IMG/VR virus record: IMGVR_UViG_3300021963_000022 | DNA: 64,000 nt | From: a virus | Taxonomy: Duplodnaviria; Caudoviricetes | Strand: one strand, 5' to 3' | Shown here: piece by piece, positions 1 through 64,000 of the stretch | Layout: each line of letters starts with the position of its first letter | Numbering within the stretch: position 1 is the stretch's first letter | The notes under the pieces: model-generated | The model's database searches: none | Told to the model about the DNA's origin: nothing | The model's input: only the letters and a program-made list of their open reading frames with translations | Position numbers and translations under genes: made by a program

Positions 1-2471
1 ACAGGACTACTGCGAGTTACTACATCGTTTAGTCCTAACTGTCCGTAACTATTAGAGCCCCATGCCCACAATGTGCCATCTATTTTTTTAGCAAAAACAC
101 TACTACTAGCAACATCATCGCCACCTGTGCTAACATAATCCCAATTAGTATCAGTACCAATCTGGGTCGGACTTGATCGAGATACAGTAGAGATCAAACC
201 TAAAGGCGGTCCGCCATAGCCTGTAACCCATAGTGTACCATTTGTTTTAACAATGTACATGTTAACAATACCTGCTCTTAAATTTCTCCAGTCAGTATTA
301 CTACCAATTTGAGTTGGGCTACTACGATACACTTGATCGTTTAGTCCTAACTGTCCCCATGCATTGCTACCCCAGGTCCATAAACTACCATCTTTCTTGA
401 TTGCCGCGGCGTAGATGCCGGCCGACACAGTAATAGCTTCCCAATCAGAACCATTTCCTATTTGCACAGGGGCACTACGGTATATCGTATCACCCAAACC
501 CAGTTGACCTGAATCATTAGGACCCCAAGCCCATAATGTACCGTCAGTTAAAAGTCCTAATGACATAGCTTGTGTAGCATTTGGCCCGCCGCTTAATACA
601 GTTTTCCAACTTCTAAGCTGACCGACTTGTACCGGACTAGACCTGTTGATAGTGGAGTTTATACCTAGTTGCCCTTCTTGATTAGCACCTACTGAATATA
701 AATATAATTCAGGATTAGGAGTATCTACAGGTATAACACTATCACTTGCGCTACTTGGTGCACTAGTACCTATACTATTAGTTGCTGTTACTGTAAATGT
801 ATAACTTGTGCCTGGTATTAAGTTATTAACAATAATACCGCCACCACCTGACTTGTTAGATAGTGTACCTGTATATCCACCCGGTGTGCTTGTTGCAGTA
901 TATGTTACATAACTATATGTACCTGTAACAATTGGAGCCGCAAAGCTAACACGTACGCTAGTAGATGATACTGCTTCTACAGCTAATATAGTTGGTGCAC
1001 TTGGTGCAGTTTTACTACCATTAAGAGCCATGACATAATTTTCACCTGAACCAACACTATTAACCCAAGTTGTAGAACTACCCACTTGTACTGGACTACT
1101 ACGATATACTAAATCATTTTGTCCTAGTTCTCCTGTTTGATTTCCGCCCCAACTCCACAATGTGCCATCTGTTCTGTTTGCAATAGTAAATTGAGTAGAG
1201 GTAGTAGTTACTACTTTTCCGGCAGTAGTTATATTATTCCAGTTAGTATCTGTTCCTATTTGTACTGGACTACTTCTGTTAATAACAGTATTGTCACCCA
1301 CACTACCAAACTGATTATTACCCCAGCCCCATAGTGTACCATTAGTTTTTGTAGCAAATACACTAGTTTGTGTTGTAAAAAATCCACTAGACGATTTAAC
1401 AATCTTATACCAATTAGTTAGTCCTCCAATTTGTACTGGACTACTACGTAATATTACAGAATTAATACCTAACTCTCCGTTGCTGTTGTTACCCCAAGAC
1501 CAAAGTGTTCCGTTAGTACGAGTTGCCAATGCATTGTATGCCCCCCCACCTATATTAACCCAATCAGTATCATTTCCAACTTGTATAGGGCTATTGGCAC
1601 CAATTGGTGAATTTGTACCTAGTTGTCCATACGTATTATCACCCCATGCCCATAGAGAGTTATCTGTTTTTATGCCCAAACCAAAACTTTGAGTTTGAAA
1701 TATATCAACCCAATCAGTGTCTGATCCAATTAATACCGGACTAGATACTCCAAATAATAGTCCTATTGACGCTCCATTCAACGGTCCACTTCCAAATTGA
1801 CCCCATGACCAAAGAGTACCATCAGTTTTTATTGCAGTAGATGTATAGTAACCTACACCAACGTTATTCCATGTAGTTAATGCCCCAACTTGAATAGGGG
1901 AACTTACATAACTTACACCACTACCTAATCCAAATCCGCCATTATCAGCACGTCCACCCACAGCCCATAAAGTGCCATTATTTTTTGTTGCTAATGTATA
2001 TCTGTATCCTACAGCTAGCGTACTCCAATCTCCAGTTGATCCTATTTGTGTAGGACTACTTCTAGGTACGGTATCACTTAACGCTAATTGATAATATTGA
2101 TTTGTACCCCATGAATAAGGATTTATAGCAGGAGCACTTGTTGTAATGCTATTACTTGCACTACTTAAAGAACCACTACCTATACTGTTTGTTGCATATA
2201 CAGTAAATGTATAACTTGTGCTTGGTACTAATCCGTTTACTGTGATAGTACCAGAATCACTTTGTACTAATGTACCTGTGATATTGCCCGGTGTACTTAT
2301 TGCTGTATAGCTAATGATAGTACTATTACCGTTACTTGCAGGGGCAGTAAATGCTACCGTAGCACTATTTGCACCTGTTGCAGTTGCTGTACCTATAGTA
2401 GGTGCATCTGGCACATTAGTAGTAGGTAATGCGTTAAATCCGCCTGTAATCGTTATTCCGGTAAAATCCAT
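1..2471 (-). CDS. RCC1-repeat / fibronectin type III protein (partial, runs off the left edge; absent from ORF track)
   Basis: Manual translation from ATG at 2471 gives MDFTGITITGGFNALPTTNVPDAPTIGTAT. It has two FN3-like modules (e.g. SYTFTVTATNSIG) and many RCC1 repeats (DGTLWAWGxNxxGQLGLxDxxxRSSPxQIG). I saw no stop in the stretches I translated. An ATAAATA motif lies upstream. Confidence 0.85.
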   Translation of the reverse strand, partial: MDFTGITITGGFNALPTTNVPDAPTIGTATATGANSATVAFTAPASNGNSTIISYTAISTPGNITGTLVQSDSGTITVNGLVPSTSYTFTVYATNSIGSGSLSSASNSITTSAPAINPYSWGTNQYYQLALSDTVPRSSPTQIGSTGDWSTLAVGYRYTLATKNNGTLWAVGGRADNGGFGLGSGVSYVSSPIQVGALTTWNNVGVGYYTSTAIKTDGTLWSWGQFGSGPLNGASIGLLFGVSSPVLIGSDTDWVDIFQTQSFGLGIKTDNSLWAWGDNTYGQLGTNSPIGANSPIQVGNDTDWVNIGGGAYNALATRTNGTLWSWGNNSNGELGINSVILRSSPVQIGGLTNWYKIVKSSSGFFTTQTSVFATKTNGTLWGWGNNQFGSVGDNTVINRSSPVQIGTDTNWNNITTAGKVVTTTSTQFTIANRTDGTLWSWGGNQTGELGQNDLVYRSSPVQVGSSTTWVNSVGSGENYVMALNGSKTAPSAPTILAVEAVSSTSVRVSFAAPIVTGTYSYVTYTATSTPGGYTGTLSNKSGGGGIIVNNLIPGTSYTFTVTATNSIGTSAPSSASDSVIPVDTPNPELYLYSVGANQEGQLGINSTINRSSPVQVGQLRSWKTVLSGGPNATQAMSLGLLTDGTLWAWGPNDSGQLGLGDTIYRSAPVQIGNGSDWEAITVSAGIYAAAIKKDGSLWTWGSNAWGQLGLNDQVYRSSPTQIGSNTDWRNLRAGIVNMYIVKTNGTLWVTGYGGPPLGLISTVSRSSPTQIGTDTNWDYVSTGGDDVASSSVFAKKIDGTLWAWGSNSYGQLGLNDVVTRSSP

Positions 2472-2587
2472 ATGTGTTTATTCTATTAAAGAGTATTTAT
2501 CTCACTTAGGATTATATATTTGTATAGTAATCTTAGTTTAGCCTCATTATCTTGTATTTAGTTTAAGAAATAACGAGAGTTGAAATA

Positions 2588-3076
2588 TTATCTAAAAACA
2601 ATAGTTACTGTTGCTAACATCACAGGCACACCCATAGCCATACAACTTAGACCTATCAATACACGGTCAATCATATCAGCATGTGCCTTAGCAATTGTTT
2701 CTTTGCGTTTTTTCTCGGCTGCGGCACGTTCTTTATACATACGGACACGTTCAGCCATCATTTCATCCCATACATCTTTATTGCCAGACCATATTAATAA
2801 GTCTTTCAAATCTTTCTCTGCTTCTCTAAGTGCTTTACTATGCATAGCAATCTGCAAAGCGTGTGCTCGTATCTGACCATCAGTTAACATTGAATTATCA
2901 ATTTTTTCTTTTAAATCTGTACTAGCAGAATGCACTGTATCACAGTTTATAAAAAAACTACTAAATTGTTTATAAAGACTATTAACATCTTTACCCAAAG
3001 CTACAGCTTGTTTAATGTAGCCTACTGTTTTCTGTGCAGTTGCAAAAGCAATACCAATTGTGATAGGGTCAAGCAT
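2588..3076 (-). CDS. hypothetical protein with C-terminal transmembrane segment
   Basis: 162 aa ORF, coiled central part, hydrophobic C-terminus, tightly packed with neighbours. Confidence 0.75.
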   Translation of the reverse strand: MLDPITIGIAFATAQKTVGYIKQAVALGKDVNSLYKQFSSFFINCDTVHSASTDLKEKIDNSMLTDGQIRAHALQIAMHSKALREAEKDLKDLLIWSGNKDVWDEMMAERVRMYKERAAAEKKRKETIAKAHADMIDRVLIGLSCMAMGVPVMLATVTIVFR

Positions 3077-3230
3077 TTTTCTTAGGCTCCTTATTTTTTG
3101 GAGGAGGTTTATCCCATTCTAAACACACAACTCTACGGTTGTATACATCGCCAGTCCAAGTCCATCTTATACAACGAGGCTCTTTGGCTAGCATTCCTAC
3201 TAGCATCATTGAAGCAATAGCATTAACCAT
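3069..3230 (-). CDS. small hypothetical protein (53 aa)
   Basis: Manual translation MVNAIASMMLVGMLAKEPRCIRWTWTGDVYNRRVVCLEWDKPPPKNKEPKKNA; fills the gap with typical operon overlaps. Confidence 0.6.
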   Translation of the reverse strand: MVNAIASMMLVGMLAKEPRCIRWTWTGDVYNRRVVCLEWDKPPPKNKEPKKNA

Positions 3231-3231
3231 G

Positions 3232-4350
3232 TTATTGGCCCTGTGTTACTGTGATTTTAGCGCACCCACCTACTGTCGCACAGTTGAAATTGATTGAATA
3301 GAAGTTCTGAGTAGAACCACTCTGACTTAAACTTAAATCTGTAGTAGTACCTGATAATGTAACTTTAGCCATGTGACTAGCACTACCTTGTTGAAGTATG
3401 TCTACGTTTTTGCTTCCACCAAATAGACTAACATCAGCATAATGACTTCCGCTATCTTTCTGTTGAATTAACAATGTGTTATTATTGTTATTCACTGTAG
3501 CAAATATACCTTTGCCTCCACCGGTGCTTTGTTGTTGTAAATTTACATTGTTACTATTGCCAACGACTGAAGCATCTATATAATTTGCTTGTGTATTACT
3601 ATTACCTGATTGAGTAATTGTAATAGTATTACTACTACCATTACTGTAATATTTTGTATAGTTGTTTTTTGTACCTGTTTGATTGACAGTAATTGTATTT
3701 TGATTACCAAGTTGTTCTATATAAACCTGACTGTCTTGTGTTGTACGATTAATAAATGCTTGAACTTTTGCAGTATTATTAGGATCAGCACTAAATGCAG
3801 TAGAACTACCACCGCAACATAGACTCGGTGCAGCCGGTGCGGCTGTTTGTCCTGCGGCTAAAGGTTCAGTAGAATATGTTGCATTAGCATATGCATCTGC
3901 TTGTGCTATAGTAGGGTTCAATGTTCCAGTCCAAGATACACCACTAGTATTTGCCATTCCAGAACTACCACTAAACAATTGACCTGTATTGTTATCACTA
4001 CCTACAAAGAAAAAATAGTCAGGTCCCATGTTAACAATCTTACCGCTACCTAATGTAGCTTTTAGACTCCCTGCACTATTATATTGTTTTGCTGTATAGG
4101 GAAATGATGCATTGCCACTTAATTCAAACTTAACATAATCACCAGTAGCCCATTGCACTTGTCCACTAGTCCATGGTATCTTGTATGCGACACCGGGTTG
4201 TTTACTATATATTTGACAGGTAGTTGTATATAAACAAGCACTTACATTCCATTGACTATCAGCGATTTGGTATCTGCCAAATTTAACATCTGTTAAACTA
4301 GCAAAAGCATTACTACACAAAAATAATAGTAATAAGAATATCTTTTTCAT
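3232..4350 (-). CDS. secreted protein with C-terminal curlin-like repeats
   Basis: Signal peptide MKKIFLLLLFLCSNAFA; C-terminal IEQxGxxNxIxxxQxG-type repeats; lies in the csgFG operon. Confidence 0.7.
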   Translation of the reverse strand: MKKIFLLLLFLCSNAFASLTDVKFGRYQIADSQWNVSACLYTTTCQIYSKQPGVAYKIPWTSGQVQWATGDYVKFELSGNASFPYTAKQYNSAGSLKATLGSGKIVNMGPDYFFFVGSDNNTGQLFSGSSGMANTSGVSWTGTLNPTIAQADAYANATYSTEPLAAGQTAAPAAPSLCCGGSSTAFSADPNNTAKVQAFINRTTQDSQVYIEQLGNQNTITVNQTGTKNNYTKYYSNGSSNTITITQSGNSNTQANYIDASVVGNSNNVNLQQQSTGGGKGIFATVNNNNNTLLIQQKDSGSHYADVSLFGGSKNVDILQQGSASHMAKVTLSGTTTDLSLSQSGSTQNFYSINFNCATVGGCAKITVTQGQ

Positions 4351-4520
4351 TTGTTGTTTTTAACAAACCAATAATGTTTCTGTAACTCTCTAAGTACTTC
4401 GCTTTCCGGCTGCTTGAACTGTCTTGCCGCCATTTCAACAAAGTCTAACCATCTAAAATCATATTGTTCATTACCCTGGCACCATTGCTGATACATTAAT
4501 TGTAATTCTCTTCCCGTCAT
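4347..4520 (-). CDS. small hypothetical protein (57 aa)
   Basis: Manual translation MTGRELQLMYQQWCQGNEQYDFRWLDFVEMAARQFKQPESEVLRELQKHYWFVKNNK; ATGA overlaps on both sides. Confidence 0.6.
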   Translation of the reverse strand: MTGRELQLMYQQWCQGNEQYDFRWLDFVEMAARQFKQPESEVLRELQKHYWFVKNNK

Positions 4521-5611
4521 CTTTTTCTTATTCCTGAATTCTGTTTGATAAAGACCATATTACCTCCCGGTGATCCATCACCAATAAGTTCCGATGCTAA
4601 TGTATCGTTATGAATAATAGTAACTAATGTGTTTGAACTGTATCCCAGTGTTTTTACTTCAGCATAATGTTCATTCTCTGTATTACGATATGCCACACCC
4701 TTACCCCTACTTTGTATCTCTGATTCATTTTTTTCCCAGATGACGCAGACATTTGTAGCAGAATTACAATTCTTGTTTACAAACCCAGTAGTAAGATTTA
4801 ATATCCTTGCTTGTGTCTCATCACTATCTTTTTGTATAGCTTCATTTAACTTACGTGCTTGCTCTTGTTCTTCTTGTTCTTGTTCCATTTCTTTTTTGCT
4901 CTTACCATTTTGATTGTTAATAGCTTTAATAATTTCCAATGGCTTTGCAATAATCAAGTTGTTTGATATTTTTCTCTCAGTTATATTCATTACAACTGGT
5001 ATAGTAGGTGCTATATTATTACTTGTAACAAATGTACCATGAAATGCTTGATCCAATACAACTTTGCCAACCAATGTCTCTACTTCAATACTACCTACAC
5101 GGCATTTGTTTTCTTCTAATTCGTAATCTTTCACTTTTTCATCTTCTTTACAGCTAGGAACTAATACGATTAAGCTCTGTCCTGCTTCATCTACTGTCAT
5201 AGTGAAGTCAGTACCACGTACTGCAATACTTGCTGTTGGAGTTTTGATTGCTACTTGTTGACTATTTGTTTTAGCAATTTGTCCTGATGCATAGCGTACT
5301 GTACCCATACCAACTTTAAGTGCTAGTTTTCCTGCATCACTTTTATTGGGGTCAAACACAAAATCGTCTATAAGTAAACGACTATTCTCGGTTACTTTGA
5401 CTTTAGTATCATCTTTGAAAATTAATTGTACTGTGCCGTTTTTAGTAGAATAGATATCATTACTTTCGATACCAACACCTTTATTGCCTACAACTTTGTT
5501 TTTTCCACGAGTAATTTCACCAGGAGCACCTGTAAATTCCGATACGTTACCTATGTTAGCATTTGCTGTTATACATAATAGCAAAGACAACAATATGAAT
5601 AACTTACGCAT
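4517..5611 (-). CDS. FecR-domain secreted protein
   Basis: Signal peptide; FecR-like motifs VQLIFKDDTKVKVTENSRL and IKTPTASIAVRGTDF. Confidence 0.8.
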   Translation of the reverse strand: MRKLFILLSLLLCITANANIGNVSEFTGAPGEITRGKNKVVGNKGVGIESNDIYSTKNGTVQLIFKDDTKVKVTENSRLLIDDFVFDPNKSDAGKLALKVGMGTVRYASGQIAKTNSQQVAIKTPTASIAVRGTDFTMTVDEAGQSLIVLVPSCKEDEKVKDYELEENKCRVGSIEVETLVGKVVLDQAFHGTFVTSNNIAPTIPVVMNITERKISNNLIIAKPLEIIKAINNQNGKSKKEMEQEQEEQEQARKLNEAIQKDSDETQARILNLTTGFVNKNCNSATNVCVIWEKNESEIQSRGKGVAYRNTENEHYAEVKTLGYSSNTLVTIIHNDTLASELIGDGSPGGNMVFIKQNSGIRKR

Positions 5612-5613
5612 TA

Positions 5614-6411
5614 TTATCTCGGTACTGCTGTTCTTGGTGTTGATATTGTACTTGCGCTACTAGTTCTCACAGTAATAGTATTGTGATCACCCGTAGTTTT
5701 AATGTCAACAGTTGTATCATTTGTACCTTGTTGTTGAGTAATAATACTATTGTAGTTACCTGCAATAACTTGTTTCAAGTTATGGCCATTTGCACCACTA
5801 GCATCAAATTGTTCAATGTCAAGTTTGTTATTACTACCGGTGATACTGATATCACTTATACCAAAACTACTTTTTAAATCTTTAGTAATTTCATTAGTGC
5901 TACCTGTAATTAATAATGTGCTTTGAATATCACTACCAATTAAGTTTTGAATAACAGTATTATCGTTACCAGTAATTGTTTCAGTAATGATGTTACGTAA
6001 ATTACTTGCATTTTGTACATCACCAACTGTTAGTTTGGTCTTATTGTTGTTTCCAGTAACTGTACTAGTGTAGTCGTTGTTATTACCTTTAATGTTATAT
6101 TGACCTAAATTGTTGTCACCTTTTTGAATCATAGTAATAGTGTTGCTATTACCACTAATAGTGGCATAGTTAGTATTACTAGGTGTGGCATTATCTACCC
6201 CACCGATGTTGTTAGTTCCACCTGTTTGTTCAAGTGTGACTGTGTTGGTATTACCAACTTGTTCAATATAAACTTTATTAGGGCCTGTAGCGGCAGTTTG
6301 TACCTGCGCCATACTAGTTCCTGTTAGCAATGATAATGCTAATGCTGAAAGCACCGTCTTATAGTTTTTATAATGCTTCATTAAAATACAGTAATCAGTT
6401 GTCCTGATCAC
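5614..6411 (-). CDS. curlin-repeat (CsgA/CsgB-like) protein
   Basis: Signal peptide ending AQ; N/Q/G/T-rich repeats (IEQVGNTN, IQKGDNN, QQGTND); directly downstream of csgG. The true start may be at the internal Met (MKHYKNY). Confidence 0.7.
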   Translation of the reverse strand: MIRTTDYCILMKHYKNYKTVLSALALSLLTGTSMAQVQTAATGPNKVYIEQVGNTNTVTLEQTGGTNNIGGVDNATPSNTNYATISGNSNTITMIQKGDNNLGQYNIKGNNNDYTSTVTGNNNKTKLTVGDVQNASNLRNIITETITGNDNTVIQNLIGSDIQSTLLITGSTNEITKDLKSSFGISDISITGSNNKLDIEQFDASGANGHNLKQVIAGNYNSIITQQQGTNDTTVDIKTTGDHNTITVRTSSASTISTPRTAVPR

Positions 6412-6498
6412 GCTCCTTGGGTTTTACCCTTATTTTTATTACCTACTTCTTTTTAGATATTTGATAGACTGTAGGCTTTTTGGTCTACCAAACATTGT

Positions 6499-7497
6499 TT
6501 ATTCTTTTACTTCTTCTTTCTTTTTACTGAATTTGAATATGTTTGTGAATCCTTCTGAGACCTTATTCCAGAAACTTCTAATTTCGTTTCCTTTAATATC
6601 TTTTCCGTTGTCGGGCTTAGATGGTGCGGTTGTAATTTTGGGGGTGTCTTTAGGTGAGGCTTTCTCTTGAACCAACTCATTTTTTTTCTCCTCTTTTTTA
6701 AAATTCCAATGTCCCTTACGAGCACCTTCACGTATTGTATCTATGACGGCTGCTTGTATGGCCATACTTGTAGCCTTGTTAATGCTTTCATTAATACTAA
6801 CACCAACTTCAGCTTCAATACTACTTGTACCTTCACTAGCAAAACGTAATACGCCTGCTTTGTCCATATAACTTAATACGGTTTTAGTAACTGTTACACT
6901 AGTTAATACTTCGCCTGTGCTAACGCTTACTGTTCTTAAATTGATAGTTACTGTGTCTGACTGATATTGTGTGCTAGTCCCAATACCTAATACTCTGACA
7001 CCTGAACCACCTGTTAATGTGTTGCTATCATAACCAACAATACCACCTTCAACCAATACACCGGCAAACATCATTGGGGGTAATGGTTTAGCATCACGTC
7101 CTTGATATTGTTCACGCATCTGACGTATCATTTGACGTTCTTTGATTAAGTTATCTAATCCAACACGTTCTAATACAACAAACCACTTGCTCTCACCTAC
7201 ATCTTGTAATGCTTTAATCAAGTAGCTTTCTGCACCCTGTGTAACTGCTGAACTTAAGCTAGCAATATTCTGTGTACTTTTACGTTGTCCTGTTTTATCT
7301 GAAAACCCATAGACAGCAATAGTAATAGGACCATCATTTGGTGGCAGTAACTTATTGTTATCTTTTTTCATATAAACGTTTTGTTCTATAACAGGCTCAT
7401 CAAATTGTTTACCCGTGATTGCATTTCTAGTACTGCTACTGATGGCACAACCAGAAAGGATAAGCACGACCGATAATAATAGTAATAGTTTTTTCAT
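6499..7497 (-). CDS. csgG: curli production assembly/transport lipoprotein CsgG
   Basis: Lipobox LSGC; motifs VYGFSDKTGQRK, WFVVLERVGLDNLIKERQMIR, GGIVGYDSN. Confidence 0.92.
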   Translation of the reverse strand: MKKLLLLLSVVLILSGCAISSSTRNAITGKQFDEPVIEQNVYMKKDNNKLLPPNDGPITIAVYGFSDKTGQRKSTQNIASLSSAVTQGAESYLIKALQDVGESKWFVVLERVGLDNLIKERQMIRQMREQYQGRDAKPLPPMMFAGVLVEGGIVGYDSNTLTGGSGVRVLGIGTSTQYQSDTVTINLRTVSVSTGEVLTSVTVTKTVLSYMDKAGVLRFASEGTSSIEAEVGVSINESINKATSMAIQAAVIDTIREGARKGHWNFKKEEKKNELVQEKASPKDTPKITTAPSKPDNGKDIKGNEIRSFWNKVSEGFTNIFKFSKKKEEVKE

Positions 7498-7979
7498 TAG
7501 AAGTAAAATGTCCCCGCTGGTACCTTCATTGTTGTTGTTTGTGATGGGTTAGCATTGTTAACAATAGTGATAATGATTAAACCATTATCTGCTCCATCAC
7601 CTAATTTCCAACTGATAGTATTGCCACCTAAATCAGGAATAGTTCCACAAATTACACCTTTTGTAGTGCAAGTTGATCCTTCACCGAACATACTATCAGT
7701 CAACTGTTTGGCTAGTTGACTATAAATTCTTGACTCTAAATTAGCTAAAAATCTAGCTTGAGGTGTATTAAGGGCATCACTCTCTACCTTTGCTTTTAAT
7801 GCATCGGCTAATGCCTTATTCTTGTCTTTTTGTAGGTCTTCTAACTGTTTTAACGTTAGTACATGGCTACTATAACCCTGTCCGCTGAAACTAGGGCTAT
7901 TAAACTGATGCGTTAATTCAGCCGAATAGGCTAACACAGCGAGCATCATTAGGGTACTTACTGTTATACCTCTTATCAT
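7497..7979 (-). CDS. csgF: curli assembly protein CsgF-like
   Basis: Signal peptide followed by ELTHQFNSPSFSGQG and FLANLESRIYSQL; adjacent to csgG. Confidence 0.82.
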   Translation of the reverse strand: MIRGITVSTLMMLAVLAYSAELTHQFNSPSFSGQGYSSHVLTLKQLEDLQKDKNKALADALKAKVESDALNTPQARFLANLESRIYSQLAKQLTDSMFGEGSTCTTKGVICGTIPDLGGNTISWKLGDGADNGLIIITIVNNANPSQTTTMKVPAGTFYF

Positions 7980-8065
7980 TATCTGCTCCGATCCGATAAA
8001 TATTATATATATATATTTAGTTGATTTACATCAAAAGATATAGTGTAATACATAAAAGGATATTT

Positions 8066-8347
8066 ATGGGAGATATATTTAAGATTATAGGTGACTTAGG
8101 GTTTCCAATTGCGGTTGCCCTTGCCGGTGGTTACTTTGTTTATTTGACTATCAAACTACTATTACAGGGTGTTCTAGGGTCAATCAAAGGTATGGCCGGC
8201 ATCATTACTGCACTTGATAATCGTGTAAAAACTATGAACCATGATGTTATTCGCATTGATACCATTGTTAGTAATGCTCTAGGTTTACGTCCAGATGCGG
8301 AACGTATAGCCCGTGCTGATGGTAAAACTGATGCTCGGAGGGATTAA
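8066..8347 (+). CDS. small membrane protein, paralog of 9531-9851
   Basis: AGGA RBS then MGDIFKIIGDLGFPIAVALAGG; one TM helix plus coiled region. Confidence 0.75.
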   Translation: MGDIFKIIGDLGFPIAVALAGGYFVYLTIKLLLQGVLGSIKGMAGIITALDNRVKTMNHDVIRIDTIVSNALGLRPDAERIARADGKTDARRD

Positions 8348-8559
8348 TGATTCAATATTGCGTTTATACTAGAGATGACAAATTTTTAGAAGTTGCTAGT
8401 TGGATATCAACTAACAATATAAAGTTTGAACCTCACTTAAATCGTACAAGATTTTGGATTCCGGATGGTGTATTAATGACAGAATTTTTATTAAAGTATG
8501 GTGACATTTGTCCTAGAGTTATGGAGTCTTCGGAGGGATACACATATGCTACATTATGA
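8347..8559 (+). CDS. hypothetical protein
   Basis: 70 aa ORF with start/stop overlap. Confidence 0.6.
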   Translation: MIQYCVYTRDDKFLEVASWISTNNIKFEPHLNRTRFWIPDGVLMTEFLLKYGDICPRVMESSEGYTYATL

Positions 8560-8734
8560 TTACACATGGGATCTAAATCCGAATAGTTTAATTTTTGATA
8601 AAGAATTAGACGTAGATCGATTTGGATGGGAAGAAGGTGACTACTTTAAGCTAGTAGAAGATAGAGAACTAGGTATTAAAAAGTTAGTCAAAGTTGATGT
8701 ATTAGAAAAATTTATCCTACAGGGAAAAAAATGA
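8498..8734 (+). CDS. hypothetical protein
   Basis: ORF in tightly packed run; true start probably at MLHYDY. Confidence 0.55.
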   Translation: MVTFVLELWSLRRDTHMLHYDYTWDLNPNSLIFDKELDVDRFGWEEGDYFKLVEDRELGIKKLVKVDVLEKFILQGKK

Positions 8735-8979
8735 TTATCACTATAGACCTATCTTGGTTATTAAACATAGGACCAAGTTTATATGAATTACTACCGTATT
8801 TCTTATTAGGTCTAGGATTTGGTATGGCATTTTATTATATGTTCTATGATAAAAATTCAATGACCGATTTAGCTCGAAAAAAACACGACTTAGAAGTAAA
8901 AAAAGAATGGTTTCGTATGTTAGCCGAACAGCAAAAAGAGAAGGCTAAAAAAGAAAAATGGAAGAAAAGTTATTATTAA
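8731..8979 (+). CDS. small membrane protein
   Basis: Hydrophobic N-terminal half, basic tail. Confidence 0.6.
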   Translation: MIITIDLSWLLNIGPSLYELLPYFLLGLGFGMAFYYMFYDKNSMTDLARKKHDLEVKKEWFRMLAEQQKEKAKKEKWKKSYY

Positions 8980-8992
8980 AAGGAGAATAAAA

Positions 8993-9529
8993 ATGGCAGA
9001 AGTAAAAACATTATCACGTTCAGAACGTGAAGCACAGCTTAAAGATAGAGCAGGATGGGTCATTACCGTCATTGCACTACTATTAGCAATTACAACTTAC
9101 ATGGCTAGTGGATTTAGTAGCAAAATATTATCTAACACTATTAAAGCGAATGATACTTGGAATTTTTATCAGGCTAAGTCAATTAAGCAATCTATTGCTG
9201 AGGGTCAATTAGAAGCCACCGCAGATCCAAAACGTAGGGAACAACTACAAGCTAAGATTGACAGGTATGAATCCGAGCCTGATAAAGGTGAGGGTAAGAA
9301 AGAGTTGATGGCTAAAGCATTAAAGATTGAAGCAGAACGTGATGAAGCCAAAAAACATTCACCTTGGTTAACATTTGCGGCAATGGCATTTCAGTTAGCT
9401 ATTGTGCTATTATCAGCTAGTATTTTAGCTGTTGATAAACGTATGTTTTGGGGTAGTATTGGTGTTAGTATATTTGGTTCATTACTATTAGCCCAAGGAG
9501 TTTGGCTTTTAGTCCCGTTGGTGATATAA
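8993..9529 (+). CDS. DUF4337-like membrane protein
   Basis: AGGAG RBS; motif ANDTWNFYQAKSIKQ; three TM segments. Confidence 0.75.
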   Translation: MAEVKTLSRSEREAQLKDRAGWVITVIALLLAITTYMASGFSSKILSNTIKANDTWNFYQAKSIKQSIAEGQLEATADPKRREQLQAKIDRYESEPDKGEGKKELMAKALKIEAERDEAKKHSPWLTFAAMAFQLAIVLLSASILAVDKRMFWGSIGVSIFGSLLLAQGVWLLVPLVI

Positions 9530-9530
9530 T

Positions 9531-9851
9531 ATGGATGTAGTAGAACTAATTAATAAATATGGCTTCCCGATTGTTATGGCAGTTGGGATGGGCTTCATTA
9601 TCAAATATGTTTGGGAATGGGCCACAAAAGAAGTTAAGCCAGTTATTAGTGATGCTAACACTGTTCTTATTGCATTGATTGACCGTATCAGGATGTTAGA
9701 TAATGACTTGATACGTTTAAATCAAAAAGTTAATACTGTACTTCATTTACGTGGTAAAACAATTGAGTTTGAACGTGTAGAAGCAGAAAAGCAAATTAAC
9801 AATATTAAAAAAACTGAAGATGATAAGGCTGCAAGTAGCGGAGAAGGTTAA
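9531..9851 (+). CDS. small membrane protein, paralog of 8066-8347
   Basis: Shares GFPI(A/V) and AL(I)DxxRxxxxDxIR motifs with 8066-8347. Confidence 0.75.
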   Translation: MDVVELINKYGFPIVMAVGMGFIIKYVWEWATKEVKPVISDANTVLIALIDRIRMLDNDLIRLNQKVNTVLHLRGKTIEFERVEAEKQINNIKKTEDDKAASSGEG

Positions 9852-10414
9852 TGAAAATTATTGAAGACACAACTAAAAAAATTCCCCATCTATACCTAGA
9901 TATGGATGGAGTACAGGCTGACTTTTTTGGTGCTTGGGCAGATAAGCACGGTGTCTCTCATTGGAAAGCTATACAAGATAAAGAAGGCGAGATTGAAGAT
10001 TTAGCCAATAGTACAGCCGAACAAGTATATGATTTTTTCCGTAAACTCAAACCACTTAGTGGTGGTATGGAAGTTGTTCGTTGGGCACAGCAACACAATA
10101 TTCCATATACAGTCTTATCAGCTCCATTACGTGGACCATTTGCTGATGCAAGTAAACAAGCAAAAAAAGATTGGTTAGACACATATCATCCTGGTTCTAG
10201 TAGTAATGCAATCTTTACGTCAGCTAAGTTTAAATATGCAGTTAGTGATGGTGTAGCAAATGTATTAGTAGATGACTTTGGTCCATACATTCAGAAATGG
10301 ACTGATGCCGGTGGTATACCAGTTAAGCATGAAGATGAGTCAGAGGTATCAAGTGCGGCACAAGATACTATTAATAGACTAGAAAAAATCTACTCACCTT
10401 TTCTGACTAAATAG
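9851..10414 (+). CDS. HAD-family 5'(3')-deoxyribonucleotidase-like protein
   Basis: YLDMDGVQADFF motif I and LVDDFGPYI motif. Confidence 0.85.
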   Translation: MKIIEDTTKKIPHLYLDMDGVQADFFGAWADKHGVSHWKAIQDKEGEIEDLANSTAEQVYDFFRKLKPLSGGMEVVRWAQQHNIPYTVLSAPLRGPFADASKQAKKDWLDTYHPGSSSNAIFTSAKFKYAVSDGVANVLVDDFGPYIQKWTDAGGIPVKHEDESEVSSAAQDTINRLEKIYSPFLTK

Positions 10415-10479
10415 TATGTTGGTAAACTAATTTGCCCAATAAACTTTTAATAATACAAACTAACCTGCTATAATATTAC

Positions 10480-10662
10480 ATGGGCAAAAAATACGACAAT
10501 TCTAGGTATGAGGTCATTACTCAGGAAGATCCTGACTCGGGTGACTTAATGGTACCATTACCACCTGAGCTACTTAAACAGTTAGGTTGGATAGAAGGGG
10601 ATACTATCGATTTTTCAATTGATGATAAGGGTCGTTATGTTCTAAAGAAAATATCTAAATGA
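10480..10662 (+). CDS. AbrB/MazE-like DNA-binding protein
   Basis: LMVPLPPELLKQLGWIEGDTIDF pattern. Confidence 0.7.
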   Translation: MGKKYDNSRYEVITQEDPDSGDLMVPLPPELLKQLGWIEGDTIDFSIDDKGRYVLKKISK

Positions 10663-11102
10663 TAAATCCAAACGACTTATTCAACACAATGATGGGTAAT
10701 GTAACTGACACTACAACCATCACTTCCACTAGCCCAACATTTTCAATTACTGATAATACAGTCTCTAGTGGTCTATATTGGGGATTAAACGGGACGAGTG
10801 CTATCCCCGGACAAGTATTAACCACAGACAATACTTGGGGAAATATATCATTGGCTAATCCTAACTTAAACGGTGCAACACTTAGTGTTAAAGGTAATGC
10901 TGATTTTGAAGGTGAAGTAACTATTAAGGGAAAAAACCTATCTGATATGTTTCAAAAGATTGAAGAACGATTAGCTATTCTTCACCCAAACCCTGAACTA
11001 GAAGATAAATGGGATGAGTTAAAAGAATTGGGTAAACGCTATAAAGAACTTGAAGCCGAAATCATTGAAAAAGAGAAGATTTGGTCAATACTAAAGAAAT
11101 AA
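10659..11102 (+). CDS. hypothetical phage protein
   Basis: 147 aa ORF with C-terminal IEERLAILHPNPELE coiled region. Confidence 0.7.
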   Translation: MINPNDLFNTMMGNVTDTTTITSTSPTFSITDNTVSSGLYWGLNGTSAIPGQVLTTDNTWGNISLANPNLNGATLSVKGNADFEGEVTIKGKNLSDMFQKIEERLAILHPNPELEDKWDELKELGKRYKELEAEIIEKEKIWSILKK

Positions 11103-11105
11103 GAT

Positions 11106-11134
11106 TTGACAAATAATCCATATTACGCTATAAT
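11106..11134 (+). promoter_or_regulatory. sigma70-type early promoter
   Basis: TTGACA-17 nt-TATAAT. Confidence 0.9.
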
Positions 11135-11166
11135 AGAAACTGTTTACTAACTATGATCCTTACATT

Positions 11167-11562
11167 ATGACAATGCATCTAGCACATCCCGCACTAACTA
11201 TGGGCGGTAAACGCAAAGGCAAGATTAAATTCCGCAATAGTGCAGAAGCACAAAAAGCACGCCAACTTGATACTGAGTGGAAAGAACTACAGGCTAAGTG
11301 GGGTGTTGATGCAGAAGAAAAGAAACGCAAACGGGCATTAGCGGCAGAACCGTTATCATATACATTATCCGCACCTGCAGGTCGTGAGACCAAACGTATT
11401 GCTAGTTTAGATACTGGTCATTCGGGTGCTGTACGTACAAAAGATATCCCACAATATACCGGTACCAAGATTCTTGGTATTGGTACAATGCACAAAAGTA
11501 ACGCTGTCCCTATTTTCTCCGATGAGGAAGCTAAGGCAATCAGCACTATGCGTAGGAATTAA
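11167..11562 (+). CDS. hypothetical phage protein
   Basis: 131 aa ORF; C-terminal GIGTMHKSNAVPIF motif familiar from T4-like phages. Confidence 0.75.
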   Translation: MTMHLAHPALTMGGKRKGKIKFRNSAEAQKARQLDTEWKELQAKWGVDAEEKKRKRALAAEPLSYTLSAPAGRETKRIASLDTGHSGAVRTKDIPQYTGTKILGIGTMHKSNAVPIFSDEEAKAISTMRRN

Positions 11563-11583
11563 AAGGAGCTTAAAGCAAAACAC

Positions 11584-11799
11584 ATGGCAAAAGAAGAAGG
11601 TATTAAGATGGATGGTAGGGTAATCGATGTATTACCCAATGCCGTCTTTAGAGTCACTCTTACCAGTGGGCCCACTGTCACTGGTTACATATCAGGTAAA
11701 ATGCGTAAGCATGATATTAAAATTCTACTAGGTGATACAGTAGAGGTAGAATTCAGCCCATATGATTTGACAAAAGGTCGCATCACTCGCCGACGTTGA
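11584..11799 (+). CDS. infA: translation initiation factor IF-1
   Basis: [54 protein letters not shown]. Confidence 0.96.
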
Positions 11800-12365
11800 C
11801 TAAATACTCTACTATGTATGACGTTGTAGAGAAGATCACTGAATCCCAAAAAAGAAAAATAGAGATTGTATCACTCTCTTATTCCAGCACCGACCTCAAC
11901 CCTGTACTAAGCAAAAAGACAATGGACTATCACTACGGTGATTTAGCACATAAGTATGCTGAGAGATACAACAAGGGTGAGGGTGATAAAGACTTTAACT
12001 ATGCTGGTGCATTTTTACACAACATCTATTTCAGTCAATTCAGAAAGCCACAAGATAGTGGCACACCAAACGGTCCTGTACTTAATCTAATAAAACGTAA
12101 GTATGGCTGGTGGAAAGACTTCAAAGAACAATTCAAACTAGAAGCTATGAAGATACAAGGAAGTGGATGGATTTACATGTCCTTTTCCGGAGAAATAAAA
12201 ACTATACAAAATCATGAGGTACGTGATGATATATTGATATTAGTTGACTGGTGGGAACATGCCTGGGCACTTGACTACCAGGCTGACAAAAAGAAATATT
12301 TAGAGAACATTTGGAAAATAATGAATTGGAATGTCATTAATACCCGATGGGGTAAAAATTTATGA
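11796..12365 (+). CDS. Fe/Mn superoxide dismutase
   Basis: Metal-ligand motifs YHYG, FLHNIYF and DWWEHAW; QGSGW motif. Confidence 0.88.
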
Positions 12366-12380
12366 GAATAAGGAAACAAT

Positions 12381-12764
12381 ATGGCATACTCACAACAAGT
12401 TATAGATCACTATGAAAATCCCAGGAATGTTGGATCTTTTGACAAGACTGATACTGATATTGGTACTGGTATGGTTGGCGCGCCTGCATGCGGCGATGTT
12501 ATGAAATTACAAATAAAGGTTGACAATGTTACAGGTATTATTACAGATGCGAAATTTAAAACGTATGGCTGCGGATCGGCTATTGCGAGTTCAAGCCTCA
12601 TTACAGAATGGGTCAAAGGAAAAACACTTGACGAAGCCGGATCAATCAAAAACTCCGAAATCGCCGAAGAACTAGCATTGCCTCCGGTAAAGATACATTG
12701 TAGCATATTAGCTGAAGATGCCATCAAAGCCGCTGTAGAAGACTATAGAAAAAAAATAAAATGA
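12381..12764 (+). CDS. iscU: Fe-S cluster scaffold IscU
   Basis: VIDHYENPRNVG, GAPACGDVMKLQ, FKTYGCGSAIASSS, LPPVKIHCS. Confidence 0.98.
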   Translation: MAYSQQVIDHYENPRNVGSFDKTDTDIGTGMVGAPACGDVMKLQIKVDNVTGIITDAKFKTYGCGSAIASSSLITEWVKGKTLDEAGSIKNSEIAEELALPPVKIHCSILAEDAIKAAVEDYRKKIK

Positions 12765-13087
12765 TAACTCTTACTGAAAAAGCATATGATAAAGTAAAAA
12801 ATCAACTTAAAAAACGAGGTAAAGGAGTTGGGATTAGACTAGGTGTAAGGACTACTGGTTGCAGTGGGTTAGCATATACAATGGAATATGTTGATAATTA
12901 TGAAGCAGAAGTAGGAGTAATTAACTATTCACAAAAAGATTTTGTGATATTAGTGGATTTGAAAAGTGATGTGTACCTTAGGGGTCTCACAATGGATTGG
13001 GTTCGTAATGGACTTAATGAGGGATTTGATTTCAAAAACCCTAATGAAAAAGACCGCTGTGGTTGCGGGGAAAGTTTTAGAGTATGA
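12761..13087 (+). CDS. iscA: A-type Fe-S carrier IscA
   Basis: [12 protein letters not shown] and CGCGESF. Confidence 0.95.
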
Positions 13088-13407
13088 TAACAATAACAGA
13101 ATCAGCAAAAATAAAAATATTGGATCTTCTAGCTGAAGAAGGTAATCCCGATTTAAAATTACGTACATTCGTACAAGGTGGCGGGTGTTCAGGGTTTAGT
13201 TATGGTTTTACATTTGATGAGATAATGAATGAAGATGATTTTGAAATGCCGTTAGGTGACTCCAAAGTTCTAATCGATGCCATGAGTATGCAATATTTAC
13301 AAGGTGCAAGCATAGATTATAAAGAAGACCTACAAGGATCAGAATTTAAAATAACTAATCCAAATGCACAATCCACATGTGGATGCGGTAGCTCTTTTTC
13401 TGTTTAG
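13084..13407 (+). CDS. erpA: A-type Fe-S insertion protein ErpA
   Basis: [20 protein letters not shown] and [14 protein letters not shown]. Confidence 0.9.
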
Positions 13408-13422
13408 ATGAGGTAATAGTGT

Positions 13423-13831
13423 ATGAAGTCTAGAGAATTCATTACAGAAAAAATAAACCCAGACATACTTACTCTTAATTTTTACCATGAGCAAGAGATA
13501 GATGGCAAAGTATATAGTGCAAAGACAGTAAAAGAAGGTTGGAATAAACGCAACAAAGAGTTATATCTAAGCATAGAATGCAAAGATAATAACAAGATTA
13601 TTGCAGGTGCGCTTTTTCCTAATATTAAATATTAGGTCTAATCAGTGGTTAGAAAGTGTGGATACGTGGGTTAATGATGCATATAAACAATCCGGAATCG
13701 CTAGAACAATGTATGCTTATGCTAAAATGCTAGGAAATGATGTCCGTCCCAGTACTGTACAGACTCCTGACGGACAGGCTATGTGGAAGGCATGGAAAAA
13801 GTCCGGAGAAGCTAAACACCTTATAAGGTAG
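13423..13831 (+). pseudogene. GNAT-like gene frameshifted by a 7-bp tandem duplication
   Basis: AATATTA-AATATTA at 13621-13634; deleting one copy joins ORFs 13423 and 13601 in frame (..ALFPNIRSNQWLES..YKQSGIARTMY). Confidence 0.7.
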
Positions 13832-13869
13832 GACACTTTGCGATAAATACAAGATAAGGAAGATTAATC

Positions 13870-15339
13870 ATGGCAATCTCAGGACAAGAGACATTACAAA
13901 TAGGCGCACAAAATAGCCCCACTAATAGCGATTCATTGTGGGTAGCGTTTAATAAAACACAGAATAACTTTAGCACACTTTTTAGTCAGGCTAGTCCATA
14001 TGACATTTTTACTAGTCAAGCAGGTATATCAGTAACGTCTAACGCATCGACTGGTACAGTCACTATTACAAATACAGGTGTTCTTAATTTAATACAAGGT
14101 ACCGGCATCACATTATCGGGTGCAAATGGTAATATCGTTGTATCAGCTACAGGTGGAAACGGGACAAGTGGAGTAACGAGCGTAGGTATTAGTTCAAATT
14201 CACTATCAATAACAAATACTCCAATAGTAAGTTCCGGTGTCATTAGTGTTGATCTACCGGTTCAAACTAATATATTAGCAGGTAATTATATTGCGCCAAC
14301 TGTAACAATTGACCAATATGGTAGAATTACTAATATTGCAAATGCATCTTCATTCGGTACTGTAACAAGTGTAGCAGTTTCCGGTAGTGATGGTATTAGC
14401 GTAAGTGGTGGTCCTATAACTAGTAATGGAACTATTACTCTTACTAATACTGGTGTCACACGACTTACAGCTGGATCGGGTATTGTTTTAACTAGCAACA
14501 CAGGTAATATTACTATTACTTCTACCGCGGCAGGCGGAAGTGTGAATGCCGCGGGTAACACAAGTGAAATTCAATTTAACTTAACAGGAACATTTAGTTC
14601 TAGTGCTAATTTGACATATGATTCAAGTAATAACATATTACGTGTAGGTAATTTAGAATCTACCGGCGATTTATTACCTTCAGCTAATATTACATATGAT
14701 TTAGGTAGCCCAACAAAACGTTGGAAGGATCTATACCTAAGCAATAATTCTATTCTATTAGGTGAAAGTACAATAAGCGTTGATGATGGTGCATTGAAAG
14801 TTAATGGTAACCCACCTGATGCTGTATTTGAGTCATTACCGTTCGGAGAAGGTTCAGGTGTTAGTTGGGTTGCATGGGAAGGCGCCAATTTAACTGTACG
14901 TGGACCAAATGCTAGTATATTATCTACATTACAAAAAGTTGGTGTAGGTATGAAAATTAAACTACTAACACCACCAGCAGTAGCAGGTAACACTTTAACT
15001 ACTACAAGTAGATTAGAATTAACCAGTAATGCTACTCCTGGCTTTTATGAATATACATTTAATGTAGCAGAATCATCAGCTAATTTAGTATATATATACA
15101 GTGCCGAGATTGCATATACTAATACAGTATCTGTTGCATCAGATGGTAACATTGTGTTACCTGGATCAGATTCATCTATTACTTACATCGATGGGTCATT
15201 GGCTGCGCCACAAATTATCGGTGTACCTGCTAATGCTACGGCAAACGGAGTGCCCGGACAGACAGCGTTTGATTCTAATTACATATATATTTGTACTGCC
15301 GCAAATACATGGAAACGAGCGGCAATCGCTACGTGGTAA
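13870..15339 (+). CDS. tail fibre-like structural protein
   Basis: G/S/T/N-rich repeats (GVTxLxAGxGI), TVTIDQYGRIT, PxANITYDLGSPTKRWKDLYL; ATAAATA motif upstream. Confidence 0.75.
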   Translation: MAISGQETLQIGAQNSPTNSDSLWVAFNKTQNNFSTLFSQASPYDIFTSQAGISVTSNASTGTVTITNTGVLNLIQGTGITLSGANGNIVVSATGGNGTSGVTSVGISSNSLSITNTPIVSSGVISVDLPVQTNILAGNYIAPTVTIDQYGRITNIANASSFGTVTSVAVSGSDGISVSGGPITSNGTITLTNTGVTRLTAGSGIVLTSNTGNITITSTAAGGSVNAAGNTSEIQFNLTGTFSSSANLTYDSSNNILRVGNLESTGDLLPSANITYDLGSPTKRWKDLYLSNNSILLGESTISVDDGALKVNGNPPDAVFESLPFGEGSGVSWVAWEGANLTVRGPNASILSTLQKVGVGMKIKLLTPPAVAGNTLTTTSRLELTSNATPGFYEYTFNVAESSANLVYIYSAEIAYTNTVSVASDGNIVLPGSDSSITYIDGSLAAPQIIGVPANATANGVPGQTAFDSNYIYICTAANTWKRAAIATW

Positions 15340-15362
15340 AAAAAGCCCCTAGGGGCTTTTTT
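15339..15362. terminator. bidirectional intrinsic terminator
   Basis: Perfect palindrome AAAAAAGCCCCTAGGGGCTTTTTT between convergent genes. Confidence 0.85.
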
Positions 15363-15369
15363 ATTTAAA

Positions 15370-15591
15370 TTAACTTTTTCGAGTTTTTATTGTACGTTCA
15401 AGCATGAAGTCAGTAAACTTACTAGCGCACATTGCAGGAACATCAATGAACGGATCCTCAAGATAGAATGGGCAACCACTTTTCCATTTACCTTTATCCT
15501 TAAAATATTTCAATTCTATCAAATCCTCATTTCTAGCTGGATTGAATTCTCTACGTGGAGAAAACGTTCTTCGAAAAGTATTAAGTAACAT
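15370..15591 (-). CDS. hypothetical protein
   Basis: 73 aa ORF in packed early run. Confidence 0.65.
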   Translation of the reverse strand: MLLNTFRRTFSPRREFNPARNEDLIELKYFKDKGKWKSGCPFYLEDPFIDVPAMCASKFTDFMLERTIKTRKS

Positions 15592-15592
15592 A

Positions 15593-15781
15593 TTAGGTTC
15601 GTGGCATTTTAGAGGCTTCTGAGATAACTACAAATACATCATCTAATGTATTGCACATTACCTTGGCTGTTTTCCAGTCATCATTTGAGTCATTACCGGA
15701 CACTTCAACCATGAAGCCATTGTCGTAAAAATTAACAGTCAAGCTGTCATTACATTTTGATAGTTTATCTGATAGTTGCAT
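15593..15781 (-). CDS. hypothetical protein
   Basis: 62 aa ORF in packed early run. Confidence 0.6.
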   Translation of the reverse strand: MQLSDKLSKCNDSLTVNFYDNGFMVEVSGNDSNDDWKTAKVMCNTLDDVFVVISEASKMPRT

Positions 15782-15809
15782 ATATTGTATAGGGCCGTAG
15801 CCCTATTAA

Positions 15810-16193
15810 TTAGTTAGTGCTATTAACTGCTTCGAGCACTTGCTCGGCAGTAACTTCTTTTTTCTTGCCACGTGCTTTGATAGATTCCAAGCTTGGCTTA
15901 GCACTTTTAGAAGTCTTAACTTTGACTTCTCCCTTATTGGACTCTTTAGTGCGGTCCTCAATTGCATCACCAATCAATGATTGATCGGATGCTGACTGGA
16001 AATCTGCGTGAGTTTCCAAATACTTGAGTGCTTCAAGTTTAGTCATTTCTGTAGGCAACTCTACCAAGTCAATACGACTTGCGCCACCTTTAGAGAATTG
16101 TTTGATACGGCGTACCATGTCATCAGTAAAACGCACTTTAGCGTTACCGTTGTGAATAGTAATACCGGCGACTTTGAAAGTTTGATTAGCCAT
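15810..16193 (-). CDS. hypothetical early protein
   Basis: 127 aa ORF behind promoter at 16258-16286; basic C-terminus. Confidence 0.75.
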   Translation of the reverse strand: MANQTFKVAGITIHNGNAKVRFTDDMVRRIKQFSKGGASRIDLVELPTEMTKLEALKYLETHADFQSASDQSLIGDAIEDRTKESNKGEVKVKTSKSAKPSLESIKARGKKKEVTAEQVLEAVNSTN

Positions 16194-16452
16194 TTGAGTT
16201 TCCTTTGAAGTTTAAGCTAAGTTTAAAAATGTACTGATATTGCTCAGTACTGTTATAATGATAACACAAATGGAGTTTATTGTCAACCATGTGTGTTACC
16301 AAAATTAGTATGACTCACCCAATAATTGAGCACGTCCGATCGGGCTCATACCACGACCTAGGTTTTCCGCATCCCAGCAGGTATAGCCGGGAAGTTCAAT
16401 ATCATTCCAACGACTCTCTGATAAGAAAAGGCGCACACGAAACATTTTCATT

Positions 16453-16869
16453 TTATTTCTCCAAGATATAAGGTTTATCCCATTTGCCGATGTTAACATC
16501 AACATAGTAGGCAGTGTTGAAATAATCGGTCATTGCATCCGATTCGTCATACCAATCGGCAGCTTTTAATGCCTTGAATGCTTCGGTCAAGAATGCCTTA
16601 GCCTTGCCATCATAGTGATCTTGGAACCAGTAAGGGTTAACTTGATCATAGCCATTAGTATTGGGCTTGAATCCACGAGCTACTTGATAGTGGTCATTGC
16701 CACAAACACGATTGCTGTTACCGATAAAGTCAATAGCACCGGATTTGAGGGTTAAAACAATAGTCATGTGACTACGGACACTCAAGGATCCTTTAACTTT
16801 ATACTTAGCCAAGATTGGCTTGAGTGCTTGTGCAATCTTTGCTTTGCGTTCTTGATTCATGTAAGCCAT
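16453..16869 (-). CDS. hypothetical early phage protein
   Basis: 138 aa ORF behind promoter; C-terminal DYFNTAYYVDVNIGKWDKPY. Confidence 0.8.
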   Translation of the reverse strand: MAYMNQERKAKIAQALKPILAKYKVKGSLSVRSHMTIVLTLKSGAIDFIGNSNRVCGNDHYQVARGFKPNTNGYDQVNPYWFQDHYDGKAKAFLTEAFKALKAADWYDESDAMTDYFNTAYYVDVNIGKWDKPYILEK

Positions 16870-17422
16870 TTCGTATTCCTTTGTTTAACTGTTTAAGATT
16901 CTATTGTAGCACAATGCCCATTTATTGTCAAATTATTGTTCCATCGGATCACCAAGAAAATACTCGGTTACATAGGTGACAACAATGTCTTTGCCGGAAT
17001 GAATACGCAAGTACTCACCTAGAGCTTCTACATTGCGGAACAAATAACCATTTGCTTTGTACATTTCTTAGTCCTCTTTATCAGTTTCAATACAAGTATT
17101 GTAGCACAGGATCCATTTATTGTCAAATTTCACTAAATTCGCTAGAACTGTATCAGTATAGATTCCTGAGAATCCTAGCGATTTTGAAGCACCGGGACGG
17201 TGAAAATGAGTACTTTTGTATGCAAAAAAGTACTACGAAAGTACTAAAATTAGGGTCAACTATTGACGGTATTGTACGGGGTATAATCTTCTTCTAGGTC
17301 ATAAACCGCAGCCTGATACACCCAAGAAACCGGGATTTCTAGCATCCTAGCAATTGTTACAGGGTTAGTACCCACTAACAATAGGTTGCGGATTTCAATA
17401 TCCAAGTCTGCCATTTTACTCA

Positions 17423-17698
17423 TTACAAAACCTCCAACATGTTAGCGGGCACTTTCCAACTACGGAAGTTAGCCGGCTCATCTACAATAATAAATTTACG
17501 ATTGATTTTCTTTACAACACCGGAGATTGCACCGCGCTTTGAACTAGAGAATTTAACATTAGATCCAACTGTCAATGCCGATTTGTTACGCACCACTAAT
17601 TGGGCACGGGCAAAACGCATTGCATCACCGATGCTATTCAATTCTTCGTTAGTGAAGTCACCCTGCATGATAGCAGTATTAATTTGCTTGATGTTCAT
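17423..17698 (-). CDS. hypothetical early protein (SH3-like C-terminus)
   Basis: 91 aa ORF behind consensus promoter. Confidence 0.7.
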   Translation of the reverse strand: MNIKQINTAIMQGDFTNEELNSIGDAMRFARAQLVVRNKSALTVGSNVKFSSSKRGAISGVVKKINRKFIIVDEPANFRSWKVPANMLEVL

Positions 17699-17760
17699 TT
17701 GAACTCCTTTTGACTGAATAAGACTCTATTATATACCCAAACCGATTTATTGTCAACCTT

Positions 17761-18000
17761 TTATTGTTTGATGTTTTTCATTGCATTTTCCATGTCTTCC
17801 AGATGCTTGCGATACTGGATACGGCCAAGATTGATATTGTACATCACATAGACTAGTATTGCAATACAAAATGAGATTCCGATATATGGAATCGCTGTTG
17901 CGGGAATGAGGGTAAGCAAATAAACTGTAGCACACCCTGCTATTGCGGCGAGTGCAATTTCTTTTGCAGTTTGTGCGACTGCTTGTGTTTTATCTGACAT
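17761..18000 (-). CDS. small membrane protein
   Basis: Two hydrophobic segments; promoter and AGGA RBS upstream. Confidence 0.7.
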   Translation of the reverse strand: MSDKTQAVAQTAKEIALAAIAGCATVYLLTLIPATAIPYIGISFCIAILVYVMYNINLGRIQYRKHLEDMENAMKNIKQ

Positions 18001-18057
18001 GTTGAATTTCCTTTCTAAATTTCAATGCAAATATTATAGCACCAAAAGGATTTAATG

Positions 18058-18267
18058 TCAACCTTTTAGTTTATGAATTAGTTCATTGTAATAAGATCCG
18101 GGTAATTCTTGTAGTGCATCTAGGAGCAATGCTTCAATCCTTCCGGTAACATACAATGCCGCATCTATTCTATTGCCTGGACGGCGATCCAAACAAGACT
18201 TAAACTGCCTAGATATAAATTCATCTACCAGTTGTTTGTGTAGTTCTTTTTTGGTAACGTCTTTCAT
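18058..18267 (-). CDS. hypothetical protein
   Basis: 69 aa ORF overlapping the upstream ORF by ATGA. Confidence 0.65.
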   Translation of the reverse strand: MKDVTKKELHKQLVDEFISRQFKSCLDRRPGNRIDAALYVTGRIEALLLDALQELPGSYYNELIHKLKG

Positions 18268-18422
18268 ACAAGTACCTCTCGGTTTGGATGTTTGTCTTTA
18301 CGACGGTATTGTACTTTGGATTGTACAACCTTAGGTTTGAACGGAGTGTTGCTACAAAACAACACTTTGTGGGCCCGATGTTTGGGCTGTTCAATAGTGA
18401 ATGATATAGTTCTTCGTTTCAT
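18264..18422 (-). CDS. ArfA-like small basic protein (52 aa, not in ORF track)
   Basis: MKRRTISFTIEQPKHRAHKVLFCSNTPFKPKVVQSKVQYRRKDKHPNREVLV; perfect TTGACA-17-TATAAT promoter directly upstream. The ORF is well supported; the function is inferred. Confidence 0.55.
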   Translation of the reverse strand: MKRRTISFTIEQPKHRAHKVLFCSNTPFKPKVVQSKVQYRRKDKHPNREVLV

Positions 18423-18454
18423 AATGCGTATTATAGCATAGAAACATATTTATG

Positions 18455-19552
18455 TCAACTTTCGGAAATACCTTGGTAGTTCTGTAGTAGTTTTTGTATT
18501 GCTGAATTTGCATCAGTACCATTACGTAGAGCCTCTGCTACATCATCAATGAATTCTGTTTGGAAGTCTTGTTTTGTTTCTGGACTTAAGCTACGATATT
18601 TTGCGGCTACTGCACTATTTGCTGTCATATGTTTGTTCCACAATTCTTGTGCATGACCACTACTTTGTGACATTTGACTTTGTTGTTGCTGTTGTTGAGC
18701 CTGTTGTTCCTTATCCTGTTTTACTTTGTTTGCACGTTGAATATACTTAAAGCGATTAGGATCCTTCTTCTTCAAGTCAGTGCGGCTAGCATGGTACTTA
18801 TCTGTTACAGGTCTAAACTGCCCACCATATGGATTGAACAATAAGAACTCTGCATCCTCATCACTTAGATTGCCTATCCCCTTTTGTACATCACTTTGTA
18901 GTTGCTTGATGCCTTTATTATATGCATCATAGTCTGCACCTGTTAATGTATTTGCAGGGAAATCATTATCCATATCAATTTGTGGATAGTTGGCTGAATC
19001 TTTGCTATGTAAGTAGTTCATACCTTTAGCAGTAAATTGGTCTAGTATAAAAGCTCCCTTACCCGGACGTAAAAAGTATAATACCTTTGTAAAGAAACTT
19101 ACACCTAACCCAGGAAGTAATTGTAGTTTACGCAATCTTTGAATCAGGTCAAATGCTTGTGCATTTGTTAGATCACCAAAACGTATTTCGTTTAATGCAT
19201 TGTTGACTTGTCGTCTTGCTTCTTTGTCGTTCTTTAATTTCTTGTACAGTAGTTTGGGGTTGTTAGCACGATTGACCATACCGCCCCAGGCCATAATATA
19301 GAATAACAATTTTAAACTACTATTAGCTTTATCGGCAACCATTGCTTTAACTTCAGGCTTACTGTTTGTAGTAGTTGGATAGTTTTGTGGATTGTTCATT
19401 CCAGAAACAGATGCTAAACGACTAGGGTTATACTTTGCAGGTCCCCTGGCATCCATATATTTGTTACCTTGTGGATCGCTTTGTTGAAGCATTTTCCACT
19501 CGGCTTTTAATAATTTTAAATCTTGTTTGTCAAGCACTTCATTAATACGCAT
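18455..19552 (-). CDS. protein with 8-oxoguanine glycosylase (OGG)-like HhH region
   Basis: IMAWGG and LPGLGVSFFTKVLYF followed by ILDQ; Gln-rich C-terminal part. Confidence 0.6.
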   Translation of the reverse strand: MRINEVLDKQDLKLLKAEWKMLQQSDPQGNKYMDARGPAKYNPSRLASVSGMNNPQNYPTTTNSKPEVKAMVADKANSSLKLLFYIMAWGGMVNRANNPKLLYKKLKNDKEARRQVNNALNEIRFGDLTNAQAFDLIQRLRKLQLLPGLGVSFFTKVLYFLRPGKGAFILDQFTAKGMNYLHSKDSANYPQIDMDNDFPANTLTGADYDAYNKGIKQLQSDVQKGIGNLSDEDAEFLLFNPYGGQFRPVTDKYHASRTDLKKKDPNRFKYIQRANKVKQDKEQQAQQQQQQSQMSQSSGHAQELWNKHMTANSAVAAKYRSLSPETKQDFQTEFIDDVAEALRNGTDANSAIQKLLQNYQGISES

Positions 19553-19580
19553 ATAGTATTTATTCTACTATGTATTAATC

Positions 19581-19865
19581 CTATAGTAGTCTGAATAGGG
19601 CAACACTGTCTATGGTTGTAAGTAACAAATAATTTGCCAACATACCAAAACTGTTACGTGACCAAGCCGCCCAAGCATACATACCACAACTAGCAATAGT
19701 TAGTGTAAGATACCATATAAAAGGAACAGCAGGTACAGAACTTGCAAACCAAATTGCTGCACCTATGCTCATGGACCAAGCTAAGGTTTCTATTACAAAT
19801 CTAATTGGATTACTTTTCCAATCCTCTTTGATCCAATTAACTGTACCAGATAATATATTGGTCAT
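19581..19865 (-). CDS. membrane protein
   Basis: Three hydrophobic segments. Confidence 0.7.
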   Translation of the reverse strand: MTNILSGTVNWIKEDWKSNPIRFVIETLAWSMSIGAAIWFASSVPAVPFIWYLTLTIASCGMYAWAAWSRNSFGMLANYLLLTTIDSVALFRLL

Positions 19866-20161
19866 TGACTACAGGTTCGTTCTCTGTATAAACGACCATC
19901 TGCTGTTTGAATCTCTTTCCACTCAGTACAAATTAATGGCTGAGGTGATTGTTGAATGACAACAGGTTGTTGGACAACTATTGGTTGTTGACGTCCTAAT
20001 TCATAACTTATGGCACCAATTACTATAGGTGCTACCCACCAACCCATGCCCGGTCCACGATGATAGCCACCATGGTGACCGTGATGACGGAATCCATGAT
20101 GTTGTGCTACTGCTGAACCTGCTAATACTAATAGTGATATTGCTACTATAATTTTTTTCAT
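19862..20161 (-). CDS. secreted His/Gly-rich hypothetical protein
   Basis: Signal peptide, HHGFRHHGHHGG, terminal Cys pair. Confidence 0.7.
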   Translation of the reverse strand: MKKIIVAISLLVLAGSAVAQHHGFRHHGHHGGYHRGPGMGWWVAPIVIGAISYELGRQQPIVVQQPVVIQQSPQPLICTEWKEIQTADGRLYRERTCSQ

Positions 20162-20188
20162 AGTATTCTCCTATATATGTATAACGTA

Positions 20189-20389
20189 TTACTCAAGTGT
20201 TCCGTTGACTTTGTGTAAGTCAATTGCTTCTTGTAATACAAGTTCTACCATTTTATTTAGCGTAATGTCACGCTTGTGTGCTTCCATAGCTAACTGATAG
20301 ATGTCATGTTCATCTAAATTCAATTCGATTTCGACTCTATTATCTTCTTTTACTGGTTCTGTCATTTTTCTTCCTTGATTTTTTTGCAA
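20189..20389 (-). CDS. small ribbon-helix-helix/HicB-like hypothetical protein
   Basis: LAMEAHKRDITLNKMVE pattern. Confidence 0.55.
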   Translation of the reverse strand: MQKNQGRKMTEPVKEDNRVEIELNLDEHDIYQLAMEAHKRDITLNKMVELVLQEAIDLHKVNGTLE

Positions 20390-20582
20390 CCTCTACTAAA
20401 GGAGCAATGTTGTTGTCATAAATTTGAGCCATAGTTCTATATAACCCTGTGCGTTCTTGGGGCGTCATTCCAGCACACCAAGGTGGGTCATTCGGATCCC
20501 TGTCTAATCCATAATCATGTCTATATGTTAGACACATATCATGGATAATTTTCTCACGGTTATTGGAATCTATATTAATCAC
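20340..20582 (-). CDS. hypothetical protein
   Basis: 80 aa ORF. Confidence 0.6.
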   Translation of the reverse strand: MINIDSNNREKIIHDMCLTYRHDYGLDRDPNDPPWCAGMTPQERTGLYRTMAQIYDNNIAPLVEVAKKSRKKNDRTSKRR

Positions 20583-20711
20583 AATTTATGTAAAGCTAAG
20601 ATAACAAGTAGTGCCACCGTACAAATTATACTTTCAGGAACATACACACTTTTAATTATCATTTTCTTCTTTCATTTAAATTATTATACACATAAACTAA
20701 TATATTGTCAA

Positions 20712-20957
20712 CTAGTTTAACAATCTTTTGGGCATATTAGGATTTTCATCTTCTTCCAAAGCTTGGGCTAAAGTTTCCAAATCCTCATCTCCCAACTCAT
20801 CCAAATCAATTTCTAATGCTTCATCCATGAGTTCACCGGACTCAACTAGTCTAGTAAGTTCAGAAACAAGGTCGTCTAGTTCTTCCTGTGTTCCATCAAA
20901 GTTATCAAAGCACCCGGGTGCAAATTCAATCTTAAGAGGTTTCTTTTCTTCTGTCAT
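20712..20957 (-). CDS. acidic hypothetical protein
   Basis: FAPGCFDNFDGTQEELD; very D/E-rich. Confidence 0.7.
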   Translation of the reverse strand: MTEEKKPLKIEFAPGCFDNFDGTQEELDDLVSELTRLVESGELMDEALEIDLDELGDEDLETLAQALEEDENPNMPKRLLN

Positions 20958-20964
20958 AATCTAA

Positions 20965-21192
20965 TTATCTCCATGCGTTAAATAAACCTAATAAACAAGT
21001 GACAATAGCCACAATATTTACTACTAATTGTGGACGATTCTTTACACGTATAGTCCATATCATAAACATAATTGTACCTAATGTAAATGCTACAATGTTG
21101 TAGGGATAAACACTAGGTCCAATTGAATTACATACATGCCCAGCAATAATGAATACTGCACCTATCCATTGCAGGGTATCGTTTAATTTCAT
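20965..21192 (-). CDS. small membrane protein
   Basis: Three short TM segments. Confidence 0.7.
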   Translation of the reverse strand: MKLNDTLQWIGAVFIIAGHVCNSIGPSVYPYNIVAFTLGTIMFMIWTIRVKNRPQLVVNIVAIVTCLLGLFNAWR

Positions 21193-21407
21193 TCTTCAAT
21201 GCCTAAAATTTCTATAACTTCATCAATCTCTAACAGTTCAATATCATAATATTCAGTGGTAAAATTTGACTCCACGTCTGAATATAATTTCTTAGTCATT
21301 TCATTGCGGTACATTTCTAATGCATCTCTAATAATATTGCGGTTAGATACTGACAAGGTTATGTTTTTATAATCTTGTAATTCAAAAGAATATTGTGCTA
21401 TGTTCAT
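21189..21407 (-). CDS. hypothetical protein
   Basis: 72 aa ORF with overlaps. Confidence 0.6.
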   Translation of the reverse strand: MNIAQYSFELQDYKNITLSVSNRNIIRDALEMYRNEMTKKLYSDVESNFTTEYYDIELLEIDEVIEILGIEE

Positions 21408-21745
21408 TATTTTACTCCAAAAGTGTTTAATGCAGGTTGCATTGTGTTAATTAATTCTGTCTCACGGCTATGTGCTGGCTTCTTACCACGCACAACCTCG
21501 ATGACTCCAAATATAAAACTCTCGGCACCACGTTCACATAGGGCACGTGACAAACCCCAGTTTTTGTTCTCAGTCAAGGCACGTTGCATATGTTTTTGCA
21601 TACGACGGCGTAGTGTCAAAAACACATTGCCTTTATATGACAATGCAGTTAAGCCGATATAATACTCAAATGTTACAACATCTTGGATGTAGTAAATCAC
21701 TTGGTTACGATCGGTCCTACGTTTGCGGGTGCTTTTTGAGTTCAT
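21407..21745 (-). CDS. small GIY-YIG-like nuclease domain protein
   Basis: VIYYIQ..YYIGLT, R..KH, E..LI..MQPALN. Confidence 0.75.
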   Translation of the reverse strand: MNSKSTRKRRTDRNQVIYYIQDVVTFEYYIGLTALSYKGNVFLTLRRRMQKHMQRALTENKNWGLSRALCERGAESFIFGVIEVVRGKKPAHSRETELINTMQPALNTFGVK

Positions 21746-21781
21746 GTATGTATTGTAGCACCATTACGAATTATTGTCAAG

Positions 21782-22219
21782 TTAGTGGTGGCCAACTAAT
21801 TCCAATGCTTCTTTGAAGATTTTTTGTTGTCTATTTACAACATCTAATTCCCATGGTAGATTCTGATATTCCTCATAACTCATTTCTTCCGGAAGTTTCT
21901 TAGTATAGGGAATACCATGCCAATAACACATACCATTTTGTGCTATTCTCAATTTACCAGTATGTTTCTGATTAATATGTATTAACTCATGGGTTAATAC
22001 TTTAGGTAATGATTCATAACTAATATTATAGTTAATACCCAATCTATTATCTTTAAACTTATCTATTCCACCATATACATTATGTTCTAATGGATATAAA
22101 CAAACTTCTAATGATTCAGGTAATTCTATTATCTTTGATATTGCAGTAGCAAACGAGGTTATAATAACTTCGTGTTTATAGCTTTGCTGATTGTTTTTGT
22201 AAAAGAATCTAATATACAC
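21782..22219 (-). CDS. putative zinc metallopeptidase
   Basis: HELIH (HExxH) and downstream PWE motif. Confidence 0.7.
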   Translation of the reverse strand: MYIRFFYKNNQQSYKHEVIITSFATAISKIIELPESLEVCLYPLEHNVYGGIDKFKDNRLGINYNISYESLPKVLTHELIHINQKHTGKLRIAQNGMCYWHGIPYTKKLPEEMSYEEYQNLPWELDVVNRQQKIFKEALELVGHH

Positions 22220-22222
22220 AGA

Positions 22223-22690
22223 TTAGTTAGTATCTTCTGTTACTTTAAATCGGTTTGAATATTCATAGTTAACTGTATCTAGATTCTCACGGAAAACAAT
22301 AGCCCCATTACGTAAGTGAAATCTTCTAGCCATTTCAGTTTTAGGACTTAATGTAACAAATCTAGTAACACTAGGATATTCACGTTGAATGCCTTTTACT
22401 GCTTCAATTAATAACTCTTGACCTTTACCTGCTTTATAACTCCATATTGTGTAGAATACTGCAGTGGTCGGGACTGTTGCAGTAGTCTGCAAATCTGTAG
22501 TGTCTTGTGGTACAAAATCATGGAAACTAACACAAACCATCGCTTCTGGATTGTCTGCATTATCGTCGGTTAGTGCGGCAACCATTCTGCCGTTGCTGAC
22601 TCTAAAGTCAGTTGGTATTTCAGGCCGAACGGGATCGTCCTTAATGAAATCAAGTAGTTTATTAGTGAGGTCTTTGATGAAGTGGAGCAT
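22223..22690 (-). CDS. hypothetical protein (acyltransferase-like fold possible)
   Basis: 155 aa ORF; FYTIWSYKAGKGQELL. Confidence 0.65.
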   Translation of the reverse strand: MLHFIKDLTNKLLDFIKDDPVRPEIPTDFRVSNGRMVAALTDDNADNPEAMVCVSFHDFVPQDTTDLQTTATVPTTAVFYTIWSYKAGKGQELLIEAVKGIQREYPSVTRFVTLSPKTEMARRFHLRNGAIVFRENLDTVNYEYSNRFKVTEDTN

Positions 22691-22728
22691 AGTAAATGTA
22701 TTTAGTCATAGCGCATAAAATACATATA

Positions 22729-23493
22729 TTATGCACTATAAATTGTGTTTAAGAATTTTTCAACGATAATTTGTCGTTCTTTTTTAGTTTTAGCACCAAG
22801 CACAGTTATGTTATAAAGTTGGTTGTTTGATGTGACTAACAAAGTGATGCAGAATCCCGCTGCCTTAGTAAAGCCAGTTTTGATGGTGACAATACCCTCA
22901 CGTCCAGAGAATGTGCTAGTAGAATTGCTAGTAATCTTTAGTTGTTTCTTTCCCTTTGTAGTGTAAGCTGTAACTGATTTAACTTTTGCGGCATCTTTGA
23001 CTATATCGAACTCATATACTGCTTTGGTCAACAATACAATATCATTGATAGAACTATAGTTCATAGGACTTAACCCTGTAGGTTCAACAAATCTAGTATT
23101 GACCATGTTTAACTCTACTGTATGCTGATTCATTCTATTTATAAAATAGCTATATCCATACACAAAGTTTTCTGCTAGTGTTTGTGCCGCTAAGTTATCA
23201 CTTCCCACAAGTGCTAGATTAATCAAATCTAGTCTGGATAACGCTATTCCCTTGACTAATTTAGTATTGGGTGTAGTTTTACCAGTTACTGTAAGCTTTT
23301 CATGTAGGTCTTGATTCTCTTTAAGAACAGTATAAACCGTCATTAACTTGCTAATACTAGCAATACTCAGTTCATCATGGTCTAATGACCCTTCCACAAC
23401 ACGGTTGTTTGTTACGTCATACATCACCTTTGTAGTTGCGGAAAACGCAAATACGGGCAATAGTAAGAATAATGCTAGAATGATTTTGTTCAT
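22729..23493 (-). CDS. peptidase S11 D-Ala-D-Ala carboxy/endopeptidase (PBP5/PBP7-like)
   Basis: Signal peptide MNKIILALFLLLPVFAFSA; SISK (SxxK), SDN (SxN) and KTG motifs; start reassigned to 23493 behind a promoter. Confidence 0.9.
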   Translation of the reverse strand: MNKIILALFLLLPVFAFSATTKVMYDVTNNRVVEGSLDHDELSIASISKLMTVYTVLKENQDLHEKLTVTGKTTPNTKLVKGIALSRLDLINLALVGSDNLAAQTLAENFVYGYSYFINRMNQHTVELNMVNTRFVEPTGLSPMNYSSINDIVLLTKAVYEFDIVKDAAKVKSVTAYTTKGKKQLKITSNSTSTFSGREGIVTIKTGFTKAAGFCITLLVTSNNQLYNITVLGAKTKKERQIIVEKFLNTIYSA

Positions 23494-23558
23494 AATATAT
23501 TTAGTGTATCTTATTAAGTGCGAATTGTCAATAGATAAGGTTAAGAATAAATACATAT

Positions 23559-24458
23559 ATGAACAATTATGAGCATTTTTCAAAGCTATGTGAGAGCATA
23601 GTAACAGAGGTTAGTACTGCTATGGCTGAGTTTAAAGGGCCCGGGGCACAGGAAGTACTAAAGTATCTACATCAAAGTCAAGCTTTTGGGCATGATGTTG
23701 ATATCAGACCATTAGCTAGACCAAAGTGGGCAGACCTTAGAAGTCCAGACTATGCTGATTCATGGTTTTTAATTTCAGGTACTAAAGGGTTTGTAGCGGC
23801 AAAATTTGCAAAAGGATCTTATCGTAATACTGGGACATTTATGATATTTGCTAGTAATGGTACACCTGATCCTGAAGAGGGTAACATAGTATATTCTACT
23901 ACAATAGATTCAGCGGTAGAGGCTAACAATTATGTCAAGTCTTTTATCGGTGATGCTAAAAAATATTATATAGCCCGATCAGAATATTCAACAACTTTGC
24001 GTAATACACGAAAAGCAAATAAACCCACAGAGATAAGCGATATGCATGTGGTCAGTAACAAGCTAGTGCAAAGATTCAAGCCGTTGTTTAACAAAATATT
24101 AGTTGCATCTAGGGCTGATGTTAACGGTGTCATTAGTTCTATGGTAAAGAATGATGCACATCATCGTGCAGAAAAGAAGATTGAGCATTTAAATCTAATA
24201 GATAGAAGTATTGATGAATTACAAGACGGGCAAATATCAGATTTTCTTAAAGATGCTGTAGGTAATAGTTTAATGATGACAGCAAGATACTACTACCCCG
24301 ATAAAACAGGTAACATTAGTAGCTCATATGGATATCGCAATTATGCATACTCATCTGAAAGTTCCGAAGGTGTTAAACAAGTATTAAAAGACATTCAATC
24401 TGGTGATAGACAAAAACTAAGTGCCGTACTTGCCTATCTAAAGAGGAGTTTAATATAA
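23559..24458 (+). CDS. hypothetical protein, candidate virion internal protein
   Basis: 299 aa; ATAAATA upstream; N-terminus ends in LCES. Confidence 0.75.
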   Translation: MNNYEHFSKLCESIVTEVSTAMAEFKGPGAQEVLKYLHQSQAFGHDVDIRPLARPKWADLRSPDYADSWFLISGTKGFVAAKFAKGSYRNTGTFMIFASNGTPDPEEGNIVYSTTIDSAVEANNYVKSFIGDAKKYYIARSEYSTTLRNTRKANKPTEISDMHVVSNKLVQRFKPLFNKILVASRADVNGVISSMVKNDAHHRAEKKIEHLNLIDRSIDELQDGQISDFLKDAVGNSLMMTARYYYPDKTGNISSSYGYRNYAYSSESSEGVKQVLKDIQSGDRQKLSAVLAYLKRSLI

Positions 24459-25678
24459 TGAGAGCATTAGACTTTCTAAAAGAATCTATTGATGGGACTA
24501 CTATATTAAAGGATCCCAAAGTAGCAAAAATGTTAGCTATTGCTATCAGGCACGATAAATCATTCCCTAGGAATGATGTAGCAGATATGGGTCCTAGACC
24601 AACTGTTGGTGATTATGTTGGTGCATGGACTAGGTTAGTTAATAACACACTAGCTTCAAACAAGTACGGTGATCTAAGTAAAGACGGTAAGTTTGATAAT
24701 TGGTTATTAAGACTATATATGAATCATAGTTTAGACTATGAGGATTTAAACGGTGAGGGCGGTGATGCACTAGGTGCTTGGAAGGCATTAAGCACTAGAG
24801 GATTATTACAACCTAAGGATCAAGATTTTAACAAATTCTCTACATTACGTTCATTACAGCAGGCAATGCAGAAAAGAGAATATCGTAATACATTACAACG
24901 AATCAAAGATGCCGAAGAACTAGAAAAACACAAACGAACTAGAAAAGAAATTGTATTGATTGACAACAATAGATTTTATGTTATTATACCTTTAAACTAT
25001 GGTGCTTGTTATACATTTAATAATCAAACAGGACATATGAGTCAGTTCTGTACCGGTGGCTCTGGCGGATACAATTGGTTTAACAATTATGCACCACGTG
25101 GTCCTATCATTAGTATTGTTGACAAAAAGAATATGGATGACAAGGATGGTAAGTGGCAAATGCATGCCCCTACCAATCAGCTAGTAAACAGCACACAAGA
25201 CCAGCGTTATGCTAGAGGTGCAGGTGATCAAGATTTTGCGAAATTATTCCCTGGCTTAATGAAAGAAATTGTTAAGGGTATGCTATTAAAAGCAGACGAA
25301 ATAAGAACAGGAAGTAAAGAAATTGATCCTCCCAATGGATATGATGTTAGAGAAGCGGCTAAAGATATTGTAAGAACTTTCCCCATAAGCTATAAATCTC
25401 AACCCAGCGATAAAGTTATTGACATGCCAAGTAACACAACACCTGATAATGTATTTGTAAATCAACCACCACCAGAGCCTGTAGGTCCACCTCAACCAGC
25501 TGGTCCGTTAATAGATAACTGGTATATGTATGTTGCAGGTAGAAACTTGGGTATTGTACAAAATAAAACTAAAGATCAAGCACAACAATACTTGCAAAGT
25601 TATATACAAAAGAATAGAATTCCTCGAGGTCGTGCTTATATGAAGTCCGAGGGCAATGACACAATAGTTAGATTGTAA
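24458..25678 (+). CDS. hypothetical protein, candidate virion internal protein
   Basis: 406 aa; N-terminus MRALDFLKES. Confidence 0.75.
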   Translation: MRALDFLKESIDGTTILKDPKVAKMLAIAIRHDKSFPRNDVADMGPRPTVGDYVGAWTRLVNNTLASNKYGDLSKDGKFDNWLLRLYMNHSLDYEDLNGEGGDALGAWKALSTRGLLQPKDQDFNKFSTLRSLQQAMQKREYRNTLQRIKDAEELEKHKRTRKEIVLIDNNRFYVIIPLNYGACYTFNNQTGHMSQFCTGGSGGYNWFNNYAPRGPIISIVDKKNMDDKDGKWQMHAPTNQLVNSTQDQRYARGAGDQDFAKLFPGLMKEIVKGMLLKADEIRTGSKEIDPPNGYDVREAAKDIVRTFPISYKSQPSDKVIDMPSNTTPDNVFVNQPPPEPVGPPQPAGPLIDNWYMYVAGRNLGIVQNKTKDQAQQYLQSYIQKNRIPRGRAYMKSEGNDTIVRL

Positions 25679-25681
25679 TAG

Positions 25682-25705
25682 AAATAGACCCCGAAGGGTC
25701 TATTT
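25682..25705. terminator. bidirectional intrinsic terminator
   Basis: AAATAGACCC-CGAA-GGGTCTATTT between convergent genes. Confidence 0.85.
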
Positions 25706-26314
25706 TTACATTGCGGGTCCGTTCCCGTTTTTGAATCCTACTTCTCCACCTTCATCTTTGATTCGTTTAATAACATCTTCAAACAATATAGGTTTATAAT
25801 CAGTATGCTCAACACATACACAATGATAGCGAGGATCAATTACATGATCACCCCATACTTCAGTCATTACTCTATTAGCATGTAGGTGACCATGAATGTT
25901 AACACCAAATCTACCCAATGATTCAGTATGAATAGGTATATGACTTAATATCATACCATTCATCACGTGATAGGCACGTAGTTCACGGAAGTGTTCTCTA
26001 TACTCATTATCACGGAAGATATCATGGTTGCCACGAATCAATACTTTGTCACCGTTTAACCGACTCATAATCTTTAATGCTTTACGGTTGATAACAACAT
26101 CACCTAAGTGATATACTTTATCGTTTGGTCGTACTGTTTCGTTCCAACGCTTAACCATTTCTTCATCCATCTCATCGGCATTATCCCATGGGCGAAGTTT
26201 AGTCACTCCATCATTACGAGTGAATCTACATACTCCGGTATGTCCGAAGTGTGTGTCCGAAACTAAAAATACTGCTGGCATATTATACTCCGTTTTTTCT
26301 TGATATCCAACCAT
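25706..26314 (-). CDS. calcineurin-like metallophosphoesterase
   Basis: SDTHFGH, HLGDV, RGNHD, SHIP and HGHLH motifs; true start probably at MPAVF. Confidence 0.9.
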   Translation of the reverse strand: MVGYQEKTEYNMPAVFLVSDTHFGHTGVCRFTRNDGVTKLRPWDNADEMDEEMVKRWNETVRPNDKVYHLGDVVINRKALKIMSRLNGDKVLIRGNHDIFRDNEYREHFRELRAYHVMNGMILSHIPIHTESLGRFGVNIHGHLHANRVMTEVWGDHVIDPRYHCVCVEHTDYKPILFEDVIKRIKDEGGEVGFKNGNGPAM

Positions 26315-26480
26315 TGTAGTTAGGGTCTGTTACTTCATCAACCCCGAATCTACCCACAATCTCTGTTGTTCCATCTGTTATAGAGACAAACTCATTAACA
26401 AGTTTTGCCATTTCCATAGCAATAATCAGGTCTTTATTTTCACCCCTGACATGACCATTACTATCTTTTACTAACCACAT
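26283..26480 (-). CDS. hypothetical protein
   Basis: 65 aa ORF. Confidence 0.55.
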   Translation of the reverse strand: MWLVKDSNGHVRGENKDLIIAMEMAKLVNEFVSITDGTTEIVGRFGVDEVTDPNYNGWISRKNGV

Positions 26481-26489
26481 AATAATCCT

Positions 26490-26801
26490 TCAAGCTGTTA
26501 GCCAACCTATTTCATCTTTTGTTTCAACAGATTCGGCTCCGTCATACTCATTGATTTTAAACTCAGTGCCTTCAGGTACCCAAGCAACTTCTAAGTCCAT
26601 CATACCACCATCATATATTGCAGGGTACTTCAATGCCACATATGTTTGTAGTTCGTCAAATTTTTCGTCCAATACAAATTGTGCGATAGCAGGTTCAAAA
26701 ATAAGTTCAGGCATAGTAGGGTTCCAAGTGAACCATCCTGCACCAAAGCCAGGACTATATAATACAGCTACTTTCCCATTTCTAATTAGTTTGTTCATCA
26801 T
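26490..26801 (-). CDS. hypothetical phage protein
   Basis: VAVLYSPGFGAGWFTWN..INEYDGAESV; promoter upstream. Confidence 0.8.
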   Translation of the reverse strand: MMNKLIRNGKVAVLYSPGFGAGWFTWNPTMPELIFEPAIAQFVLDEKFDELQTYVALKYPAIYDGGMMDLEVAWVPEGTEFKINEYDGAESVETKDEIGWLTA

Positions 26802-26903
26802 ATTTTACCTCTGTGTGTATTATACATCTTTTGGGAATTATTGTCAAGCGCAGTAAAACACACCCTAGATGCGCTAAATGTATATTATAGTATTAAGATA
26901 AAG

Positions 26904-27173
26904 GAACGAGTCATTATGACTGTATGCGGTTGTTTGGCTAGGGGTGCAAGACTATTTAGCTTATAAATTTAGTGTGTCAGCTACTAGCACTACCAAGCCC
27001 TGACATGGGTTTAAGGTTCCGTCCTACATATCTACATTTAGACAGTTATGCTCTGCCTTAGTGATTTCTCAAATTGCCCCTAAATTGAAGCCTTGCAGTA
27101 GATCCTAAGCACTGTGCAGTTATCGTTACCGCAATTACGCCTTCGTTAACGGAGAAGAGTAACCCGAGTGTTC
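26904..27173. ncRNA. candidate structured non-coding RNA (~270 nt), family unknown
   Basis: ORF-free and more GC-rich than its flanks; nested long-range helices seen by eye (see findings). Confidence 0.55.
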
Positions 27174-27176
27174 TTA

Positions 27177-27968
27177 TTATAGTATAAATTGTCTTTGTTG
27201 TCTACTGTTTTTGGGCAAACTGTTATCTATATCTATATCAAAAATCCAACAGTCCATGACTTCATTTCGCATGTATTCAAAGGGCATGTAGCAGTATCCG
27301 TTAAGTCCCCAGTATTTTCCAAAACTATTTCTAACTAAAAATAATTTTTTGTTCAGGTCATAACCGACAAACGTCATAGCATGTGCTCCTAATAGAGCTT
27401 CATTTTTTTCTGGCATTTTTATAGTATTACCAGAATCATATAGGTCATCAAATGAGTTGTATACATGCATACTAAAAACTACAGGGTATTCTTTATTTAG
27501 TGCGTCTAATGTATCTTCTAGGGTAGAGATACGATAGTAATTTTTAATGGTTCTATTTTTAGCATCTTCATAGCATCTAACACTAGGAGGAACTGAAAAA
27601 TCTTCTATTAAGTATGGCCACAAATCTTCTTTGCATACACCATATTGTTGTACAGCTTTGATGGCATCACGCACGTATGCACCTACATCTTCACTAACAA
27701 CATCTTCAATCATTCGTGCATTGTAATACACAAACAATCTACTTAGGTCGACAAACTTACTAGGGTCTTGTTTGTTCATCATTAACTCATATGCACCCAC
27801 AACTGCTTGACCAGTACAACTTCCCAAATGACCTTGACTTTCAATAGGACTAGCCCATTTACGTAAGTCAACTACATCACGTAATGGTTCCCTTTTAAAG
27901 GTGTAAGGCAAGTCACGCCAATCGCTTGGGTCTTGCCTTACACGGTACTTAGATTTAAGTACTAGCAT
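27177..27968 (-). CDS. papain-family (C1A) cysteine protease
   Basis: QGHLGSCTG, GAHAM and RNSFGKYWGLNGY catalytic motifs. Confidence 0.92.
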   Translation of the reverse strand: MLVLKSKYRVRQDPSDWRDLPYTFKREPLRDVVDLRKWASPIESQGHLGSCTGQAVVGAYELMMNKQDPSKFVDLSRLFVYYNARMIEDVVSEDVGAYVRDAIKAVQQYGVCKEDLWPYLIEDFSVPPSVRCYEDAKNRTIKNYYRISTLEDTLDALNKEYPVVFSMHVYNSFDDLYDSGNTIKMPEKNEALLGAHAMTFVGYDLNKKLFLVRNSFGKYWGLNGYCYMPFEYMRNEVMDCWIFDIDIDNSLPKNSRQQRQFIL

Positions 27969-27974
27969 GTTTAA

Positions 27975-28319
27975 TTAAATTATACGCCATTGTCCTGCAC
28001 GGAAGACCACTGTTAAACTTGCGTTAGCAGTCAACTGCTTGAAAGGGCTACCATCAATAGTTTCAGCACCAGTACCTTGCACGTTTACTTTACCAGTACC
28101 GTTGCCACGTTCTTCTTTAATGATATACTGTCTGCCTGTTATACCTATGGGCAATGTAACAGTTACTAAACTAGTGCTATTTACTCCGATATATTCGTCT
28201 GTGGCTGTAGCAGTATAATTACTATACATCATGCAAGAATTACAGCAGCCTGTATCCTCACAAAACTCAGCATCATATCTTAATACTAACTCTCTACTTT
28301 TACTTATTGACTGATTCAC
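27975..28319 (-). CDS. hypothetical protein (tail/adhesin-like beta domain)
   Basis: DEYIGVNST..VTLP..GRQYIIKEE..ETIDG pattern. Confidence 0.6.
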   Translation of the reverse strand: MNQSISKSRELVLRYDAEFCEDTGCCNSCMMYSNYTATATDEYIGVNSTSLVTVTLPIGITGRQYIIKEERGNGTGKVNVQGTGAETIDGSPFKQLTANASLTVVFRAGQWRII

Positions 28320-28460
28320 AATATTTTCCCATTAATTAGTAGTACTAGTACTACCGTATATACTTACAAAATTGATAATTAAATTATCGCACAATTGTCT
28401 TTTTACATAAAGATATTAGGTTAAGAACTTACAACATATATTACCACAGTGGATATGGAA

Positions 28461-28490
28461 AAAGGTTAGAGTTTTTACACTCTAACCTTT
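28461..28490 (-). terminator. probable intrinsic terminator after rpoZ
   Basis: 11-bp stem AAAGGTTAGAG/CTCTAACCTTT followed by U residues on the minus strand. Confidence 0.65.
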
Positions 28491-28505
28491 ATTAAAACTT
28501 ATAAG

Positions 28506-28739
28506 TTATTTGTTTGGACGTAGATTTTCTCTAACTCTTTTTAAGTATTCACGACCAACTAATCCTGCTTCAATTTCTTGTAATGCAGTTACAGTTGGAC
28601 CTGCTTTAGTGTTAAGTGTAGAACGATGTCCACGTTTCAATTCTCTTACCCTTTGTGAGGCAATGAGAACTAAATCGAATCGATTGCCGATCATACTGGC
28701 GGCTTCTTCACTTGAATATCTTGCTCTAGATTCTGACAT
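28506..28739 (-). CDS. rpoZ: RNA polymerase omega subunit
   Basis: IGNRFDLVLIASQRVREL..ALQEIEAG signature. Confidence 0.9.
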   Translation of the reverse strand: MSESRARYSSEEAASMIGNRFDLVLIASQRVRELKRGHRSTLNTKAGPTVTALQEIEAGLVGREYLKRVRENLRPNK

Positions 28740-28741
28740 AT

Positions 28742-29278
28742 TTACCTTTTAATTCCATAAAAATACAAATCACAATGAGGTGAACCCACTTCAAATGTGT
28801 GCGAACTAAACATCTTATCAATGTCTAGGTTATCCCTGAAATCTTTTTCAGTTAGATTCTTGTAGTAGTCCCAACCTTTGTCTATAGTCAATGGACTATC
28901 GCTAGGTGATGTACGTGTAGTACCATGCTCGGGTCTACCTGTTGTAGCACATGTCATAAATATCAATCCACCTGGCTTTGTCATACGATGCATGTTTACA
29001 AATGTTTCTACCCAATAAGGATTGTGTTCAAAACATTCACAGCTACCCACTGTATCATATGTATTATCAGGATGATCTAAGGTTTGACCTTCACATACTA
29101 AATCAACATCTCTACCCTGTCCAACGTCAATACCTAAGTATTGGCAATGACTAAAAAACATTCGTATTGAGCCATTGATATTGAGACTACCTACTTCAAG
29201 TACATTGACATTAAAAAAATGTGTAGGGTACAGAAGTTTTAGTTTTTGTATATAGTTAAATTGTTGTTGATGTGCCAT
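28742..29278 (-). CDS. class I SAM-dependent methyltransferase
   Basis: VLEVGS motif I, LGID, CECFEH. Confidence 0.85.
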   Translation of the reverse strand: MAHQQQFNYIQKLKLLYPTHFFNVNVLEVGSLNINGSIRMFFSHCQYLGIDVGQGRDVDLVCEGQTLDHPDNTYDTVGSCECFEHNPYWVETFVNMHRMTKPGGLIFMTCATTGRPEHGTTRTSPSDSPLTIDKGWDYYKNLTEKDFRDNLDIDKMFSSHTFEVGSPHCDLYFYGIKR

Positions 29279-29288
29279 TAAAATTCCT

Positions 29289-29364
29289 TGGAGCGGGCGA
29301 AGAGGCTCGAACTCTCGACATTTACCTTGGCAAGGTAATGCTCTACCAACTGAGCTACGCCCGC
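29289..29364 (-). tRNA. tRNA-Gly(GCC)
   Basis: Cloverleaf, loop TT-GCC-AA, encoded CCA. Confidence 0.95.
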
Positions 29365-29365
29365 A

Positions 29366-29515
29366 TTAACTTGGAATAACATGTGGTATATATGGTACAT
29401 TACGTGGTCCATGTCGTTGTTCAAAAAGCTTTTTAGCTTCTTGTACGGTCGGTGCATACACACGATCTTTAGTATCACCTTGTGGTGTTCTAACTGTTGT
29501 TTCATACATTGGCAT
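29366..29515 (-). CDS. small hypothetical protein (49 aa)
   Basis: MPMYETTVRTPQGDTKDRVYAPTVQEAKKLFEQRHGPRNVPYIPHVIPS with AGGA RBS. Confidence 0.65.
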   Translation of the reverse strand: MPMYETTVRTPQGDTKDRVYAPTVQEAKKLFEQRHGPRNVPYIPHVIPS

Positions 29516-29529
29516 ATATTATTCCTATT

Positions 29530-29604
29530 TGGTACATCGACACGGTTTCGAACCGCGGACCCTCTCCGTGTAAAGGAGACGCTCTACCCCTGAGCTATCG
29601 ATGC
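29530..29604 (-). tRNA. tRNA-Val(TAC)
   Basis: Cloverleaf, loop TT-TAC-AC, CCA. Confidence 0.95.
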
Positions 29605-29614
29605 CTTATTCTAT

Positions 29615-29794
29615 TTAACCACCCTGTGTGCTATCTTTAACTTTTGTTTCACTAACAATACGTTCAAATTCATCATCTTCGTTTTTGTGATCCTCAACAA
29701 TTCTTGGATCAGGCTTACGAAAGATTAAGTCAAAGTTACTATCAAATGTCTTTAATGGGACACTAAATGGTCTTGGACTAGAACCCTTACTCAT
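29615..29794 (-). CDS. small hypothetical protein (59 aa)
   Basis: MSKGSSPRPFSVPLKTFDSNFDLIF.. Confidence 0.6.
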   Translation of the reverse strand: MSKGSSPRPFSVPLKTFDSNFDLIFRKPDPRIVEDHKNEDDEFERIVSETKVKDSTQGG

Positions 29795-29955
29795 TTGTTA
29801 TTAGTCTTTCCAGAACCACGTGAATTACTTTGTTCAATCACAGCAAAACTGCGAATGAATGCACCACGTTCATGTGCGTCACGAATTTTTGCCGCGGCAC
29901 GTTTAACTGTCTTTGAAACTTTCACTGCTTTCGCATCATATCCTCTGCATGTCAT
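29791..29955 (-). CDS. small basic hypothetical protein (54 aa)
   Basis: AAGGA RBS; MTCRGYDAKAVKVSKTVKRAAA.. Confidence 0.6.
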   Translation of the reverse strand: MTCRGYDAKAVKVSKTVKRAAAKIRDAHERGAFIRSFAVIEQSNSRGSGKTNNK

Positions 29956-29977
29956 AATATTTCCTTTTTAATTAAAT

Positions 29978-30055
29978 TGGTCGGAATGGTGGGATTCGAA
30001 CTCACGACCCTCTGCTCCCAAAGCAGATGCGCTAACCAGACTGCGCTACACTCCG
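29978..30055 (-). tRNA. tRNA-Pro(TGG)
   Basis: Cloverleaf, loop TT-TGG-GA, CCA. Confidence 0.95.
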
Positions 30056-30062
30056 AATATTC

Positions 30063-30383
30063 TTACCAGTAGTACCAGTGTGGCTTACGGCTCACACTAG
30101 GGTAATCAATGATATCCAAATCATTGATATCTACATTCAATACAATTTTCTCCCACTGACGACCTTTTGCTCGTTGTGGTTGATTCATCATTTCACGAAC
30201 CCACCACATGGGAGTGCTCATCCAGTGATACTCTGTATCAACTTTTTTTTTCTTTTTTGTTAAAACCCCGGGGTATTGTAAATAGTCAATATACTTACGA
30301 TTACCAATGAGGTAATATTTGTAATCCCAATCTTCTTCAGGGAATCTGAGTTTACTGGGACGATCTTTGTACGTTCTAGACAT
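30063..30383 (-). CDS. hypothetical protein
   Basis: AGGAG RBS, 106 aa. Confidence 0.75.
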   Translation of the reverse strand: MSRTYKDRPSKLRFPEEDWDYKYYLIGNRKYIDYLQYPGVLTKKKKKVDTEYHWMSTPMWWVREMMNQPQRAKGRQWEKIVLNVDINDLDIIDYPSVSRKPHWYYW

Positions 30384-30432
30384 AAAGTTCTCCTTATCTA
30401 AAATCGCATATTGACCTCGCTTTCTTAATGGT

Positions 30433-30507
30433 TGGTTGCGGGGGACGGATTCGCACCGCCGATCTTCAGCTTATGAGACTGATGAGTTACTACTTCTCCA
30501 CCCCACG
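30433..30507 (-). tRNA. tRNA-fMet-like (CAT)
   Basis: C1:A72 mismatch, loop CT-CAT-AA, CCA. Confidence 0.85.
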
Positions 30508-30530
30508 GTATATATTGTTATGATGTGAAT

Positions 30531-30722
30531 TTATGCTACAATAGGACGAAACTCAACCTTGAGTCCGTCTTCAACGTTGAAGTCTGATAGCAAACCGTTT
30601 GCTTTGGCAATATTTATTTCTTGCCAATAGTCTTTGGGTTGATAGCTATCACCCGTAACAGTTATTGTTTTATAAATTTTATCATTTATTAAAATTTTTA
30701 CTCGCATAATACTATTTATCAT
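30531..30722 (-). CDS. small hypothetical protein
   Basis: 63 aa ORF between tRNAs; ATAAATA upstream of internal Met. Confidence 0.55.
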   Translation of the reverse strand: MINSIMRVKILINDKIYKTITVTGDSYQPKDYWQEINIAKANGLLSDFNVEDGLKVEFRPIVA

Positions 30723-30725
30723 ATC

Positions 30726-30801
30726 TGGTGGAGGATACAGGGATCGAACCTGCGACCTATTGCTTGCAAAGCAACCGCTCTCCCAACTGAGCTAATCCCC
30801 C
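30726..30801 (-). tRNA. tRNA-Ala(TGC)
   Basis: Cloverleaf, loop TT-TGC-AA, CCA. Confidence 0.95.
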
Positions 30802-30806
30802 TAATT

Positions 30807-30891
30807 TGGTACGAGTGGCCGGAATCGAACCGGCACACCTTTCGGCGAGAGATTTTAAGTCTCTTGTGTCTACCTATTTCACCACACTCGC
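30807..30891 (-). tRNA. tRNA-Leu(TAA)
   Basis: Long variable arm, loop CT-TAA-AA, CCA. Confidence 0.95.
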
Positions 30892-31062
30892 ATTATCTCA
30901 CAAATGCCTGAAAGTAATATGTAGTTGGGTTTAATGCATACCAACTACGAACCACACTGACACCACCTTGCGGTTGCCAGCCTTCAGACAATAATTCTGC
31001 TACTAGTTTATGAAATTCATCATAACTAGCATTTATAACCTTATACTCTGTTATCATAACTT

Positions 31063-31147
31063 TGGTGCTCCAGGTCGGACTCGAACCGACACGCCTTTCG
31101 GCACTGGCTTCTAAGACCAGCGTGGCTACCAATTACACCACCAGAGC
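31063..31147 (-). tRNA. tRNA-Leu(TAG)
   Basis: Long variable arm, loop CT-TAG-AA, CCA. Confidence 0.95.
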
Positions 31148-31279
31148 AATTAAACTTTTTAAAGAACATACATAGTATATAACAATAATCATATACTGTC
31201 AAACATTTTGGGTTAGAAGAACTCAGACGTATAATAATCATTTACCGGTTAGTTATCACAGAGGTCCAAGCCTTGTTAT

Positions 31280-31355
31280 TGGAGCGGGAGGCGAGAGTCG
31301 AACTCGTCTATTTCTGCTTGGAAGGCAGACGTGTAACCAAAAACACTTCACCCGC
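31280..31355 (-). tRNA. tRNA-Gly(TCC)
   Basis: Loop CT-TCC-AA, CCA; 5' end overlaps the stop of the GIY-YIG gene. Confidence 0.9.
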
Positions 31356-31890
31356 GTTGATCCTTTTCTTGCCATTTTTTCTTAATAGCATCTGATATCT
31401 TTCTTTTATGTTCTTCTGACTTTGGTGGTCTTGATTTATATTTTGTACCTAATTTAGATTCTGAAATATTCATACGAACTTCATCGGTCATTTTAGGTGC
31501 TGTACCATTCTTACGTCTTGCAATCAAGACTTCTGACAACCTATCTCTGGTTTCTTGACTATGGTGTTTACCTAACATCTTAGGCATACCCGACTTGTTT
31601 ATATAATCGAAGCCACCAAAACCACCTCTACGAATATTGTAAACATCTTCCCTTAATAGGAATTCATCATTTACAAGTTCTTTTTCCCTAGCAAACATTT
31701 CTTCTGCTGTATCAAAATATTCTAAAATATCTTTTTTAAAATTTTCAATTCCATATTTGTCTTTTGCATAATTTAAGATTTTACCGGATCCCATGTAACC
31801 ATCATTTAAATTCTTAGTTTTATGAGTGCCTATATAAATTTTGTTGTCTAACAAATTAGTAATTTGGTATATGTAATAATAGTATTTCAT
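31348..31890 (-). mobile_element. free-standing GIY-YIG homing endonuclease with NUMOD3-like motif
   Basis: YIYQITNLLDNKIYIG; NUMOD3-like GKHHSQETRDRLS; ATAAATA upstream. Confidence 0.9.
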
Positions 31891-31913
31891 ACATTTATTT
31901 ATCAATAATGTGT

Positions 31914-31944
31914 AATCTGCTGTTTTACCACTATACGAACCCCG
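31914..31944 (-). pseudogene. 5' fragment of a tRNA-Gly-like gene
   Basis: GCGGGTTCGTATAGTGGTAAAACAGCAG; acceptor 5' strand plus D-arm-like sequence only. Confidence 0.55.
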
Positions 31945-32125
31945 CTCATAAATACTTTATGCATACATATGACGCTATCACAGCTACGGGATTATTGATA
32001 CACTTATCAATGACCGACGATGCTGTGTGTTACATCCTTGTACACAATTTACAATCCAATACAACTGTAATAAAATTTTTTACCAATATTGAACCGGCAT
32101 TAGATTTTATTCATTCATTGTAATT

Positions 32126-32202
32126 TGGTGCGCCCACCTGGATTTGAACCAGGGACCAACGGCTTATGAGGCCGCTGCTACTAACCACTGAGCTATAAGC
32201 GC
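32126..32202 (-). tRNA. tRNA with CAT anticodon, Ile2-like body
   Basis: Loop CT-CAT-AA; D- and T-arm sequence resembles E. coli tRNA-Ile2; isotype not certain. Confidence 0.85.
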
Positions 32203-32245
32203 ATGTTCTTATTATATATCAATTAAGATATGTTGTCAATTTATT

Positions 32246-32338
32246 TGGTACCCCCGCCGAGAGTCGAACTCGGATGAACCAATTATCTGTTGCTTACGGG
32301 ATATAAATCCGCCGTTTTAACCATTAAACTACAGGGGC
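32246..32338 (-). tRNA. tRNA-Ile(TAT)-like with long variable region (93 nt)
   Basis: Acceptor GCCCCTG/CGGGGGT, loop TT-TAT-AT, ~22-nt variable region, canonical T arm, CCA. Confidence 0.75.
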
Positions 32339-32343
32339 AATTA

Positions 32344-32826
32344 TTACTTCATAGATTGTACAAATTCAGTAGAACCTATCGTATACCATGCACCATCTAC
32401 TTGCCATCTTACGTTTGGTATCTTTCCTTGCAGGTATTGCATTATAATATAAGACAATAGTTTTGAATCCATCTTTTGACCCATTTCTATAAGATTGAGA
32501 AAATAGTGTCCATGCTGTTCACTAACATTCATCAATACTTTAGATTGACTAGGTTTCATCCATTCAGGAAATATTTCTGGATGCATTAACCATGCACATT
32601 TATAAGATACGCAAGGATTTTCAGGTCTATCATTGTATATTGTACAGCCATTACTACCTTTGTAATGGCAAGGCATTCCGTTAAAAAAATGGTGACCGTA
32701 TGCTTCACCGCTTAACCAACCTTCACAACATGCGGTACAACCATCACATTTTCTATCTATAACAGGTTTAGTTTTCTCTAAAGTGTTAGCATCAACTATG
32801 GGAATTGTTTTCTTTTTTTTAGACAT
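32344..32826 (-). CDS. YkgJ-like Cys-cluster (Zn/Fe-S) protein
   Basis: CDGCTACC and CTIYNDRPENPC..C motifs. Confidence 0.75.
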   Translation of the reverse strand: MSKKKKTIPIVDANTLEKTKPVIDRKCDGCTACCEGWLSGEAYGHHFFNGMPCHYKGSNGCTIYNDRPENPCVSYKCAWLMHPEIFPEWMKPSQSKVLMNVSEQHGHYFLNLIEMGQKMDSKLLSYIIMQYLQGKIPNVRWQVDGAWYTIGSTEFVQSMK

Positions 32827-32862
32827 GCATTATTTATATAGTGCAAGCATGCCTGATAATTT

Positions 32863-32936
32863 TGGCATCCCCCCAAGGACTCGAACCTTGACTAACGGTT
32901 TTGGAGACCGGTATGCTGCCATTACATTAGGGAGAT
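32863..32936 (-). tRNA. tRNA-Trp(CCA)
   Basis: Loop CT-CCA-AA, G73, CCA. Confidence 0.9.
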
Positions 32937-32940
32937 AAGT

Positions 32941-33129
32941 TTATGATTTTGTATCTATGTTTTGACCTTTACTATGAGTAGGTTCTATTTCACCTACTAT
33001 ATTGTACAGATATTGTACAACTTCAATAATTTGTTTATTAGTTACAGGATCATTTATATCTTTATATACAGTAAGTCTCTGTTGGTTATTAACCATGTCC
33101 CAAGCTGTAGATATACTTTGTACTATCAT
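32941..33129 (-). CDS. small hypothetical protein
   Basis: 62 aa ORF between tRNAs. Confidence 0.5.
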   Translation of the reverse strand: MIVQSISTAWDMVNNQQRLTVYKDINDPVTNKQIIEVVQYLYNIVGEIEPTHSKGQNIDTKS

Positions 33130-33147
33130 ACAACTATTTATATAATT

Positions 33148-33225
33148 TGGAGCATCGGGTCAGATTTGAACTGACGATTTTACGGATTTGCAATCCGTTG
33201 CATTTGACCACTCTGCCACCGATGC
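33148..33225 (-). tRNA. tRNA-Cys(GCA)
   Basis: Loop TT-GCA-AA, U73, CCA. Confidence 0.93.
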
Positions 33226-33230
33226 ATATT

Positions 33231-33428
33231 GCTCTGCATCCCCCGGCGGTAATTATAGAGTATCAAGATATGACGCTATCATACCCATCACACACTCCTT
33301 CCACCCGCTTCCCGACAGGGACCGTTCTCGCACTGCCAGCGGCCTTTCGGTTTAAAGACTACCACCCGTAGTTGTCACACTACTTCTCATCGTGTGGGTC
33401 ACACTATCCGGAGACACCCGGAACGTTC
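33231..33428 (-). ncRNA. candidate structured RNA between tRNA-Ser(GCT) and tRNA-Cys
   Basis: GC-rich; at least six helices visible, including a long-range one. Confidence 0.65.
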
Positions 33429-33516
33429 TGGTGGAGAGTGTGGGATTCGAACCCACGCACCCATTTCTGGATGACAGATTAGCAATCTGCTGGTTTAACC
33501 ACTCACCCAACTCTCC
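33429..33516 (-). tRNA. tRNA-Ser(GCT)
   Basis: Long variable arm, loop TT-GCT-AA, CCA. Confidence 0.95.
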
Positions 33517-33523
33517 TAATACT

Positions 33524-33600
33524 TGGCGCACCGTAGGGGACTCGAACCCCTGACCCCCGCCGTGACAGGGCGGTGCGCTAACCAACTGCGCTAACGGTGC
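33524..33600 (-). tRNA. tRNA-Asp(GTC)
   Basis: Loop CT-GTC-AC, G73, CCA. Confidence 0.95.
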
Positions 33601-33673
33601 ATAAGTAGAATAGGACACCCCTTTGGCCTAGGTCGATTAAGAGTACGCCTGCCCAGCGACTCTCCTATATTCT

Positions 33674-33758
33674 TGGTGGAGATTACTGGGATCGAACCAG
33701 TCGTGCCATAAGGCGGCGGATTTACAGTCCACTGCATCACCATTGATGCTTCATCTCC
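33674..33758 (-). tRNA. tRNA-Tyr(GTA)
   Basis: Long variable arm, loop CT-GTA-AA, CCA. Confidence 0.95.
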
Positions 33759-33889
33759 AAGATGAGTTACGGTTGCAAGACCTAGTGTCTCATTACTGAG
33801 AGAAGTGTCAGGGCGATGTAACTCAAAAATTAGTATAACATAGATGTGTATAATATTAGGGTTGTTGTATACATCTATGTTATGTATTA

Positions 33890-34078
33890 GTATAAGCTAC
33901 TGGTTTCCATGCCAGCCCTTAATTGAGCGGTTACTCTGTCCATCTCTTTTATTCTAACGTCTGTGTGCAGAGAGATACTGCCTATCAGATTCAGAGTAAT
34001 TAACTCGCTAACGGTCTTCTGCCACCGGATCTCTATCATTAATCAAACGCTATTTTAACGAAAATAGTAACGGGATTC
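33890..34078 (-). ncRNA. candidate structured RNA downstream of tRNA-Glu
   Basis: Multiple helices (TTACTCTG/CAGAGTAA, CTATTTT/AAAATAG, ATCTCT/AGAGAT); no ORF in track. Confidence 0.55.
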
Positions 34079-34080
34079 TT

Positions 34081-34155
34081 TGGAAGAGCATAGGAGAATC
34101 GAACTCCTCTTCTTAGGATGAAAACCTAATGTCCTAACCGATAGACGAATGCTCC
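34081..34155 (-). tRNA. tRNA-Glu(TTC)
   Basis: Loop TT-TTC-AT, CCA. Confidence 0.93.
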
Positions 34156-34157
34156 AT

Positions 34158-34283
34158 GTTATTAGTTTTGCTGACGCACTATTTGCTATGCTCAACGGAA
34201 TTGCCAGCTGGACGTACCGTTTATATACATAGTTACTTAGAGTTGACGTTTACTCAATGGCTTACATCAGCAAAACTAATAAC
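34158..34283 (-). ncRNA. candidate RNA closed by a perfect 17-bp stem
   Basis: GTTATTAGTTTTGCTGA (34158-34174) / TCAGCAAAACTAATAAC (34267-34283). Confidence 0.55.
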
Positions 34284-34294
34284 ACACTATATGA

Positions 34295-34535
34295 AAACAC
34301 ACTATGGGAACTATTAAACAAATAATCAGTACCGTCTACTGATGCAATGTCATTCGTCATTACTGCCTAACTGCCCGTCACGTTAAACAATATTGCTATT
34401 GTCGGTACGCTTCTTGTACTCTATGCGAAGCCAGTCCGTCAACTGGTTATGCTTCCATAGAGTACCTAACGGATCAGGTAACCCTTAATATGTTTACATA
34501 TAGTCCCTGTAACTTAAACAGGGCTATATGAAAAA
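34295..34535 (-). ncRNA. candidate multi-hairpin RNA at the start of a promoter-driven unit
   Basis: 10-bp GTACTCTATG/CATAGAGTAC helix, ACAATA-GCAA-TATTGT GNRA hairpin, 5' 13-bp hairpin. Confidence 0.55.
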
Positions 34536-34738
34536 TTAAATTTTAAAGAACTTTGTTGATTAGTGCGATGACTTTTTCAACTCATGCTATGATTGTATCA
34601 TAACTACCATTTATTGTCAAATTCTTTTTTGTGTCTCTGTTTCCAAGAACTTGTTCAATCAATCTATACATAGAGTATAGCAGATTGAGGATTTATTGTC
34701 AAATTTACGATTTTAGTACTTAATACTACATAAAATAC

Positions 34739-35356
34739 TTGATGATAAATATTCTTATGGAACAACCTACCTTATATGATGAACTAAAATTACCCAAAAA
34801 TTGTACGTCTGAAGAAATCAAACAAAAATACAAAATTTTAGCACAATTACATCATCCTGATAAAGGAGGAGATGTGGAAAAGTTCAAACAAATTAAATTC
34901 GCATATGAAGTGTTGAGTGATCCAATTAAACGTAAACACTATGATTCAACCGGCGATCATTACAATAATATTAACATCGACAGTGAAGTTATGGGCAGAT
35001 TATCTGTTATGGTTTCACATTTTATTCAACATATTAATCCAGAGTTTGATGATTTAATATTAAAAATGAAAATTGAGATCCGTGCATTACATCAACTGAC
35101 AACAGATGCTATTGTAGAATGTAATGAATTAATCGCCAAATATAATATTATTTCTAACAAGATTAGATTAAAAAAAGAAGGCGAGAACTTACTAAAGTTG
35201 GTTGTTGATAAACAAGTATTAGGACTTCATAATGAAGTAATTAACCACAAAAGAGGTTTAATAGTTTTTTCTAGAATGTTAGAAGTATTAGACGATTACC
35301 ACTACAGTAGTGATGAATGGCGATTACTACTAGAAAATGTTGATGGTCCGGCGTAG
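34739..35356 (+). CDS. DnaJ-domain protein
   Basis: J-domain with HPD (LHHPDKGGD..FKQIKFAYEVLSDP); antisense to the tRNA array; ATAAATA upstream. Confidence 0.88.
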   Translation: MMINILMEQPTLYDELKLPKNCTSEEIKQKYKILAQLHHPDKGGDVEKFKQIKFAYEVLSDPIKRKHYDSTGDHYNNINIDSEVMGRLSVMVSHFIQHINPEFDDLILKMKIEIRALHQLTTDAIVECNELIAKYNIISNKIRLKKEGENLLKLVVDKQVLGLHNEVINHKRGLIVFSRMLEVLDDYHYSSDEWRLLLENVDGPA

Positions 35357-35418
35357 AGGAATCGAACCTCTATTGATAGCTTAGAAGGCTACTGTATGAT
35401 CCATTATACTAACGCCAG
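35344..35418 (-). tRNA. tRNA-Arg(TCT)
   Basis: Loop CT-TCT-AA, CCA; 3' end overlaps the DnaJ stop on the opposite strand. Confidence 0.92.
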
Positions 35419-35428
35419 AGTATTTGAT

Positions 35429-35504
35429 TGGCTCCCCTACGTGGGCTCGAACCACGGACATTTTGATTAACAGTCAAACGCTCTACCGACTGAGCTATAG
35501 GAGA
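35429..35504 (-). tRNA. tRNA-Asn(GTT)
   Basis: Loop CT-GTT-AA, G73, CCA. Confidence 0.95.
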
Positions 35505-35511
35505 ATAATTT

Positions 35512-35586
35512 TGGTGCCGACTATCGGATTCGAACTGATGACCTATCGCTTACAAGGCGATTGCACTACCACTGTGCTAAGTCGGC
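35512..35586 (-). tRNA. tRNA-Thr(TGT)
   Basis: Loop CT-TGT-AA, CCA. Confidence 0.95.
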
Positions 35587-35633
35587 ATATTTTATTTAAG
35601 CGTATTGTATCATAGGAAAACTTTTATGTCAAC

Positions 35634-36221
35634 CTAATTCTGCCAAATCCTAGAATGTTTGGGTACTCCTGCTAACAAATATTCCATTTGGTCAGCAAGT
35701 ATTGTTCTATGTTGTAATATCATATTTTCATAATGTGAAGGTACGTACGGAGAATAAAGCAATTCCATACGTACTTCTTTTAAACTTTTATGACCTTTTT
35801 TGCTGTTACAATCTTTACAAGCAGTAACAACATTCATCCAAGTGTTTTCACCACCTTTGCTTTTTGGAACAATATGGTCTCTACTTAACATATGATAGTT
35901 AGGAAAGTGTTCACCGCAGTATGCACATACATGACGGTCACGACCGAACAATGTTTTATTGCTTAATGCTACACATGCATGTTTGTATGGATTAAATCCG
36001 TGACCTTTGATAGCGATGATACTAGATGCTTCTAAGTAGCTTAATGTACCGTCGTTTTGTATACCACCGCGATATTTAGCCACAATATTACCCATTGACC
36101 ATGCTATGGCATCTTTTGCTTTATAGGTAATTGCGTCATCATTTGATATCCATTGCCGGGGAACTCCCGAGATATCTAGTGCTAGAACAGCCATGTAGTA
36201 CTCCTTTTCTGTTATTATCAC
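35634..36221 (-). CDS. HNH endonuclease
   Basis: RDRHVCAYCG, DHIVPKSKGG, NVVTACKDCNSKK; true start probably 36194 (MAVLALD). Confidence 0.9.
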   Translation of the reverse strand: MIITEKEYYMAVLALDISGVPRQWISNDDAITYKAKDAIAWSMGNIVAKYRGGIQNDGTLSYLEASSIIAIKGHGFNPYKHACVALSNKTLFGRDRHVCAYCGEHFPNYHMLSRDHIVPKSKGGENTWMNVVTACKDCNSKKGHKSLKEVRMELLYSPYVPSHYENMILQHRTILADQMEYLLAGVPKHSRIWQN

Positions 36222-36241
36222 TAATTGTATTTAATGCCATA

Positions 36242-36316
36242 TGGCGGGTCCTGCAGGAATTGAACCTACATCCCGAAGTTCGAAGCATCGTATTCTATCC
36301 ATTGAACTAAGGACCC
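36242..36316 (-). tRNA. tRNA-Arg(TCG)
   Basis: Loop CT-TCG-AA, one mismatch in anticodon stem, CCA. Confidence 0.88.
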
Positions 36317-36321
36317 TATAA

Positions 36322-36473
36322 AGGTGGGAGCCTAACTATCTTATTGTTAATAAGCCTCGTTAGATTGTCTCGTATAGGCAAGTTTACACACCCGTCAATC
36401 ATACTATAGTGTCATCACAGTTAACCCCACTGTGACTAGATTGACAGGGACTCAAACCTATCGTCTATCCCAT
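36322..36473 (-). ncRNA. candidate multibranch RNA between tRNA-Gln and tRNA-Arg(TCG)
   Basis: Closing TGGGA/TCCCA; 10-bp helix with a U-G wobble that pairs only on the minus strand; further hairpins. Confidence 0.6.
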
Positions 36474-36476
36474 AAC

Positions 36477-36550
36477 TGGCAGAGGGTACAAGAATCGAAC
36501 TTGTGATCTCGGAATCAAAATCCGATGTTATGCCATTTAACTAACCCCCA
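36477..36550 (-). tRNA. tRNA-Gln(TTG)
   Basis: Loop TT-TTG-AT, G73, CCA. Confidence 0.93.
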
Positions 36551-36557
36551 ATAAATC

Positions 36558-36634
36558 TGGTAGCCTCACTGTGACTCGAACACAGGACCCCCGCCTTATC
36601 AAGACGGTGCTCTAACCAACTGAGCTATGAGGCT
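36558..36634 (-). tRNA. tRNA-Ile(GAT)
   Basis: Loop TT-GAT-AA, CCA. Confidence 0.95.
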
Positions 36635-36638
36635 ATAA

Positions 36639-36713
36639 TGGTGGATGTAAGTAGATTTGAACTACTGACCTATTCCGTATGAAGGAATTGCACTACCGCT
36701 GTGCTATACATCC
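36639..36713 (-). tRNA. tRNA with CAT anticodon (probable elongator Met)
   Basis: Loop TT-CAT-AC, fully paired cloverleaf, CCA. Confidence 0.85.
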
Positions 36714-36792
36714 TGGTACCCCTGATCGGGTTTGAACCGACAACTGGCGCTCTCTCTTGAAGAACCGACTTTTCCTATTTGTCTACAGGGGC
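36714..36792 (-). tRNA. atypical tRNA, Leu-like D-arm, ambiguous anticodon (CAA or AAG register)
   Basis: Acceptor GCCCCTG/CAGGGGT, T arm and CCA intact; anticodon arm GGTTCTTCAAGAGAGAGC is non-canonical. Confidence 0.6.
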
Positions 36793-36798
36793 ATTACT

Positions 36799-36875
36799 TG
36801 GGGTGCTTGATGGGATTCGAACCCACGTATATCGGAATCACAATCCGAGGTCTTAACCGCTTGACGACAAGCACC
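36799..36875 (-). tRNA. tRNA-His(GTG)
   Basis: G-1:C73, loop TT-GTG-AT, CCA. Confidence 0.95.
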
Positions 36876-36876
36876 A

Positions 36877-36888
36877 TGGTGGAAACGG
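36877..36888 (-). pseudogene. orphan tRNA 3' end (CCGTTTCCACCA)
   Basis: Acceptor strand CGTTTCC is exactly complementary to GGAAACG at 37497-37503. Confidence 0.7.
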
Positions 36889-36978
36889 TGGAGGAAGATA
36901 ACAGAATCGAACTGTCACCTATTCATCATAAGTGGGACGGTTTTCAAGACCGTGTCCGCGCCATGCAGCCTATCTTCC
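36889..36978 (-). tRNA. tRNA-Ser(TGA)
   Basis: Loop CT-TGA-AA, long variable arm, atypical D-arm, CCA; 5' end overlaps the HNH stop. Confidence 0.88.
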
Positions 36979-37422
36979 ATTGTTTCTATTTTTAGACTTA
37001 TATGTAGGGAGTTGCGAATCGCAATTACTACACACAAATCTTAAATTTTCTAAACGATTGTCATTATTAATCCCGTTAATATGGTCAAGTATTAACGGCA
37101 TTGGTTTATCTTGCCATTCAGGTCCTATATTACAGCAAGCACATTTGTACTCTATTAAGTTTTTTGATTTTATTCTTGCTTTAATACTATGCCGTGCATA
37201 TGTAGAATTTTCACAAAACACCTCTGCATCGGGATATAATATATCCCATTTAGCATGACGCCCTAATTTTTTACCTGTATTCCAAGCAATATGTCCTTTT
37301 TGTGCTCCTGCTTTAGCTGAATGCTTGTGTTTAATTTTATTTGGATTACTATGACATGACATTTCATGTGCTTTTAGCGATCCTTTGTTATTTATTTCTC
37401 TGTTACAATGTGGGCAGTTCAT
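36970..37422 (-). mobile_element. free-standing HNH homing endonuclease
   Basis: CPHC zinc knuckle; LILDHINGINNDNRLENLRFVCSNCDSQ HNH motif; ATAAATA and AGGA upstream. Confidence 0.9.
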
Positions 37423-37473
37423 AATAGTTTCCTTACTCTTATTTATGCTTTATAGCAATAATTTGACATTTTG

Positions 37474-37503
37474 ATGCTATAAACCTGACTCTGCCACGTT
37501 TCC
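37474..37503 (-). pseudogene. 5' fragment of a tRNA-Ser-like gene
   Basis: GGAAACGTGGCAGAGTCAGGTTTATAGCA: acceptor strand plus Ser-type D-arm, then sequence breaks off. Confidence 0.7.
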
Positions 37504-37509
37504 ATAATA

Positions 37510-37586
37510 TGGTAGAAGCAGTGGGATTCGAACCCACGACTCTCGGATTAAAAGTCCGATACTCTAGCCAACTGAGTTATGCTTCC
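37510..37586 (-). tRNA. tRNA-Lys(TTT)
   Basis: Loop CT-TTT-AA, CCA. Confidence 0.95.
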
Positions 37587-37592
37587 ATATAT

Positions 37593-37669
37593 TGGTGCGA
37601 CCGGAAGGACTTGAACCTCCGACTCCCTGTTTCGTAGACAGGTACTCTAATCCACTGAGTTACGGTCGC
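37593..37669 (-). tRNA. tRNA-Arg(ACG)
   Basis: Loop CT-ACG-AA, CCA. Confidence 0.95.
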
Positions 37670-37734
37670 ATTCTAAAACATACTTTGGGGATTTCACTTA
37701 ACGCCTCCCTAACTCAAAGTATGTTTTAGAATGC
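37668..37734. repeat. perfect 20-bp inverted repeat abutting the first tRNA of the array
   Basis: GCATTCTAAAACATACTTTG (37668-37687) / CAAAGTATGTTTTAGAATGC (37715-37734). Confidence 0.9.
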
Positions 37735-38088
37735 CGTGTATCTCTACACGACACGATAGGGTTATACCCTACCCAGTAGTCTTACTCTTTGTGTTATCGC
37801 CACAAATTTCATATATACTGTCCGCCCATTCTATACATTTTGCGCTGTATCACGGCTCTCGTTGCCTGTTCACGCTGTCTATCAAGTGATACCAGTCTGC
37901 TCGTTAGCTTTCTTAGTAGCCATATGATAGATCCTAGCACGGTCGATTTTATTCTGTATCAACTGTGCTAAATCTTCCTTTGTCAAAACATGATTGCTAA
38001 ACCAATCTCGTTTGTCTTCAGAAGTTTTGTATTGTATCTCTTTGTCCATTTATTGTCAAATTTCCTTTTGTTGTATTTTTACAACGCT

Positions 38089-38124
38089 AACAAAAAACCC
38101 TGAGAGTCTTTCGATTCCCAGGGT
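38089..38124 (-). terminator. intrinsic terminator upstream of the tRNA array (attenuator terminator)
   Basis: ACCCUGGGAAUC-GAAA-GACUCUCAGGGU followed by UUUUUGUU. Confidence 0.85.
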
Positions 38125-38153
38125 CTTGATAATGTCGTTATGATGTTAACTTG

Positions 38154-38288
38154 TTACCTAGGCCCCGGGCTATACTCTAGTGTATCATTGCCGCGAATAC
38201 TTGTTGGATATACTGGTGCAAAGGATACTGTGGCGATTGACTGCCATTGTCCCATATGCTTCAGCGATTTACAAGTTTTATTCATCAT
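38154..38288 (-). CDS. candidate leader peptide (44 aa) containing all 20 amino acids
   Basis: MMNKTCKSLKHMGQWQSIATVSFAPVYPTSIRGNDTLEYSPGPR; stop codon lies inside a predicted antiterminator arm. Confidence 0.6.
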   Translation of the reverse strand: MMNKTCKSLKHMGQWQSIATVSFAPVYPTSIRGNDTLEYSPGPR

Positions 38289-38343
38289 AGTCTTTTATTT
38301 AGTCCTGGTTGTAAATTAGTGCTAAATTGCACTTTTTCAATTC

Positions 38344-39984
38344 ATGCTGAAGTATAACAGACTATTGATTAAACGTCAACCTTTAGTTTACCCAAATAGT
38401 TATACAGCTACAACAACAGTCACTAAATATTTCATGCTATTCATACCTACTAACTACGAAACCGTCTTCCTTAGCTATGACGAACCAAATTGCGAAAGTA
38501 ATTACAAACGTCTATTAGAACTATGTCCAACTGCTAAAAGAGTACACGGAGTCAAGGGATCTGATACTGCACACAAAAAAGTAGCTGAACTATGTACAGG
38601 TGATCGTGTTAACATCATCGACGGTGATAACTATGTGCGGTCTGACTTCTTTACAAACGAGTATAACATAGATGACTTTAATTGTAAAGTTGTTAGCTTT
38701 AGTACTAGAAATCATATCAACGGACTACAATATGGAAACGGTAGTATCAAATCATGGCCCGTTACTCTACTAAAAGAAATGCGTACCCATGAAAATACAA
38801 ATAGTAATACTACATTAGTAGACTTTGACTTTGGTAACTATCTGCAGGTTAACACTCTAGGTAGCTGTGTTATTAACAACGGTAGCCCATTACAAGCGTG
38901 GCGTGCTGGATTCCGTGAAGGTGTTAAACTATGTATGAGGAATGGATTAGTTGTATCTAGTCTAGAGGAAATCGACTGGCGTAACTTTGATAGACTATGG
39001 AACTGGATGCACATAGGCAGTGATGTAGTCAACGGACTATGGGCTATACACGGGGCACGTTTTGGATGCTGGCAAGCATTACTTAACTTCGACTTGAAAA
39101 ATCTACATGACTTTAACTATATAGATAATATGTTCTATGACCTTACGTTTAGCGATTCAAAATTTAGAGATAGATTAGAAACAGAATGTAACAGAATTGG
39201 TCAACTAATTCGTGTAAAAACAAACGACCGTAGAATAAAAAACGTATACAGCAATGGAGATAGCAAACTGTACAAGGAACAAGTAAAACCTATATTACGC
39301 TGTCCTGACAACAAACCATATGACATTGTATTCATTAGCTATAATGAACTCAATTGTGACAAAAACTACAAACTTTTGTTAACAAGATTCCCTAGAGCTA
39401 AACGCATACATGGAGTCAAGGGAATACACAATGCACACATAGAAGCGGCAAAACTGTGTGATACTGATTACTTTTGGGTAGTTGATGGTGATGCTGAAAT
39501 TGTAGATGACTTTAAGTTTGACTATGTTGTACCTTTCTATGATAACTTATGTACACGTGTTTGGAGAGCAAAGAATCCAGTCAATGACTTGGTATATGGA
39601 TATGGTGGAGTAAAACTATTACCCAGAACAGCAACGGTACGAATGAATACAGACAGACCTGATATGACTACAAGCATATGTAAGAACTATGAACCCATAA
39701 TGGTTGTTAGTAACATAGCACAATTTAATACTGACCCATTCAATACATGGAGATCGGCATTCAGAGAATGTACTAAACTAAGTAGTCAGGTCATACCCGG
39801 ACAAATTGATGACGAAACAAAGAAACGATTAGACATATGGTGTACAACGGGTACTGACAGTTATGCAATCGATGGTGCTATCAAAGGACGTGAGTACGGT
39901 GAACAGCATAGACATAATATGAATATGCTACAAAAGATAAATGACTTTGTGTGGATGAAGGAACAGTATGACAGATTTCACTGA
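38344..39984 (+). CDS. tandem two-domain glycosyltransferase-like protein
   Basis: Two internally homologous halves (VFxSYxExN..NYKxLL..PxAKRxHGVKG, DGD, AWRxxFRE); true start probably 38434. Confidence 0.65.
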   Translation: MLKYNRLLIKRQPLVYPNSYTATTTVTKYFMLFIPTNYETVFLSYDEPNCESNYKRLLELCPTAKRVHGVKGSDTAHKKVAELCTGDRVNIIDGDNYVRSDFFTNEYNIDDFNCKVVSFSTRNHINGLQYGNGSIKSWPVTLLKEMRTHENTNSNTTLVDFDFGNYLQVNTLGSCVINNGSPLQAWRAGFREGVKLCMRNGLVVSSLEEIDWRNFDRLWNWMHIGSDVVNGLWAIHGARFGCWQALLNFDLKNLHDFNYIDNMFYDLTFSDSKFRDRLETECNRIGQLIRVKTNDRRIKNVYSNGDSKLYKEQVKPILRCPDNKPYDIVFISYNELNCDKNYKLLLTRFPRAKRIHGVKGIHNAHIEAAKLCDTDYFWVVDGDAEIVDDFKFDYVVPFYDNLCTRVWRAKNPVNDLVYGYGGVKLLPRTATVRMNTDRPDMTTSICKNYEPIMVVSNIAQFNTDPFNTWRSAFRECTKLSSQVIPGQIDDETKKRLDIWCTTGTDSYAIDGAIKGREYGEQHRHNMNMLQKINDFVWMKEQYDRFH

Positions 39985-40945
39985 TATACCATTTGAACGA
40001 ATAGTTAAGTTTGGTCAGGCTACAATGCTTGATTCTAACCTATTCAGTATCAGTTGGATATTAGGTAGATTCTGTAACTATAGTTGTAGCTATTGCTGGC
40101 CCTATGCTAACAGTCAAACACCAGACTATAAAGAGTTTGAAGTCTATACTAGAGCTATTGATAGTATCAAAAAACAAGCAAGACATAACGGATTCACTAA
40201 GTTTCATTGGAGCTTAAGTGGCGGTGAACCTACCGCTTATAAGCAATTGAATGAACTTGTAGCACACTTGGGCGTTGAAGATTATCAAAGTATTCACATG
40301 ACTACTAACTTAAGTCCCGGTATCAAATGGTGGGAACGATGGTTAGAGAATACAAAATACATGCAACGCCGTAGTATTACTGCTAGCTTTCACCATGAGT
40401 TTGCAGATGAAGTAGAGTTTGGTGATAAGATATTATTCTTAATGAATAACCAGGTGTTCGTAACAATTAATCAAGTTATGGTTCCTGAACAGTTTGAACA
40501 ACTATATGATAGATGCAAACGATTTAATGATAGGGGTATCAACGTTACACTAAAGCCTCAAAGTGACCCTACAGCTAGCAGAGTAGTTGATGGATATACT
40601 GATGACATGCTATATCGTATGCGTACAGGGTTCCCACAACAACTAAATCAACAAGACCTATATCAAGTTAAGTTAATAGATGATACTAACAAAGTATGGT
40701 ATCTGGATCAAGCTGAACGCTTTAATAGTTTTGGATTCAACAACTTTAAAGGATGGATGTGCAATAGTGGTTATCAGGGTATAGTAATTAGAGAGAATGA
40801 AGTTAAACGTAGCTATAGTTGTATGGATCAACCAATTGGTACACTAGATAACTTTACAATATTCACTGAACCAAAAGTCTGTATATCAACCGCATGTGTC
40901 AGTTCAGCCGATAGTAAATTACCAAAAGTAAAATGTATAAACTAA
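39968..40945 (+). CDS. radical SAM protein with SPASM/twitch-like tail
   Basis: CNYSCSYC, SGGEPT, C-terminal Cys cluster. Confidence 0.92.
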   Translation: MTDFTDIPFERIVKFGQATMLDSNLFSISWILGRFCNYSCSYCWPYANSQTPDYKEFEVYTRAIDSIKKQARHNGFTKFHWSLSGGEPTAYKQLNELVAHLGVEDYQSIHMTTNLSPGIKWWERWLENTKYMQRRSITASFHHEFADEVEFGDKILFLMNNQVFVTINQVMVPEQFEQLYDRCKRFNDRGINVTLKPQSDPTASRVVDGYTDDMLYRMRTGFPQQLNQQDLYQVKLIDDTNKVWYLDQAERFNSFGFNNFKGWMCNSGYQGIVIRENEVKRSYSCMDQPIGTLDNFTIFTEPKVCISTACVSSADSKLPKVKCIN

Positions 40946-41916
40946 ACAATATCAAAGAGATTCATTTAGAAATAACAAGCAAATGTCAAGCACGTTGCCC
41001 AATGTGCCCTAGACGACCTCATGGTGGACCACTCAACCCATATATTGAACTCAATGAAATTACATTAGAAACATTTAAAGAATGGTTCAATGTTGACTTT
41101 GTGAAACAACTATCACGGTTGTTTATGTGTGGTAACTTAGGCGACCCTATTGTTGCTAAAGATACACTAGAAATCTATCAATACCTACGTGAATCCAATC
41201 CCAATATTACGCTATCAATGAACACAAACGGTAGTGCTAAAGATACAGAATGGTGGAAGAAACTAGCTAAACTAAATGTCAGAGTTATATTTGGAATCGA
41301 CGGACTAGCTGACACTCATCAATTATATCGTGTATCTACTGATTACCATAAGATTATAGATAATGCAAAAGCTTTTATTAGTGCGGGTGGCAGTGCTGAG
41401 TGGCATATGCTAGCATTTAAACATAATGAACATCAAATAGAAAGTTGTGAACAACTTAGTAAAACACTAGGCTTTAACAAGTTTGAAGTTAAACACACTT
41501 CACGCTTTCAAAAAGATAATCTACCAGTAATAGATAATGACGGTAAGACTGTTCATATCATTGAACCCACACAACGTAGTAAAGAACTACGTGACAGTGT
41601 ATTGTCAGCTATCACAATAGACAGACCACAAATACTATGCAAAGCACAGAAGTATAGTCAGTTGTATATAGGTAGTGACGGAACTGTTAGCCCATGCTGT
41701 TGGTTAGATGTTAACTGGTTCGCACCCATGAACGAATCACGAATAGATTACATGGATCAGATCGGTGAGTTCCCTAATCTAAACAACAATACCCTAGAAG
41801 AAATCTTTGAATCACAATATTTCAATAAGATAGAAAACACATGGAATAACAATTCATTAAAAGAATGTAGCAAACAATGCGGTGTGTTTGATAAGTTTGG
41901 AGAACAGTTTAAATGA
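40933..41916 (+). CDS. radical SAM protein with twitch domain
   Basis: CQARCPMC, CGNLGDP, DGTVSPCC, C..CG. Confidence 0.92.
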   Translation: MYKLNNIKEIHLEITSKCQARCPMCPRRPHGGPLNPYIELNEITLETFKEWFNVDFVKQLSRLFMCGNLGDPIVAKDTLEIYQYLRESNPNITLSMNTNGSAKDTEWWKKLAKLNVRVIFGIDGLADTHQLYRVSTDYHKIIDNAKAFISAGGSAEWHMLAFKHNEHQIESCEQLSKTLGFNKFEVKHTSRFQKDNLPVIDNDGKTVHIIEPTQRSKELRDSVLSAITIDRPQILCKAQKYSQLYIGSDGTVSPCCWLDVNWFAPMNESRIDYMDQIGEFPNLNNNTLEEIFESQYFNKIENTWNNNSLKECSKQCGVFDKFGEQFK

Positions 41917-42518
41917 AAATTGATTTAGAACATTTACACTACTGGATGCAAGCTATTAGAAATAGCGAGAACCAAATGCGAACCATGGATGCATTTTGGA
42001 GTGGACAACTTAAAAGTAAAGAATGGTTAATAGATAGCTTAGAGTTTGTTGTCCGTCCATATATTAACAAAACAAAACTAGCAGTAGACATTCACGGTGG
42101 ATGGGTAGGGGTATTGGCTAGTATGTTATTTCAAAGTAATTTACATATATCATCTATACGTAGTGTTGATATAGACCATACTTGCGAATCAATTGCTAAT
42201 ATGATGAACCGTAAAGAAGAATTAGAGAATAGATTTAGAGCAGTAACATATGATATGTGTGACATTAGATCCGATGCTGATATCATTATTAATACAAGCT
42301 GTGAACATATTACACAGGATCAATATGATTTGTGGTTAAGTGGGCTACCACACAATAGTTTAATCGTGTTACAAAGCAATAACTATGACATACCAGAACA
42401 TGTTAGAATCTGTAATGATTTACAGGACTTTAAGAGTCAAAGCAGCTTAAAAGTCCTGTTTCAAGGAGAGTTACAATTACCGTTGTACTCTCGTTATATG
42501 CTAATTGGTAAGTTATAA
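41913..42518 (+). CDS. SAM-dependent methyltransferase-like protein
   Basis: IHGGWVGVL Gly-rich motif, SVDID, INTSCEH. Confidence 0.7.
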   Translation: MKIDLEHLHYWMQAIRNSENQMRTMDAFWSGQLKSKEWLIDSLEFVVRPYINKTKLAVDIHGGWVGVLASMLFQSNLHISSIRSVDIDHTCESIANMMNRKEELENRFRAVTYDMCDIRSDADIIINTSCEHITQDQYDLWLSGLPHNSLIVLQSNNYDIPEHVRICNDLQDFKSQSSLKVLFQGELQLPLYSRYMLIGKL

Positions 42519-43238
42519 GTTTCTAACTAGTTTACCTGCTTGGGCATCAGCAATTGTAGCATCACTTGCGGCATTTTTAGGTATAGTAACTAATTGACCT
42601 TCAAGTGTAAGATATTGGTAGTTATCATCAACTAATGTTAATGAATCAAAAACATTGTTGCTCACAAAGAAATTAATAGTAACATAACGTGTAGCTGTTG
42701 AATTATACTTTGCCCACGTAACATTTGATGTAGGGCAATACATGCTAGCTGTATTATACTGATTAGTAACCGTTGCATTCTCAGACTCTGGGTCATTGGA
42801 TTTATATAGCACGGTTTCTATATTAATGTTTGGTGTCATAAACGAAACAATGTTACATACTTTGTCAATTGCACTATCATTAATATACGGAAATATATGA
42901 TTGGGTGCTATTACACTAAATGAAGGTACACACATAACACTAGAATAATTTCTATGATTTGGATACTTGGTAAAAATATTACTAAGATTATCTAGTATAG
43001 ACTCATTTGCTTCTGAAATAAGGTCAAACGCTTCTTGGCCAATAGCATCTTTGGCATCATATATAGATATATTAGTCAAACCATCATACGTTTCGGTAGG
43101 ATTTAAAGTGGCTAATAGCCCTTGAATTCCTTCGGTAATTTTGGTGTGTGCATCAGTTTCAAAAAAACCAGAAACGCTTTGGTGAGACCATGGAGTCGTC
43201 TGAATTGGGGAGTTGAGTAGGTTATTAATGTTAAACAT
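42513..43238 (-). CDS. hypothetical protein, degenerate 2OG-Fe(II) oxygenase-like
   Basis: PWSH start motif and DSBH-like C-terminus; canonical HxD..H ligands not evident. Confidence 0.5.
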   Translation of the reverse strand: MFNINNLLNSPIQTTPWSHQSVSGFFETDAHTKITEGIQGLLATLNPTETYDGLTNISIYDAKDAIGQEAFDLISEANESILDNLSNIFTKYPNHRNYSSVMCVPSFSVIAPNHIFPYINDSAIDKVCNIVSFMTPNINIETVLYKSNDPESENATVTNQYNTASMYCPTSNVTWAKYNSTATRYVTINFFVSNNVFDSLTLVDDNYQYLTLEGQLVTIPKNAASDATIADAQAGKLVRNL

Positions 43239-43305
43239 AGTATTGTATTTATCACTGGAAATAAGGTTTATTAAAAGGACATGCTATAACTCAATAAATA
43301 TTCTT

Positions 43306-44484
43306 ATGAAAATAATTCAAAATCAGCAAGAAATCAACATTACATCTCATGTTAAACTGGCTGAAACACAATTAAAGGATAGTAAAATATACGTAGTTAA
43401 TACGCAAAATTATATTGAACACATTGCGGCTTACATAGCTTGGACTAAAGTGGGTGGCAACATCTTTGTTAAATCTACTCTATTACCCGAGAAGCAATCA
43501 GAAATACTAGACGAAAAGATTAGTAACTACAGTTACGAAAACTCTATATGCTTTCATACTAGCGGAACTACGGGTGTACCTAAATTAGTAGTACACACCA
43601 AAGAACAAATGGACAGTATCGCACTTATGGCAACTAAGCATATGCGTTGGGAAGAGAACACTAGATTTTTGAATTTTTTTCCCGCGTCAACATCTGGGTT
43701 CTGGCATATTGTACTTGCCCCTGCATTATATAACAATTCAACAATTGTATTAGGGTCACGTGAAACATTGATAGAAAACCTCAATGAGGATGTTAATTAC
43801 ACTATATTAGTACCATCATTAATTGATATGATTCGTATGAACAACATGCCAGTTGATTTATCTAGGGTTAAACGAGTGGGTACAGGAGCTTCTGCTGTAT
43901 CTAAAAGACATGCTGAAATATTGTTCAGTCTGGGTGCTACTGAAGTTAATCAGTTGTACGGTGCCACTGAGATAGGTTCTCCTTCATTGTACAAGAGTAG
44001 CACTTCAATAGATGACTATCCAGACTATTTAGAATTAAAGAATACAGATATTAGTGAGTTTAAATTAGTCAATAATGAACTATATGTCAAGAGTAAAACA
44101 TTATGTGTGAACTATAAAGATTTTTCGTCAGACGGAGAATGGTTTAAGACAAATGATTTATGGGAACAGAAAGGAAACTTAGTCAAATTTGCTGGACGAT
44201 CTAATGACATTGTGAAACTAAACGGATATCAATGCAGTTTATTATTAATTGAATCTACTATTGAGAATAATACAAACCTGGGTGAAGTCTTAGCTATCCC
44301 TAGAAATAAAATGGGCACTGATTACATTGAAGTAGCTTACACTAATAACACTATTATTAATAAACAAACACTAAATTCTATGCTAGAAACACATGTTCCT
44401 GTTTATAGCATACCAAGAAAATATACATATGTCGAATCTTTACCCAAGACTTCACTAGGAAAAAAGATTAGAAATGTACTTTAA
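43306..44484 (+). CDS. AMP-dependent synthetase/ligase (ANL superfamily)
   Basis: HTSGTTGVPK, YGATE, GRSND, LPKTSLGK; start placed after ATAAATA. Confidence 0.9.
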   Translation: MKIIQNQQEINITSHVKLAETQLKDSKIYVVNTQNYIEHIAAYIAWTKVGGNIFVKSTLLPEKQSEILDEKISNYSYENSICFHTSGTTGVPKLVVHTKEQMDSIALMATKHMRWEENTRFLNFFPASTSGFWHIVLAPALYNNSTIVLGSRETLIENLNEDVNYTILVPSLIDMIRMNNMPVDLSRVKRVGTGASAVSKRHAEILFSLGATEVNQLYGATEIGSPSLYKSSTSIDDYPDYLELKNTDISEFKLVNNELYVKSKTLCVNYKDFSSDGEWFKTNDLWEQKGNLVKFAGRSNDIVKLNGYQCSLLLIESTIENNTNLGEVLAIPRNKMGTDYIEVAYTNNTIINKQTLNSMLETHVPVYSIPRKYTYVESLPKTSLGKKIRNVL

Positions 44485-45055
44485 ACAAATATACAAAGAT
44501 GACCCACTATTACCCGACTTCATTGTACGGTGTTCAACATATGGATATAACAATAACTCTACACTAGATAAGATTAAGTTTGATTACTTTGAACATTCTG
44601 CATTCTTTGCAGGGATAGAAGATGACAAAATTAAAGTATTCAGCGGGGTACATAACTTTGAATATGATAACAAACAATATTGGCGTGTAGGATTTAGAGC
44701 CGTAACTCTCTATGATGACAAGTTTAAACCAAAACCATCTAATAACTTTAGAAAAATATCATACAGCGCCGGTGTGCTTTTCACATTAGAAATGAAATGG
44801 GTAGAACATAACTACGGTACGGGTACGTTTATTATAACCAGCAACGACAATCAAAATAAAGTTGATACCGCAGGACGTAGTCGTATGTTTGATACTATCG
44901 CTAAACGTAATAGAGTAAGTGGATGTACATTATTATACGATAAAATTACATACTTAAACACTGTTCAGAACGTTTGGTTGCTTGACAGAGATTTATGGTT
45001 TAGTGACTATCAAAAGTATTACGAGGGTAACATAGATGTTAGACTATCTTTCTAA
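44474..45055 (+). CDS. hypothetical protein (GNAT-like fold possible)
   Basis: 193 aa ORF in operon. Confidence 0.6.
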   Translation: MYFKQIYKDDPLLPDFIVRCSTYGYNNNSTLDKIKFDYFEHSAFFAGIEDDKIKVFSGVHNFEYDNKQYWRVGFRAVTLYDDKFKPKPSNNFRKISYSAGVLFTLEMKWVEHNYGTGTFIITSNDNQNKVDTAGRSRMFDTIAKRNRVSGCTLLYDKITYLNTVQNVWLLDRDLWFSDYQKYYEGNIDVRLSF

Positions 45056-45728
45056 TCTGATAGAGAATTACAAGTATGAGAATGTGAAACAATTTCACAA
45101 TATACCACTACCATATAGTTATGATAGCAAATATACATGGAGTCATAATGATACAGGATATACCGTTAATAACGAATATACCAGTTGCTATATAGATAAA
45201 GCAACAGGCTTTGTATATAAACTAAGCTGTTTGTACCGTAATGACGACTTTGATAAGCACAAACTGTTATATAGATTAACAGAGAAATACAACTATAGGA
45301 TAGAAATACCACGACATTCTGAGACTGTTATAATCAATGACAAACAATACTTATACACCGTAGTTCAACGCCCAAACAATCAGATAGGAATTGATTACCA
45401 TTTAGATATAGTAAACAATAGGGTGAATAATGATTACTTCATAGAGTTTATTGACTCAACTGTACCATTGTTTAAAGCACTGTTTGAGGTTGATAGTGTG
45501 TTTAAAACAGGATTACCCAGCGTCTTTATACTACCAACAAAACGATTGCGTGATGATATAGGCTATTTCTACTTTGATTTTAAAAAGTGGCATCACCCTA
45601 AAAATAAATACATGTTAGATAATAGCAATAACTTATTGTATCAGATTAATTACTGCAACAATAACGGTATCAAACTTGATACAGAGTATTTAAAACAACA
45701 TATTGAAAACACATGGACGATAGAATAG
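45036..45728 (+). CDS. hypothetical protein
   Basis: 230 aa ORF in operon. Confidence 0.65.
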   Translation: MLDYLSNLIENYKYENVKQFHNIPLPYSYDSKYTWSHNDTGYTVNNEYTSCYIDKATGFVYKLSCLYRNDDFDKHKLLYRLTEKYNYRIEIPRHSETVIINDKQYLYTVVQRPNNQIGIDYHLDIVNNRVNNDYFIEFIDSTVPLFKALFEVDSVFKTGLPSVFILPTKRLRDDIGYFYFDFKKWHHPKNKYMLDNSNNLLYQINYCNNNGIKLDTEYLKQHIENTWTIE

Positions 45729-45895
45729 CTACAGTACACGTGTACAAAGATACTGAGTTACTATTAACTACTCAAATATTCGGACAATGGTTAAATCTAA
45801 TAACTGATGTGTACTTAGATTGGGAAGACAGTCCCTACAATCTAGTTATTGAATACGACAGTAAAACACTTAAGGTAAACAATGCAGGTAGTTGA
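45713..45895 (+). CDS. small hypothetical protein
   Basis: 60 aa ORF with overlaps. Confidence 0.45.
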   Translation: MDDRIATVHVYKDTELLLTTQIFGQWLNLITDVYLDWEDSPYNLVIEYDSKTLKVNNAGS

Positions 45896-46319
45896 TATTA
45901 TATACGATAAATCTAACTTGAATTTAGGGTTAGACCATATACAACATAACACTACCCCTGTATCATATAGCAACGGTGATCTATTAGAATATAATGTTAG
46001 TAAAAATCGTTTTGAAACTAACATTGACTATAAGTATTCCTGCTATGGTGTTACACAAAGTGACACACTACCTATGCATACAGACGAAGGACGCAATAGT
46101 ACAATCATTTTACCTATAGATACGGACAATACAACACTATTATATGGTAACAATTCGGTAATTATTGACAAACCATTTGTATTAGATACGTCAATATTGC
46201 ATGGGATCAATGGAATAAAGGGCTTTAGTTTTCTAGCATTAGACTTTGAATTAGTGTATAATGATGTAGTAGAGTACCTAAAAGATAAAACAAACTTATA
46301 TATTAAATATGTCGGATAA
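45882..46319 (+). CDS. 2OG-Fe(II) oxygenase-like protein
   Basis: LPMHTD..LHG (HxD..H triad). Confidence 0.65.
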   Translation: MQVVDIIYDKSNLNLGLDHIQHNTTPVSYSNGDLLEYNVSKNRFETNIDYKYSCYGVTQSDTLPMHTDEGRNSTIILPIDTDNTTLLYGNNSVIIDKPFVLDTSILHGINGIKGFSFLALDFELVYNDVVEYLKDKTNLYIKYVG

Positions 46320-47577
46320 AAGTAAAACATTCTGTATGCACCCATTTACAGGTTTAGCTACAAGAGAAGACGGGGCAATTAAGATATGCTGTCGCAGTCT
46401 GCCTATCGGATGGATTCAAAACGAATCATTAGAATCCGCATGGAACAATGATAAGATGCTTAGTGTACGTAAGCAAATACTAAATGACGAACGCCCTGAC
46501 GTATGTACACCCTGCTTTGACTTAGAAGATCAGGGTGTTGAAAGCTTGCGACAACGACATATACAACCCAGACTCCCTGAGAGCAGAATTGTATTGTATC
46601 CAAATCAATTAAATCAATTAAATGATGACTATTCAATGCCCTTTGAATTCCCTACAATGGAGATTAAACTAAACAATCTGTGCAATTTACGCTGTAGAAT
46701 GTGTAACCCACTAGATAGTACAAGCTGGCAAGACTGGAATAGTATCGTTGAATTCTATAAGAAAGAAAACAATTACTTAGTTCCTACGGTAGAGAAGTTA
46801 GTGGATAAGCCCGGACAATATATAGGTCCGTTTGATGATAGTGACAATTGGTGGAATAGCTTTGAGAAACTAATCCCACACTTTAAACGTGTAGAGTTTG
46901 CTGGTGGTGAACCCTTAATGGATCCTCAACACTATAAGATACTAGATATGCTTAAGCCCTACGCTAAGAATATTGAAATCAAATATGCTACAAACGGTAC
47001 AACATTGGGTATTAGTAAGAATAGAACAATCTTTGACTACTGGCCTCACTTCCGTAGTGTTGCGGTTAACGTATCTATAGACGGAATACATGATGTATAT
47101 GAACATATTAGAGGTAACGGTGACTTTAGTGAAGTTGTTAGAAATGTACAAGAGATTAAAAAATTACCTAATATCAGTAGAATCGTGGGGGCATTTACTG
47201 CACAAGCGGGCAATATGTTACAAATGGCTGATTGTATCAGATATTTCTTAGATGACTTAGGTATATACTTCTACAGTCATCGTGTTAGCTATCCTAAACT
47301 ACTATCTGCACAAGTATTACCCCAACCATTAAAAGACTTATGTATTGAACGATTAACTAATTTGTATAATAATATTGATACAATTAAGAACATTGACTTT
47401 AGTGCATACAGTCGTGGCATTACATTACAGCAAATCAATGACAATATCAACTACTTAAAAGCTGTTGACCAAAACAATTTGTGGAGTGATTACATAGAGT
47501 TTAATCGTAGATTAGATGACAGTAGAAAGTGCAAAACACTATTAGAAGTTGTACCGGAGTTTAAACCATATGTATAA
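46309..47577 (+). CDS. radical SAM protein with N-terminal twitch domain
   Basis: FCMHPF..GAIKICC..C..C; CNLRCRMC; AGGEPL. Confidence 0.92.
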   Translation: MSDKSKTFCMHPFTGLATREDGAIKICCRSLPIGWIQNESLESAWNNDKMLSVRKQILNDERPDVCTPCFDLEDQGVESLRQRHIQPRLPESRIVLYPNQLNQLNDDYSMPFEFPTMEIKLNNLCNLRCRMCNPLDSTSWQDWNSIVEFYKKENNYLVPTVEKLVDKPGQYIGPFDDSDNWWNSFEKLIPHFKRVEFAGGEPLMDPQHYKILDMLKPYAKNIEIKYATNGTTLGISKNRTIFDYWPHFRSVAVNVSIDGIHDVYEHIRGNGDFSEVVRNVQEIKKLPNISRIVGAFTAQAGNMLQMADCIRYFLDDLGIYFYSHRVSYPKLLSAQVLPQPLKDLCIERLTNLYNNIDTIKNIDFSAYSRGITLQQINDNINYLKAVDQNNLWSDYIEFNRRLDDSRKCKTLLEVVPEFKPYV

Positions 47578-48478
47578 GGTACAGGGTATTTGGGGACACG
47601 AAAATAGCGTTAAGATTGAATGGAATTTAGGTAAACGCTGTAACTACGATTGTAGCTATTGCCCAAGCATTATACACGATAACACCAGCCCACACACTGA
47701 TATTGAACTATTAAAGAGTACGGTAGATAAACTGTTGTCTATCAATAAGCCATTACGTATTAGCTTTACTGGTGGTGAACCTACTGTACATCCTAAGTTT
47801 GAAGAATTAATAGAGTACTGTAATAGTAAAGATGTAAAGTTTATTAGTGTTACTACTAATGCTACACGGAAACCTTTGTACTATAAGCAATTAAAACTTA
47901 ACCAATTAGTGTTTAGTTTGCACTTTGAATATGAATGGGAACGTTGTTTAGACACTATTATCAAAACAATAGCCAGTGACAGTGATGAGAAAGACTATCA
48001 GAAACACTGTTTAGTACATGTCATGGCGCACCATAACTATATGGCTCAAGTTAAAGAAACCGTAGAAAGATTAGATTTCTACCATATTCCATATAATATA
48101 CGTAGAGTTCGTTGGAGTGATAATATAGACCATGATATCTTTGACGATTTACGCTATGACCAAAAAGACTTAGATTGGATATTAAAAAAAGCTAGCACAG
48201 TTATGCCCAATGTAAGAATAGATAATAGCAAGACCTATCATGCTAATGATGTGATTAAATTGCATCTAAACAAGTATAAGGGTTGGACTTGCAATGCGGG
48301 ACTTGAGAGTTTAATGATTAATTGGGACGGTGAGGTACATCGTGCTACATGCCGTGTTGGTGGAAGCTTGGGTAATATCTACTCTAGTGATTTTACTCTT
48401 CCCGTAGAGCCAATTGTATGTGATAGAAACTTCTGTACTTGCGCCGCAGATATACCATTAACGAAAGAATTATTATGA
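47549..48478 (+). CDS. radical SAM protein with SPASM/twitch-like tail
   Basis: CNYDCSYC, TGGEPT, CNAG..C..C.C. Confidence 0.92.
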   Translation: MYRSLNHMYKVQGIWGHENSVKIEWNLGKRCNYDCSYCPSIIHDNTSPHTDIELLKSTVDKLLSINKPLRISFTGGEPTVHPKFEELIEYCNSKDVKFISVTTNATRKPLYYKQLKLNQLVFSLHFEYEWERCLDTIIKTIASDSDEKDYQKHCLVHVMAHHNYMAQVKETVERLDFYHIPYNIRRVRWSDNIDHDIFDDLRYDQKDLDWILKKASTVMPNVRIDNSKTYHANDVIKLHLNKYKGWTCNAGLESLMINWDGEVHRATCRVGGSLGNIYSSDFTLPVEPIVCDRNFCTCAADIPLTKELL

Positions 48479-49056
48479 GATTAGTAACATTTGGATGTAG
48501 CTTAACATATGGTGACAGCTTACCTGACAATAAATCAGCATGGCCCTATTTAACTAGTAAACATCTTAATATTCCCTGTGATAATCAAGGACAACGTGGC
48601 GTTAGCAATCATAAAATATTGTACAATATTCTGAACTATAAGTTTAACCCAGACGATATTGTAGTAATCATGTGGACGTATGTTACTAGAGAGATGCGTT
48701 TACAAATTGATGGTACTAGCGAATTGTTTGGACCATGGGATAAGGGTGGCATTGAAAGACCGTGGGTTGAATTCGCAGAACCCTATGATTATAGCGTTAA
48801 AACACTAATCAATATACATCATGCTAAACTACACCTAAACTCACTAAACATGAAACATATACACTTTAAAGCTGATAACAGCACAGAGTTACCTTTAGCA
48901 ATGGATAAGTGTACGTTTATCAACAATGTTTTTGACTTCGATGTGAGTAAGGTTGACCCAGTAGACTATGGATTAGATAATAGTCATCCGGGCCCCAAAA
49001 CGCATGAACTGTTTTCTCTTACAGTAAGTGACTTAATTCGGGAAAAGTTTCTTTAA
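48439..49056 (+). CDS. SGNH/GDSL hydrolase-like protein
   Basis: TFGCSLTYG, G..N block II, DNSHPG. Confidence 0.75.
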   Translation: MRRRYTINERIIMRLVTFGCSLTYGDSLPDNKSAWPYLTSKHLNIPCDNQGQRGVSNHKILYNILNYKFNPDDIVVIMWTYVTREMRLQIDGTSELFGPWDKGGIERPWVEFAEPYDYSVKTLINIHHAKLHLNSLNMKHIHFKADNSTELPLAMDKCTFINNVFDFDVSKVDPVDYGLDNSHPGPKTHELFSLTVSDLIREKFL

Positions 49057-50425
49057 GGTTAAGCTTACGCTGACTATCAATGTGACTTATATATTCACTG
49101 AACGCGGGCAATAGATGGGTATCATCACTGCCGTCCATAAACTTTAATACAGCTTCATATCGTTTCCAACCATATGGATTCTTATGCCAGAACTCATCTG
49201 ATTGTGTATAATTATTCCATAGCCAGTCTTTCAACTCACTAAACAATTGATGTACTTCTTGCTTATCTACTTCAGGTAACACACGTAAGCTAAGATATGT
49301 AGGAATATACAGTAGATGAAAGTTAATTAATCCGCCACCGTACTGAGTATTTCCTGGACCATATCCTAAATTAACCTTTCTAAACTTACTATTGACTTTC
49401 CATTTAATAAATTCAGGTAAATGTTTAATGTTTAATACTTGTATAGCGGTAGCAATACTTACTTCAATGTTGTCCGGTGTATTGTCTAACTTATGTAAGT
49501 TCTTTTCAACTGTAGCCCAGTCACTAGGATAACGTATATAGTAGTTACGTTGGTCAGTACCATCTAAACTAAAGCCAAACTTTACTTTCTTAAAGTGTTT
49601 CCATAAGTCTATAATATCATCATCTACTAATAGTCCATTGCTATTGTATCTTAATAGTATACGATCCTGGTATCCCTGTCTAATGATTTCTTCAATAAAC
49701 ATCTTATGTTCTTTAATCATTAATGGCTCGCCACCGGCAAAATATACTTGTTTTAAGTTAGGTATTTGCTTGTACATTTCAGCCCAAAAATCTGGGTTCT
49801 CATGCCAATAATTATTAAATGATTGCTCATCCCAACCCATTTGCCGTTTTAATTCATCATTCTTATATAGATTGATAACCTTCTTATACTCTGTAACCCA
49901 CTTACTACTATCATGTGGGCTACACATAACGCATTTTAATTGACAAGTATGTCCTAATCGTAAGTCTAAGTACACTAATTCTTCGGGGATGGTTCCGTCT
50001 TCTTGTGTTTGTTTAATTAGTTCTTCTACATCTATATCTTCTTGCATCCACGTGTATGTTTCCCATAACCTTTTACTACTAACACCTTGTGATTCTTCAT
50101 TAAAGCATTTAGTACAGCTTTTAGGTATCTTACCATCAAGCATCGTAGTTCTAACACTACGCATGTATTCATTATTCCAAGCACTCATGGGTGTTTCACG
50201 ACCGAAGTTAGCTGGCTGTCCACTCTCATTCTTAACTAATCCTATAGTATGGTCACCACCTGCGCCACTAGCATTACTACTACAGCATAGACGCATATCA
50301 CCGTTAGGACGTGTAGCAAAGTGTATCCAGGGTAATACACAGAATGTATCTACTTTTGCTTGATTTTTAATCTGTTGTTGAAAGTTTCCAACTGGGGAAT
50401 CTTCTGGTTGAATCCAATATGTCAT
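49019..50425 (-). CDS. radical SAM protein with N-terminal twitch domain
   Basis: FCVLPW..GDMRLCC..C..C; CQLKCVMC; AGGEPL. Confidence 0.92.
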   Translation of the reverse strand: MTYWIQPEDSPVGNFQQQIKNQAKVDTFCVLPWIHFATRPNGDMRLCCSSNASGAGGDHTIGLVKNESGQPANFGRETPMSAWNNEYMRSVRTTMLDGKIPKSCTKCFNEESQGVSSKRLWETYTWMQEDIDVEELIKQTQEDGTIPEELVYLDLRLGHTCQLKCVMCSPHDSSKWVTEYKKVINLYKNDELKRQMGWDEQSFNNYWHENPDFWAEMYKQIPNLKQVYFAGGEPLMIKEHKMFIEEIIRQGYQDRILLRYNSNGLLVDDDIIDLWKHFKKVKFGFSLDGTDQRNYYIRYPSDWATVEKNLHKLDNTPDNIEVSIATAIQVLNIKHLPEFIKWKVNSKFRKVNLGYGPGNTQYGGGLINFHLLYIPTYLSLRVLPEVDKQEVHQLFSELKDWLWNNYTQSDEFWHKNPYGWKRYEAVLKFMDGSDDTHLLPAFSEYISHIDSQRKLNLKETFPELSHLL

Positions 50426-51021
50426 TAATATAGTCCTGGTAATATTGTGCCGATACCATCATTGATTCTATGATTACCCGGCTGTTTGTATTGTACACTA
50501 AGTTCTTTAATATAAGGTTTGTCAATCATAAACTTAACATTCTTTATAACATCATCTAATGCTAATGTATTTAAGTGTTCGTAATGCTTATGTATATCAA
50601 CGCTAATCTCTTGTAAATGCCCTAAATTAATCATATAACTGTCTAGGTAATTGTTATGGAACATACGTGCAAACGCTATTTTTCTATGTGTAAACTTTAA
50701 ACTAGCTTTCTCTACATCATAACTACTGTAGGGATTGTTCAATAATAACGTATTAACATAGCTTCCTATATTAATAACCTTGTGCTGTATCTTATTATGA
50801 TAGCAATGTTTATCTAAATTAGCTAACAGTTTCACTTGTCCAAACTGCATGGCCCTAGTGAAGTTAATTGTATAATCATAGTTTGGTGTATCTAGTAAGA
50901 AATTAGTTATATCGCCGTGTAGGTCAAACCCATTGCGTCTACTGTAATAAGTTAAATCAAATAGTGTACTAAATCGTTGTCCTAACGGATGTGATTCGTC
51001 ACACGTTATTCTAGCTTTCAT
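50425..51021 (-). CDS. short-chain dehydrogenase-like protein
   Basis: VINIGS and Y..K (YDVEK) motifs; degenerate N-terminal nucleotide-binding loop. Confidence 0.55.
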   Translation of the reverse strand: MKARITCDESHPLGQRFSTLFDLTYYSRRNGFDLHGDITNFLLDTPNYDYTINFTRAMQFGQVKLLANLDKHCYHNKIQHKVINIGSYVNTLLLNNPYSSYDVEKASLKFTHRKIAFARMFHNNYLDSYMINLGHLQEISVDIHKHYEHLNTLALDDVIKNVKFMIDKPYIKELSVQYKQPGNHRINDGIGTILPGLY

Positions 51022-51931
51022 AATATATCCTTGTGTATGGTAATAGTGTTATGTTCTTTGTTATACATAGTTCATCTATTAATATGTAGCGTTCTTTACT
51101 GTAATCATTTAATGATGTGATATAATGATATACATTGCTGATCCAGAGTGTTGAGCCGTTTGGAATAACATCTAATAAACGTTTTATATCTTTTGTATTC
51201 CGCATATCAATTAGCTCGAATCCAACATTAATTGTTCTAAGATAATCATAGTACGTGTTTAGTTTAATAAAGTCAATACCATTAATATCGTCTATTGTAG
51301 CAGGATTAAACCCTGTTGTCAATAGTCCTAGATACTTGACATATGTGTCATATCGGTTGTTTGAATGTAATAACTCTTGTTGGAAGCTTAAGCTATCATT
51401 ACTGTAGTCATAATAGATAACACTTTCCAGCATGTTTTCATATGCTAATTGTGCTAAATGTGACCCACTACTAAGTCCTGCAAGTGCCACAGTATCGGTA
51501 ATGATGGGCAATGGTTCTGTGTTTATAGCGTACACTTTCCTATCATTCTCGTATGTGTTAATGATATCCGTAATAATATTACGGTCTGTTGTATTATAGA
51601 GGTCGTATACGTTATCAGTGAATGTTGTTATAACTGTATTATCGGTTGATTTTTTTAATACAAGTTTACCATTCTTATATACTTCCACGTTGGGTAGTTT
51701 ACGTATCTTATTGTTTAAGTCTGGGTGACAAATTATACCCTCATCTATCAGATAATAGGGTTTAGTATATGTCCCAATATTGGGCTTAACTGTGTTAATT
51801 TTGTCGTTCTGTAACAATATACCATAATGCACTAGGCTTTGGGCAGTGTATATGTTTTGTTTATTGTTTAAATATAGATGGTAATCTAGCATGAGATAAA
51901 TATTTAGTTCATAAATAAGCACCCAATGCAA
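51011..51931 (-). CDS. hypothetical protein
   Basis: ~290-306 aa ORF; true start probably at MLDYHL after ATAAATA. Confidence 0.65.
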   Translation of the reverse strand: MHWVLIYELNIYLMLDYHLYLNNKQNIYTAQSLVHYGILLQNDKINTVKPNIGTYTKPYYLIDEGIICHPDLNNKIRKLPNVEVYKNGKLVLKKSTDNTVITTFTDNVYDLYNTTDRNIITDIINTYENDRKVYAINTEPLPIITDTVALAGLSSGSHLAQLAYENMLESVIYYDYSNDSLSFQQELLHSNNRYDTYVKYLGLLTTGFNPATIDDINGIDFIKLNTYYDYLRTINVGFELIDMRNTKDIKRLLDVIPNGSTLWISNVYHYITSLNDYSKERYILIDELCITKNITLLPYTRIYYES

Positions 51932-52780
51932 AAGTATACACCAACTGAGAATGCATTAGTCCCATACGTATTCCCCGAAATATCTGAGTTATTTAAAAAT
52001 AACATAGAGTTACCTCATTGGGATACCCGCCATGACATATTAAACAACTACCGTACTGAATGTCTTAATTGGTTGCAAAATGGTAATAGTACTATAATCC
52101 GTGGCTTAGAACGTTTCAAGTATGTTTATGTATTATATGGTGGCAGTCAGTATATTGATGATTTAGTTAAGTTTGAAGACCGTCACATAGAATTACATAA
52201 GCATGAATATGTAGCATATAGAACACTATTAGACTTACATAATATGAAATTTACCCAGCATGATTCATTTGATACTATGGGTAAGGATTCAGATAAGTTA
52301 GTGATAGTTAGTTATCCGTTCAGTTTAAACGGGAACAGGGATGTTGATATAGAGAAACTATTAACTGAATCTACTAGTAAAATCACACTGGACAGCGTAT
52401 TCTTAGGTACTAATATGTTCCCTATTACATTAGACTTTAATAAATTATCTAACGTTGAAAGTTTTGTATTCAGTTTTAGTAAAGGGTTTGGATTAAGATA
52501 TTCTAGGATTGGGATTATGTTTACAGATAAATTCATTCCGGAGTATGACATATATCATAAGTATGCTTATTTAAATCTATATTCTTGCCAGATTGCACGT
52601 GAGTTAATGAGTAAATACAATATAGATTACTTTACAGAGAAGTATAAATCTGTGCAGGAAGAAGCCTGCAAATTATTAAACGTGGCTACATCAGATTGTT
52701 TACATTTGGGTATTGATACTAATACAGACTATCCTGATAAGAAAGTTAGAATCACACATTTATTTGACAAATTATGCTAA
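51926..52780 (+). CDS. PLP-dependent aminotransferase-like protein
   Basis: LDSVF, FSFSKGFGLRYSRIG (SxSK..G.R.G). Confidence 0.75.
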   Translation: MQKYTPTENALVPYVFPEISELFKNNIELPHWDTRHDILNNYRTECLNWLQNGNSTIIRGLERFKYVYVLYGGSQYIDDLVKFEDRHIELHKHEYVAYRTLLDLHNMKFTQHDSFDTMGKDSDKLVIVSYPFSLNGNRDVDIEKLLTESTSKITLDSVFLGTNMFPITLDFNKLSNVESFVFSFSKGFGLRYSRIGIMFTDKFIPEYDIYHKYAYLNLYSCQIARELMSKYNIDYFTEKYKSVQEEACKLLNVATSDCLHLGIDTNTDYPDKKVRITHLFDKLC

Positions 52781-53262
52781 TAGAAAAGACAGATATCAGA
52801 ATAGACCTAGAGGGTTTACGCAAACATTATTTAAATAATGTACAGAACTGGCCCCAACATAAGAGTAGAATATGTTTGAATAACCATGATGACTCAGAGG
52901 ATTACGTACTAAATGCAGGGCAACGATTGATTTATACTGAGTTCAAGTATATGAATAGTATATTCAAAGATACTATATGGGAAGACACATTAAAGATTAT
53001 TCCAGGGAAGATTGGACGTGCTAGAATAATGAATATGGGCCCAGCTAAGTTATTAACAATGCATAGAGATACTGAAGCACGGTGGCATATTGCGTTATTT
53101 ACTGATCCTAGCTGTGTTGCATATGATTTAGAAACTAATCAAGCATTCCATATACCAAGTGACGGATACTTATATAAATTGAATGCAAGAAGATTACATA
53201 CTGTGTTTAACAGTAGTAACAATGTAACCCGTACTCATTTAGTAGTGTGTGAATATGTATAA
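52774..53262 (+). CDS. aspartyl/asparaginyl beta-hydroxylase-like 2OG-Fe(II) oxygenase
   Basis: MHRD..WHIAL..HTVFN..RTHLV. Confidence 0.75.
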   Translation: MLIEKTDIRIDLEGLRKHYLNNVQNWPQHKSRICLNNHDDSEDYVLNAGQRLIYTEFKYMNSIFKDTIWEDTLKIIPGKIGRARIMNMGPAKLLTMHRDTEARWHIALFTDPSCVAYDLETNQAFHIPSDGYLYKLNARRLHTVFNSSNNVTRTHLVVCEYV

Positions 53263-53539
53263 GAACTATTTTAAAATACATATTGGGGACAAAGAATTAT
53301 TCAAAGATATATTGCCCAATACATCTTGGCAAGAGAAAGACATATTAGGTAAACTAATGGCTGACTATATCCCGTTAAGATTACATGAAATGATACCCGT
53401 TAGTGAGTATTATGAATGTAGATGGGATAGTATTGATAGTTACAATGAAGTTATCAATACTATTGAGTATAGTCAGATAATAAACAAGCTATTAGAGTAT
53501 TCAGCTAACGTTGAGTGGTTTGAGTTTCTGCCAAGCTAA
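53249..53539 (+). CDS. hypothetical protein
   Basis: 96 aa ORF. Confidence 0.55.
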   Translation: MNMYKNYFKIHIGDKELFKDILPNTSWQEKDILGKLMADYIPLRLHEMIPVSEYYECRWDSIDSYNEVINTIEYSQIINKLLEYSANVEWFEFLPS

Positions 53540-54025
53540 GTTTTCTACACTATTATCTCTTATTTCATAGTTTTCTAATGTGGGGTAGAGCCAAATATTA
53601 TCTACTAGATTGTTCTTATCAAATGTATTGATAATATCTGCTACTTTAACAGGATCTATTTGTTTATGCATATACAGATAGATTGTAGTATAAACCTTTA
53701 AGCTATCAGTAAATCCGCTTTCAATCATTTTAGATAGTCCTATACCAGTATTAGTAGTATATCCCTCTAGACTCTCAATGGGCATTAACATGATAACTTT
53801 ATTGCCTATAATGTCTTTAGTGTAGTCATCACCGATGTTACTGACAATTGTATAATCTATTTCATTTAGATTATTGCGTACAATGTTATTGTACTCACAG
53901 TTGTTGCCGATAAAGTTCATATTCCTTGTTCCATATTGAGTTGTATTCAGTATTTTTATAGTTCGTAAACCATGGACCACCGTCAGTATAATGTAAAGCT
54001 TTAGGTGTTCCGGTACAATACCCAA
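53501..54025 (-). CDS. hypothetical protein
   Basis: ORF in track; true start probably 53920 (MNFIG). Confidence 0.5.
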   Translation of the reverse strand: MGIVPEHLKLYIILTVVHGLRTIKILNTTQYGTRNMNFIGNNCEYNNIVRNNLNEIDYTIVSNIGDDYTKDIIGNKVIMLMPIESLEGYTTNTGIGLSKMIESGFTDSLKVYTTIYLYMHKQIDPVKVADIINTFDKNNLVDNIWLYPTLENYEIRDNSVENLAWQKLKPLNVS

Positions 54026-54554
54026 CTAAGTGATTCCAAGCAGTGTCTATTGATCCTATATGTTTATCGTCTAACCATTTAAATTGATGTAGATAATTTG
54101 GTTCCATATTGTTTACGTCTATATTTCTATTTAATATGTGTTCACAGTTGAATAGAATAAGACTAGACCAATTCTTTCTAGGATAAGAATATTGTGTTTT
54201 GTTATCCATTTTAATTGATGTTTTTGGTGTGTAGGCGTGTTTGACTACCATAACAGCATAGTCGTTATTAACTGTGTTGAATAGTTCATTTACATCAGTT
54301 AAGAACAAGAAATCGCAGTCGCAGAACAATGCCCAGCCAGTATATTTATTAAGTAATGGCACCGTGAATCTAGTTAATGTAAATTCTGTACTAGCCTTAT
54401 CGTCTATGGGCCTGGTGTAGATATGTTTGTCTCGTAGTTCCTGTTGAACTATGGGTAATACATTTACATTGCTATGTCGTAAGATGCTGTGTTTACATAC
54501 TTCATAAACGTTATTAAGCCTAGAATCATATCCAACATATACGTTATTTGTCAT
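53895..54554 (-). CDS. GT-A glycosyltransferase (GT8-like)
   Basis: YVGYD, STEFTLTRF, DCDFLF (DxD), RKNWSS, HYTDGGPW. Confidence 0.85.
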   Translation of the reverse strand: MTNNVYVGYDSRLNNVYEVCKHSILRHSNVNVLPIVQQELRDKHIYTRPIDDKASTEFTLTRFTVPLLNKYTGWALFCDCDFLFLTDVNELFNTVNNDYAVMVVKHAYTPKTSIKMDNKTQYSYPRKNWSSLILFNCEHILNRNIDVNNMEPNYLHQFKWLDDKHIGSIDTAWNHLVGYCTGTPKALHYTDGGPWFTNYKNTEYNSIWNKEYELYRQQL

Positions 54555-55104
54555 CTACCACTATCCAGCCTAGTTTTAGTAAGTCTTCTCTAATTTCGTC
54601 TGTTACCGCACTTTCGGGAACAAAATTCTTACCTTGTATATAGTATTCTTGTTGTTCTTTAGTTAAGCTATTGAATTCATCGTCATCTAATATTTTACTA
54701 TCTCTAATCCCAGAACAATACCAATCAATGTAATCACCCTTCTCTTGCATGTCGGCAATAATACCGCCGGCATGTCTCCAACTGCAACTCCATTTCTTTT
54801 CAGTCAGTATGGGCCATACATCATTCTTAGTAAAGTCATTGTTACACATAGAAGCATAAAGATGTTGTGCGTACACATTGTCTTTTTTGACTTTATCAAC
54901 AATCCATTGAGTACTACGCAAGTCGTACTCCATGTTGTCTATTTTCCATTCATATGTTTCTTCAAGGTCAAGCTGCCGTTGATGAGAACTTTTATAAAAG
55001 TCAATCATTTCTTCTGCTGATTCCACAGTTTTCTCACCCAGTTTAACTTTCTCAACTAGATTTTTTATTTGAAATGTCCCACGTTCTTTGCTTCTTACTA
55101 TCAT
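54544..55104 (-). CDS. hypothetical phage protein
   Basis: 186 aa; YASMCNN, CSWRHAGG, YIDWYCSG. Confidence 0.75.
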   Translation of the reverse strand: MIVRSKERGTFQIKNLVEKVKLGEKTVESAEEMIDFYKSSHQRQLDLEETYEWKIDNMEYDLRSTQWIVDKVKKDNVYAQHLYASMCNNDFTKNDVWPILTEKKWSCSWRHAGGIIADMQEKGDYIDWYCSGIRDSKILDDDEFNSLTKEQQEYYIQGKNFVPESAVTDEIREDLLKLGWIVVDDK

Positions 55105-55649
55105 TTTTTATAAATCTTACTATAGAATATATGGTTACCGATCTCTGCTACTTTACGATATGGCCAATTAGGTTGTACAGTGGTGTTATGAAAGAACAAG
55201 GTACTACGAGGTACAACATCTTTATACATACCCAGTACCATTACTTCATATGCTGTTTGTAACGATTTAATGTATCGTGCATCACGTTTATTGGGTGGTG
55301 CTTTGTTCTCACATACCCAACTAAACTGACAGATTTTCTTATTGTCTATATTTGTAACTTGATTGATTACTTTACATGGGTTAGCACCAAAGCCATGACG
55401 CACTCTGTTTAATACTACATGTGCTACGGCTGCTTGTCCTTTAAGTGGTTCACTGCCTGCTTCAAAGAATATGTTATTAGCCATGCATATTAGTTGTTTC
55501 ATATCTACCATTTTGTTAGACAGAGAATTTTGCATGACGGGGACTACTGTTGTTTTGGGAAGTAATGTTCCAAGTAAAAGAATGGACATTACGATTAAAA
55601 ACTTAAAGTTCTCTAATAGAGAAGTTTTCATATTATTCCTTTCGTTCAT
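55101..55649 (-). CDS. cell wall hydrolase (SleB/Hydrolase_2)
   Basis: CMANNIFFEAGSE, VVLNRV, CQFSW, IGNHIFY. Confidence 0.92.
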   Translation of the reverse strand: MNERNNMKTSLLENFKFLIVMSILLLGTLLPKTTVVPVMQNSLSNKMVDMKQLICMANNIFFEAGSEPLKGQAAVAHVVLNRVRHGFGANPCKVINQVTNIDNKKICQFSWVCENKAPPNKRDARYIKSLQTAYEVMVLGMYKDVVPRSTLFFHNTTVQPNWPYRKVAEIGNHIFYSKIYKK

Positions 55650-55697
55650 ATAGTATACACTATATGTGATAAGTACACAACCTTAGTTTAACCGAAT

Positions 55698-57686
55698 TTA
55701 TAGGTTATCCCAGCAGTCGCAGTTACATCTAATAACATCATCGATTGCTTCTAAAGGTGTATAGATTGATGGTATCACAGTAGTTGGAGCATATGTATAC
55801 ACATCAAGATTTTCGGGTATTAAGTTAGTTTCAGGGCTACCAGCTAAACTTCCCGGTATAGCTACCCCTGTCAATTTTGGTATACCCAAATTGTTTACAA
55901 ACGTAATCGATAGCTTATTGTCAATATCATTATCTAATATGCCGCCGGCTAACATAATACGTTGTGCGTTGCGAATTTCTCGCATTAATCCTATGATACT
56001 TCTACCACCAACGGTAGTAATGTCAGAGATTTTTTCCAATACATCAACACTCATTTCTGCTTGAGTTTCTGTTGCATATTGGTTAATCATATCTACAAAA
56101 CTGTAGATATCAGCTAATGCGCCCACTGTATCCACTGATATAGTGTCGCTTCTAAGATCAATTTCTTTTTGAAGTTGTGTTCCTAGATCGTTCCATAATG
56201 TATTCAAGTATGCGGCATCAGTTGGGTTATTAGTCATGATAGCGGCTACTTCTGTATTTGCATCATTTATTAAACCTTGTAATGCTGTATATGGACCTGC
56301 AGTTAATAATAAACTATTAATGTTAGCATATATTGTTGTTAGGTTAGATGATTGTAGTTTAAGAATATATGTTTGTATCTCATCTAATTTGTATGCATTA
56401 CCCACTAATGCACCAAAGAAGTCATACATAGTATACGTACCACTATCACCTGATCCATTTGCTATTTGTGCTAATGCAGGTGCTACAAGTGTTTGATTTG
56501 TTGGTACATCAGTATTATTAAGATTCAAGTCTTTCAATGTTTCCATATTAGCTACAACTTGTGCTAATTTTTGTACGTCCATTGAAGCAATATTTTTAAT
56601 CTGTTGTATCGTTGTACTAAACGCATCACAGGCGGCTGCTATATCACTAGGAATAACATTGTTTAATCTTGTGCCATATGATAGTAATTGACTGTTTACT
56701 CCAGTGCCTTCATATATCAAATAGTATGTTTTACTATTAGTAGGTAAATCTATTGAGTTGTATTTAGGTACGGTCAATGTTGAGTAACTGTTGGGGAATA
56801 TCTTAATAGGGTTTAACAAATCTGCAAGAGTGTTTAATCCTTTTGTTTGACAGTTTAAAGGTATCAATACATTTTCTAAGTCAGTACCCATTATAATCTT
56901 ATATGCTGTATAGATTTTCTTTTGTTGTTCTATAGTAGCGGGTGTAGTAGCTGTTAGAATACTTAATATTTCAGGAGAGGTTAGTCCTGTAGCTAGTAAA
57001 GCCAATGATACAGCTTTAGTGAATGCGTTATTAGCTTGTAGAGTTAGTAGCAAGTCAGCCGGGTTACCAAACGTTGCTATTTTCTTTAAGTCTAAAGCAC
57101 GACCTAAGTTAATTAGATCCTGTCCCCAATATATTGTAGATAGACTGACACCGGTAACGTCTCCGGTTACCAGATCATCCATGTTACTATATGCGCCTTT
57201 TAAGAAGTCTGCGCTATTGACCATGCTACTAATAACATCATTGTTGCTGTTTACATAGTTATGACATACCATATAGCTATTAACAAAGTCAGCATATGTT
57301 CCACCATTTGGGTGTAGTTCGTTATATGCTTGAATAGCTAATTGTGCAATAAATCCAAACTTATTATGAGTAGTAGATATTGATGTAGTGTAAGTAGTTG
57401 GTGGGGTATTACCTAATGCACGTATAGATCCTGCACCTATACTGATTAGATTATCATATGTACCTTGAGTTATACCTGATCCAATTTTGCCCTGTGCATA
57501 TATTGCTGAGAGCATAAGATTTAGCAAGCAAGTTGCACCAACTATACTTCCATAACTATATGTAGTAGGTGGTGTATAACCACCGGCATAGTCAGAGCTA
57601 TACTGACCCTGCTTGAATCCTATGCTTTGCATTAATGAGCTTAAAACATTAAGACTCAGTGGAGTTTGTTTACCTGCTAGACTCAT
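55698..57686 (-). CDS. hypothetical 662 aa protein, probably tail/baseplate associated
   Basis: Long ORF directly downstream of the PAAR gene. Confidence 0.65.
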   Translation of the reverse strand: MSLAGKQTPLSLNVLSSLMQSIGFKQGQYSSDYAGGYTPPTTYSYGSIVGATCLLNLMLSAIYAQGKIGSGITQGTYDNLISIGAGSIRALGNTPPTTYTTSISTTHNKFGFIAQLAIQAYNELHPNGGTYADFVNSYMVCHNYVNSNNDVISSMVNSADFLKGAYSNMDDLVTGDVTGVSLSTIYWGQDLINLGRALDLKKIATFGNPADLLLTLQANNAFTKAVSLALLATGLTSPEILSILTATTPATIEQQKKIYTAYKIIMGTDLENVLIPLNCQTKGLNTLADLLNPIKIFPNSYSTLTVPKYNSIDLPTNSKTYYLIYEGTGVNSQLLSYGTRLNNVIPSDIAAACDAFSTTIQQIKNIASMDVQKLAQVVANMETLKDLNLNNTDVPTNQTLVAPALAQIANGSGDSGTYTMYDFFGALVGNAYKLDEIQTYILKLQSSNLTTIYANINSLLLTAGPYTALQGLINDANTEVAAIMTNNPTDAAYLNTLWNDLGTQLQKEIDLRSDTISVDTVGALADIYSFVDMINQYATETQAEMSVDVLEKISDITTVGGRSIIGLMREIRNAQRIMLAGGILDNDIDNKLSITFVNNLGIPKLTGVAIPGSLAGSPETNLIPENLDVYTYAPTTVIPSIYTPLEAIDDVIRCNCDCWDNL

Positions 57687-57964
57687 GGGACGAATACATC
57701 AGGACTACCTTTTACGATACTATGACCGCAACTATTTCCTGACCCCACTCTGAGTACAGGTGAGCCTTCACAGAATACTGTTGGGCTACCTGATGTAGTA
57801 GTTGCGGCTCTATGAGGAGGGTGTGATCGACCCCATGGTGAGTGGGGTGTCATAGTACTAACGTGTAGTCCTACTTTGATACCATTAGCAAATACAGTAG
57901 AAGCACCTCTGACGATACCTCCACCTGCTTGATTCTGATCACCTACCCTACTCAATTTTGCCAT
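57683..57964 (-). CDS. PAAR-like spike tip protein
   Basis: LSRVGD..GASTVFANG..GSPTVFCEG..RVG..CGH..GSPDVF. Confidence 0.88.
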   Translation of the reverse strand: MAKLSRVGDQNQAGGGIVRGASTVFANGIKVGLHVSTMTPHSPWGRSHPPHRAATTTSGSPTVFCEGSPVLRVGSGNSCGHSIVKGSPDVFVP

Positions 57965-57965
57965 A

Positions 57966-58271
57966 TTAACCTAATATTAGTTTTTTATCAGGAATCTTAA
58001 TTCCTGTTGTTGCTTCAATGTATTTCATCTTAATGCTATCTTCAGTCTCAGCATACATTGTAACGTTATTAGTATTTAGTCTGAATTCACCCTTCGGTTC
58101 TGCAGTAAATACGCTAGGAATCATTTGCATACCCTGTTGCATAGGTGCAATAGAGACTGGTTCTTCAATTTCAATAAAGTCTCCACCGGATTGGATAACT
58201 TTAGCGATAAGTTCTTCTCCTGAGTTAAGTTTAAATGTATATACTTGATTTTGTTTTAGTGTTATTTGCAT
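57966..58271 (-). CDS. hypothetical phage protein (Sm-like)
   Basis: FKLNSGEELIAK motif. Confidence 0.75.
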   Translation of the reverse strand: MQITLKQNQVYTFKLNSGEELIAKVIQSGGDFIEIEEPVSIAPMQQGMQMIPSVFTAEPKGEFRLNTNNVTMYAETEDSIKMKYIEATTGIKIPDKKLILG

Positions 58272-58501
58272 TAATTGCTTTCTATTAGTTTTTGTTTAAG
58301 TTCGGTGAATCCACCGATCAATTCTCCATCTAAGAAGATTTGTGGTACTGTACGAGCAGTTGGCACTGCTTCTAATAATTCTTCTTTAGTGTATCCGTCA
58401 CCGATCTTCTTTTCTTCAAATTCGATGCCTTTTTGTTTTAATAATGCCTTTGCTTGATCGCAATAAGGGCAGTGGTATTTACTCCATACGATTGCTTTCA
58501 T
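58271..58501 (-). CDS. glutaredoxin
   Basis: CPYC active site, RTVPQIF, IGGF; start reassigned to MKAIV. Confidence 0.93.
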   Translation of the reverse strand: MKAIVWSKYHCPYCDQAKALLKQKGIEFEEKKIGDGYTKEELLEAVPTARTVPQIFLDGELIGGFTELKQKLIESN

Positions 58502-58509
58502 ATTACCTC

Positions 58510-58653
58510 TTATTTCCAAAAGAATAATATTGCTTTTAGTTTATCAATATACTTTTGTAAGTATTTTGTTTGAATGTCTTTTGCGTATTGTGGTTGAGAG
58601 AAGTTCCAACCTATAAATGCACCTACTACTATATAAAATAATGTTTCTAACAT
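58510..58653 (-). CDS. small membrane protein (47 aa)
   Basis: AGG RBS; MLETLFYIVVGAFIGWNFSQPQYAKDIQ.. Confidence 0.65.
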   Translation of the reverse strand: MLETLFYIVVGAFIGWNFSQPQYAKDIQTKYLQKYIDKLKAILFFWK

Positions 58654-58665
58654 ACCTTTTCTCCT

Positions 58666-59103
58666 TTATTGTTGTCCTAATAGTTTTTTCATTGTTCTTA
58701 CGTGTACCCTATCTTTTTCTTTTTCTTCTTCAGGAAGTTGTTCATAAGGTACATGTTGTGCGGCATTGTAATCTTGTTTGGGATTACGTCTCATCCATTG
58801 AATATGTATATATTCGCTAGCTTGTTCTTCATCATTAGGAAACTGTTTAACTGCTTCTAATGCGGCTTGACCGGCAGCTAAGTTTTCTTTCTGCCAATCA
58901 GGATGAATTTTGTTAAACGATTGATTGATATCACCTTCAGTACCATCACTATTCTTTTTAATTCTAGGCTTTGTACCGGTAGGATCATAATTCTTACGCC
59001 ATTCTTCATGCGCTAAACTAGCAAATTTTGTGACTGGATCTTCATTAATTTGCATAGATTCATTAATCATGTTTAATTGTTTTCTAATATCTTTTTCTAT
59101 CAC
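58666..59103 (-). CDS. hypothetical protein with RyR-repeat-like motif
   Basis: HEEW..; VPYEQLPEEEKEKDR. Confidence 0.6.
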   Translation of the reverse strand: MIEKDIRKQLNMINESMQINEDPVTKFASLAHEEWRKNYDPTGTKPRIKKNSDGTEGDINQSFNKIHPDWQKENLAAGQAALEAVKQFPNDEEQASEYIHIQWMRRNPKQDYNAAQHVPYEQLPEEEKEKDRVHVRTMKKLLGQQ

Positions 59104-60200
59104 AGTACTGGTAACTCCTCATAGTTAACTACATCTGACATAACGCCAATAACGTAGTTAGTAGATTCGTTTTCTTGTAACGCTGTTTGTTTCTTGTTAA
59201 TGTTTACGTGCTTGTTGAACCATGGAATAGGACTAGACCTAGGATGATTCTCCGCATACTTAATACCTATTTCTTTTAGTTTAATAAATGCAGTATGGTC
59301 TACAAAGTCTTGTAAGATTTCTGCATTCAACCCAATTACTACACCTTTACTGAATAAGTATGTTGCCCATTCTTTTTCTTCTCTGATGACTTCCATATAT
59401 AAACTATATACTTCTTTTTGCATTTCATTTGAAATTTGTACAAACTCGTTATCGTCTTTTGTAACATTATTAATTAACCATGCTGTCCATTCTGAGTGAA
59501 GCAACTCATCTTGCAGGATCAAAGAGATAATGTTTCCGTTACCAATGTAAATCTTGTTCTCTACCATAGCAAGACTTGTTGCAAAACTAACCATAAAGCG
59601 TAATGCTTCTAATGCATAACTTGCATGTAGAGCCATCCAAATAGCTTTTTTATGTTCGTGTAGGTCTACTTCTATCCCTAATTCTTTCTTACAGTTAAGT
59701 TGATGTAGTGCTTCATAGTGACGACCTATGTTAGCTGCCATTCCCACAATCTCTGTAGTATCATGTATCTTATTAAATTCTTCTTTAGGCACTCCGTATA
59801 CATTACGAATGATGTGGCTATAACTCTTACTATGAATGCTTGTTTCAAAGAATCCCCAAGTAAGAGTTAACGCTTCGAGTTCCGGGATACTACACACAGG
59901 ACCGAATACTTGGCTTGGGGCTCTACCTTGAATGCTATCAAGTGCCGTTTGACGTAACAGATTTGAAGTAAAAATATGTTTAATGGCATCACTTGATTCC
60001 TTATGGTCAATTTTATCTTTTGTCAGACTAATCTCTTCCGGTACCCAAAAGAAACCACGTGCTGTTTCTTCATACTTTTGTAATTTAGGATACTTTACTT
60101 CTTCGAATCTCTGTACTGTAACTGGGCCGGCTGGGTCCAAAAACATCTTACGTGACAGATAGTCTGTCTTTGTTGTTAAATTATATTGACTGGTGCTCAT
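59100..60200 (-). CDS. nrdB: class Ia ribonucleotide reductase beta subunit
   Basis: FFWVPEEISL, LDSIQG, E..HSKSY (Tyr radical), EALRF, DELLH. Confidence 0.96.
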   Translation of the reverse strand: MSTSQYNLTTKTDYLSRKMFLDPAGPVTVQRFEEVKYPKLQKYEETARGFFWVPEEISLTKDKIDHKESSDAIKHIFTSNLLRQTALDSIQGRAPSQVFGPVCSIPELEALTLTWGFFETSIHSKSYSHIIRNVYGVPKEEFNKIHDTTEIVGMAANIGRHYEALHQLNCKKELGIEVDLHEHKKAIWMALHASYALEALRFMVSFATSLAMVENKIYIGNGNIISLILQDELLHSEWTAWLINNVTKDDNEFVQISNEMQKEVYSLYMEVIREEKEWATYLFSKGVVIGLNAEILQDFVDHTAFIKLKEIGIKYAENHPRSSPIPWFNKHVNINKKQTALQENESTNYVIGVMSDVVNYEELPVL

Positions 60201-60781
60201 TTTTTACCTTTTGTTTGTATTTTATTTTCAAAAACATTAGGTGCTGCTACGGGGTGTTTCGCACATGCTTTTGGATCTCCCTGTCCTGCTTCAGTTAAGA
60301 AATCAACTCCTTTTTGAATTTGATTGATTGGGCATTTGCAACTAGCTGTTTGTGTTCCATTGATAGTTTTATCATATGTACATACCATACTCCAGCAATT
60401 TGTGCTACCGGCTGCTAACTCTCCAGGACATGATTGAACAGTGGCTCTAGTTGCACTCTTTGGCTTTTGTACAAAGTTACTTGCTTCTTGTGGATAGAAT
60501 ACTTTAGGTGCAAACAAACTCCATACGCTGTTAGCATCAGGGGCGGCACAACTACCCTTCATATTTCCACCTGTCAAATCAGCAATAGCCAAACCTTCAA
60601 GTACAGGACATGTACAACTTACTTCAGGCCATACTTGTCCGTCATTGGTTGTAATAGTTTTTCCAGTAGTTTTACAAGTAGAGGCTGCACATAGTGCATA
60701 CTTACCGTTACACAATGCAATTTCTTGTGCTTGTGCATTACCGAATATAAAAAGTGATAAGATTAATAATAGTTTTTTCAT
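60197..60781 (-). CDS. secreted Cys-rich hypothetical protein
   Basis: Signal peptide and about 11 Cys. Confidence 0.7.
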   Translation of the reverse strand: MKKLLLILSLFIFGNAQAQEIALCNGKYALCAASTCKTTGKTITTNDGQVWPEVSCTCPVLEGLAIADLTGGNMKGSCAAPDANSVWSLFAPKVFYPQEASNFVQKPKSATRATVQSCPGELAAGSTNCWSMVCTYDKTINGTQTASCKCPINQIQKGVDFLTEAGQGDPKACAKHPVAAPNVFENKIQTKGKK

Positions 60782-60790
60782 GTTTTTCCT

Positions 60791-63118
60791 TTATAGAACG
60801 CAACTTTCGCAATATTCTTCATCTTCAATTGCATCTAATTTAATGAAGGGTATTACATTATTTTCTTCAGATAGAGCAGCCTTTGAACCCATTTTGTTAA
60901 TCAAGCTGTAGTATACCGTTTTAATACCCCACTTATAAGCAAGCATTAAGTTCTTGCTAATCAATGTACCGGGTACTTTACCTTTATCAAAGAATGCAGG
61001 GTTATAGAATGTGTTAGTACTAATCGATTGGTCGATGTATGCTGCCAGTACTGCCGCAGTTTTTAAATATTCTACACAATCTTTTTGATCCCACATCAAC
61101 TGATAGCGGTTCTTTAATCTTTTGTATTCTGGAACAACTTGTACAAAACTACCTGCTTTAGATTCTTTTACACTAATCATTTCCATTGGCATCTCAATGC
61201 CATTTGTTGAGTTTAATACTACTGAGCTAGATTCAACAGGTGCTATAGCCATTAGTGTAGCATTACGGATACCATGTTTCAGTAGTTTTTGACGAAGTAG
61301 TTCCCAATCCATACTAGGTGTAAAGTCTGTTAGTTCATCTACACCTTTGTTTCTACGTTCCCAGGGAAATATACCTTTGCCATAATATGTTTGTGCAGAC
61401 TTCTCACAAGCACCTTTTTCTTCTGCTAACTCTACTGATGTTTCAGTTAGATAGAATGCCTGATGTTCCATCCAACGTTTAACTTCTGCTAGTGCTTCTT
61501 TCTCACCGTATTTGTAATTACGTTTTGCATGCCAGTAAGCTAAATTAGTAATACCAACTCCTAAAGGCTCAAAGTCTAGATTAGCTAGTTTACTTTGAAC
61601 GCTCAAGAAGTCTTGGTAACTTAGGAGATTGCTTAGTGAACGTACTAATACTCTACAAGCCTTACGCATCTCTTGTGGTGTTCTAAATGCACCCCAGTTA
61701 ATGCTACCCAATGTACATAGGGCTATGCGTCCTGTCTCGTCTTCAATTCGCTGAAAAGGCTTAGTAGGTAATAGTATCTCTTGGCACAAGTTACTTTGAT
61801 AAATCGGATCAACGGTTGTATCAAACGGTCCTTGATTGATAACGTTATCAATGTTAACCATATAGATACGACCAGTATCTGTTCTTTCTTTAAGAATACC
61901 ATTCTTAAAAATCTCTACTGCCGATATCGTTTTCTTTTTGATACCACGCTTGTGTTCGTACATAGTGTATAGTTTTTCAAACTCAGCACTATCTCTGTAA
62001 TATGCTTCATATAGATCAGGTACTTCATGTGGATCAAACAATGTCATATTCTCATTGTTACGATAACGATTCCAGAACATCTTATTGACTACAACACTAT
62101 AGTCCATTTGACGTACACGTGTTTCTTCTGTACCTTGATTGTTCTTCAATACAATTAAATCTTCAAACTGATAGTGCCATACTGGGAATGTAACTGTGCA
62201 ACTTGCATTACGTACACCACCTTGACTGCAACTACGTAGATCACCAAACCATTTCTTCAAGAAAGGAATCATGCCTGTATGTTTGATTTCTCCGTTACGA
62301 ATAGGTGAGCCTAGTGGGCGAATGCGCCCAATCTCTAATCCTATGCCAGCACGTTTGCTAGCATACTTTGCCATCATTTCACCAGCCGCAAAAATACTAT
62401 CGAGAGTATCATCACTAGAAATAAGAACACAGGAACTAAACTGCTTGGTAGTAGTACCGAGACCAGCAAGAACTGGAGTAGCGAGGGTAAAATGACCATC
62501 GCTCGCACATTCATAATATTCTTTAACATATTTTAGTCTCTTTTCTATTGGTTCATTGTGGAATGCCGTTGCGGCTGCTATTGCATAACGAATCTGAGGA
62601 GTCTCATAAATTTGACCAGTAGCACGGTTCTGTACTAAGTACTTTTCTGCTAGTTGAGCGATAGCCGCATAGGTGTAATTTTCGTCCTTACTATGGTCTA
62701 TAAACAAATCAATGATATCCCATTCCTCTTTAGTATACCATTTTAATAGTTCATCAGTGTACATACCTAATTCTATATTCTTTTTAACAATTTCATATAG
62801 CGCTGGAGGTGTGTAATTACCGTATACTTCTTTACGTAGCATAGAGACCTTTTGTCTACCTGCTACATATTGATAGTTAACGTTGTTAATGTCTGGGTTT
62901 TCTGTTTCATCAATCAAGTTTACCATTGCTTTAAGCAATAGTTCATCGATTGTTTTTGTGCTCATTCCATCATGTAATTCTATTTGAGCTTTGATTTCTA
63001 TCATGCTAGGGCTTACGTTATCTATGCCTTTGCATCCAAAACTTACTTGTCTTTGTATTTTACTAATATCTAGTGGTACTATTTTGCCGTTACGTTTAAC
63101 TACATTTATGTTGTTCAT
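60791..63118 (-). CDS. nrdA: class Ia ribonucleotide reductase alpha subunit with ATP cone
   Basis: VVKRNG cone, QFSSC, SNLCQE, APVESSS, C-terminal CESC; no intron or intein. Confidence 0.97.
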   Translation of the reverse strand: MNNINVVKRNGKIVPLDISKIQRQVSFGCKGIDNVSPSMIEIKAQIELHDGMSTKTIDELLLKAMVNLIDETENPDINNVNYQYVAGRQKVSMLRKEVYGNYTPPALYEIVKKNIELGMYTDELLKWYTKEEWDIIDLFIDHSKDENYTYAAIAQLAEKYLVQNRATGQIYETPQIRYAIAAATAFHNEPIEKRLKYVKEYYECASDGHFTLATPVLAGLGTTTKQFSSCVLISSDDTLDSIFAAGEMMAKYASKRAGIGLEIGRIRPLGSPIRNGEIKHTGMIPFLKKWFGDLRSCSQGGVRNASCTVTFPVWHYQFEDLIVLKNNQGTEETRVRQMDYSVVVNKMFWNRYRNNENMTLFDPHEVPDLYEAYYRDSAEFEKLYTMYEHKRGIKKKTISAVEIFKNGILKERTDTGRIYMVNIDNVINQGPFDTTVDPIYQSNLCQEILLPTKPFQRIEDETGRIALCTLGSINWGAFRTPQEMRKACRVLVRSLSNLLSYQDFLSVQSKLANLDFEPLGVGITNLAYWHAKRNYKYGEKEALAEVKRWMEHQAFYLTETSVELAEEKGACEKSAQTYYGKGIFPWERRNKGVDELTDFTPSMDWELLRQKLLKHGIRNATLMAIAPVESSSVVLNSTNGIEMPMEMISVKESKAGSFVQVVPEYKRLKNRYQLMWDQKDCVEYLKTAAVLAAYIDQSISTNTFYNPAFFDKGKVPGTLISKNLMLAYKWGIKTVYYSLINKMGSKAALSEENNVIPFIKLDAIEDEEYCESCVL

Positions 63119-63128
63119 TTTTTACCTG

Positions 63129-63563
63129 TTATAATTTTTTATGCAATTCAGCAACGCTAATTCGGCGTTTGATTGTAAAATCTGTTGAATTTATATTTAC
63201 TACCATATCGGGCCAGTAATTAAGTACATATTTTGCACTATCAACCAAGACTAATACTACATCTTCTCCACTTAAATCTGTTGCTTCTGCTATTTCAATG
63301 TCGGAAATTCCTATCAATAACAGAGTATAACACATTCCTAGTGCTCTTGCAACAGTACAATAGGTGTTTTCTACCAAAAGATCCCATGGTCCGGGCCACC
63401 GATCACTATCAAATAAATGCAAATGGTGATTGACTAATGGGGCATTTTGCCACCATTTGTCCACTTCTATACATTTAGTCTTAACATCACTATCTTCTAG
63501 TTTTTCTCTTAATTTGTACCAGTCGCTGAGCCTGGTATCATAATTCAATTGGAATACATTCAT
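63129..63563 (-). CDS. hypothetical phage protein
   Basis: 144 aa; WPGPWDLL..YC..ALG. Confidence 0.75.
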   Translation of the reverse strand: MNVFQLNYDTRLSDWYKLREKLEDSDVKTKCIEVDKWWQNAPLVNHHLHLFDSDRWPGPWDLLVENTYCTVARALGMCYTLLLIGISDIEIAEATDLSGEDVVLVLVDSAKYVLNYWPDMVVNINSTDFTIKRRISVAELHKKL

Positions 63564-63590
63564 TAGATAACTACTTATCTAAATTAAAAA

Positions 63591-64000
63591 TTAGTTGATG
63601 TTTTCTTGTTTCATATAACTATGTACCGTATCTAATGAGGAGCTAATAGCCATATGCATATCAATGTATACGTACATTCCACAACGTCCAATAAACGTAT
63701 TCTTTGGATTCTCTATCTCTCTATACTTCTTATATAAATCTCTATACGTGTCAATCGGGTAATAACGTTCATTGTTGTTATCTTTGTAATCACATGGTTC
63801 TTCAAACGTCAAAGTAGTATTACCGGTCTTAATATTATTGGGTAACTTATTCCATTCAGTCATTCTAGTAAACGACCCATTATCAGTAAAGTTAACTACA
63901 GTAGTGGGCAACAAATTTGGTAACGGGAATGTTATAGAATGAAACTTGATAGACCTATATGGTAATTCTCCATGCACAAAATCATAATAAACATCAATGG
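63591..64000 (-). CDS. glf: UDP-galactopyranose mutase, C-terminal part (runs off the right edge)
   Basis: In-frame extension (P)IDVYYDFVHGELPYRS, RMTEW, YYP, FIGRCGMYVYIDMHMAI. Confidence 0.85.
   Translation of the reverse strand, partial: IDVYYDFVHGELPYRSIKFHSITFPLPNLLPTTVVNFTDNGSFTRMTEWNKLPNNIKTGNTTLTFEEPCDYKDNNNERYYPIDTYRDLYKKYREIENPKNTFIGRCGMYVYIDMHMAISSSLDTVHSYMKQENIN

What the first reader, a model, noticed from the sequence alone, without database searches (positions are those of the whole stretch)
33231..33428. ~200-nt GC-rich multi-helix RNA between tRNA-Ser(GCT) and tRNA-Cys
Minus-strand helices seen by eye: UCCGG/CCGGA (33407-33422), GUGUG/CACAC (33392-33404), GUAGU/ACUAC (33368-33383), CC-GAAA-GG, and CCGCU/AGCGG enclosing GGCAG/CUGUC. 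There are also UAUGA/UCAUA and an 8-bp long-range helix GGUGGUAG (33366-33359) with UUACCGCC (33252-33245). The GC content is far above the surrounding coding sequence. I cannot assign a family.
Basis: seen in the sequence. Interest (0 to 1): 0.7.

Follow-up and report, generated by a model that had tools for sequence, protein, structure and literature searches.

The report
New knotted RNA among phage tRNAs
The flagged stretch is the single-copy gene of a roughly 200-base, intricately folded non-coding RNA that hundreds of uncultured lake phages carry wedged between their tRNA genes; it matches no catalogued RNA family, it is present in lake RNA samples, and its job is unknown.

Summary
The element is real. 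Window 33227-33428 (minus strand), between tRNA-Ser(GCT) and tRNA-Cys, is one copy of a large RNA family: 285 full-length copies and 230 distinct sequences were recovered from IMG/VR and JGI metagenome contigs. Covariation support is very strong: 91% of cells are paired, 47 of 63 pairs change on both sides, and 0 of 500 shuffles reach the observed values.

Three 5' hairpins and the variable hairpin are confirmed. The CC-GAAA-GG, CCGCU/AGCGG, GGCAG/CUGUC and GGUGGUAG/UUACCGCC helices are not. The data instead support a kissing contact between loops 1 and 3, a G-rich hub that pairs with loop 2, a small pseudoknot, and a long three-helix arm closed by GGUCCCU/GGGGAU.

No Rfam 15 family matches at E<=10. 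There was no BLAST hit in 50,697 GenBank phage records and no pattern hit in GTDB genomes.

All 3,402 tRNAs in the related loci are co-oriented with the RNA, and about half of the copies abut a tRNA. Contigs from freshwater metatranscriptomes cover it.

Most likely it is a stable trans-acting RNA cut out of the tRNA-array transcript, analogous to T4 RNAC/RNAD and to GOLLD/ROOL. Its function is unknown.

This scan had already met the same family on other DNA (e1-5375737).

The parts
33227..33428 (-). Whole conserved RNA unit (202 nt; RNA position p = 33429 - window coordinate)
   Evidence: Covariance model R1 scores 226 bits, E=1.4e-74, over model positions 1-205. It is the only copy in the window. 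The alignment of relatives starts and ends here.
33429..33516 (-). Upstream tRNA-Ser(GCT). Its CCA end abuts RNA position 1.
   Evidence: ARAGORN and Rfam. RNA-library contigs bridge this junction in three studies.
33148..33225 (-). Downstream tRNA-Cys(GCA). Its 5' end lies one base past the 3' end of the modelled unit (33227), about 5 nt after the conserved GCAGAGCA.
33407..33422 (-). P1 hairpin UCCGG/CCGGA. Loop 1 carries GUC (33413-33415), which kisses loop 3.
   Evidence: All 5 pairs change on both sides. Kissing pairs: G-C 37 / A-U 32 sequences, with further ACG/CGU variants.
33388..33425 (-). P0: CGU (33423-33425) with AUG (33388-33390), enclosing P1 and P2
   Evidence: 91% paired. The middle pair is G-U in 70 sequences and C-G in 8. 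Weaker support than the other helices.
33392..33404 (-). P2 hairpin GUGUG/CACAC. Loop 2 is ACC (33397-33399).
   Evidence: 2 of 5 pairs covary and the rest are invariant.
33368..33383 (-). P3 hairpin GUAGU/ACUAC. Loop 3 carries GAC (33374-33376), which pairs with loop 1.
   Evidence: All 5 pairs change on both sides.
33361..33367 (-). G-rich hub GGGUGGU (J3/4). GGU at 33364-33366 pairs with loop 2 ACC. GGU at 33361-33363 may pair with ACC of loop 4 (33349-33351).
   Evidence: Loop 2 to hub: 99.6% paired, with A-U changed to G-C in two sequences and GGUCC/GGACC in L162. Loop 4 to hub: 99.6% paired but almost invariant, so not proven.
33342..33359 (-). P4 hairpin GUCUUU/AAAGGC with loop AAACCG
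   Evidence: 5 of 6 pairs change on both sides.
33324..33341 (-). P5 CGC/GCG plus a crossing mini-pseudoknot (GU 33332-33333 with AC 33324-33325)
   Evidence: C-G changed to U-A in 14 sequences. U-A changed to C-G in 7 sequences plus 1 U-G. The neighbouring pair is mostly A.C.
33317..33323 (-). P6, 5' strand GGUCCCU (long-range helix)
   Evidence: All 7 pairs change on both sides. A sub-class extends it to 9 bp, UCCUCCCUG/CAGGGAGGA.
33236..33243 (-). P6, 3' strand GGGGAUGC, followed by the conserved tail AGAGCA
33305..33308 (-). P7, 5' strand GCGG
   Evidence: 100% paired. The second pair is C-G in 67, U-A in 12 and A-U in 3 sequences.
33246..33249 (-). P7, 3' strand CCGC, inside the invariant AUAAUUACCGCC
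33257..33298 (-). P8 (GGAGUGU/AUACUCU) with its variable tip hairpin. It contains a box C/D-like kink-turn motif (UGU-GA-UG at 33286-33292, facing UUGA at 33263-33266).
   Evidence: 5 of 7 P8 pairs change on both sides. There are at least 37 tip types, 33-68 nt among the common ones listed, combined with different 5'-domain types. The UGAUG...UUGAU motif is present in 127 of 225 members, so it is not universal.

Best explanation
This is the gene of a stable, trans-acting, about 200-nt non-coding RNA of an undescribed family that lives in the tRNA arrays of large uncultured aquatic (mostly lake) phages.

Shown here:
- It is a discrete, non-coding cassette, single-copy in four of the five large or complete phage records checked (two copies in the fifth).
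- It always lies on the tRNA strand, and often within 0-4 nt of the neighbouring tRNA ends.
- It has a conserved, multiply knotted two-domain fold. The 5' domain has hairpins P1-P5 with a loop 1-loop 3 kiss and a GGGUGGU hub that pairs with loop 2. The 3' domain is a bent arm, P6-P7-P8, with two invariant internal loops and a freely exchangeable tip.
- Sequence of the family is present in freshwater RNA libraries, including contigs joined to the upstream tRNA.

Inferred:
- In this phage it is transcribed as part of the polycistronic tRNA transcript. Some relatives give it its own promoter.
- It is freed by the host nucleases that mature the flanking tRNAs. The RNase P cut at the 5' end of tRNA-Cys would set its 3' end. 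The endonuclease and exonuclease steps that make the CCA end of tRNA-Ser would set its 5' end.
- It then acts as a folded particle that binds a partner (a protein, the ribosome or tRNAs, or copies of itself) during infection, in the manner proposed for T4 RNAC/RNAD and for GOLLD/ROOL.

The actual biochemical function is not known.
For: Family and fold:
- Exact-pattern scans recovered 57, more than 120 and more than 120 IMG/VR loci and more than 119 metagenome loci. That gave 285 full-length copies and 230 distinct sequences.
- On 82 representatives, 91.1% of cells are paired, against 75% when shuffled and 32-45% when slid. 47 of 63 pairs change on both sides. 0 of 500 shuffles reach the observed values.

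Not protein-coding:
- At most 15% of members have any stop-free frame, and lengths are spread evenly modulo 3.

Array residency:
- 3,402 of 3,402 tRNAs in the related loci are co-oriented with the RNA.
- 145 of 276 copies have a tRNA ending at the RNA's 5' end, and 86 of 280 have a tRNA starting at its 3' end. The median was 13 tRNAs per locus in the first set of 186 loci.
- There is one copy in each of four large or complete phage records and two in a 524-kb record.

Transcription:
- No minus-strand promoter-like or terminator-like site lies within 32800-34300.
- Some relatives have a consensus TTGACA-N17-TATAAT promoter ending a few nt before position 1.

RNA libraries:
- Summed contig depth over the conserved core 33297-33404 is about 14,000-21,500 in X15 and about 7,600-10,100 in X16. 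Over the ORF at 33000-33134 it is 0.
- Depth over the strain-specific part of the RNA (33243-33296) is 0-520.
- Contigs bridge the tRNA-Ser/RNA junction with at least 31 nt on both sides in runs from three studies.

Precedent:
- T4 makes two stable RNAs of unknown role from its tRNA cluster (PMC3014915; PMC9697503).
- GOLLD and ROOL are phage RNAs that often lie near tRNA islands (bioRxiv 10.1101/2024.12.08.627333).
Against: - The RNA's ends were not mapped. Only assembled contigs were available, and they cannot show 5' or 3' ends or strand.
- The high depth over the core sums many related phages, and tRNAs are poorly captured by standard libraries, so abundance relative to the neighbours is uncertain. 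DNA carry-over in RNA libraries cannot be excluded for the bridging contigs.
- No partner was identified. The commonest neighbouring protein family occurs in only 49 of 283 loci.
- Extensive pseudoknotting of this kind is also typical of ribozymes and riboswitch aptamers.
Confidence: 0.6

Rival explanations
1. It is an RNA-only self-assembling particle. The covarying loop-loop pairs, or other surfaces, act between molecules and build dimers, rings or cages, as recently found for the phage-associated GOLLD, ROOL and manA RNAs.
For: It shares their genomic niche in phage tRNA islands (bioRxiv 10.1101/2024.12.08.627333). RNAs under 200 nt, including manA, form cages through intermolecular kissing loops (bioRxiv 10.64898/2026.07.01.735769). 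Loops 1 and 3 are complementary and covary. No linked protein gene was found.
Against: Covariation cannot tell pairing within a molecule from pairing between molecules. P1 and P3 are neighbouring 5-bp hairpins, which suits an ordinary intramolecular kiss. No Rfam match to GOLLD, ROOL or manA. Nothing here measures assembly.
Confidence: 0.15
2. It is a new ribozyme. One possibility is that it cleaves at its own 5' edge to release the upstream tRNA's 3' end. Another is that it catalyses some other reaction on tRNAs.
For: There are at least three or four crossing or tertiary pairings and many invariant unpaired nucleotides, as in glmS, HDV-like and twister ribozymes. The conserved sequence starts 2-3 nt after the upstream CCA in about half of the loci.
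Against: No match to any self-cleaving ribozyme model at E<=10. RNA-library contigs still join tRNA-Ser to the RNA. Many copies sit behind a promoter or an ORF rather than a tRNA, where 5' self-cleavage would serve no purpose. Host nucleases already process tRNA arrays.
Confidence: 0.12
3. It is a cis-acting sensor (a riboswitch, or a T-box-like tRNA sensor) that controls read-through into the downstream tRNAs or gene.
For: The hub reads GGGUGGUA, which resembles the T-box core as I recall it from memory, and G-rich strands bind tRNA CCA ends in T-boxes and RNase P (established knowledge). A kink-turn sits in the arm of 127 of 225 members. The size is typical of large aptamers.
Against: No terminator or other expression platform is present. 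The downstream neighbour varies: at least 13 different tRNAs, ORFs, or other RNAs. No match to the T-box or any riboswitch model at E<=10. The hub is paired internally with loop 2.
Confidence: 0.06
4. It is a very divergent member of a known RNA family (RNase P RNA, tmRNA, SRP RNA, a group I intron, or T4 RNAC/RNAD).
For: Its place among tRNAs would suit a tRNA-processing RNA.
Against: ARAGORN finds no tRNA or tmRNA here. No Rfam match at E<=10 on three family members. Model R1 finds nothing in the T4 tRNA cluster or in the tRNA array of Xanthomonas phage X1. The 5' and 3' ends do not pair. The GGGAAGC string lies in the J6/7 loop and the P7 strand, not in a tetraloop hairpin.
Confidence: 0.03

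Closest known systems
Phage T4 RNAC and RNAD (species 1 and species 2 RNAs)
   Same: They are small, stable non-coding RNAs encoded inside a phage tRNA gene cluster, on the tRNA strand, directly abutting tRNA genes. A homing-endonuclease gene lies in the same cluster, and their function is still unknown (PMC3014915; PMC9697503).
   Different: There is no detectable homology: model R1 finds nothing in the T4 cluster. T4 RNAC ends in a tRNA-like T-arm (GGUUCGAAUCC) and RNAD ends in CCA, and this RNA has neither. This RNA is longer (about 200 nt against 139 and 119) and multiply pseudoknotted.
GOLLD and ROOL large ornate RNAs
   Same: They are phage or prophage RNAs often found next to tRNA islands. 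They have complex pseudoknotted folds, no known protein partner and no known function (bioRxiv 10.1101/2024.12.08.627333).
   Different: They are 3-4 times larger. There is no Rfam match to either. Oligomerisation of this RNA is untested.
manA RNA motif
   Same: It is a phage-associated, pseudoknotted RNA of about 200 nt, recently shown to assemble through kissing loops (bioRxiv 10.64898/2026.07.01.735769).
   Different: No match to the Rfam model. manA is described mainly as a 5'-UTR element of cyanophage and Photobacterium genes, not as a resident of tRNA arrays.

Membership tests
tRNA / tmRNA | Cloverleaf, or acceptor and T-arm with a CCA end, recognised by ARAGORN or the Rfam tRNA clan | tested here: not met
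   ARAGORN and Rfam call the two flanking tRNAs but nothing in 33227-33428.
T4 RNAC/RNAD | Located within a phage tRNA cluster on the tRNA strand | tested here: met
T4 RNAC/RNAD | Sequence and structure homology to T4 rnaC or rnaD, with a tRNA-like 3' T-arm or CCA end | tested here: not met
   A search with R1, filters off, finds no match in T4 69500-73500. The T4 sequences were read.
GOLLD / ROOL / manA | Match to the Rfam covariance model | tested here: not met
   No match at the gathering threshold or at E<=10.
GOLLD / ROOL / manA | Homo-oligomeric assembly | not testable with these tools
   This needs native gels, SEC-MALS or cryo-EM.
Riboswitch / T-box | An aptamer followed by an expression platform (terminator or RBS sequestration) upstream of a consistent gene class | tested here: not met
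   No terminator-like site. Downstream neighbours vary. No Rfam riboswitch or T-box match.
Self-cleaving ribozymes (hammerhead, HDV-like, twister, twister-sister, pistol, hatchet, glmS) | Match to the family's core model | tested here: not met
   Zero matches at E<=10 on the RNA alone.
Self-cleaving ribozymes (any, including new) | Site-specific self-cleavage | not testable with these tools
   Contigs bridging the 5' junction exist, but they cannot measure cleavage.
RNase P RNA / SRP RNA / 6S / group I intron | Match to the Rfam model. For RNase P, a P1 helix formed by paired 5' and 3' ends. | tested here: not met
   No matches. No covariation-supported pairing between the two ends.
Kink-turn-containing RNAs (structural motif, not a family) | C-stem, 3-nt bulge, tandem G.A/A.G pairs, then a non-canonical stem | tested here: inconclusive
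   The window copy fits: UGU bulge, G140.A166, A141.G165, U.U. The motif is present in 127 of 225 members and replaced by other sequence in the rest.

The most novel reading that the evidence does not exclude
The RNA is a new class of functional RNA machine specific to large aquatic phages. It could be a new natural ribozyme acting on itself or on tRNAs. It could instead be a small RNA-only assembly or tRNA-binding scaffold that helps the phage run its own set of about 28 tRNAs, for example by holding or shielding tRNA CCA ends with its G-rich hub.
Probability: 0.2. Interest if true: 0.9.

Novelty: new variant of a known kind. Interest (0 to 1): 0.7.

Why it matters
Non-tRNA RNAs embedded in phage tRNA clusters have been known since T4's RNAC and RNAD and remain unexplained. 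GOLLD and ROOL, from the same genomic niche, turned out to be RNA cages.

This family adds a third example, unrelated to those and much smaller. It has an unusually well-determined fold: 230 distinct sequences, and several pseudoknots proven by compensatory changes. It is widely distributed in lakes and is present in RNA libraries. At about 200 nt it is within reach of chemical probing, crystallography and cryo-EM.

It offers a tractable route to the open question of what phages do with non-tRNA RNAs in their tRNA islands. It is also a candidate for a new ribozyme, aptamer or assembly fold. A practical consequence is that annotation pipelines currently leave it blank, or call a spurious antisense ORF over it.

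Tried and rejected
- Single-sequence folding: z = -1.46, not informative. Its end-to-end helix (GUGUCUCC with GGGGGAUGC) is not kept in relatives.
- Rfam: gathering thresholds on the whole window gave tRNAs only. E<=10 on 601 nt gave only tRNA-derived matches plus a 14.7-bit partial sX4 match at E=1.2. E<=10 on the RNA alone gave zero matches. Two divergent members gave nothing relevant.
- BLAST of the RNA against 50,697 GenBank phage records at E<=1: no match. The earlier hits covered only the flanking tRNAs.
- Two exact-pattern scans of GTDB species genomes: 0 matches. Exact patterns can miss divergent copies.
- Whole-genome search: no genome is held for this window.
- The neighbouring 160-aa Cys-rich protein as a route to relatives gave only distant loci without tRNAs.
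- Model R1 against the T4 tRNA cluster and against the tRNA array of Xanthomonas phage X1, whose NrdA is the closest among cultured phages at 60.6%: no match.
- Search for a linked protein gene within 4 kb on each side: the top real families are a 200-aa ORF family whose N-terminus resembles a metallophosphoesterase by eye (49 of 283 loci), an RpoZ-like 75-aa ORF (42) and a 165-aa unknown (41). None is consistently linked. The largest 'family' is a spurious antisense ORF over the RNA itself.
- A resemblance, recalled from memory, between CAAUGC...GGUCCC...GGUGGA(A/G)GG and the rice twister ribozyme was rejected. There is no twister-model match, and covariation pairs GUCCC with the far 3' GGGAU, not as twister would.
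- The 8-nt match of AUUACCGC to the complement of the 16S 530 loop is within chance expectation for 8-mers by my own estimate.
- Literature searches found no description of this RNA. The 8,495 IMG/VR candidates of PMC10690425 could include it, but their supplementary files are not held.
- Parts of the stretch without cover in the RNA contigs were not used as evidence.

Full report
**1. What is at the site**

The window carries 28 co-oriented minus-strand tRNA genes between about 29.3 and 37.7 kb. ARAGORN of them, and Rfam adds one at 33677-33758.

The flagged gap lies between tRNA-Ser(GCT), 33429-33516, and tRNA-Cys(GCA), 33148-33225. Its GC content is 0.53-0.55. That is similar to the tRNAs beside it and well above the 0.30-0.37 of nearby coding DNA.

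Folded alone, the 203-nt gap sequence (33226-33428) is unremarkable, with z = -1.46. The sequence by itself therefore proves nothing.

**2. It belongs to a large family**

A 29-mer from the core hit 12 IMG/VR contigs. One metagenome scan hit more than 119 contigs, nearly all from lake or other freshwater projects, judging by the source labels of the sequencing runs and the project series of the contig names.

A profile search over all fetched loci gave 285 full-length copies and 230 distinct sequences. They are 175-295 nt long, with a median of 204.

By contrast:
- BLAST of the RNA found nothing in 50,697 GenBank phage records.
- Two exact patterns found nothing in one genome for each of about 185,000 prokaryotic species.

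Four large or complete phage records of 172-349 kb carry exactly one copy each. A 524-kb record carries two.

The window's NrdA is at most 60.6% identical to that of any cultured phage, the closest being Xanthomonas phage X1. X1's tRNA array has no copy of the RNA.

**3. The fold**

I aligned 82 representatives that are less than 90% identical to one another (A1). I derived helices from corrected mutual information and then counted pairs with the dedicated tool.

For the full model of 63 pairs in 15 helices:
- 91.1% of cells form standard pairs, against 75.2% in column shuffles and 32-45% when the partners are slid by 1-3 columns.
- 47 pairs change on both sides.
- The covariation score is 0.428, against 0.155 for shuffles.
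- No shuffle out of 500 reaches any observed value.

In RNA numbering (position 1 = window 33428) the supported elements are:
- P0: 4-6 with 39-41.
- P1: 7-11 with 18-22.
- P2: 25-29 with 33-37.
- P3: 46-50 with 57-61.
- A kiss between loop 1 (14-16) and loop 3 (53-55). It appears as GUC/GAC, AUC/GAU and ACG/CGU in different lineages.
- Loop 2, ACC (30-32), with GGU (63-65) of the invariant hub GGGUGGU. A-U is replaced by G-C in two sequences, and L162 reads GGUCC/GGACC.
- P4: 70-75 with 82-87.
- P5: 88-90 with 98-100.
- A crossing pair, U97-A104, replaced by C-G in seven sequences.
- The long-range helix P6: 106-112 with 186-193. All seven pairs covary, and one sub-class extends it to 9 bp.
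- P7: 121-124 with 180-183.
- P8: 131-137 with 166-172, closing a tip hairpin.

A further contact between loop 4 ACC (78-80) and the second GGU of the hub (66-68) is 99.6% compatible. It is almost invariant, so it is not proven.

Highly conserved unpaired segments are the J2/3 linker (GAUGAGAAG in the window copy), the P5 loop, GUCGGGAA, GUGGAA facing AUAAUUA, and the 3' tail GCAGAGCA.

Large insertions and length variation fall mainly at two places: the P8 tip, and between the hub and P4.

**4.

Confirmed:
- The three 5' hairpins.
- The UAUGA/UCAUA hairpin, which is the tip of P8.

Not kept in relatives:
- CC-GAAA-GG. Those bases are the loop and the 3' strand of P4.
- CCGCU/AGCGG and GGCAG/CUGUC. 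They are compatible in sequence but show no covariation (score 0.00), and they conflict with P7, which does covary.
- GGUGGUAG/UUACCGCC. When CCGCC changes to CCUCC or CCACC, the compensating change is in GCGG at 121-124. It is not in the invariant GGGUGGU.

**5. It is not a gene for a protein**

No frame is stop-free in more than 15% of members, and lengths are spread evenly modulo 3. The plus-strand ORFs over the site and the antisense 'family' seen in 88 loci are by-products of RNA conservation.

**6. Genomic behaviour**

- In the related loci, all 3,402 ARAGORN tRNAs lie on the RNA's strand.
- The median number of tRNAs per locus of 14 kb or less was 13 in the first set of 186 loci.
- 145 of 276 copies have a tRNA ending at their 5' end. 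In the first set of 186 loci, 93 of the 105 copies with such a tRNA had a gap of 0-4 nt.
- 86 of 280 copies have a tRNA starting within a few nt of their 3' end.
- The partner tRNAs vary. Upstream they include Tyr, Ser, Asp, Met, Arg and Asn. Downstream they include Ala, Cys, Ile, Leu and Thr.

The RNA is therefore a cassette shuffled within arrays, not an appendage of one particular tRNA.

Where no tRNA precedes it, it follows one of three things: other structured elements ending in CCA, an ORF stop codon, or a promoter. L282 has TTGACA-N17-TATAAT ending 5 nt before position 1.

In the window there is no promoter-like or terminator-like site on the minus strand within 32800-34300. That fits read-through transcription of the array.

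The P8 tip comes in at least 37 types. The same tip occurs with different 5'-domain types, which indicates recombination or modular exchange.

The window's tip base forms a box C/D-like kink-turn: bulge UGU, then G.A, A.G and U.U. Only 127 of 225 members keep that motif.

**7. Expression**

Twenty public runs from 17 studies hold the stretch or part of it, and six of these are RNA libraries. I laid contigs from four RNA runs on 33000-33800.

| Region | X15 | X16 | X17 | X19 |
|---|---|---|---|---|
| Conserved core, 33297-33404 | about 14,000-21,500 | about 7,600-10,100 | up to 866 | up to 117 |
| Strain-specific part of the RNA, 33243-33296 | 0-53 | 169-520 | 269-297 | 17-41 |
| ORF at 33000-33134 | 0 | 0 | 0 | 0 |

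X15 and X16 come from one freshwater study. Depth over tRNA-Cys ranges from 4.6 to 330 across the four runs.

Contigs bridge the tRNA-Ser/RNA junction with at least 31 nt on each side in X15, X17 and X19, which come from three studies.

Cautions:
- Contig depths sum all relatives that are at least 90% alike.
- Contigs cannot show ends or strand.
- RNA libraries can contain DNA.

I read this as good evidence that the family is present, and probably abundant, in lake RNA, and as weak evidence for co-transcription with the upstream tRNA.

**8. What it is not**

- Rfam 15, with 4,227 families, gives no match at E<=10 for the RNA alone or for two divergent members.
- ARAGORN sees no tRNA or tmRNA in it.
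- A covariance model built from A1 (R1) finds only this copy in the window. It finds nothing in the T4 tRNA cluster, which encodes RNAC and RNAD.
- No neighbouring protein family is consistently linked.

**9. Interpretation**

- Shown: a discrete, usually single-copy, non-coding, multiply pseudoknotted RNA gene that resides in phage tRNA arrays and is represented in RNA libraries.
- Inferred: it is released from the array transcript by the tRNA-maturing nucleases and acts in trans as a folded particle.
- Rivals: an RNA-only assembly (0.15), a ribozyme (0.12), a cis sensor (0.06) and a divergent known family (0.03). These overlap in part with the main reading, which is about biogenesis and trans action rather than chemistry.

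The closest known things are analogues, not relatives. They are T4 RNAC and RNAD, whose roles are still unknown (PMC3014915; PMC9697503), and GOLLD and ROOL, which are phage RNAs often near tRNA islands that form nanocages (bioRxiv 10.1101/2024.12.08.627333).

**10. Earlier notes of this scan**

I consulted the earlier notes after forming my own reading. The same family was reported on another genome as a new knotted ~200-base RNA in phage tRNA arrays (e1-5375737). My independent analysis agrees with that report.

A note about a kink-turn (e1-5322449) fits what I see in the P8 arm. A note proposing an SRP-helix-8-like submotif on this same stretch (e1-5389048) is not borne out by the covariation-supported structure or by Rfam.

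I found no published description in five literature searches. I could not check the supplementary candidate list of PMC10690425.

Noticed in passing
window 33677-33758 (-): Rfam calls a tRNA here (36 bits, E=7e-4) that ARAGORN misses. Read by eye, it has a GUA anticodon and a long variable arm (tRNA-Tyr-like) and ends in CCA.
   Followed up: no
window 33601-33676 (-): A 76-nt GC-rich spacer between the Tyr-like tRNA and tRNA-Asp has no ORF and no Rfam match above noise. It may be another small array RNA or a decayed tRNA.
   Followed up: no
window 31348-31905 (-): A 185-aa ORF sits between tRNA genes inside the array. By eye its N-terminus resembles a GIY-YIG homing endonuclease (YIYQITN...YIG), recalling segB in the T4 tRNA cluster.
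   Followed up: no
related loci, e.g. L285, L074, L029 (within 4 kb downstream of the RNA): Recurrent but not universal neighbours of the arrays: a 75-aa RNA-polymerase-omega-like ORF (NRFELVLIAAQRARELRRG, 42 loci), a 200-aa ORF family whose N-terminus resembles a metallophosphoesterase by eye (49 loci) and a 165-aa unknown (41 loci).
   Followed up: partly
related loci L234, L324, L280, L312 (55 nt upstream of the RNA): The RNA follows a conserved element ending in ...GGGACCAGCCCACCA that ARAGORN does not call a tRNA. This could be a non-canonical tRNA-like RNA with a CCA end.
   Followed up: no
related loci L015, L063, L030, L088, L173 (upstream of the RNA): A conserved hairpin, ATACAGT...ACTGTAT followed by TTTATAAAA, lies directly before the RNA. 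It looks like a terminator overlapping a -10-like box, which suggests that these copies start a new transcription unit.
   Followed up: no
G001 (524,565-bp IMG/VR record holding L139), 119580-119793 (-) and 424194-424395 (+): This record has two full copies of the RNA on opposite strands, unlike the single copy in four other large phage records. It could be a real duplication or an assembly chimera.
   Followed up: no
family-wide, P8 tip (window 33267-33285 and equivalents): At least 37 discrete tip sequence types are combined with different 5'-domain and kissing-loop types. The tip behaves as an exchangeable module.
   Followed up: partly

Follow-up and report, generated by a model that had tools for sequence, protein, structure and literature searches.

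The window, i.e., the complete stretch of 64,000 nt analyzed here, carries all RNA features described below on its minus strand. They are preceded by two promoters of the sigma-70 type. P1 (34702–34674, TTGACA-17-TGnTATACT) agrees with the consensus at 11 of 12 positions, has an extended −10 TG and is kept in the related loci L001–L003, while P2 (34620–34592, TTGACA-17-TGATACAAT with TACAAT as −10 box; 11/12 matches, extended −10 TG) is located 82 nt downstream of P1 and is kept in seven loci. A 15-nt direct repeat surrounds the −35 boxes of both, and the low coordinates of these boxes (34697 and 34615) are those given in the original prediction, which had proposed tandem consensus promoters firing into an ORF-free region. 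The latter was also found: ORFs of at least 60 aa are absent between 33760 and 34720, and from 34585 to a tRNA-like gene at 33758 the largest ORF has 53 aa and the sole gene detected is a tRNA-Glu(UUC) (34155–34081). No terminator-like sites were detected in the region 33000–36000. The 430-nt transcript from 34585 to 34156 has a predicted folding energy of −135.4 kcal/mol compared to −95.0 ± 4.9 kcal/mol in dinucleotide shuffles (z = −8.2). A strong and early expression of this RNA, as proposed before, may be assumed on the basis of promoter quality only. On the other side of the promoters and divergent from them, a gene for a DnaJ (J-domain) protein is located on the plus strand (34757–35356); this protein has 72–89% identity across three IMG/VR contigs, one of which is 349 kb long.

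Two structured RNAs, designated D1 (34503–34287, approx. 217 nt) and D2 (34285–34156, approx. 130 nt), lie between the promoters and the tRNA-Glu gene, and D1, D2 and tRNA-Glu abut with gaps of 0–1 nt. Related loci were collected from IMG/VR by exact-word scans and by searching for the neighboring DnaJ protein, which yielded six syntenic loci. tRNA genes are densely arrayed in the related loci, 2017 of them in 138 loci. Downstream of tRNA-Glu in the window, a gene similar to tRNA-Tyr(GUA), whose variable arm is long (33758–33677, minus strand), was missed by ARAGORN and scores 36 bits with the Rfam tRNA model. The 322-nt spacer between the two tRNAs (34080–33759, minus strand) folds better than its shuffles (z = −3.1), holds a 19-nt inverted repeat at 33835–33883, and is probably another spacer RNA.

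D1 corresponds to the stretch that had been flagged originally as a multi-hairpin RNA. Its true limits are defined by a closing stem of 22 bp, S1 (34503–34482 with 34308–34287), which had been overlooked in the original prediction. Within S1, a bulged helix S2 is formed by CCUGAUCCGUU (34478–34468) and GACGG-GCA-GUUAGG (34379–34366); hairpin A (34466–34415) has the loop UGACGG and hairpin B (34410–34380) a GNRA loop. An invariant strand follows, GUUAGGCAGUAAUGAC (34371–34356; GUAGGCAGUAAUGA across the family), and then hairpin S5 (34343–34325), with the loop GACGG (AGACGGU in the description of the family), before the segment GUUCC (34313–34306) leads back into S1. Most structural elements named before were recovered. 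The 5′ hairpin at 34530–34497 is present as written, as are the perfect 10-bp helix (34425–34416 with 34465–34456) enclosing GAAG/CUUC and CCAGU/ACUGG, and the hairpin ACAAUA-GCAA-UAUUGU. A proposed pairing of GUACCG with CGGUAC had to be dropped: both strings occur, but L001 and L003 lack ACCG through a deletion, and CGGUAC is instead part of a separately covarying hairpin, AUCAGUA-GACGG-UACUGAU.

To collect the D1 family, IMG/VR viral contigs were searched with the pattern TAGGNAGTAATGA-N12-42-AGACGGT, which matched 73 stretches. Chance pattern matches (L054, L088, L112, L136, L139, L151 and probably L119) were excluded, and the long variants L134, L135 and L154 as well as L108 were left out of the statistics, giving 42 distinct full-length members, whose closing stems span 19–29 bp and differ greatly in sequence. 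The members were aligned using MAFFT and the structure was derived with RNAalifold; this alignment is not structure-aware and the inner hairpins are only partly resolved in it. Among the 42 members, 91.1% of the pair cells are paired; the corresponding values are 73.0% for shuffles, with a maximum of 74.7%, and no more than 42% for slid partners. Both-side changes occur in 38 of 55 pairs and in 428 cells (shuffle maxima 37 pairs and 187 cells); these shuffle statistics, as those for D2 below, are inflated by the many close relatives in both families. As both families were collected by exact-match patterns, the columns fixed by the D1 pattern, GUAGGNAGUAAUGA and AGACGGU, carry no independent weight. 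The pair cells contain 202 G-U but only 52 A-C combinations. S2 has the general form CCU-NNN-CCGUU with GACGG-bulge-NNN-AGG and covaries between GAU/GUU and ACA/UGU, and, as taken by motif extraction, between CCGUU/GACGG, CCGCU/GGCGG and UCGCU/GGCGA. Hairpin B is capped by GCAA in the window, by GAAA in L001 and L003, and by a GNRA loop in most other relatives (judged by eye, uncounted). Because of the strong covariation and the excess of G-U over A-C, D1 is not an unstructured throw-away leader, which had been named as the outcome that would disprove a structured RNA directly behind the two promoters. Judged from this covariation, uncultured giant lake phages encode a conserved non-coding RNA with an intricate fold in the flagged stretch. 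The long variants (L134, L135, L154) have an extra 3′ segment (containing GUAAGCCCCUAGUAGG and, further on, GGGAGUUCC) ahead of the closing strand.

D2 is closed by P1 (34285–34267 with 34174–34156), which is perfectly paired over at least 18 bp (34284–34267 with 34174–34157). It contains, in order, GUAAGCC (34266–34259), the P2 hairpin (34257–34237), GUAACU (34236–34231), P3, P4 formed by AACGG/CCGUU with an 18-nt loop (34221–34194), and AGCAAAUAGUGC (34187–34176). A search of IMG/VR with the pattern AAACGGTA-N6-24-ATTCCGTTGAG matched 96 stretches, from which 63 distinct full-length sequences were aligned after removal of two chance matches. According to RNAalifold and pair counts, 95% of the cells are paired in these 63 sequences, both-side changes occur in 26 of 38 pairs, and the covariation score is 0.373, a value that none of 500 shuffles attains (0.143); with slid partners it is 0.074 at most. 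P4 is fixed by the search pattern and has no weight as evidence. In some members P1 is replaced wholesale, e.g., by GGGGG...GUUGGUG with CACUAAC...CCCCC, and the P2 hairpin is optional, but GUAAGCC, UGAGUAACU and AGCAAAUAGUGC are near-invariant. The covariance model scores 149.5 bits on the minus strand and 22.6 bits on the plus strand. This difference, together with the frequent U-G pairs, shows that the molecule under selection is the RNA of the tRNA strand.

The apical loop of D2 contains the palindrome CCAGCUGG (34211–34204), for which a symmetric kissing-loop contact is proposed. In the family, the 18-nt P4 loop has a perfect palindrome of 6–10 nt in 19 of 19 loop variants, although its sequence changes: eleven different palindromes were found (GUGGCCAC, CCAGCUGG, CUAGCUAG, GCUGCAGC, CCGGCCGG, GCGGCCGC, CUUGCAAG, UUGCAA, AUUUGCAAAU, AUUUCGAAAU and GGUGGCCACC). 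Palindromes of at least 8 nt are present in 17 of the 19 variants compared to 5.5% of shuffles of the same loops, and in 2 of 54 chance matches of the D2 pattern in prokaryote genomes. The innermost pairs of the palindrome (alignment columns 89–94, 90–93 and 91–92) are never broken, with GC 32, UA 16 and AU 15 at columns 90–93 and GC 62 and CG 1 at columns 91–92, and the two innermost of them are unable to form within one chain. In cryo-EM structures, the loops L9.3 of OLE and L21a of GOLLD, which show palindromic covariation, form symmetric intermolecular kissing loops (Kretsch et al., bioRxiv 10.1101/2024.12.08.627333). By the same argument, since pairs impossible within one chain are kept, we infer that D2 is a symmetric homodimer held together by a loop-loop duplex of 6–10 bp. 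In principle, the palindrome could be a site acting at the DNA level instead. As a separate observation, a 524-kb contig (IMGVR_UViG_3300027749_002876) carries two near-identical D1-D2 units (L027:1459–1860, plus strand; L071, minus strand), one with the palindrome GUGGCCAC and the other with CCAGCUGG. This difference fits two homodimers that would be kept apart by their loops (orthogonal homodimers), but the contig could also be a chimera of two phages.

In the alignments of the six syntenic loci with the window, D1 and D2 are near-invariant and the adjoining tRNA-Glu is strongly different, with three versions. The borders of the modules look like recombination points. The few changes are compensatory (ACAAUA-GCAA-UAUUGU to UAAC-GAAA-GUUA, GAG/CUC to GGG/CCC), and the eight-base palindrome CCAGCUGG is changed to GUGGCCAC or AUUUGCAAAU. 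L004 keeps the long stem, but a 30-nt hairpin replaces the D1 core; the same replacement is found in L005, which in addition is without D2. Based on these two loci, D1 and D2 are modules, and neither RNA is essential for the operon. As near-identical phages differ by such gains and losses of modules, natural knock-outs are available. Further, only 19 of 75 D1-pattern matches are followed by D2, and a search of 59 other loci with the D2 model added only one extra D2. Therefore, the idea that the flagged RNA is one domain of a larger RNA could not be upheld in this form: D1 and D2 are separate families which occur apart, sharing a primary transcript at this locus rather than one fold. In one D1 subfamily, a TTGACA-17-TATAAT promoter is placed for a start at the first bases of S1, and a further promoter is located directly after D1, so D1 can be a free-standing gene. 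In L155 (plus strand), the D1 copy has a promoter of its own, and its downstream neighbor is neither a tRNA nor D2 but AAGGAG-N7-ATG with an ORF.

The tRNA context of D2 is close throughout the family. A tRNA lies at most 150 nt downstream of D2 in 85 of 99 cases, a position beside phage tRNA islands as known for GOLLD and ROOL. In 58 of 75 distinct contexts, the tRNA starts 30–41 nt past the D2 core, i.e., within a few nucleotides of the end of P1; in the window, tRNA-Glu starts one base past this end. On the upstream side, a tRNA ends 55–58 nt before the core in 23 of 75 contexts, and P1 in the window starts 62 nt before it. As the tRNA end is nearer to the core than the start of P1, the outer P1 pairs appear to use the 3′ end of the upstream tRNA itself in these 23 contexts.

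The leader between P2 and D1 resembles that of ribosomal RNA operons. A predicted hairpin, GUUGA...UCAAC (34581–34555), occupies the position of the rrn boxB; in relatives, GUUGA-GAAA-UCAAC or CUAGUUA-GGAAA-UUAACUAG is found in the same place. It is followed by a boxA-like element, GUUCUUUAAAAU (34551–34540), 41 nt past the −10 box of P2, which agrees with E. coli boxA at 9 of 11 core positions. In the window and 1.42 Mb of related loci, the motif G[CT]TCTTT[AG]A[AC]AA was counted 101 times, each time on the tRNA strand; the opposite strand had none. A promoter-like site is present at most 90 nt upstream in 45 of the 101 copies, the commonest distance from −10 box to motif being 26–27 nt, and several relatives have a small hairpin in between. 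The second copy in the window (31167–31156) is located behind another promoter; the whole unit, TTGACA...TATACT and an exact boxA-like GTTCTTTAAAAA (31200–31156, minus strand), ends 9 nt upstream of a tRNA-Leu(UAG). The tRNA array seems to have several promoter-plus-boxA entry points. The plan is that of E. coli rrnH, in which P1, P2, a hairpin and TGCTCTTTAACAA follow each other, the latter approx. 40 nt past P2, and in rrn leaders in general boxB, boxA and boxC are placed just past P2, before long leader-trailer helices bracketing the rRNAs (PMC10250234). A boxC was not identified at the locus. Because of this resemblance in layout and boxA, the leader may be an rrn-type antitermination signal, to which Nus factors would bind and which would shield the long untranslated operon from Rho.

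Between the boxA-like element and D1, the 3′ arm CUAUAUG of the 5′ hairpin is also the start of S1, and the two pairings are mutually exclusive. An 11-nt direct repeat (34534–34524 and 34297–34287) flanks the 5′ hairpin together with D1. In relatives, the upstream copy of the S1 3′ strand varies in step with S1 (CAUAUAG, ACAUAUGA, CAUAA, CAUGUAG). This covariation of the duplicated segment points to a conserved strand exchange during transcription and not to a target-site duplication. In other D1 subfamilies (L101, L106, L109, L113 and similar ones), the leader hairpin is small and GNRA-capped (AACCYGCAAGGGUU), and it too shares bases with the beginning of the closing stem; the design of alternative pairing upstream of D1 recurs there with unrelated sequences.

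Databases were searched for known RNA families at the locus. The Rfam 15 models matched only tRNAs in the window, in the region and in 12 related loci. The original prediction had suggested a covariance-model search including GOLLD; this was conducted, and neither GOLLD nor ROOL (RF01998, RF03087) matched at the gathering threshold in the whole window, at E ≤ 10 in 33500–34800 or at E ≤ 0.05 in the 12 related loci. D1 and D2 had no blastn match (E ≤ 0.05) in 50,697 GenBank phage records, and the window resembles known GenBank phages through its tRNAs only. The D2 core pattern was found 54 times in 185,579 prokaryote genomes, which is about the chance expectation by our own estimate, and none of these matches fits the D2 model. 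Within the collections searched, D1 and D2 are confined to uncultured phage contigs. We consider them likely new families among the ornate RNAs of phage tRNA islands. One or the other may be listed, though undescribed, among the 8,495 unnamed IMG/VR candidate RNAs (PMC10690425).

Taken together, we propose, with a probability of about 70%, that the locus is the promoter-proximal part of an rrn-like untranslated phage tRNA operon, which carries two independent, uncatalogued structured RNA genes, is protected by antitermination, and yields both RNAs as stable passengers cut out of the transcript, D2 being a homodimer. In detail, host RNA polymerase would start at P1 and P2, and Nus factors would load on the boxA-like element and protect the long untranslated transcript from Rho in the manner of rrn operons. 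The 5′ hairpin would hold the first strand of S1 until the far strand has been made and then release it by strand exchange. The modules would be cut apart by RNase P, which makes the 3′ end of D2 when it processes the 5′ end of tRNA-Glu, and by RNase III or RNase E, which would cut at or next to the long closing stems. This would yield stable, compactly folded RNAs, D1 probably being locked by a GNRA tetraloop contact and D2 being symmetrically dimerized through its loop; during infection, both would work in trans as particles that bind protein or RNA. As to their role, our leading guess is that they influence host translation or tRNA metabolism, or a defense system. A bolder version, which we regard as rather unlikely, is that the palindromic loop lets D2 build a symmetric RNA-only particle in infected cells, either by itself or while it is still connected to D1 and tRNA-Glu in the precursor. 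Such a particle would resemble the OLE, ROOL and GOLLD assemblies on a miniature scale, would be encoded in a tRNA operon, and would serve to bind or present phage tRNAs or factors of host translation.

Several other explanations were considered. D1 and D2 could be nothing but cis-acting processing scaffolds, which order the cleavages by RNase P, RNase III and RNase E, protect the CCA ends of tRNAs and are then degraded without any function in trans. Both modules are indeed flush against tRNAs, the closing stem of D2 begins approx. 5 nt inside the 3′ end of the upstream tRNA in 23 of 75 contexts (57 instead of 62 nt to the core), and long closing stems of this kind resemble the leader-trailer helices of rRNA (PMC10250234). 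However, a mere stalk needs no invariant strand, no GNRA hairpins, no conserved GACGG loops and no palindromic loop kept through eleven variants. Further, several D1 copies are located between two promoters with no adjoining tRNA, and the same tRNA-Glu is made in close relatives from which the D1 core is missing, alone or together with D2. We therefore consider a purely scaffolding role unlikely, though better placed than the explanations that follow.

Even less probable is that D1 or D2 is a self-cleaving ribozyme cutting the tRNA precursor at the module borders. Small ribozymes are known from phage regions, and such an activity would suit the complex folds, the high conservation of their junction nucleotides and their exact placement at borders that need cuts; nevertheless, no Rfam ribozyme model matched, and RNase P already accounts for the 3′ end of D2.

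It is very improbable, in our view, that the modules are miniature mobile DNA elements with terminal inverted repeats and a target-site duplication, inserted into tRNA arrays and forming RNA folds only incidentally. Their presence varies among close relatives, the inverted repeats at their ends are long, the 11-nt direct repeat flanks the 5′ hairpin and D1, homing endonucleases are abundant in the arrays, and D2 is nearly invariant beside a strongly different tRNA-Glu. However, inverted repeats in DNA would show neither the preference for G-U over A-C nor the constant location on the tRNA strand, and the internal hairpins covary, including the class of the GNRA loop. In addition, no empty site was found, since relatives without the D1 core keep both the stem and the direct repeat; the presumed duplication covaries with the stem as its alternative pairing partner; and D1 and D2 are each present in a single copy in the window. 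Finally, a riboswitch or attenuator controlling read-through into the tRNAs would suit a promoter-proximal, conserved and complex fold with mutually exclusive pairings at the 5′ hairpin, but is hardly credible here, as there is no expression platform (no terminator-like site in 33000–36000), another RNA module follows directly, members of the family sit between tRNAs or between promoters, and the alternative pairing gives way to the longer closing stem.

The reading as an rrn-like tRNA operon with two passenger RNAs can be compared with several known systems. As in bacterial rrn operons, tandem strong promoters, a hairpin and a boxA-like element approx. 40 nt past P2 are followed by long helices which bracket structured RNAs, with tRNAs in between; unlike in rrn operons, the bracketed RNAs at this locus are small and non-ribosomal, and the boxA-like element differs from that of E. 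coli at 2 of 11 core positions. Such a leader suggests how giant phages may escape Rho while they transcribe untranslated tRNA arrays that are kilobases long. Concerning the loop-loop contact, loop-mediated oligomerization in which pairing is kept while the sequence changes is also known for the HIV-1 DIS and the phi29 pRNA. As in D2, an apical loop carries a self-complementary (DIS) or complementary (pRNA) sequence there, but sequences, folds and biology are unrelated, the loop of D2 having 18 nt and its palindrome 6–10 nt.

The closest systems in layout are RNAC and RNAD of phage T4, small stable RNAs with no known role (PMC3014915, PMC9697503), which are non-tRNA RNA genes located in a phage tRNA cluster on the tRNA strand. 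This layout is shared by D1 and D2, which are likewise flush with a tRNA on the same strand. The T4 genes follow a tRNA (tRNA-Arg) head to tail after 1–6 nt and are located beside SegB, a GIY-YIG homing endonuclease. Homology of D1 or D2 to RNAC and RNAD was searched in the T4 tRNA region with nhmmer and blastn, and nothing significant was found; the best bits of the D2 covariance model in this region fall on the wrong strand. The RNAs also differ in structure: RNAC (compared as L156:1409–1547, minus strand) includes a T arm like that of tRNAs, CCGGGUUCGAAUCCCGG, and D1 and D2 are instead closed by long stems. A hairpin of RNAC, AUUGAGUAGCGUCAACUACUUAAUAAC (AUUGAGUA.CGUCAACU), resembles the P2 region of D2, AUUGAGUAAACGUCAACUCUAAGUAAC, by eye, but this candidate was rejected as not statistically significant.

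In behavior, D1 and D2 are closest to GOLLD, ROOL and OLE, which are ornate RNAs of phages, often found near tRNA islands and forming oligomers through kissing loops. The palindromic signature of OLE L9.3 and GOLLD L21a, i.e., covariation that keeps the palindrome including its adjacent central nucleotides, was found in the D2 loop in an even stronger form. D1 and D2 are far smaller than ROOL (approx. 580 nt) and GOLLD (approx. 800 nt), and the one self-complementary loop of D2 predicts a dimer and not a cage, in contrast to GOLLD and ROOL. RNAC and RNAD of T4, GOLLD and ROOL are long-known, unexplained stable RNAs of phage tRNA islands, and the locus described here would add two more families to them, both compact, widespread and rich in covariation. 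With D2, this group would gain an RNA of only about 130 nt with an unusually clear signature of symmetric RNA-RNA pairing, whose predicted dimerization is testable.

Follow-up and report, generated by a model that had tools for sequence, protein, structure and literature searches.

We analysed the tRNA gene array of an uncultured large phage and found two pieces, by alignment the ends of a tRNA-Ser(UGA) gene, on either side of an HNH nuclease gene and a second, complete tRNA-Ser(UGA) gene of very different sequence. The nuclease gene and the complete tRNA probably form a cassette built on a free-standing homing endonuclease, with tRNA-Ser(UGA) genes as its target, that was copied into the resident gene.

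The tRNA-Lys/tRNA-His slot and its intact alleles

The window, that is, the whole stretch of 64,000 nucleotides that was analysed, carries 27 tRNA genes on the minus strand at 29.3-37.7 kb, as determined using ARAGORN. The invaded slot lies between tRNA-Lys and tRNA-His on this strand. A previous reading of the letters (the sequence-only reading) had described split tRNA-Ser ends that bracket an HNH gene and a complete tRNA-Ser(UGA), with the 5' end of the latter overlapping the HNH stop codon. All of these elements were located on the minus strand at the coordinates that it gave, and the overlap is 9 nt. The resident gene is of the GGAAACG type (N-type), and the complete tRNA is referred to as O-type. 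The features are as follows.

37510-37586, minus strand: tRNA-Lys(UUU), left flank (ARAGORN; Rfam tRNA, 72.7 bits); same neighbour in L021 and L017
37472-37503, minus strand: 5' remnant of the resident N-type tRNA-Ser(UGA), positions 1-32, by alignment to intact genes; acceptor strand, D-arm and start of the anticodon stem; first letters GGAAACGTGGCAGAG, from 37503
37423-37471, minus strand: cassette leader, 49 nt; linker, putative promoter-like motif and Shine-Dalgarno-like AAGGA ahead of the HNH start codon
37447-37439, minus strand: conserved leader motif CATAAATAA
37434-37430, minus strand: Shine-Dalgarno-like AAGGA in the leader
36970-37422, minus strand: HNH homing-endonuclease gene, 150 aa, intact; N-terminal C2HC zinc finger and C-terminal His-Me finger
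36889-36978, minus strand: O-type tRNA-Ser(UGA), 90 nt, with encoded CCA, atypical D-arm and long variable arm (ARAGORN, tRNA-Ser(tga))
36877-36888, minus strand: 3' remnant of the N-type tRNA-Ser, CCGTTTCC-ACCA, by alignment to intact genes; last T-stem base, acceptor 3' strand, discriminator A and CCA
36799-36874, minus strand: tRNA-His(GUG), right flank (ARAGORN; Rfam tRNA, 59.8 bits)
L021:9174-9261: intact N-type allele in a relative

The spacer between tRNA-Lys and the 5' remnant is 6 bases long. The 3' remnant measures 12 nt, or 14 nt (to 36890) if the CA in common with the CCA end of the O-type tRNA is included, and this CA is all that the O-type and N-type sequences have in common at the right-hand join. 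The final HNH codons, GGA AGA TAG, are positions 1-9 of the O-type tRNA, and the stop codon TAG (36972-36970) corresponds to positions 7-9. The same arrangement was found in independent metagenome contigs, complete in L001 and ending at the contig edge in L006, which excludes an assembly artefact. A megablast search of the locus against isolated phages gave matches to tRNA-Lys only, and no close isolate relatives were found.

We compared the two pieces with intact N-type genes. The 5' remnant matched the intact N-type consensus at 24/25 positions (E 4.5e-7, blastn-short, 1.9-kb context) and at 29/32 positions in a local alignment. The 3' remnant matched N-type positions 79-92 at 14/14 positions, counting the shared CA (E 0.007, blastn-short). 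An extension of the 5' remnant past position 32 into the anticodon arm, with deletions, was also considered and was rejected as not significant against shuffled sequences (fraction 0.76). Judged by these alignments, the two pieces are remnants of the resident N-type gene, beyond chance resemblance.

A pattern scan of IMG/VR for the N-type acceptor stem and the start of the D-arm returned 51 contigs, two of which (L021 and L017) are syntenic with the window. The tRNA order in L021 is Arg(acg), Lys, Ser(UGA), His, Met, Ile, Gln, Arg(tcg), Thr, Asn, Arg(tct), the same as in the window, and that in L017 is Lys, Ser(UGA), His, Met, Ile, Gln. In both contigs the Lys-Ser-His slot is free of a nuclease and holds an intact N-type tRNA-Ser(UGA), and the flanks align to the window. 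The tRNA-His gene is near-identical in L021 and L017 and identical in L005, a contig carrying another copy of the cassette. The intact alleles of L021 and L017 end with ...CCGTTTCCACCA directly ahead of tRNA-His, and the junction in the window is alike. The sequence-only reading had expected relatives lacking the HNH gene to carry an intact tRNA-Ser(UGA) with the GGAAACG and CGTTTCC strands between tRNA-Lys and tRNA-His. This allele is present in L021 and L017 and matches both fragments.

The nuclease gene and the O-type tRNA

The protein encoded between the two remnants matched PHROG 10822 ("HNH endonuclease", 1.2e-28) and PHROG 14736 (2.2e-17), and it matched Pfam HNH_3 with an E value of 8.3e-5 at 22.6 bits, below the 24.8-bit cutoff. 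The pattern CxxC..DH..N..N..CxxC of the His-Me finger is kept in an alignment of six HNH homologues, in which C94, H114, and N119 are invariant. In the window protein the pattern reads CxxC - LDHINGxNxDNRLxNL - CxNC, with the D-H...N motif between two zinc-binding CxxC pairs. The N-terminal 60 residues gave weak matches to C2H2 zinc fingers and are C2HC zinc-finger-like. The Pfam and PHROG matches of the protein are to HNH and zinc-finger families only, and no GIY-YIG domain was found among them. Comparison of the window gene with the copy in L005 (83% identical) gave a dN/dS of 0.09 at a dS of approximately 1.08, which indicates that the HNH protein is under strong purifying selection.

The open reading frame has its own start codon, a Shine-Dalgarno-like sequence and a leader, and a permissive Rfam scan of 36300-37800 detected no intron family. 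These observations place the gene outside a self-splicing intron or an intein, as in a free-standing element. The ATAAATA late-type motif that the sequence-only reading reported ahead of the gene has to be corrected. The motif is CATAAATA, which matches the T4 late-promoter consensus at 7/8 positions, and the exact T4 late motif TATAAATA is absent from the HNH leader. The motif TATAAATA is depleted in the window (4 occurrences versus 13.9 expected), and a sigma-70 promoter scan 5' of the HNH gene returned nothing. The cassette copies of L005 and L092 have leaders homologous to that of the window, and a similar motif, GATAAATAAATCAAG, precedes the gene for a variant nuclease described below. 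The leader motif may be regarded as promoter-like.

In regards to the complete tRNA, its description as a divergent tRNA-Ser(UGA) is upheld by the ARAGORN call and is amended with respect to the D-arm, which is atypical. It has A8, a D-loop of 7 nt or smaller and a G10-A mismatch at the base of the D-stem, and it can alternatively be folded with a Sec-like D-stem of six pairs. The sole Rfam listing is tRNA-Sec, at a sub-threshold 38.4 bits (threshold 47), with the RF00005 score masked by clan competition. The O-type tRNA has class II features, including the long variable arm. Its 90 nt are identical (90/90) in the window and L005, beside a gene with a dS of approximately 1.08. In viral contigs, all 25 pairs of the cloverleaf are formed in each of four variants (25/25 in 4/4), and 5 pairs are changed on both sides (3 in the acceptor stem and 2 in the variable arm), a number reached by 0/500 shuffles. 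This pattern of conservation and paired change indicates that the O-type tRNA is a real, constrained RNA under selection.

A second locus, variant cassettes and isolated phages

Two features, the D-arm of the O-type tRNA and a neighbouring release-factor-like gene, were searched for in contigs from viruses and metagenomes, and a series of further states of the cassette emerged. The second locus consists of tRNA-Ala, tRNA-Ser(UGA) and the release-factor-like gene, and its intact allele is present in L104. In L092 the same locus is filled and contains, in order, tRNA-Ala, a 28-nt 5' remnant, the leader, the HNH gene, the O-type tRNA and the release-factor-like gene. The leader is homologous to that of the window, and the HNH protein is 79% identical to the window protein at the amino acid level. 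The 5' remnant of L092 matches the L104 allele at 27/28 positions, including the distinctive GGAAACT acceptor. This match to the local allele indicates that the 5' remnants are local at each locus and are not baggage of the cassette. The break coordinate is the same at both loci and falls at tRNA positions ~28-32, the boundary between the D-arm and the anticodon arm.

Several other contigs carry the O-type tRNA next to a different nuclease or to the rest of one. In L070, L086, and L098 the nuclease has 205 residues. Its first 60 residues are 60% identical to those of the window protein, and its C-terminal part is a different endonuclease domain (PHROG 15427 "endonuclease", 8e-9). A search of the L070 C-terminal domain against Pfam gave nothing usable. 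The PHROG match and a PD...E-x-K-like pattern seen by eye suggest that this domain may be PD-(D/E)xK-like. The reading frames of these three contigs end with the same GGA AGA TAG overlap with the same O-type tRNA, after which N-type positions 40-90 follow with two internal deletions. L093 retains the end of an L070-type nuclease gene alone, followed by the O-type tRNA and a 25-nt tRNA-Ser 3' stub with a different acceptor; the 3' stubs of the window, L070, and L093 are thus three different ones. In L097 the HNH gene is reduced to its last ~25 nt (20/25) before the O-type tRNA. In L087 a third nuclease, of the HNH type, has a stop codon that abuts the O-type tRNA.

In L071 the O-type tRNA occupies the Lys-Ser-His slot directly after a small reading frame. 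L005 has the same small reading frame, then the leader, and then the HNH gene exactly at the 5' edge of the O-type tRNA. The L005 leader contains a 12-nt N-type trace, GGTTTATTG-AAC, which is borderline (reached by 2.5% of shuffles) and is taken as a hint only. In roughly half of the contexts in which it occurs, the O-type tRNA has no nuclease beside it. The right-hand junctions differ from copy to copy, and from their sequences they look like microhomology or illegitimate joins plus deletions and not like clean homing. The stubs of the window and L092 are almost undecayed and the synonymous sites of the HNH gene are saturated, which indicates that the invasions were separate and recent relative to the age of the element.

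Among isolated phages, the best homologues of the HNH protein are encoded by the Karamvirus phages EnA02 and KKP_3262 (52% identity over 97% of the length, with the same N-terminal domain). The Karamvirus gene occupies the interval from tRNA-His to tRNA-Ser(UGA) and ends with a stop codon 1 nt ahead of the tRNA-Ser. Six related Karamvirus genomes have an empty His-Ser spacer of 7 nt, and two others carry a GIY-YIG nuclease at the same place. The native tRNA-Ser stands untouched beside the Karamvirus nuclease, and nothing has been replaced. No immunity polymorphism of the Karamvirus tRNA-Ser that tracks the HNH gene was found; the D-loop variant GAGCTGG also occurs at empty sites. Empty and filled states in collinear relatives are therefore represented by three sets: the window versus L021 and L017, L092 versus L104, and two Karamvirus genomes versus six empty ones.

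Less closely related homologues are located in tRNA arrays, frequently next to a tRNA-Leu gene. The L035 reading frame overlaps tRNA-Leu(UAA) by 18 nt, that of L061 ends 3 nt before tRNA-Leu(UAG), and the homologues of Atu_ph07 and LR745208 abut a convergent tRNA-Leu. The idea of a mobile cassette in the sequence-only reading gains support from the second locus (L104 and L092) with the same break coordinate, from the three different 3' stubs and from the Karamvirus homologues placed 5' of tRNA-Ser(UGA). Its view that the nuclease and the tRNA are linked stands in part: the pair is frequent, but it is not obligate, because the O-type tRNA is often alone and the Karamvirus nuclease lies beside a native tRNA.

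Proposed mechanism, alternatives and known systems

The unit that moves would comprise the promoter-like leader, the HNH gene with its N-terminal C2HC zinc finger and the abutting O-type tRNA-Ser(UGA). During a mixed infection, the nuclease would nick or cut the N-type tRNA-Ser genes of co-infecting phages, and the break would be repaired from the cassette-bearing genome, with the nuclease gene and the O-type tRNA copied in together. Short tRNA halves or microhomologies may serve as the repair arms. The O-type tRNA would be spared from cutting, as it differs from the N-type in the whole part that lies 5' of the anticodon arm. We infer both the cleavage of the old allele and the immunity of the O-type tRNA. 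The anticodon arm can be identical in the two types, as in the N-type allele of L104, so discrimination would have to rest on the D-arm side. The O-type tRNA is proposed to restore UCN decoding, which makes splicing unnecessary. Afterwards, deletions between O-type and N-type stretches of similar sequence may trim the displaced 3' part, leaving positions 40-90, 66-90, 79-92, or none.

The sequence-only reading regarded the overlap of gene and tRNA as a device that keeps the two together. It is better read as a brake on expression, as in T4 segB/tRNA-Arg (PMC2330249). The 5' end of the tRNA lies within the last nuclease codons, and RNase P processing would therefore strip the stop codon from the nuclease mRNA. 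Such removal of the stop codon by tRNA processing would keep nuclease expression low, as in T4 segB/tRNA-Arg.

The most serious competing account places the homing site of the nuclease at the 5' boundary of tRNA-Ser(UGA) genes and takes the O-type tRNA to be the native neighbour in the donor and not an immunity allele. The window would then have arisen by ectopic recombination between a donor carrying the HNH gene plus the O-type tRNA and an N-type genome, with no specific cutting of the N-type. The Karamvirus insertion in the 7-nt His-Ser spacer, with an intact native tRNA and no polymorphism tracking the nuclease, fits this account. The comparison of L005 with L071, in which the HNH gene seems simply to have been placed against the 5' edge of the O-type tRNA, agrees with it too, as does the common occurrence of O-type tRNAs without a nuclease. 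However, the break falls at one and the same tRNA coordinate in two independent loci, both of which retain a local 5' remnant, and N-type stubs stand beside the cassette in at least three contexts, which is hard to obtain without targeted breaks of tRNA-Ser genes. We consider this account unlikely. A smaller chance is given to the possibility that the O-type tRNA itself is the selected cargo, for example because it resists a host tRNA-cleaving defence or adds to codon supply, and that the nuclease does no more than promote recombination or amplification nearby. This possibility shares some ground with the cassette reading. In its favour, the O-type tRNA shows perfect conservation and an unusual structure and persists after loss of the nuclease (L097 and L071), and both SegB-driven tRNA amplification and a widespread association of SegB with tRNAs have been published (PMC13096335). 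Our analysis gave no evidence of a defence that targets tRNA-Ser, there is no tandem amplification in the window, and the possibility does not account for the common break point within N-type genes; it appears rather improbable.

The idea that the pieces resemble a tRNA by chance, stem from a chimeric assembly or are split-tRNA halves that become joined as RNA has the shortness of the 3' piece (12 nt) and nothing else in its favour. It is opposed by the syntenic intact alleles (L021 and L017), by the same arrangement in independent contigs and by the lack of an Rfam intron family, and its probability is close to nil. The remnants total 44-46 nt without the anticodon, variable and T arms and cannot form a tRNA. 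A group I intron or a split tRNA was rejected on the grounds that no Rfam intron was found and that these three arms are missing from the pieces. A free-standing cassette that targets tRNA-Ser(UGA) genes remains the reading that we favour.

SegB of T4 and T6 is a free-standing GIY-YIG homing endonuclease in a phage tRNA gene cluster (PMC2330249; PMC13096335). SegB spreads tRNA genes, RNase P cuts segB between the last codon and the stop codon, and the overlap of the segB end with tRNA-Arg has been interpreted as keeping the nuclease scarce (PMC2330249). In addition, SegB amplifies tRNA-Tyr under Septu pressure, and SegB homologues are statistically associated with tRNAs (PMC13096335). A 2004 study cited in PMC2330249 concerns HNH-type site-specific nucleases in a phage tRNA cluster, for which low expression via tRNA-precursor processing was proposed. 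Compared by this description, the likeness lies in the HNH type, the phage tRNA cluster and the proposed processing brake, and in the account given there we found neither a broken target tRNA nor a replacement tRNA described.

The window element resembles SegB in that a free-standing nuclease gene lies inside a phage tRNA array, co-oriented with the tRNAs, and in that the reading frame ends at the 5' end of the tRNA that follows. The window HNH would likewise recognise a conserved tRNA-gene motif, and the cassette would likewise spread with neighbouring tRNA genes at the expense of the tRNA region of a rival phage. In contrast to SegB, the fold is HNH/His-Me finger with a C2HC zinc finger, or possibly PD-(D/E)xK-like in the sister copies, with no GIY-YIG domain. 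SegB lies between tRNA genes, whereas the window unit lies inside one, of which both ends survive as stubs, and supplies a replacement that is of the same isotype but very different in sequence. The window element works like SegB but is outside the SegB family.

In fungal mitochondrial mobile ORFs, an incoming part-copy of the target takes over function, and the displaced part of the resident gene stays as a pseudogene fragment. Such a mobile endonuclease ORF, which brings a replacement gene end, was reportedly described by Paquin, Laforest and Lang in 1994 for atp6 of Allomyces macrogynus. As in the window, the endonuclease ORF moves with a copy of its target and no splicing is needed. The fungal target is a protein-coding gene in an organelle, of which the C-terminal part alone is replaced in frame, whereas the window has an RNA-gene target in a phage and a whole foreign copy is supplied.

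An orphan tRNA fragment and a complete tRNA have also been reported at the tRNA-Thr(GGU) locus of Caldiarchaeum subterraneum by Sugahara et al. 2012 (PMC3293823). There too an inserted mobile element separates the orphan fragment from a complete tRNA of the same isotype, and the states before and after are both seen, in that case as population heterogeneity. The archaeal locus involves a recombinase-type element and tRNA introns, whereas the window is from a phage and has an HNH nuclease and no intron. A full-text literature search found no description of the present arrangement in phages, which is not proof of its absence. That nucleases occur in phage tRNA clusters, and that a stop codon can overlap the 5' end of a tRNA, as in T4 SegB, was known before; what is new is the insertion inside a tRNA gene with a replacement copy, and the nuclease family of the window HNH.

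A wider reading, which we put forward tentatively and with less than even confidence, is that of a modular family of homing elements specific for tRNA-Ser(UGA) genes in large freshwater phages. Its members would share the C2HC targeting finger and exchange an HNH or PD-(D/E)xK-like nuclease domain, and they would enter at the D-arm/anticodon-arm boundary. A nuclease-immune, redesigned tRNA-Ser with a Sec-like extended D-stem would take over decoding, and the overlap would make tRNA maturation and nuclease translation mutually exclusive. If this is true, such elements would be a general route to atypical tRNAs and orphan tRNA fragments in phage tRNA arrays.

The entry of homing endonucleases into tRNA genes, and the reshaping of these genes, is documented for very few cases. 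The natural series described here makes the process testable, as it includes intact targets at two loci, fresh invasions with near-undecayed stubs, partly deleted stubs, a copy with a swapped domain and a copy that has lost the nuclease. The HNH protein is a candidate for a new tRNA-gene-specific nuclease, with the 90-bp tRNA-Ser gene as the putative target and a break point near positions 29-40. The cassette could explain structurally odd tRNAs and unannotated tRNA fragments in phage tRNA arrays, and it would extend the "replace what you destroy" strategy of fungal mitochondria to phages and to HNH enzymes.

The tRNA-Lys counterpart and the replacement tRNA-Ser

A relative that carries a copy of the cassette (L005, IMGVR_UViG_3300042460_000724) encodes the following features:

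L005:2007-2080, atypical tRNA-Lys(UUU)
L005:2141-2719, another HNH gene, 3' of the atypical tRNA-Lys(UUU) (PHROG 14736, 6e-25)

The end of this HNH gene merges into an orphan 3' end (~19 nt) of a normal tRNA-Lys, which matched the end of the window tRNA-Lys at 17 of 19 positions. The region L005:2007-2745 is a second example of the nuclease/replacement-tRNA arrangement, for tRNA-Lys rather than tRNA-Ser. In contrast to the window cassette, the replacement tRNA in L005 lies upstream of the nuclease.

The atypical replacement tRNA-Ser(UGA) of the window cassette (O-type, 36889-36978, minus strand) can form a Sec-like D-arm, in which a six-pair stem with one G-A mismatch carries a loop of 5 nt, in a fold that leaves A8 as the single linker base. 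The D-arm was identical in all 31 contigs found and was unchanged even in a variant (L073) whose acceptor stem differs completely, with compensatory changes.

Other elements of the tRNA arrays

The array of the window contains the following elements:

36714-36792, minus strand, tRNA-Leu(AAG), between tRNA-His and tRNA-Met
35634-36221, minus strand, second HNH endonuclease gene, unrelated to the cassette HNH (Pfam HNH_5, 8.5e-18; HNH, 6e-15), flanked by tRNA-Arg(UCG) and tRNA-Thr
32831-32838 and 33135-33142, minus (tRNA) strand, T4-type late-promoter octamer TATAAATA

The tRNA-Leu(AAG) is missing in three relatives (L005, L017, and L021), where tRNA-Met directly follows tRNA-His; its Rfam score is only 37 bits, and its anticodon region is irregular. 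It may therefore be another recent insertion. The octamer TATAAATA was rarer than expected across the whole window (4 copies observed against 13.9 in shuffles); one of the two array copies directly precedes the ORF at 32826-32344.

A small release-factor-like protein with a GGQ motif (124 aa) is encoded at L070:6570-6941, in a contig with the O-type tRNA and a variant nuclease, and at loci L101-L180. It was found in at least 257 viral contigs, and its gene very often starts 10-25 nt past the last tRNA of the array. This protein may be a tRNA-array-linked phage peptidyl-tRNA hydrolase or ribosome-rescue factor.

Homologues of the cassette HNH beside tRNA genes

The 7-nt tRNA-His/tRNA-Ser(UGA) spacer of Karamvirus phages (among them EnA02, EnC15, and fGh-Ecl04) is a hotspot. 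Depending on the Karamvirus genome, this spacer contains a cassette-HNH homologue or a 204-aa GIY-YIG (Seg-like) nuclease; the site is empty in six genomes.

Another contig (L035) encodes the following pair:

L035:1713-2237, minus strand, HNH homologue (48% identity)
L035:1642-1730, minus strand, tRNA-Leu(UAA), its 5' end overlapped by 18 nt by the HNH homologue

Further homologues adjoin tRNA-Leu genes in L061, L063, and L064. These overlapping and adjoining positions suggest that the cassette-HNH nuclease family is more broadly tied to class II tRNA genes.
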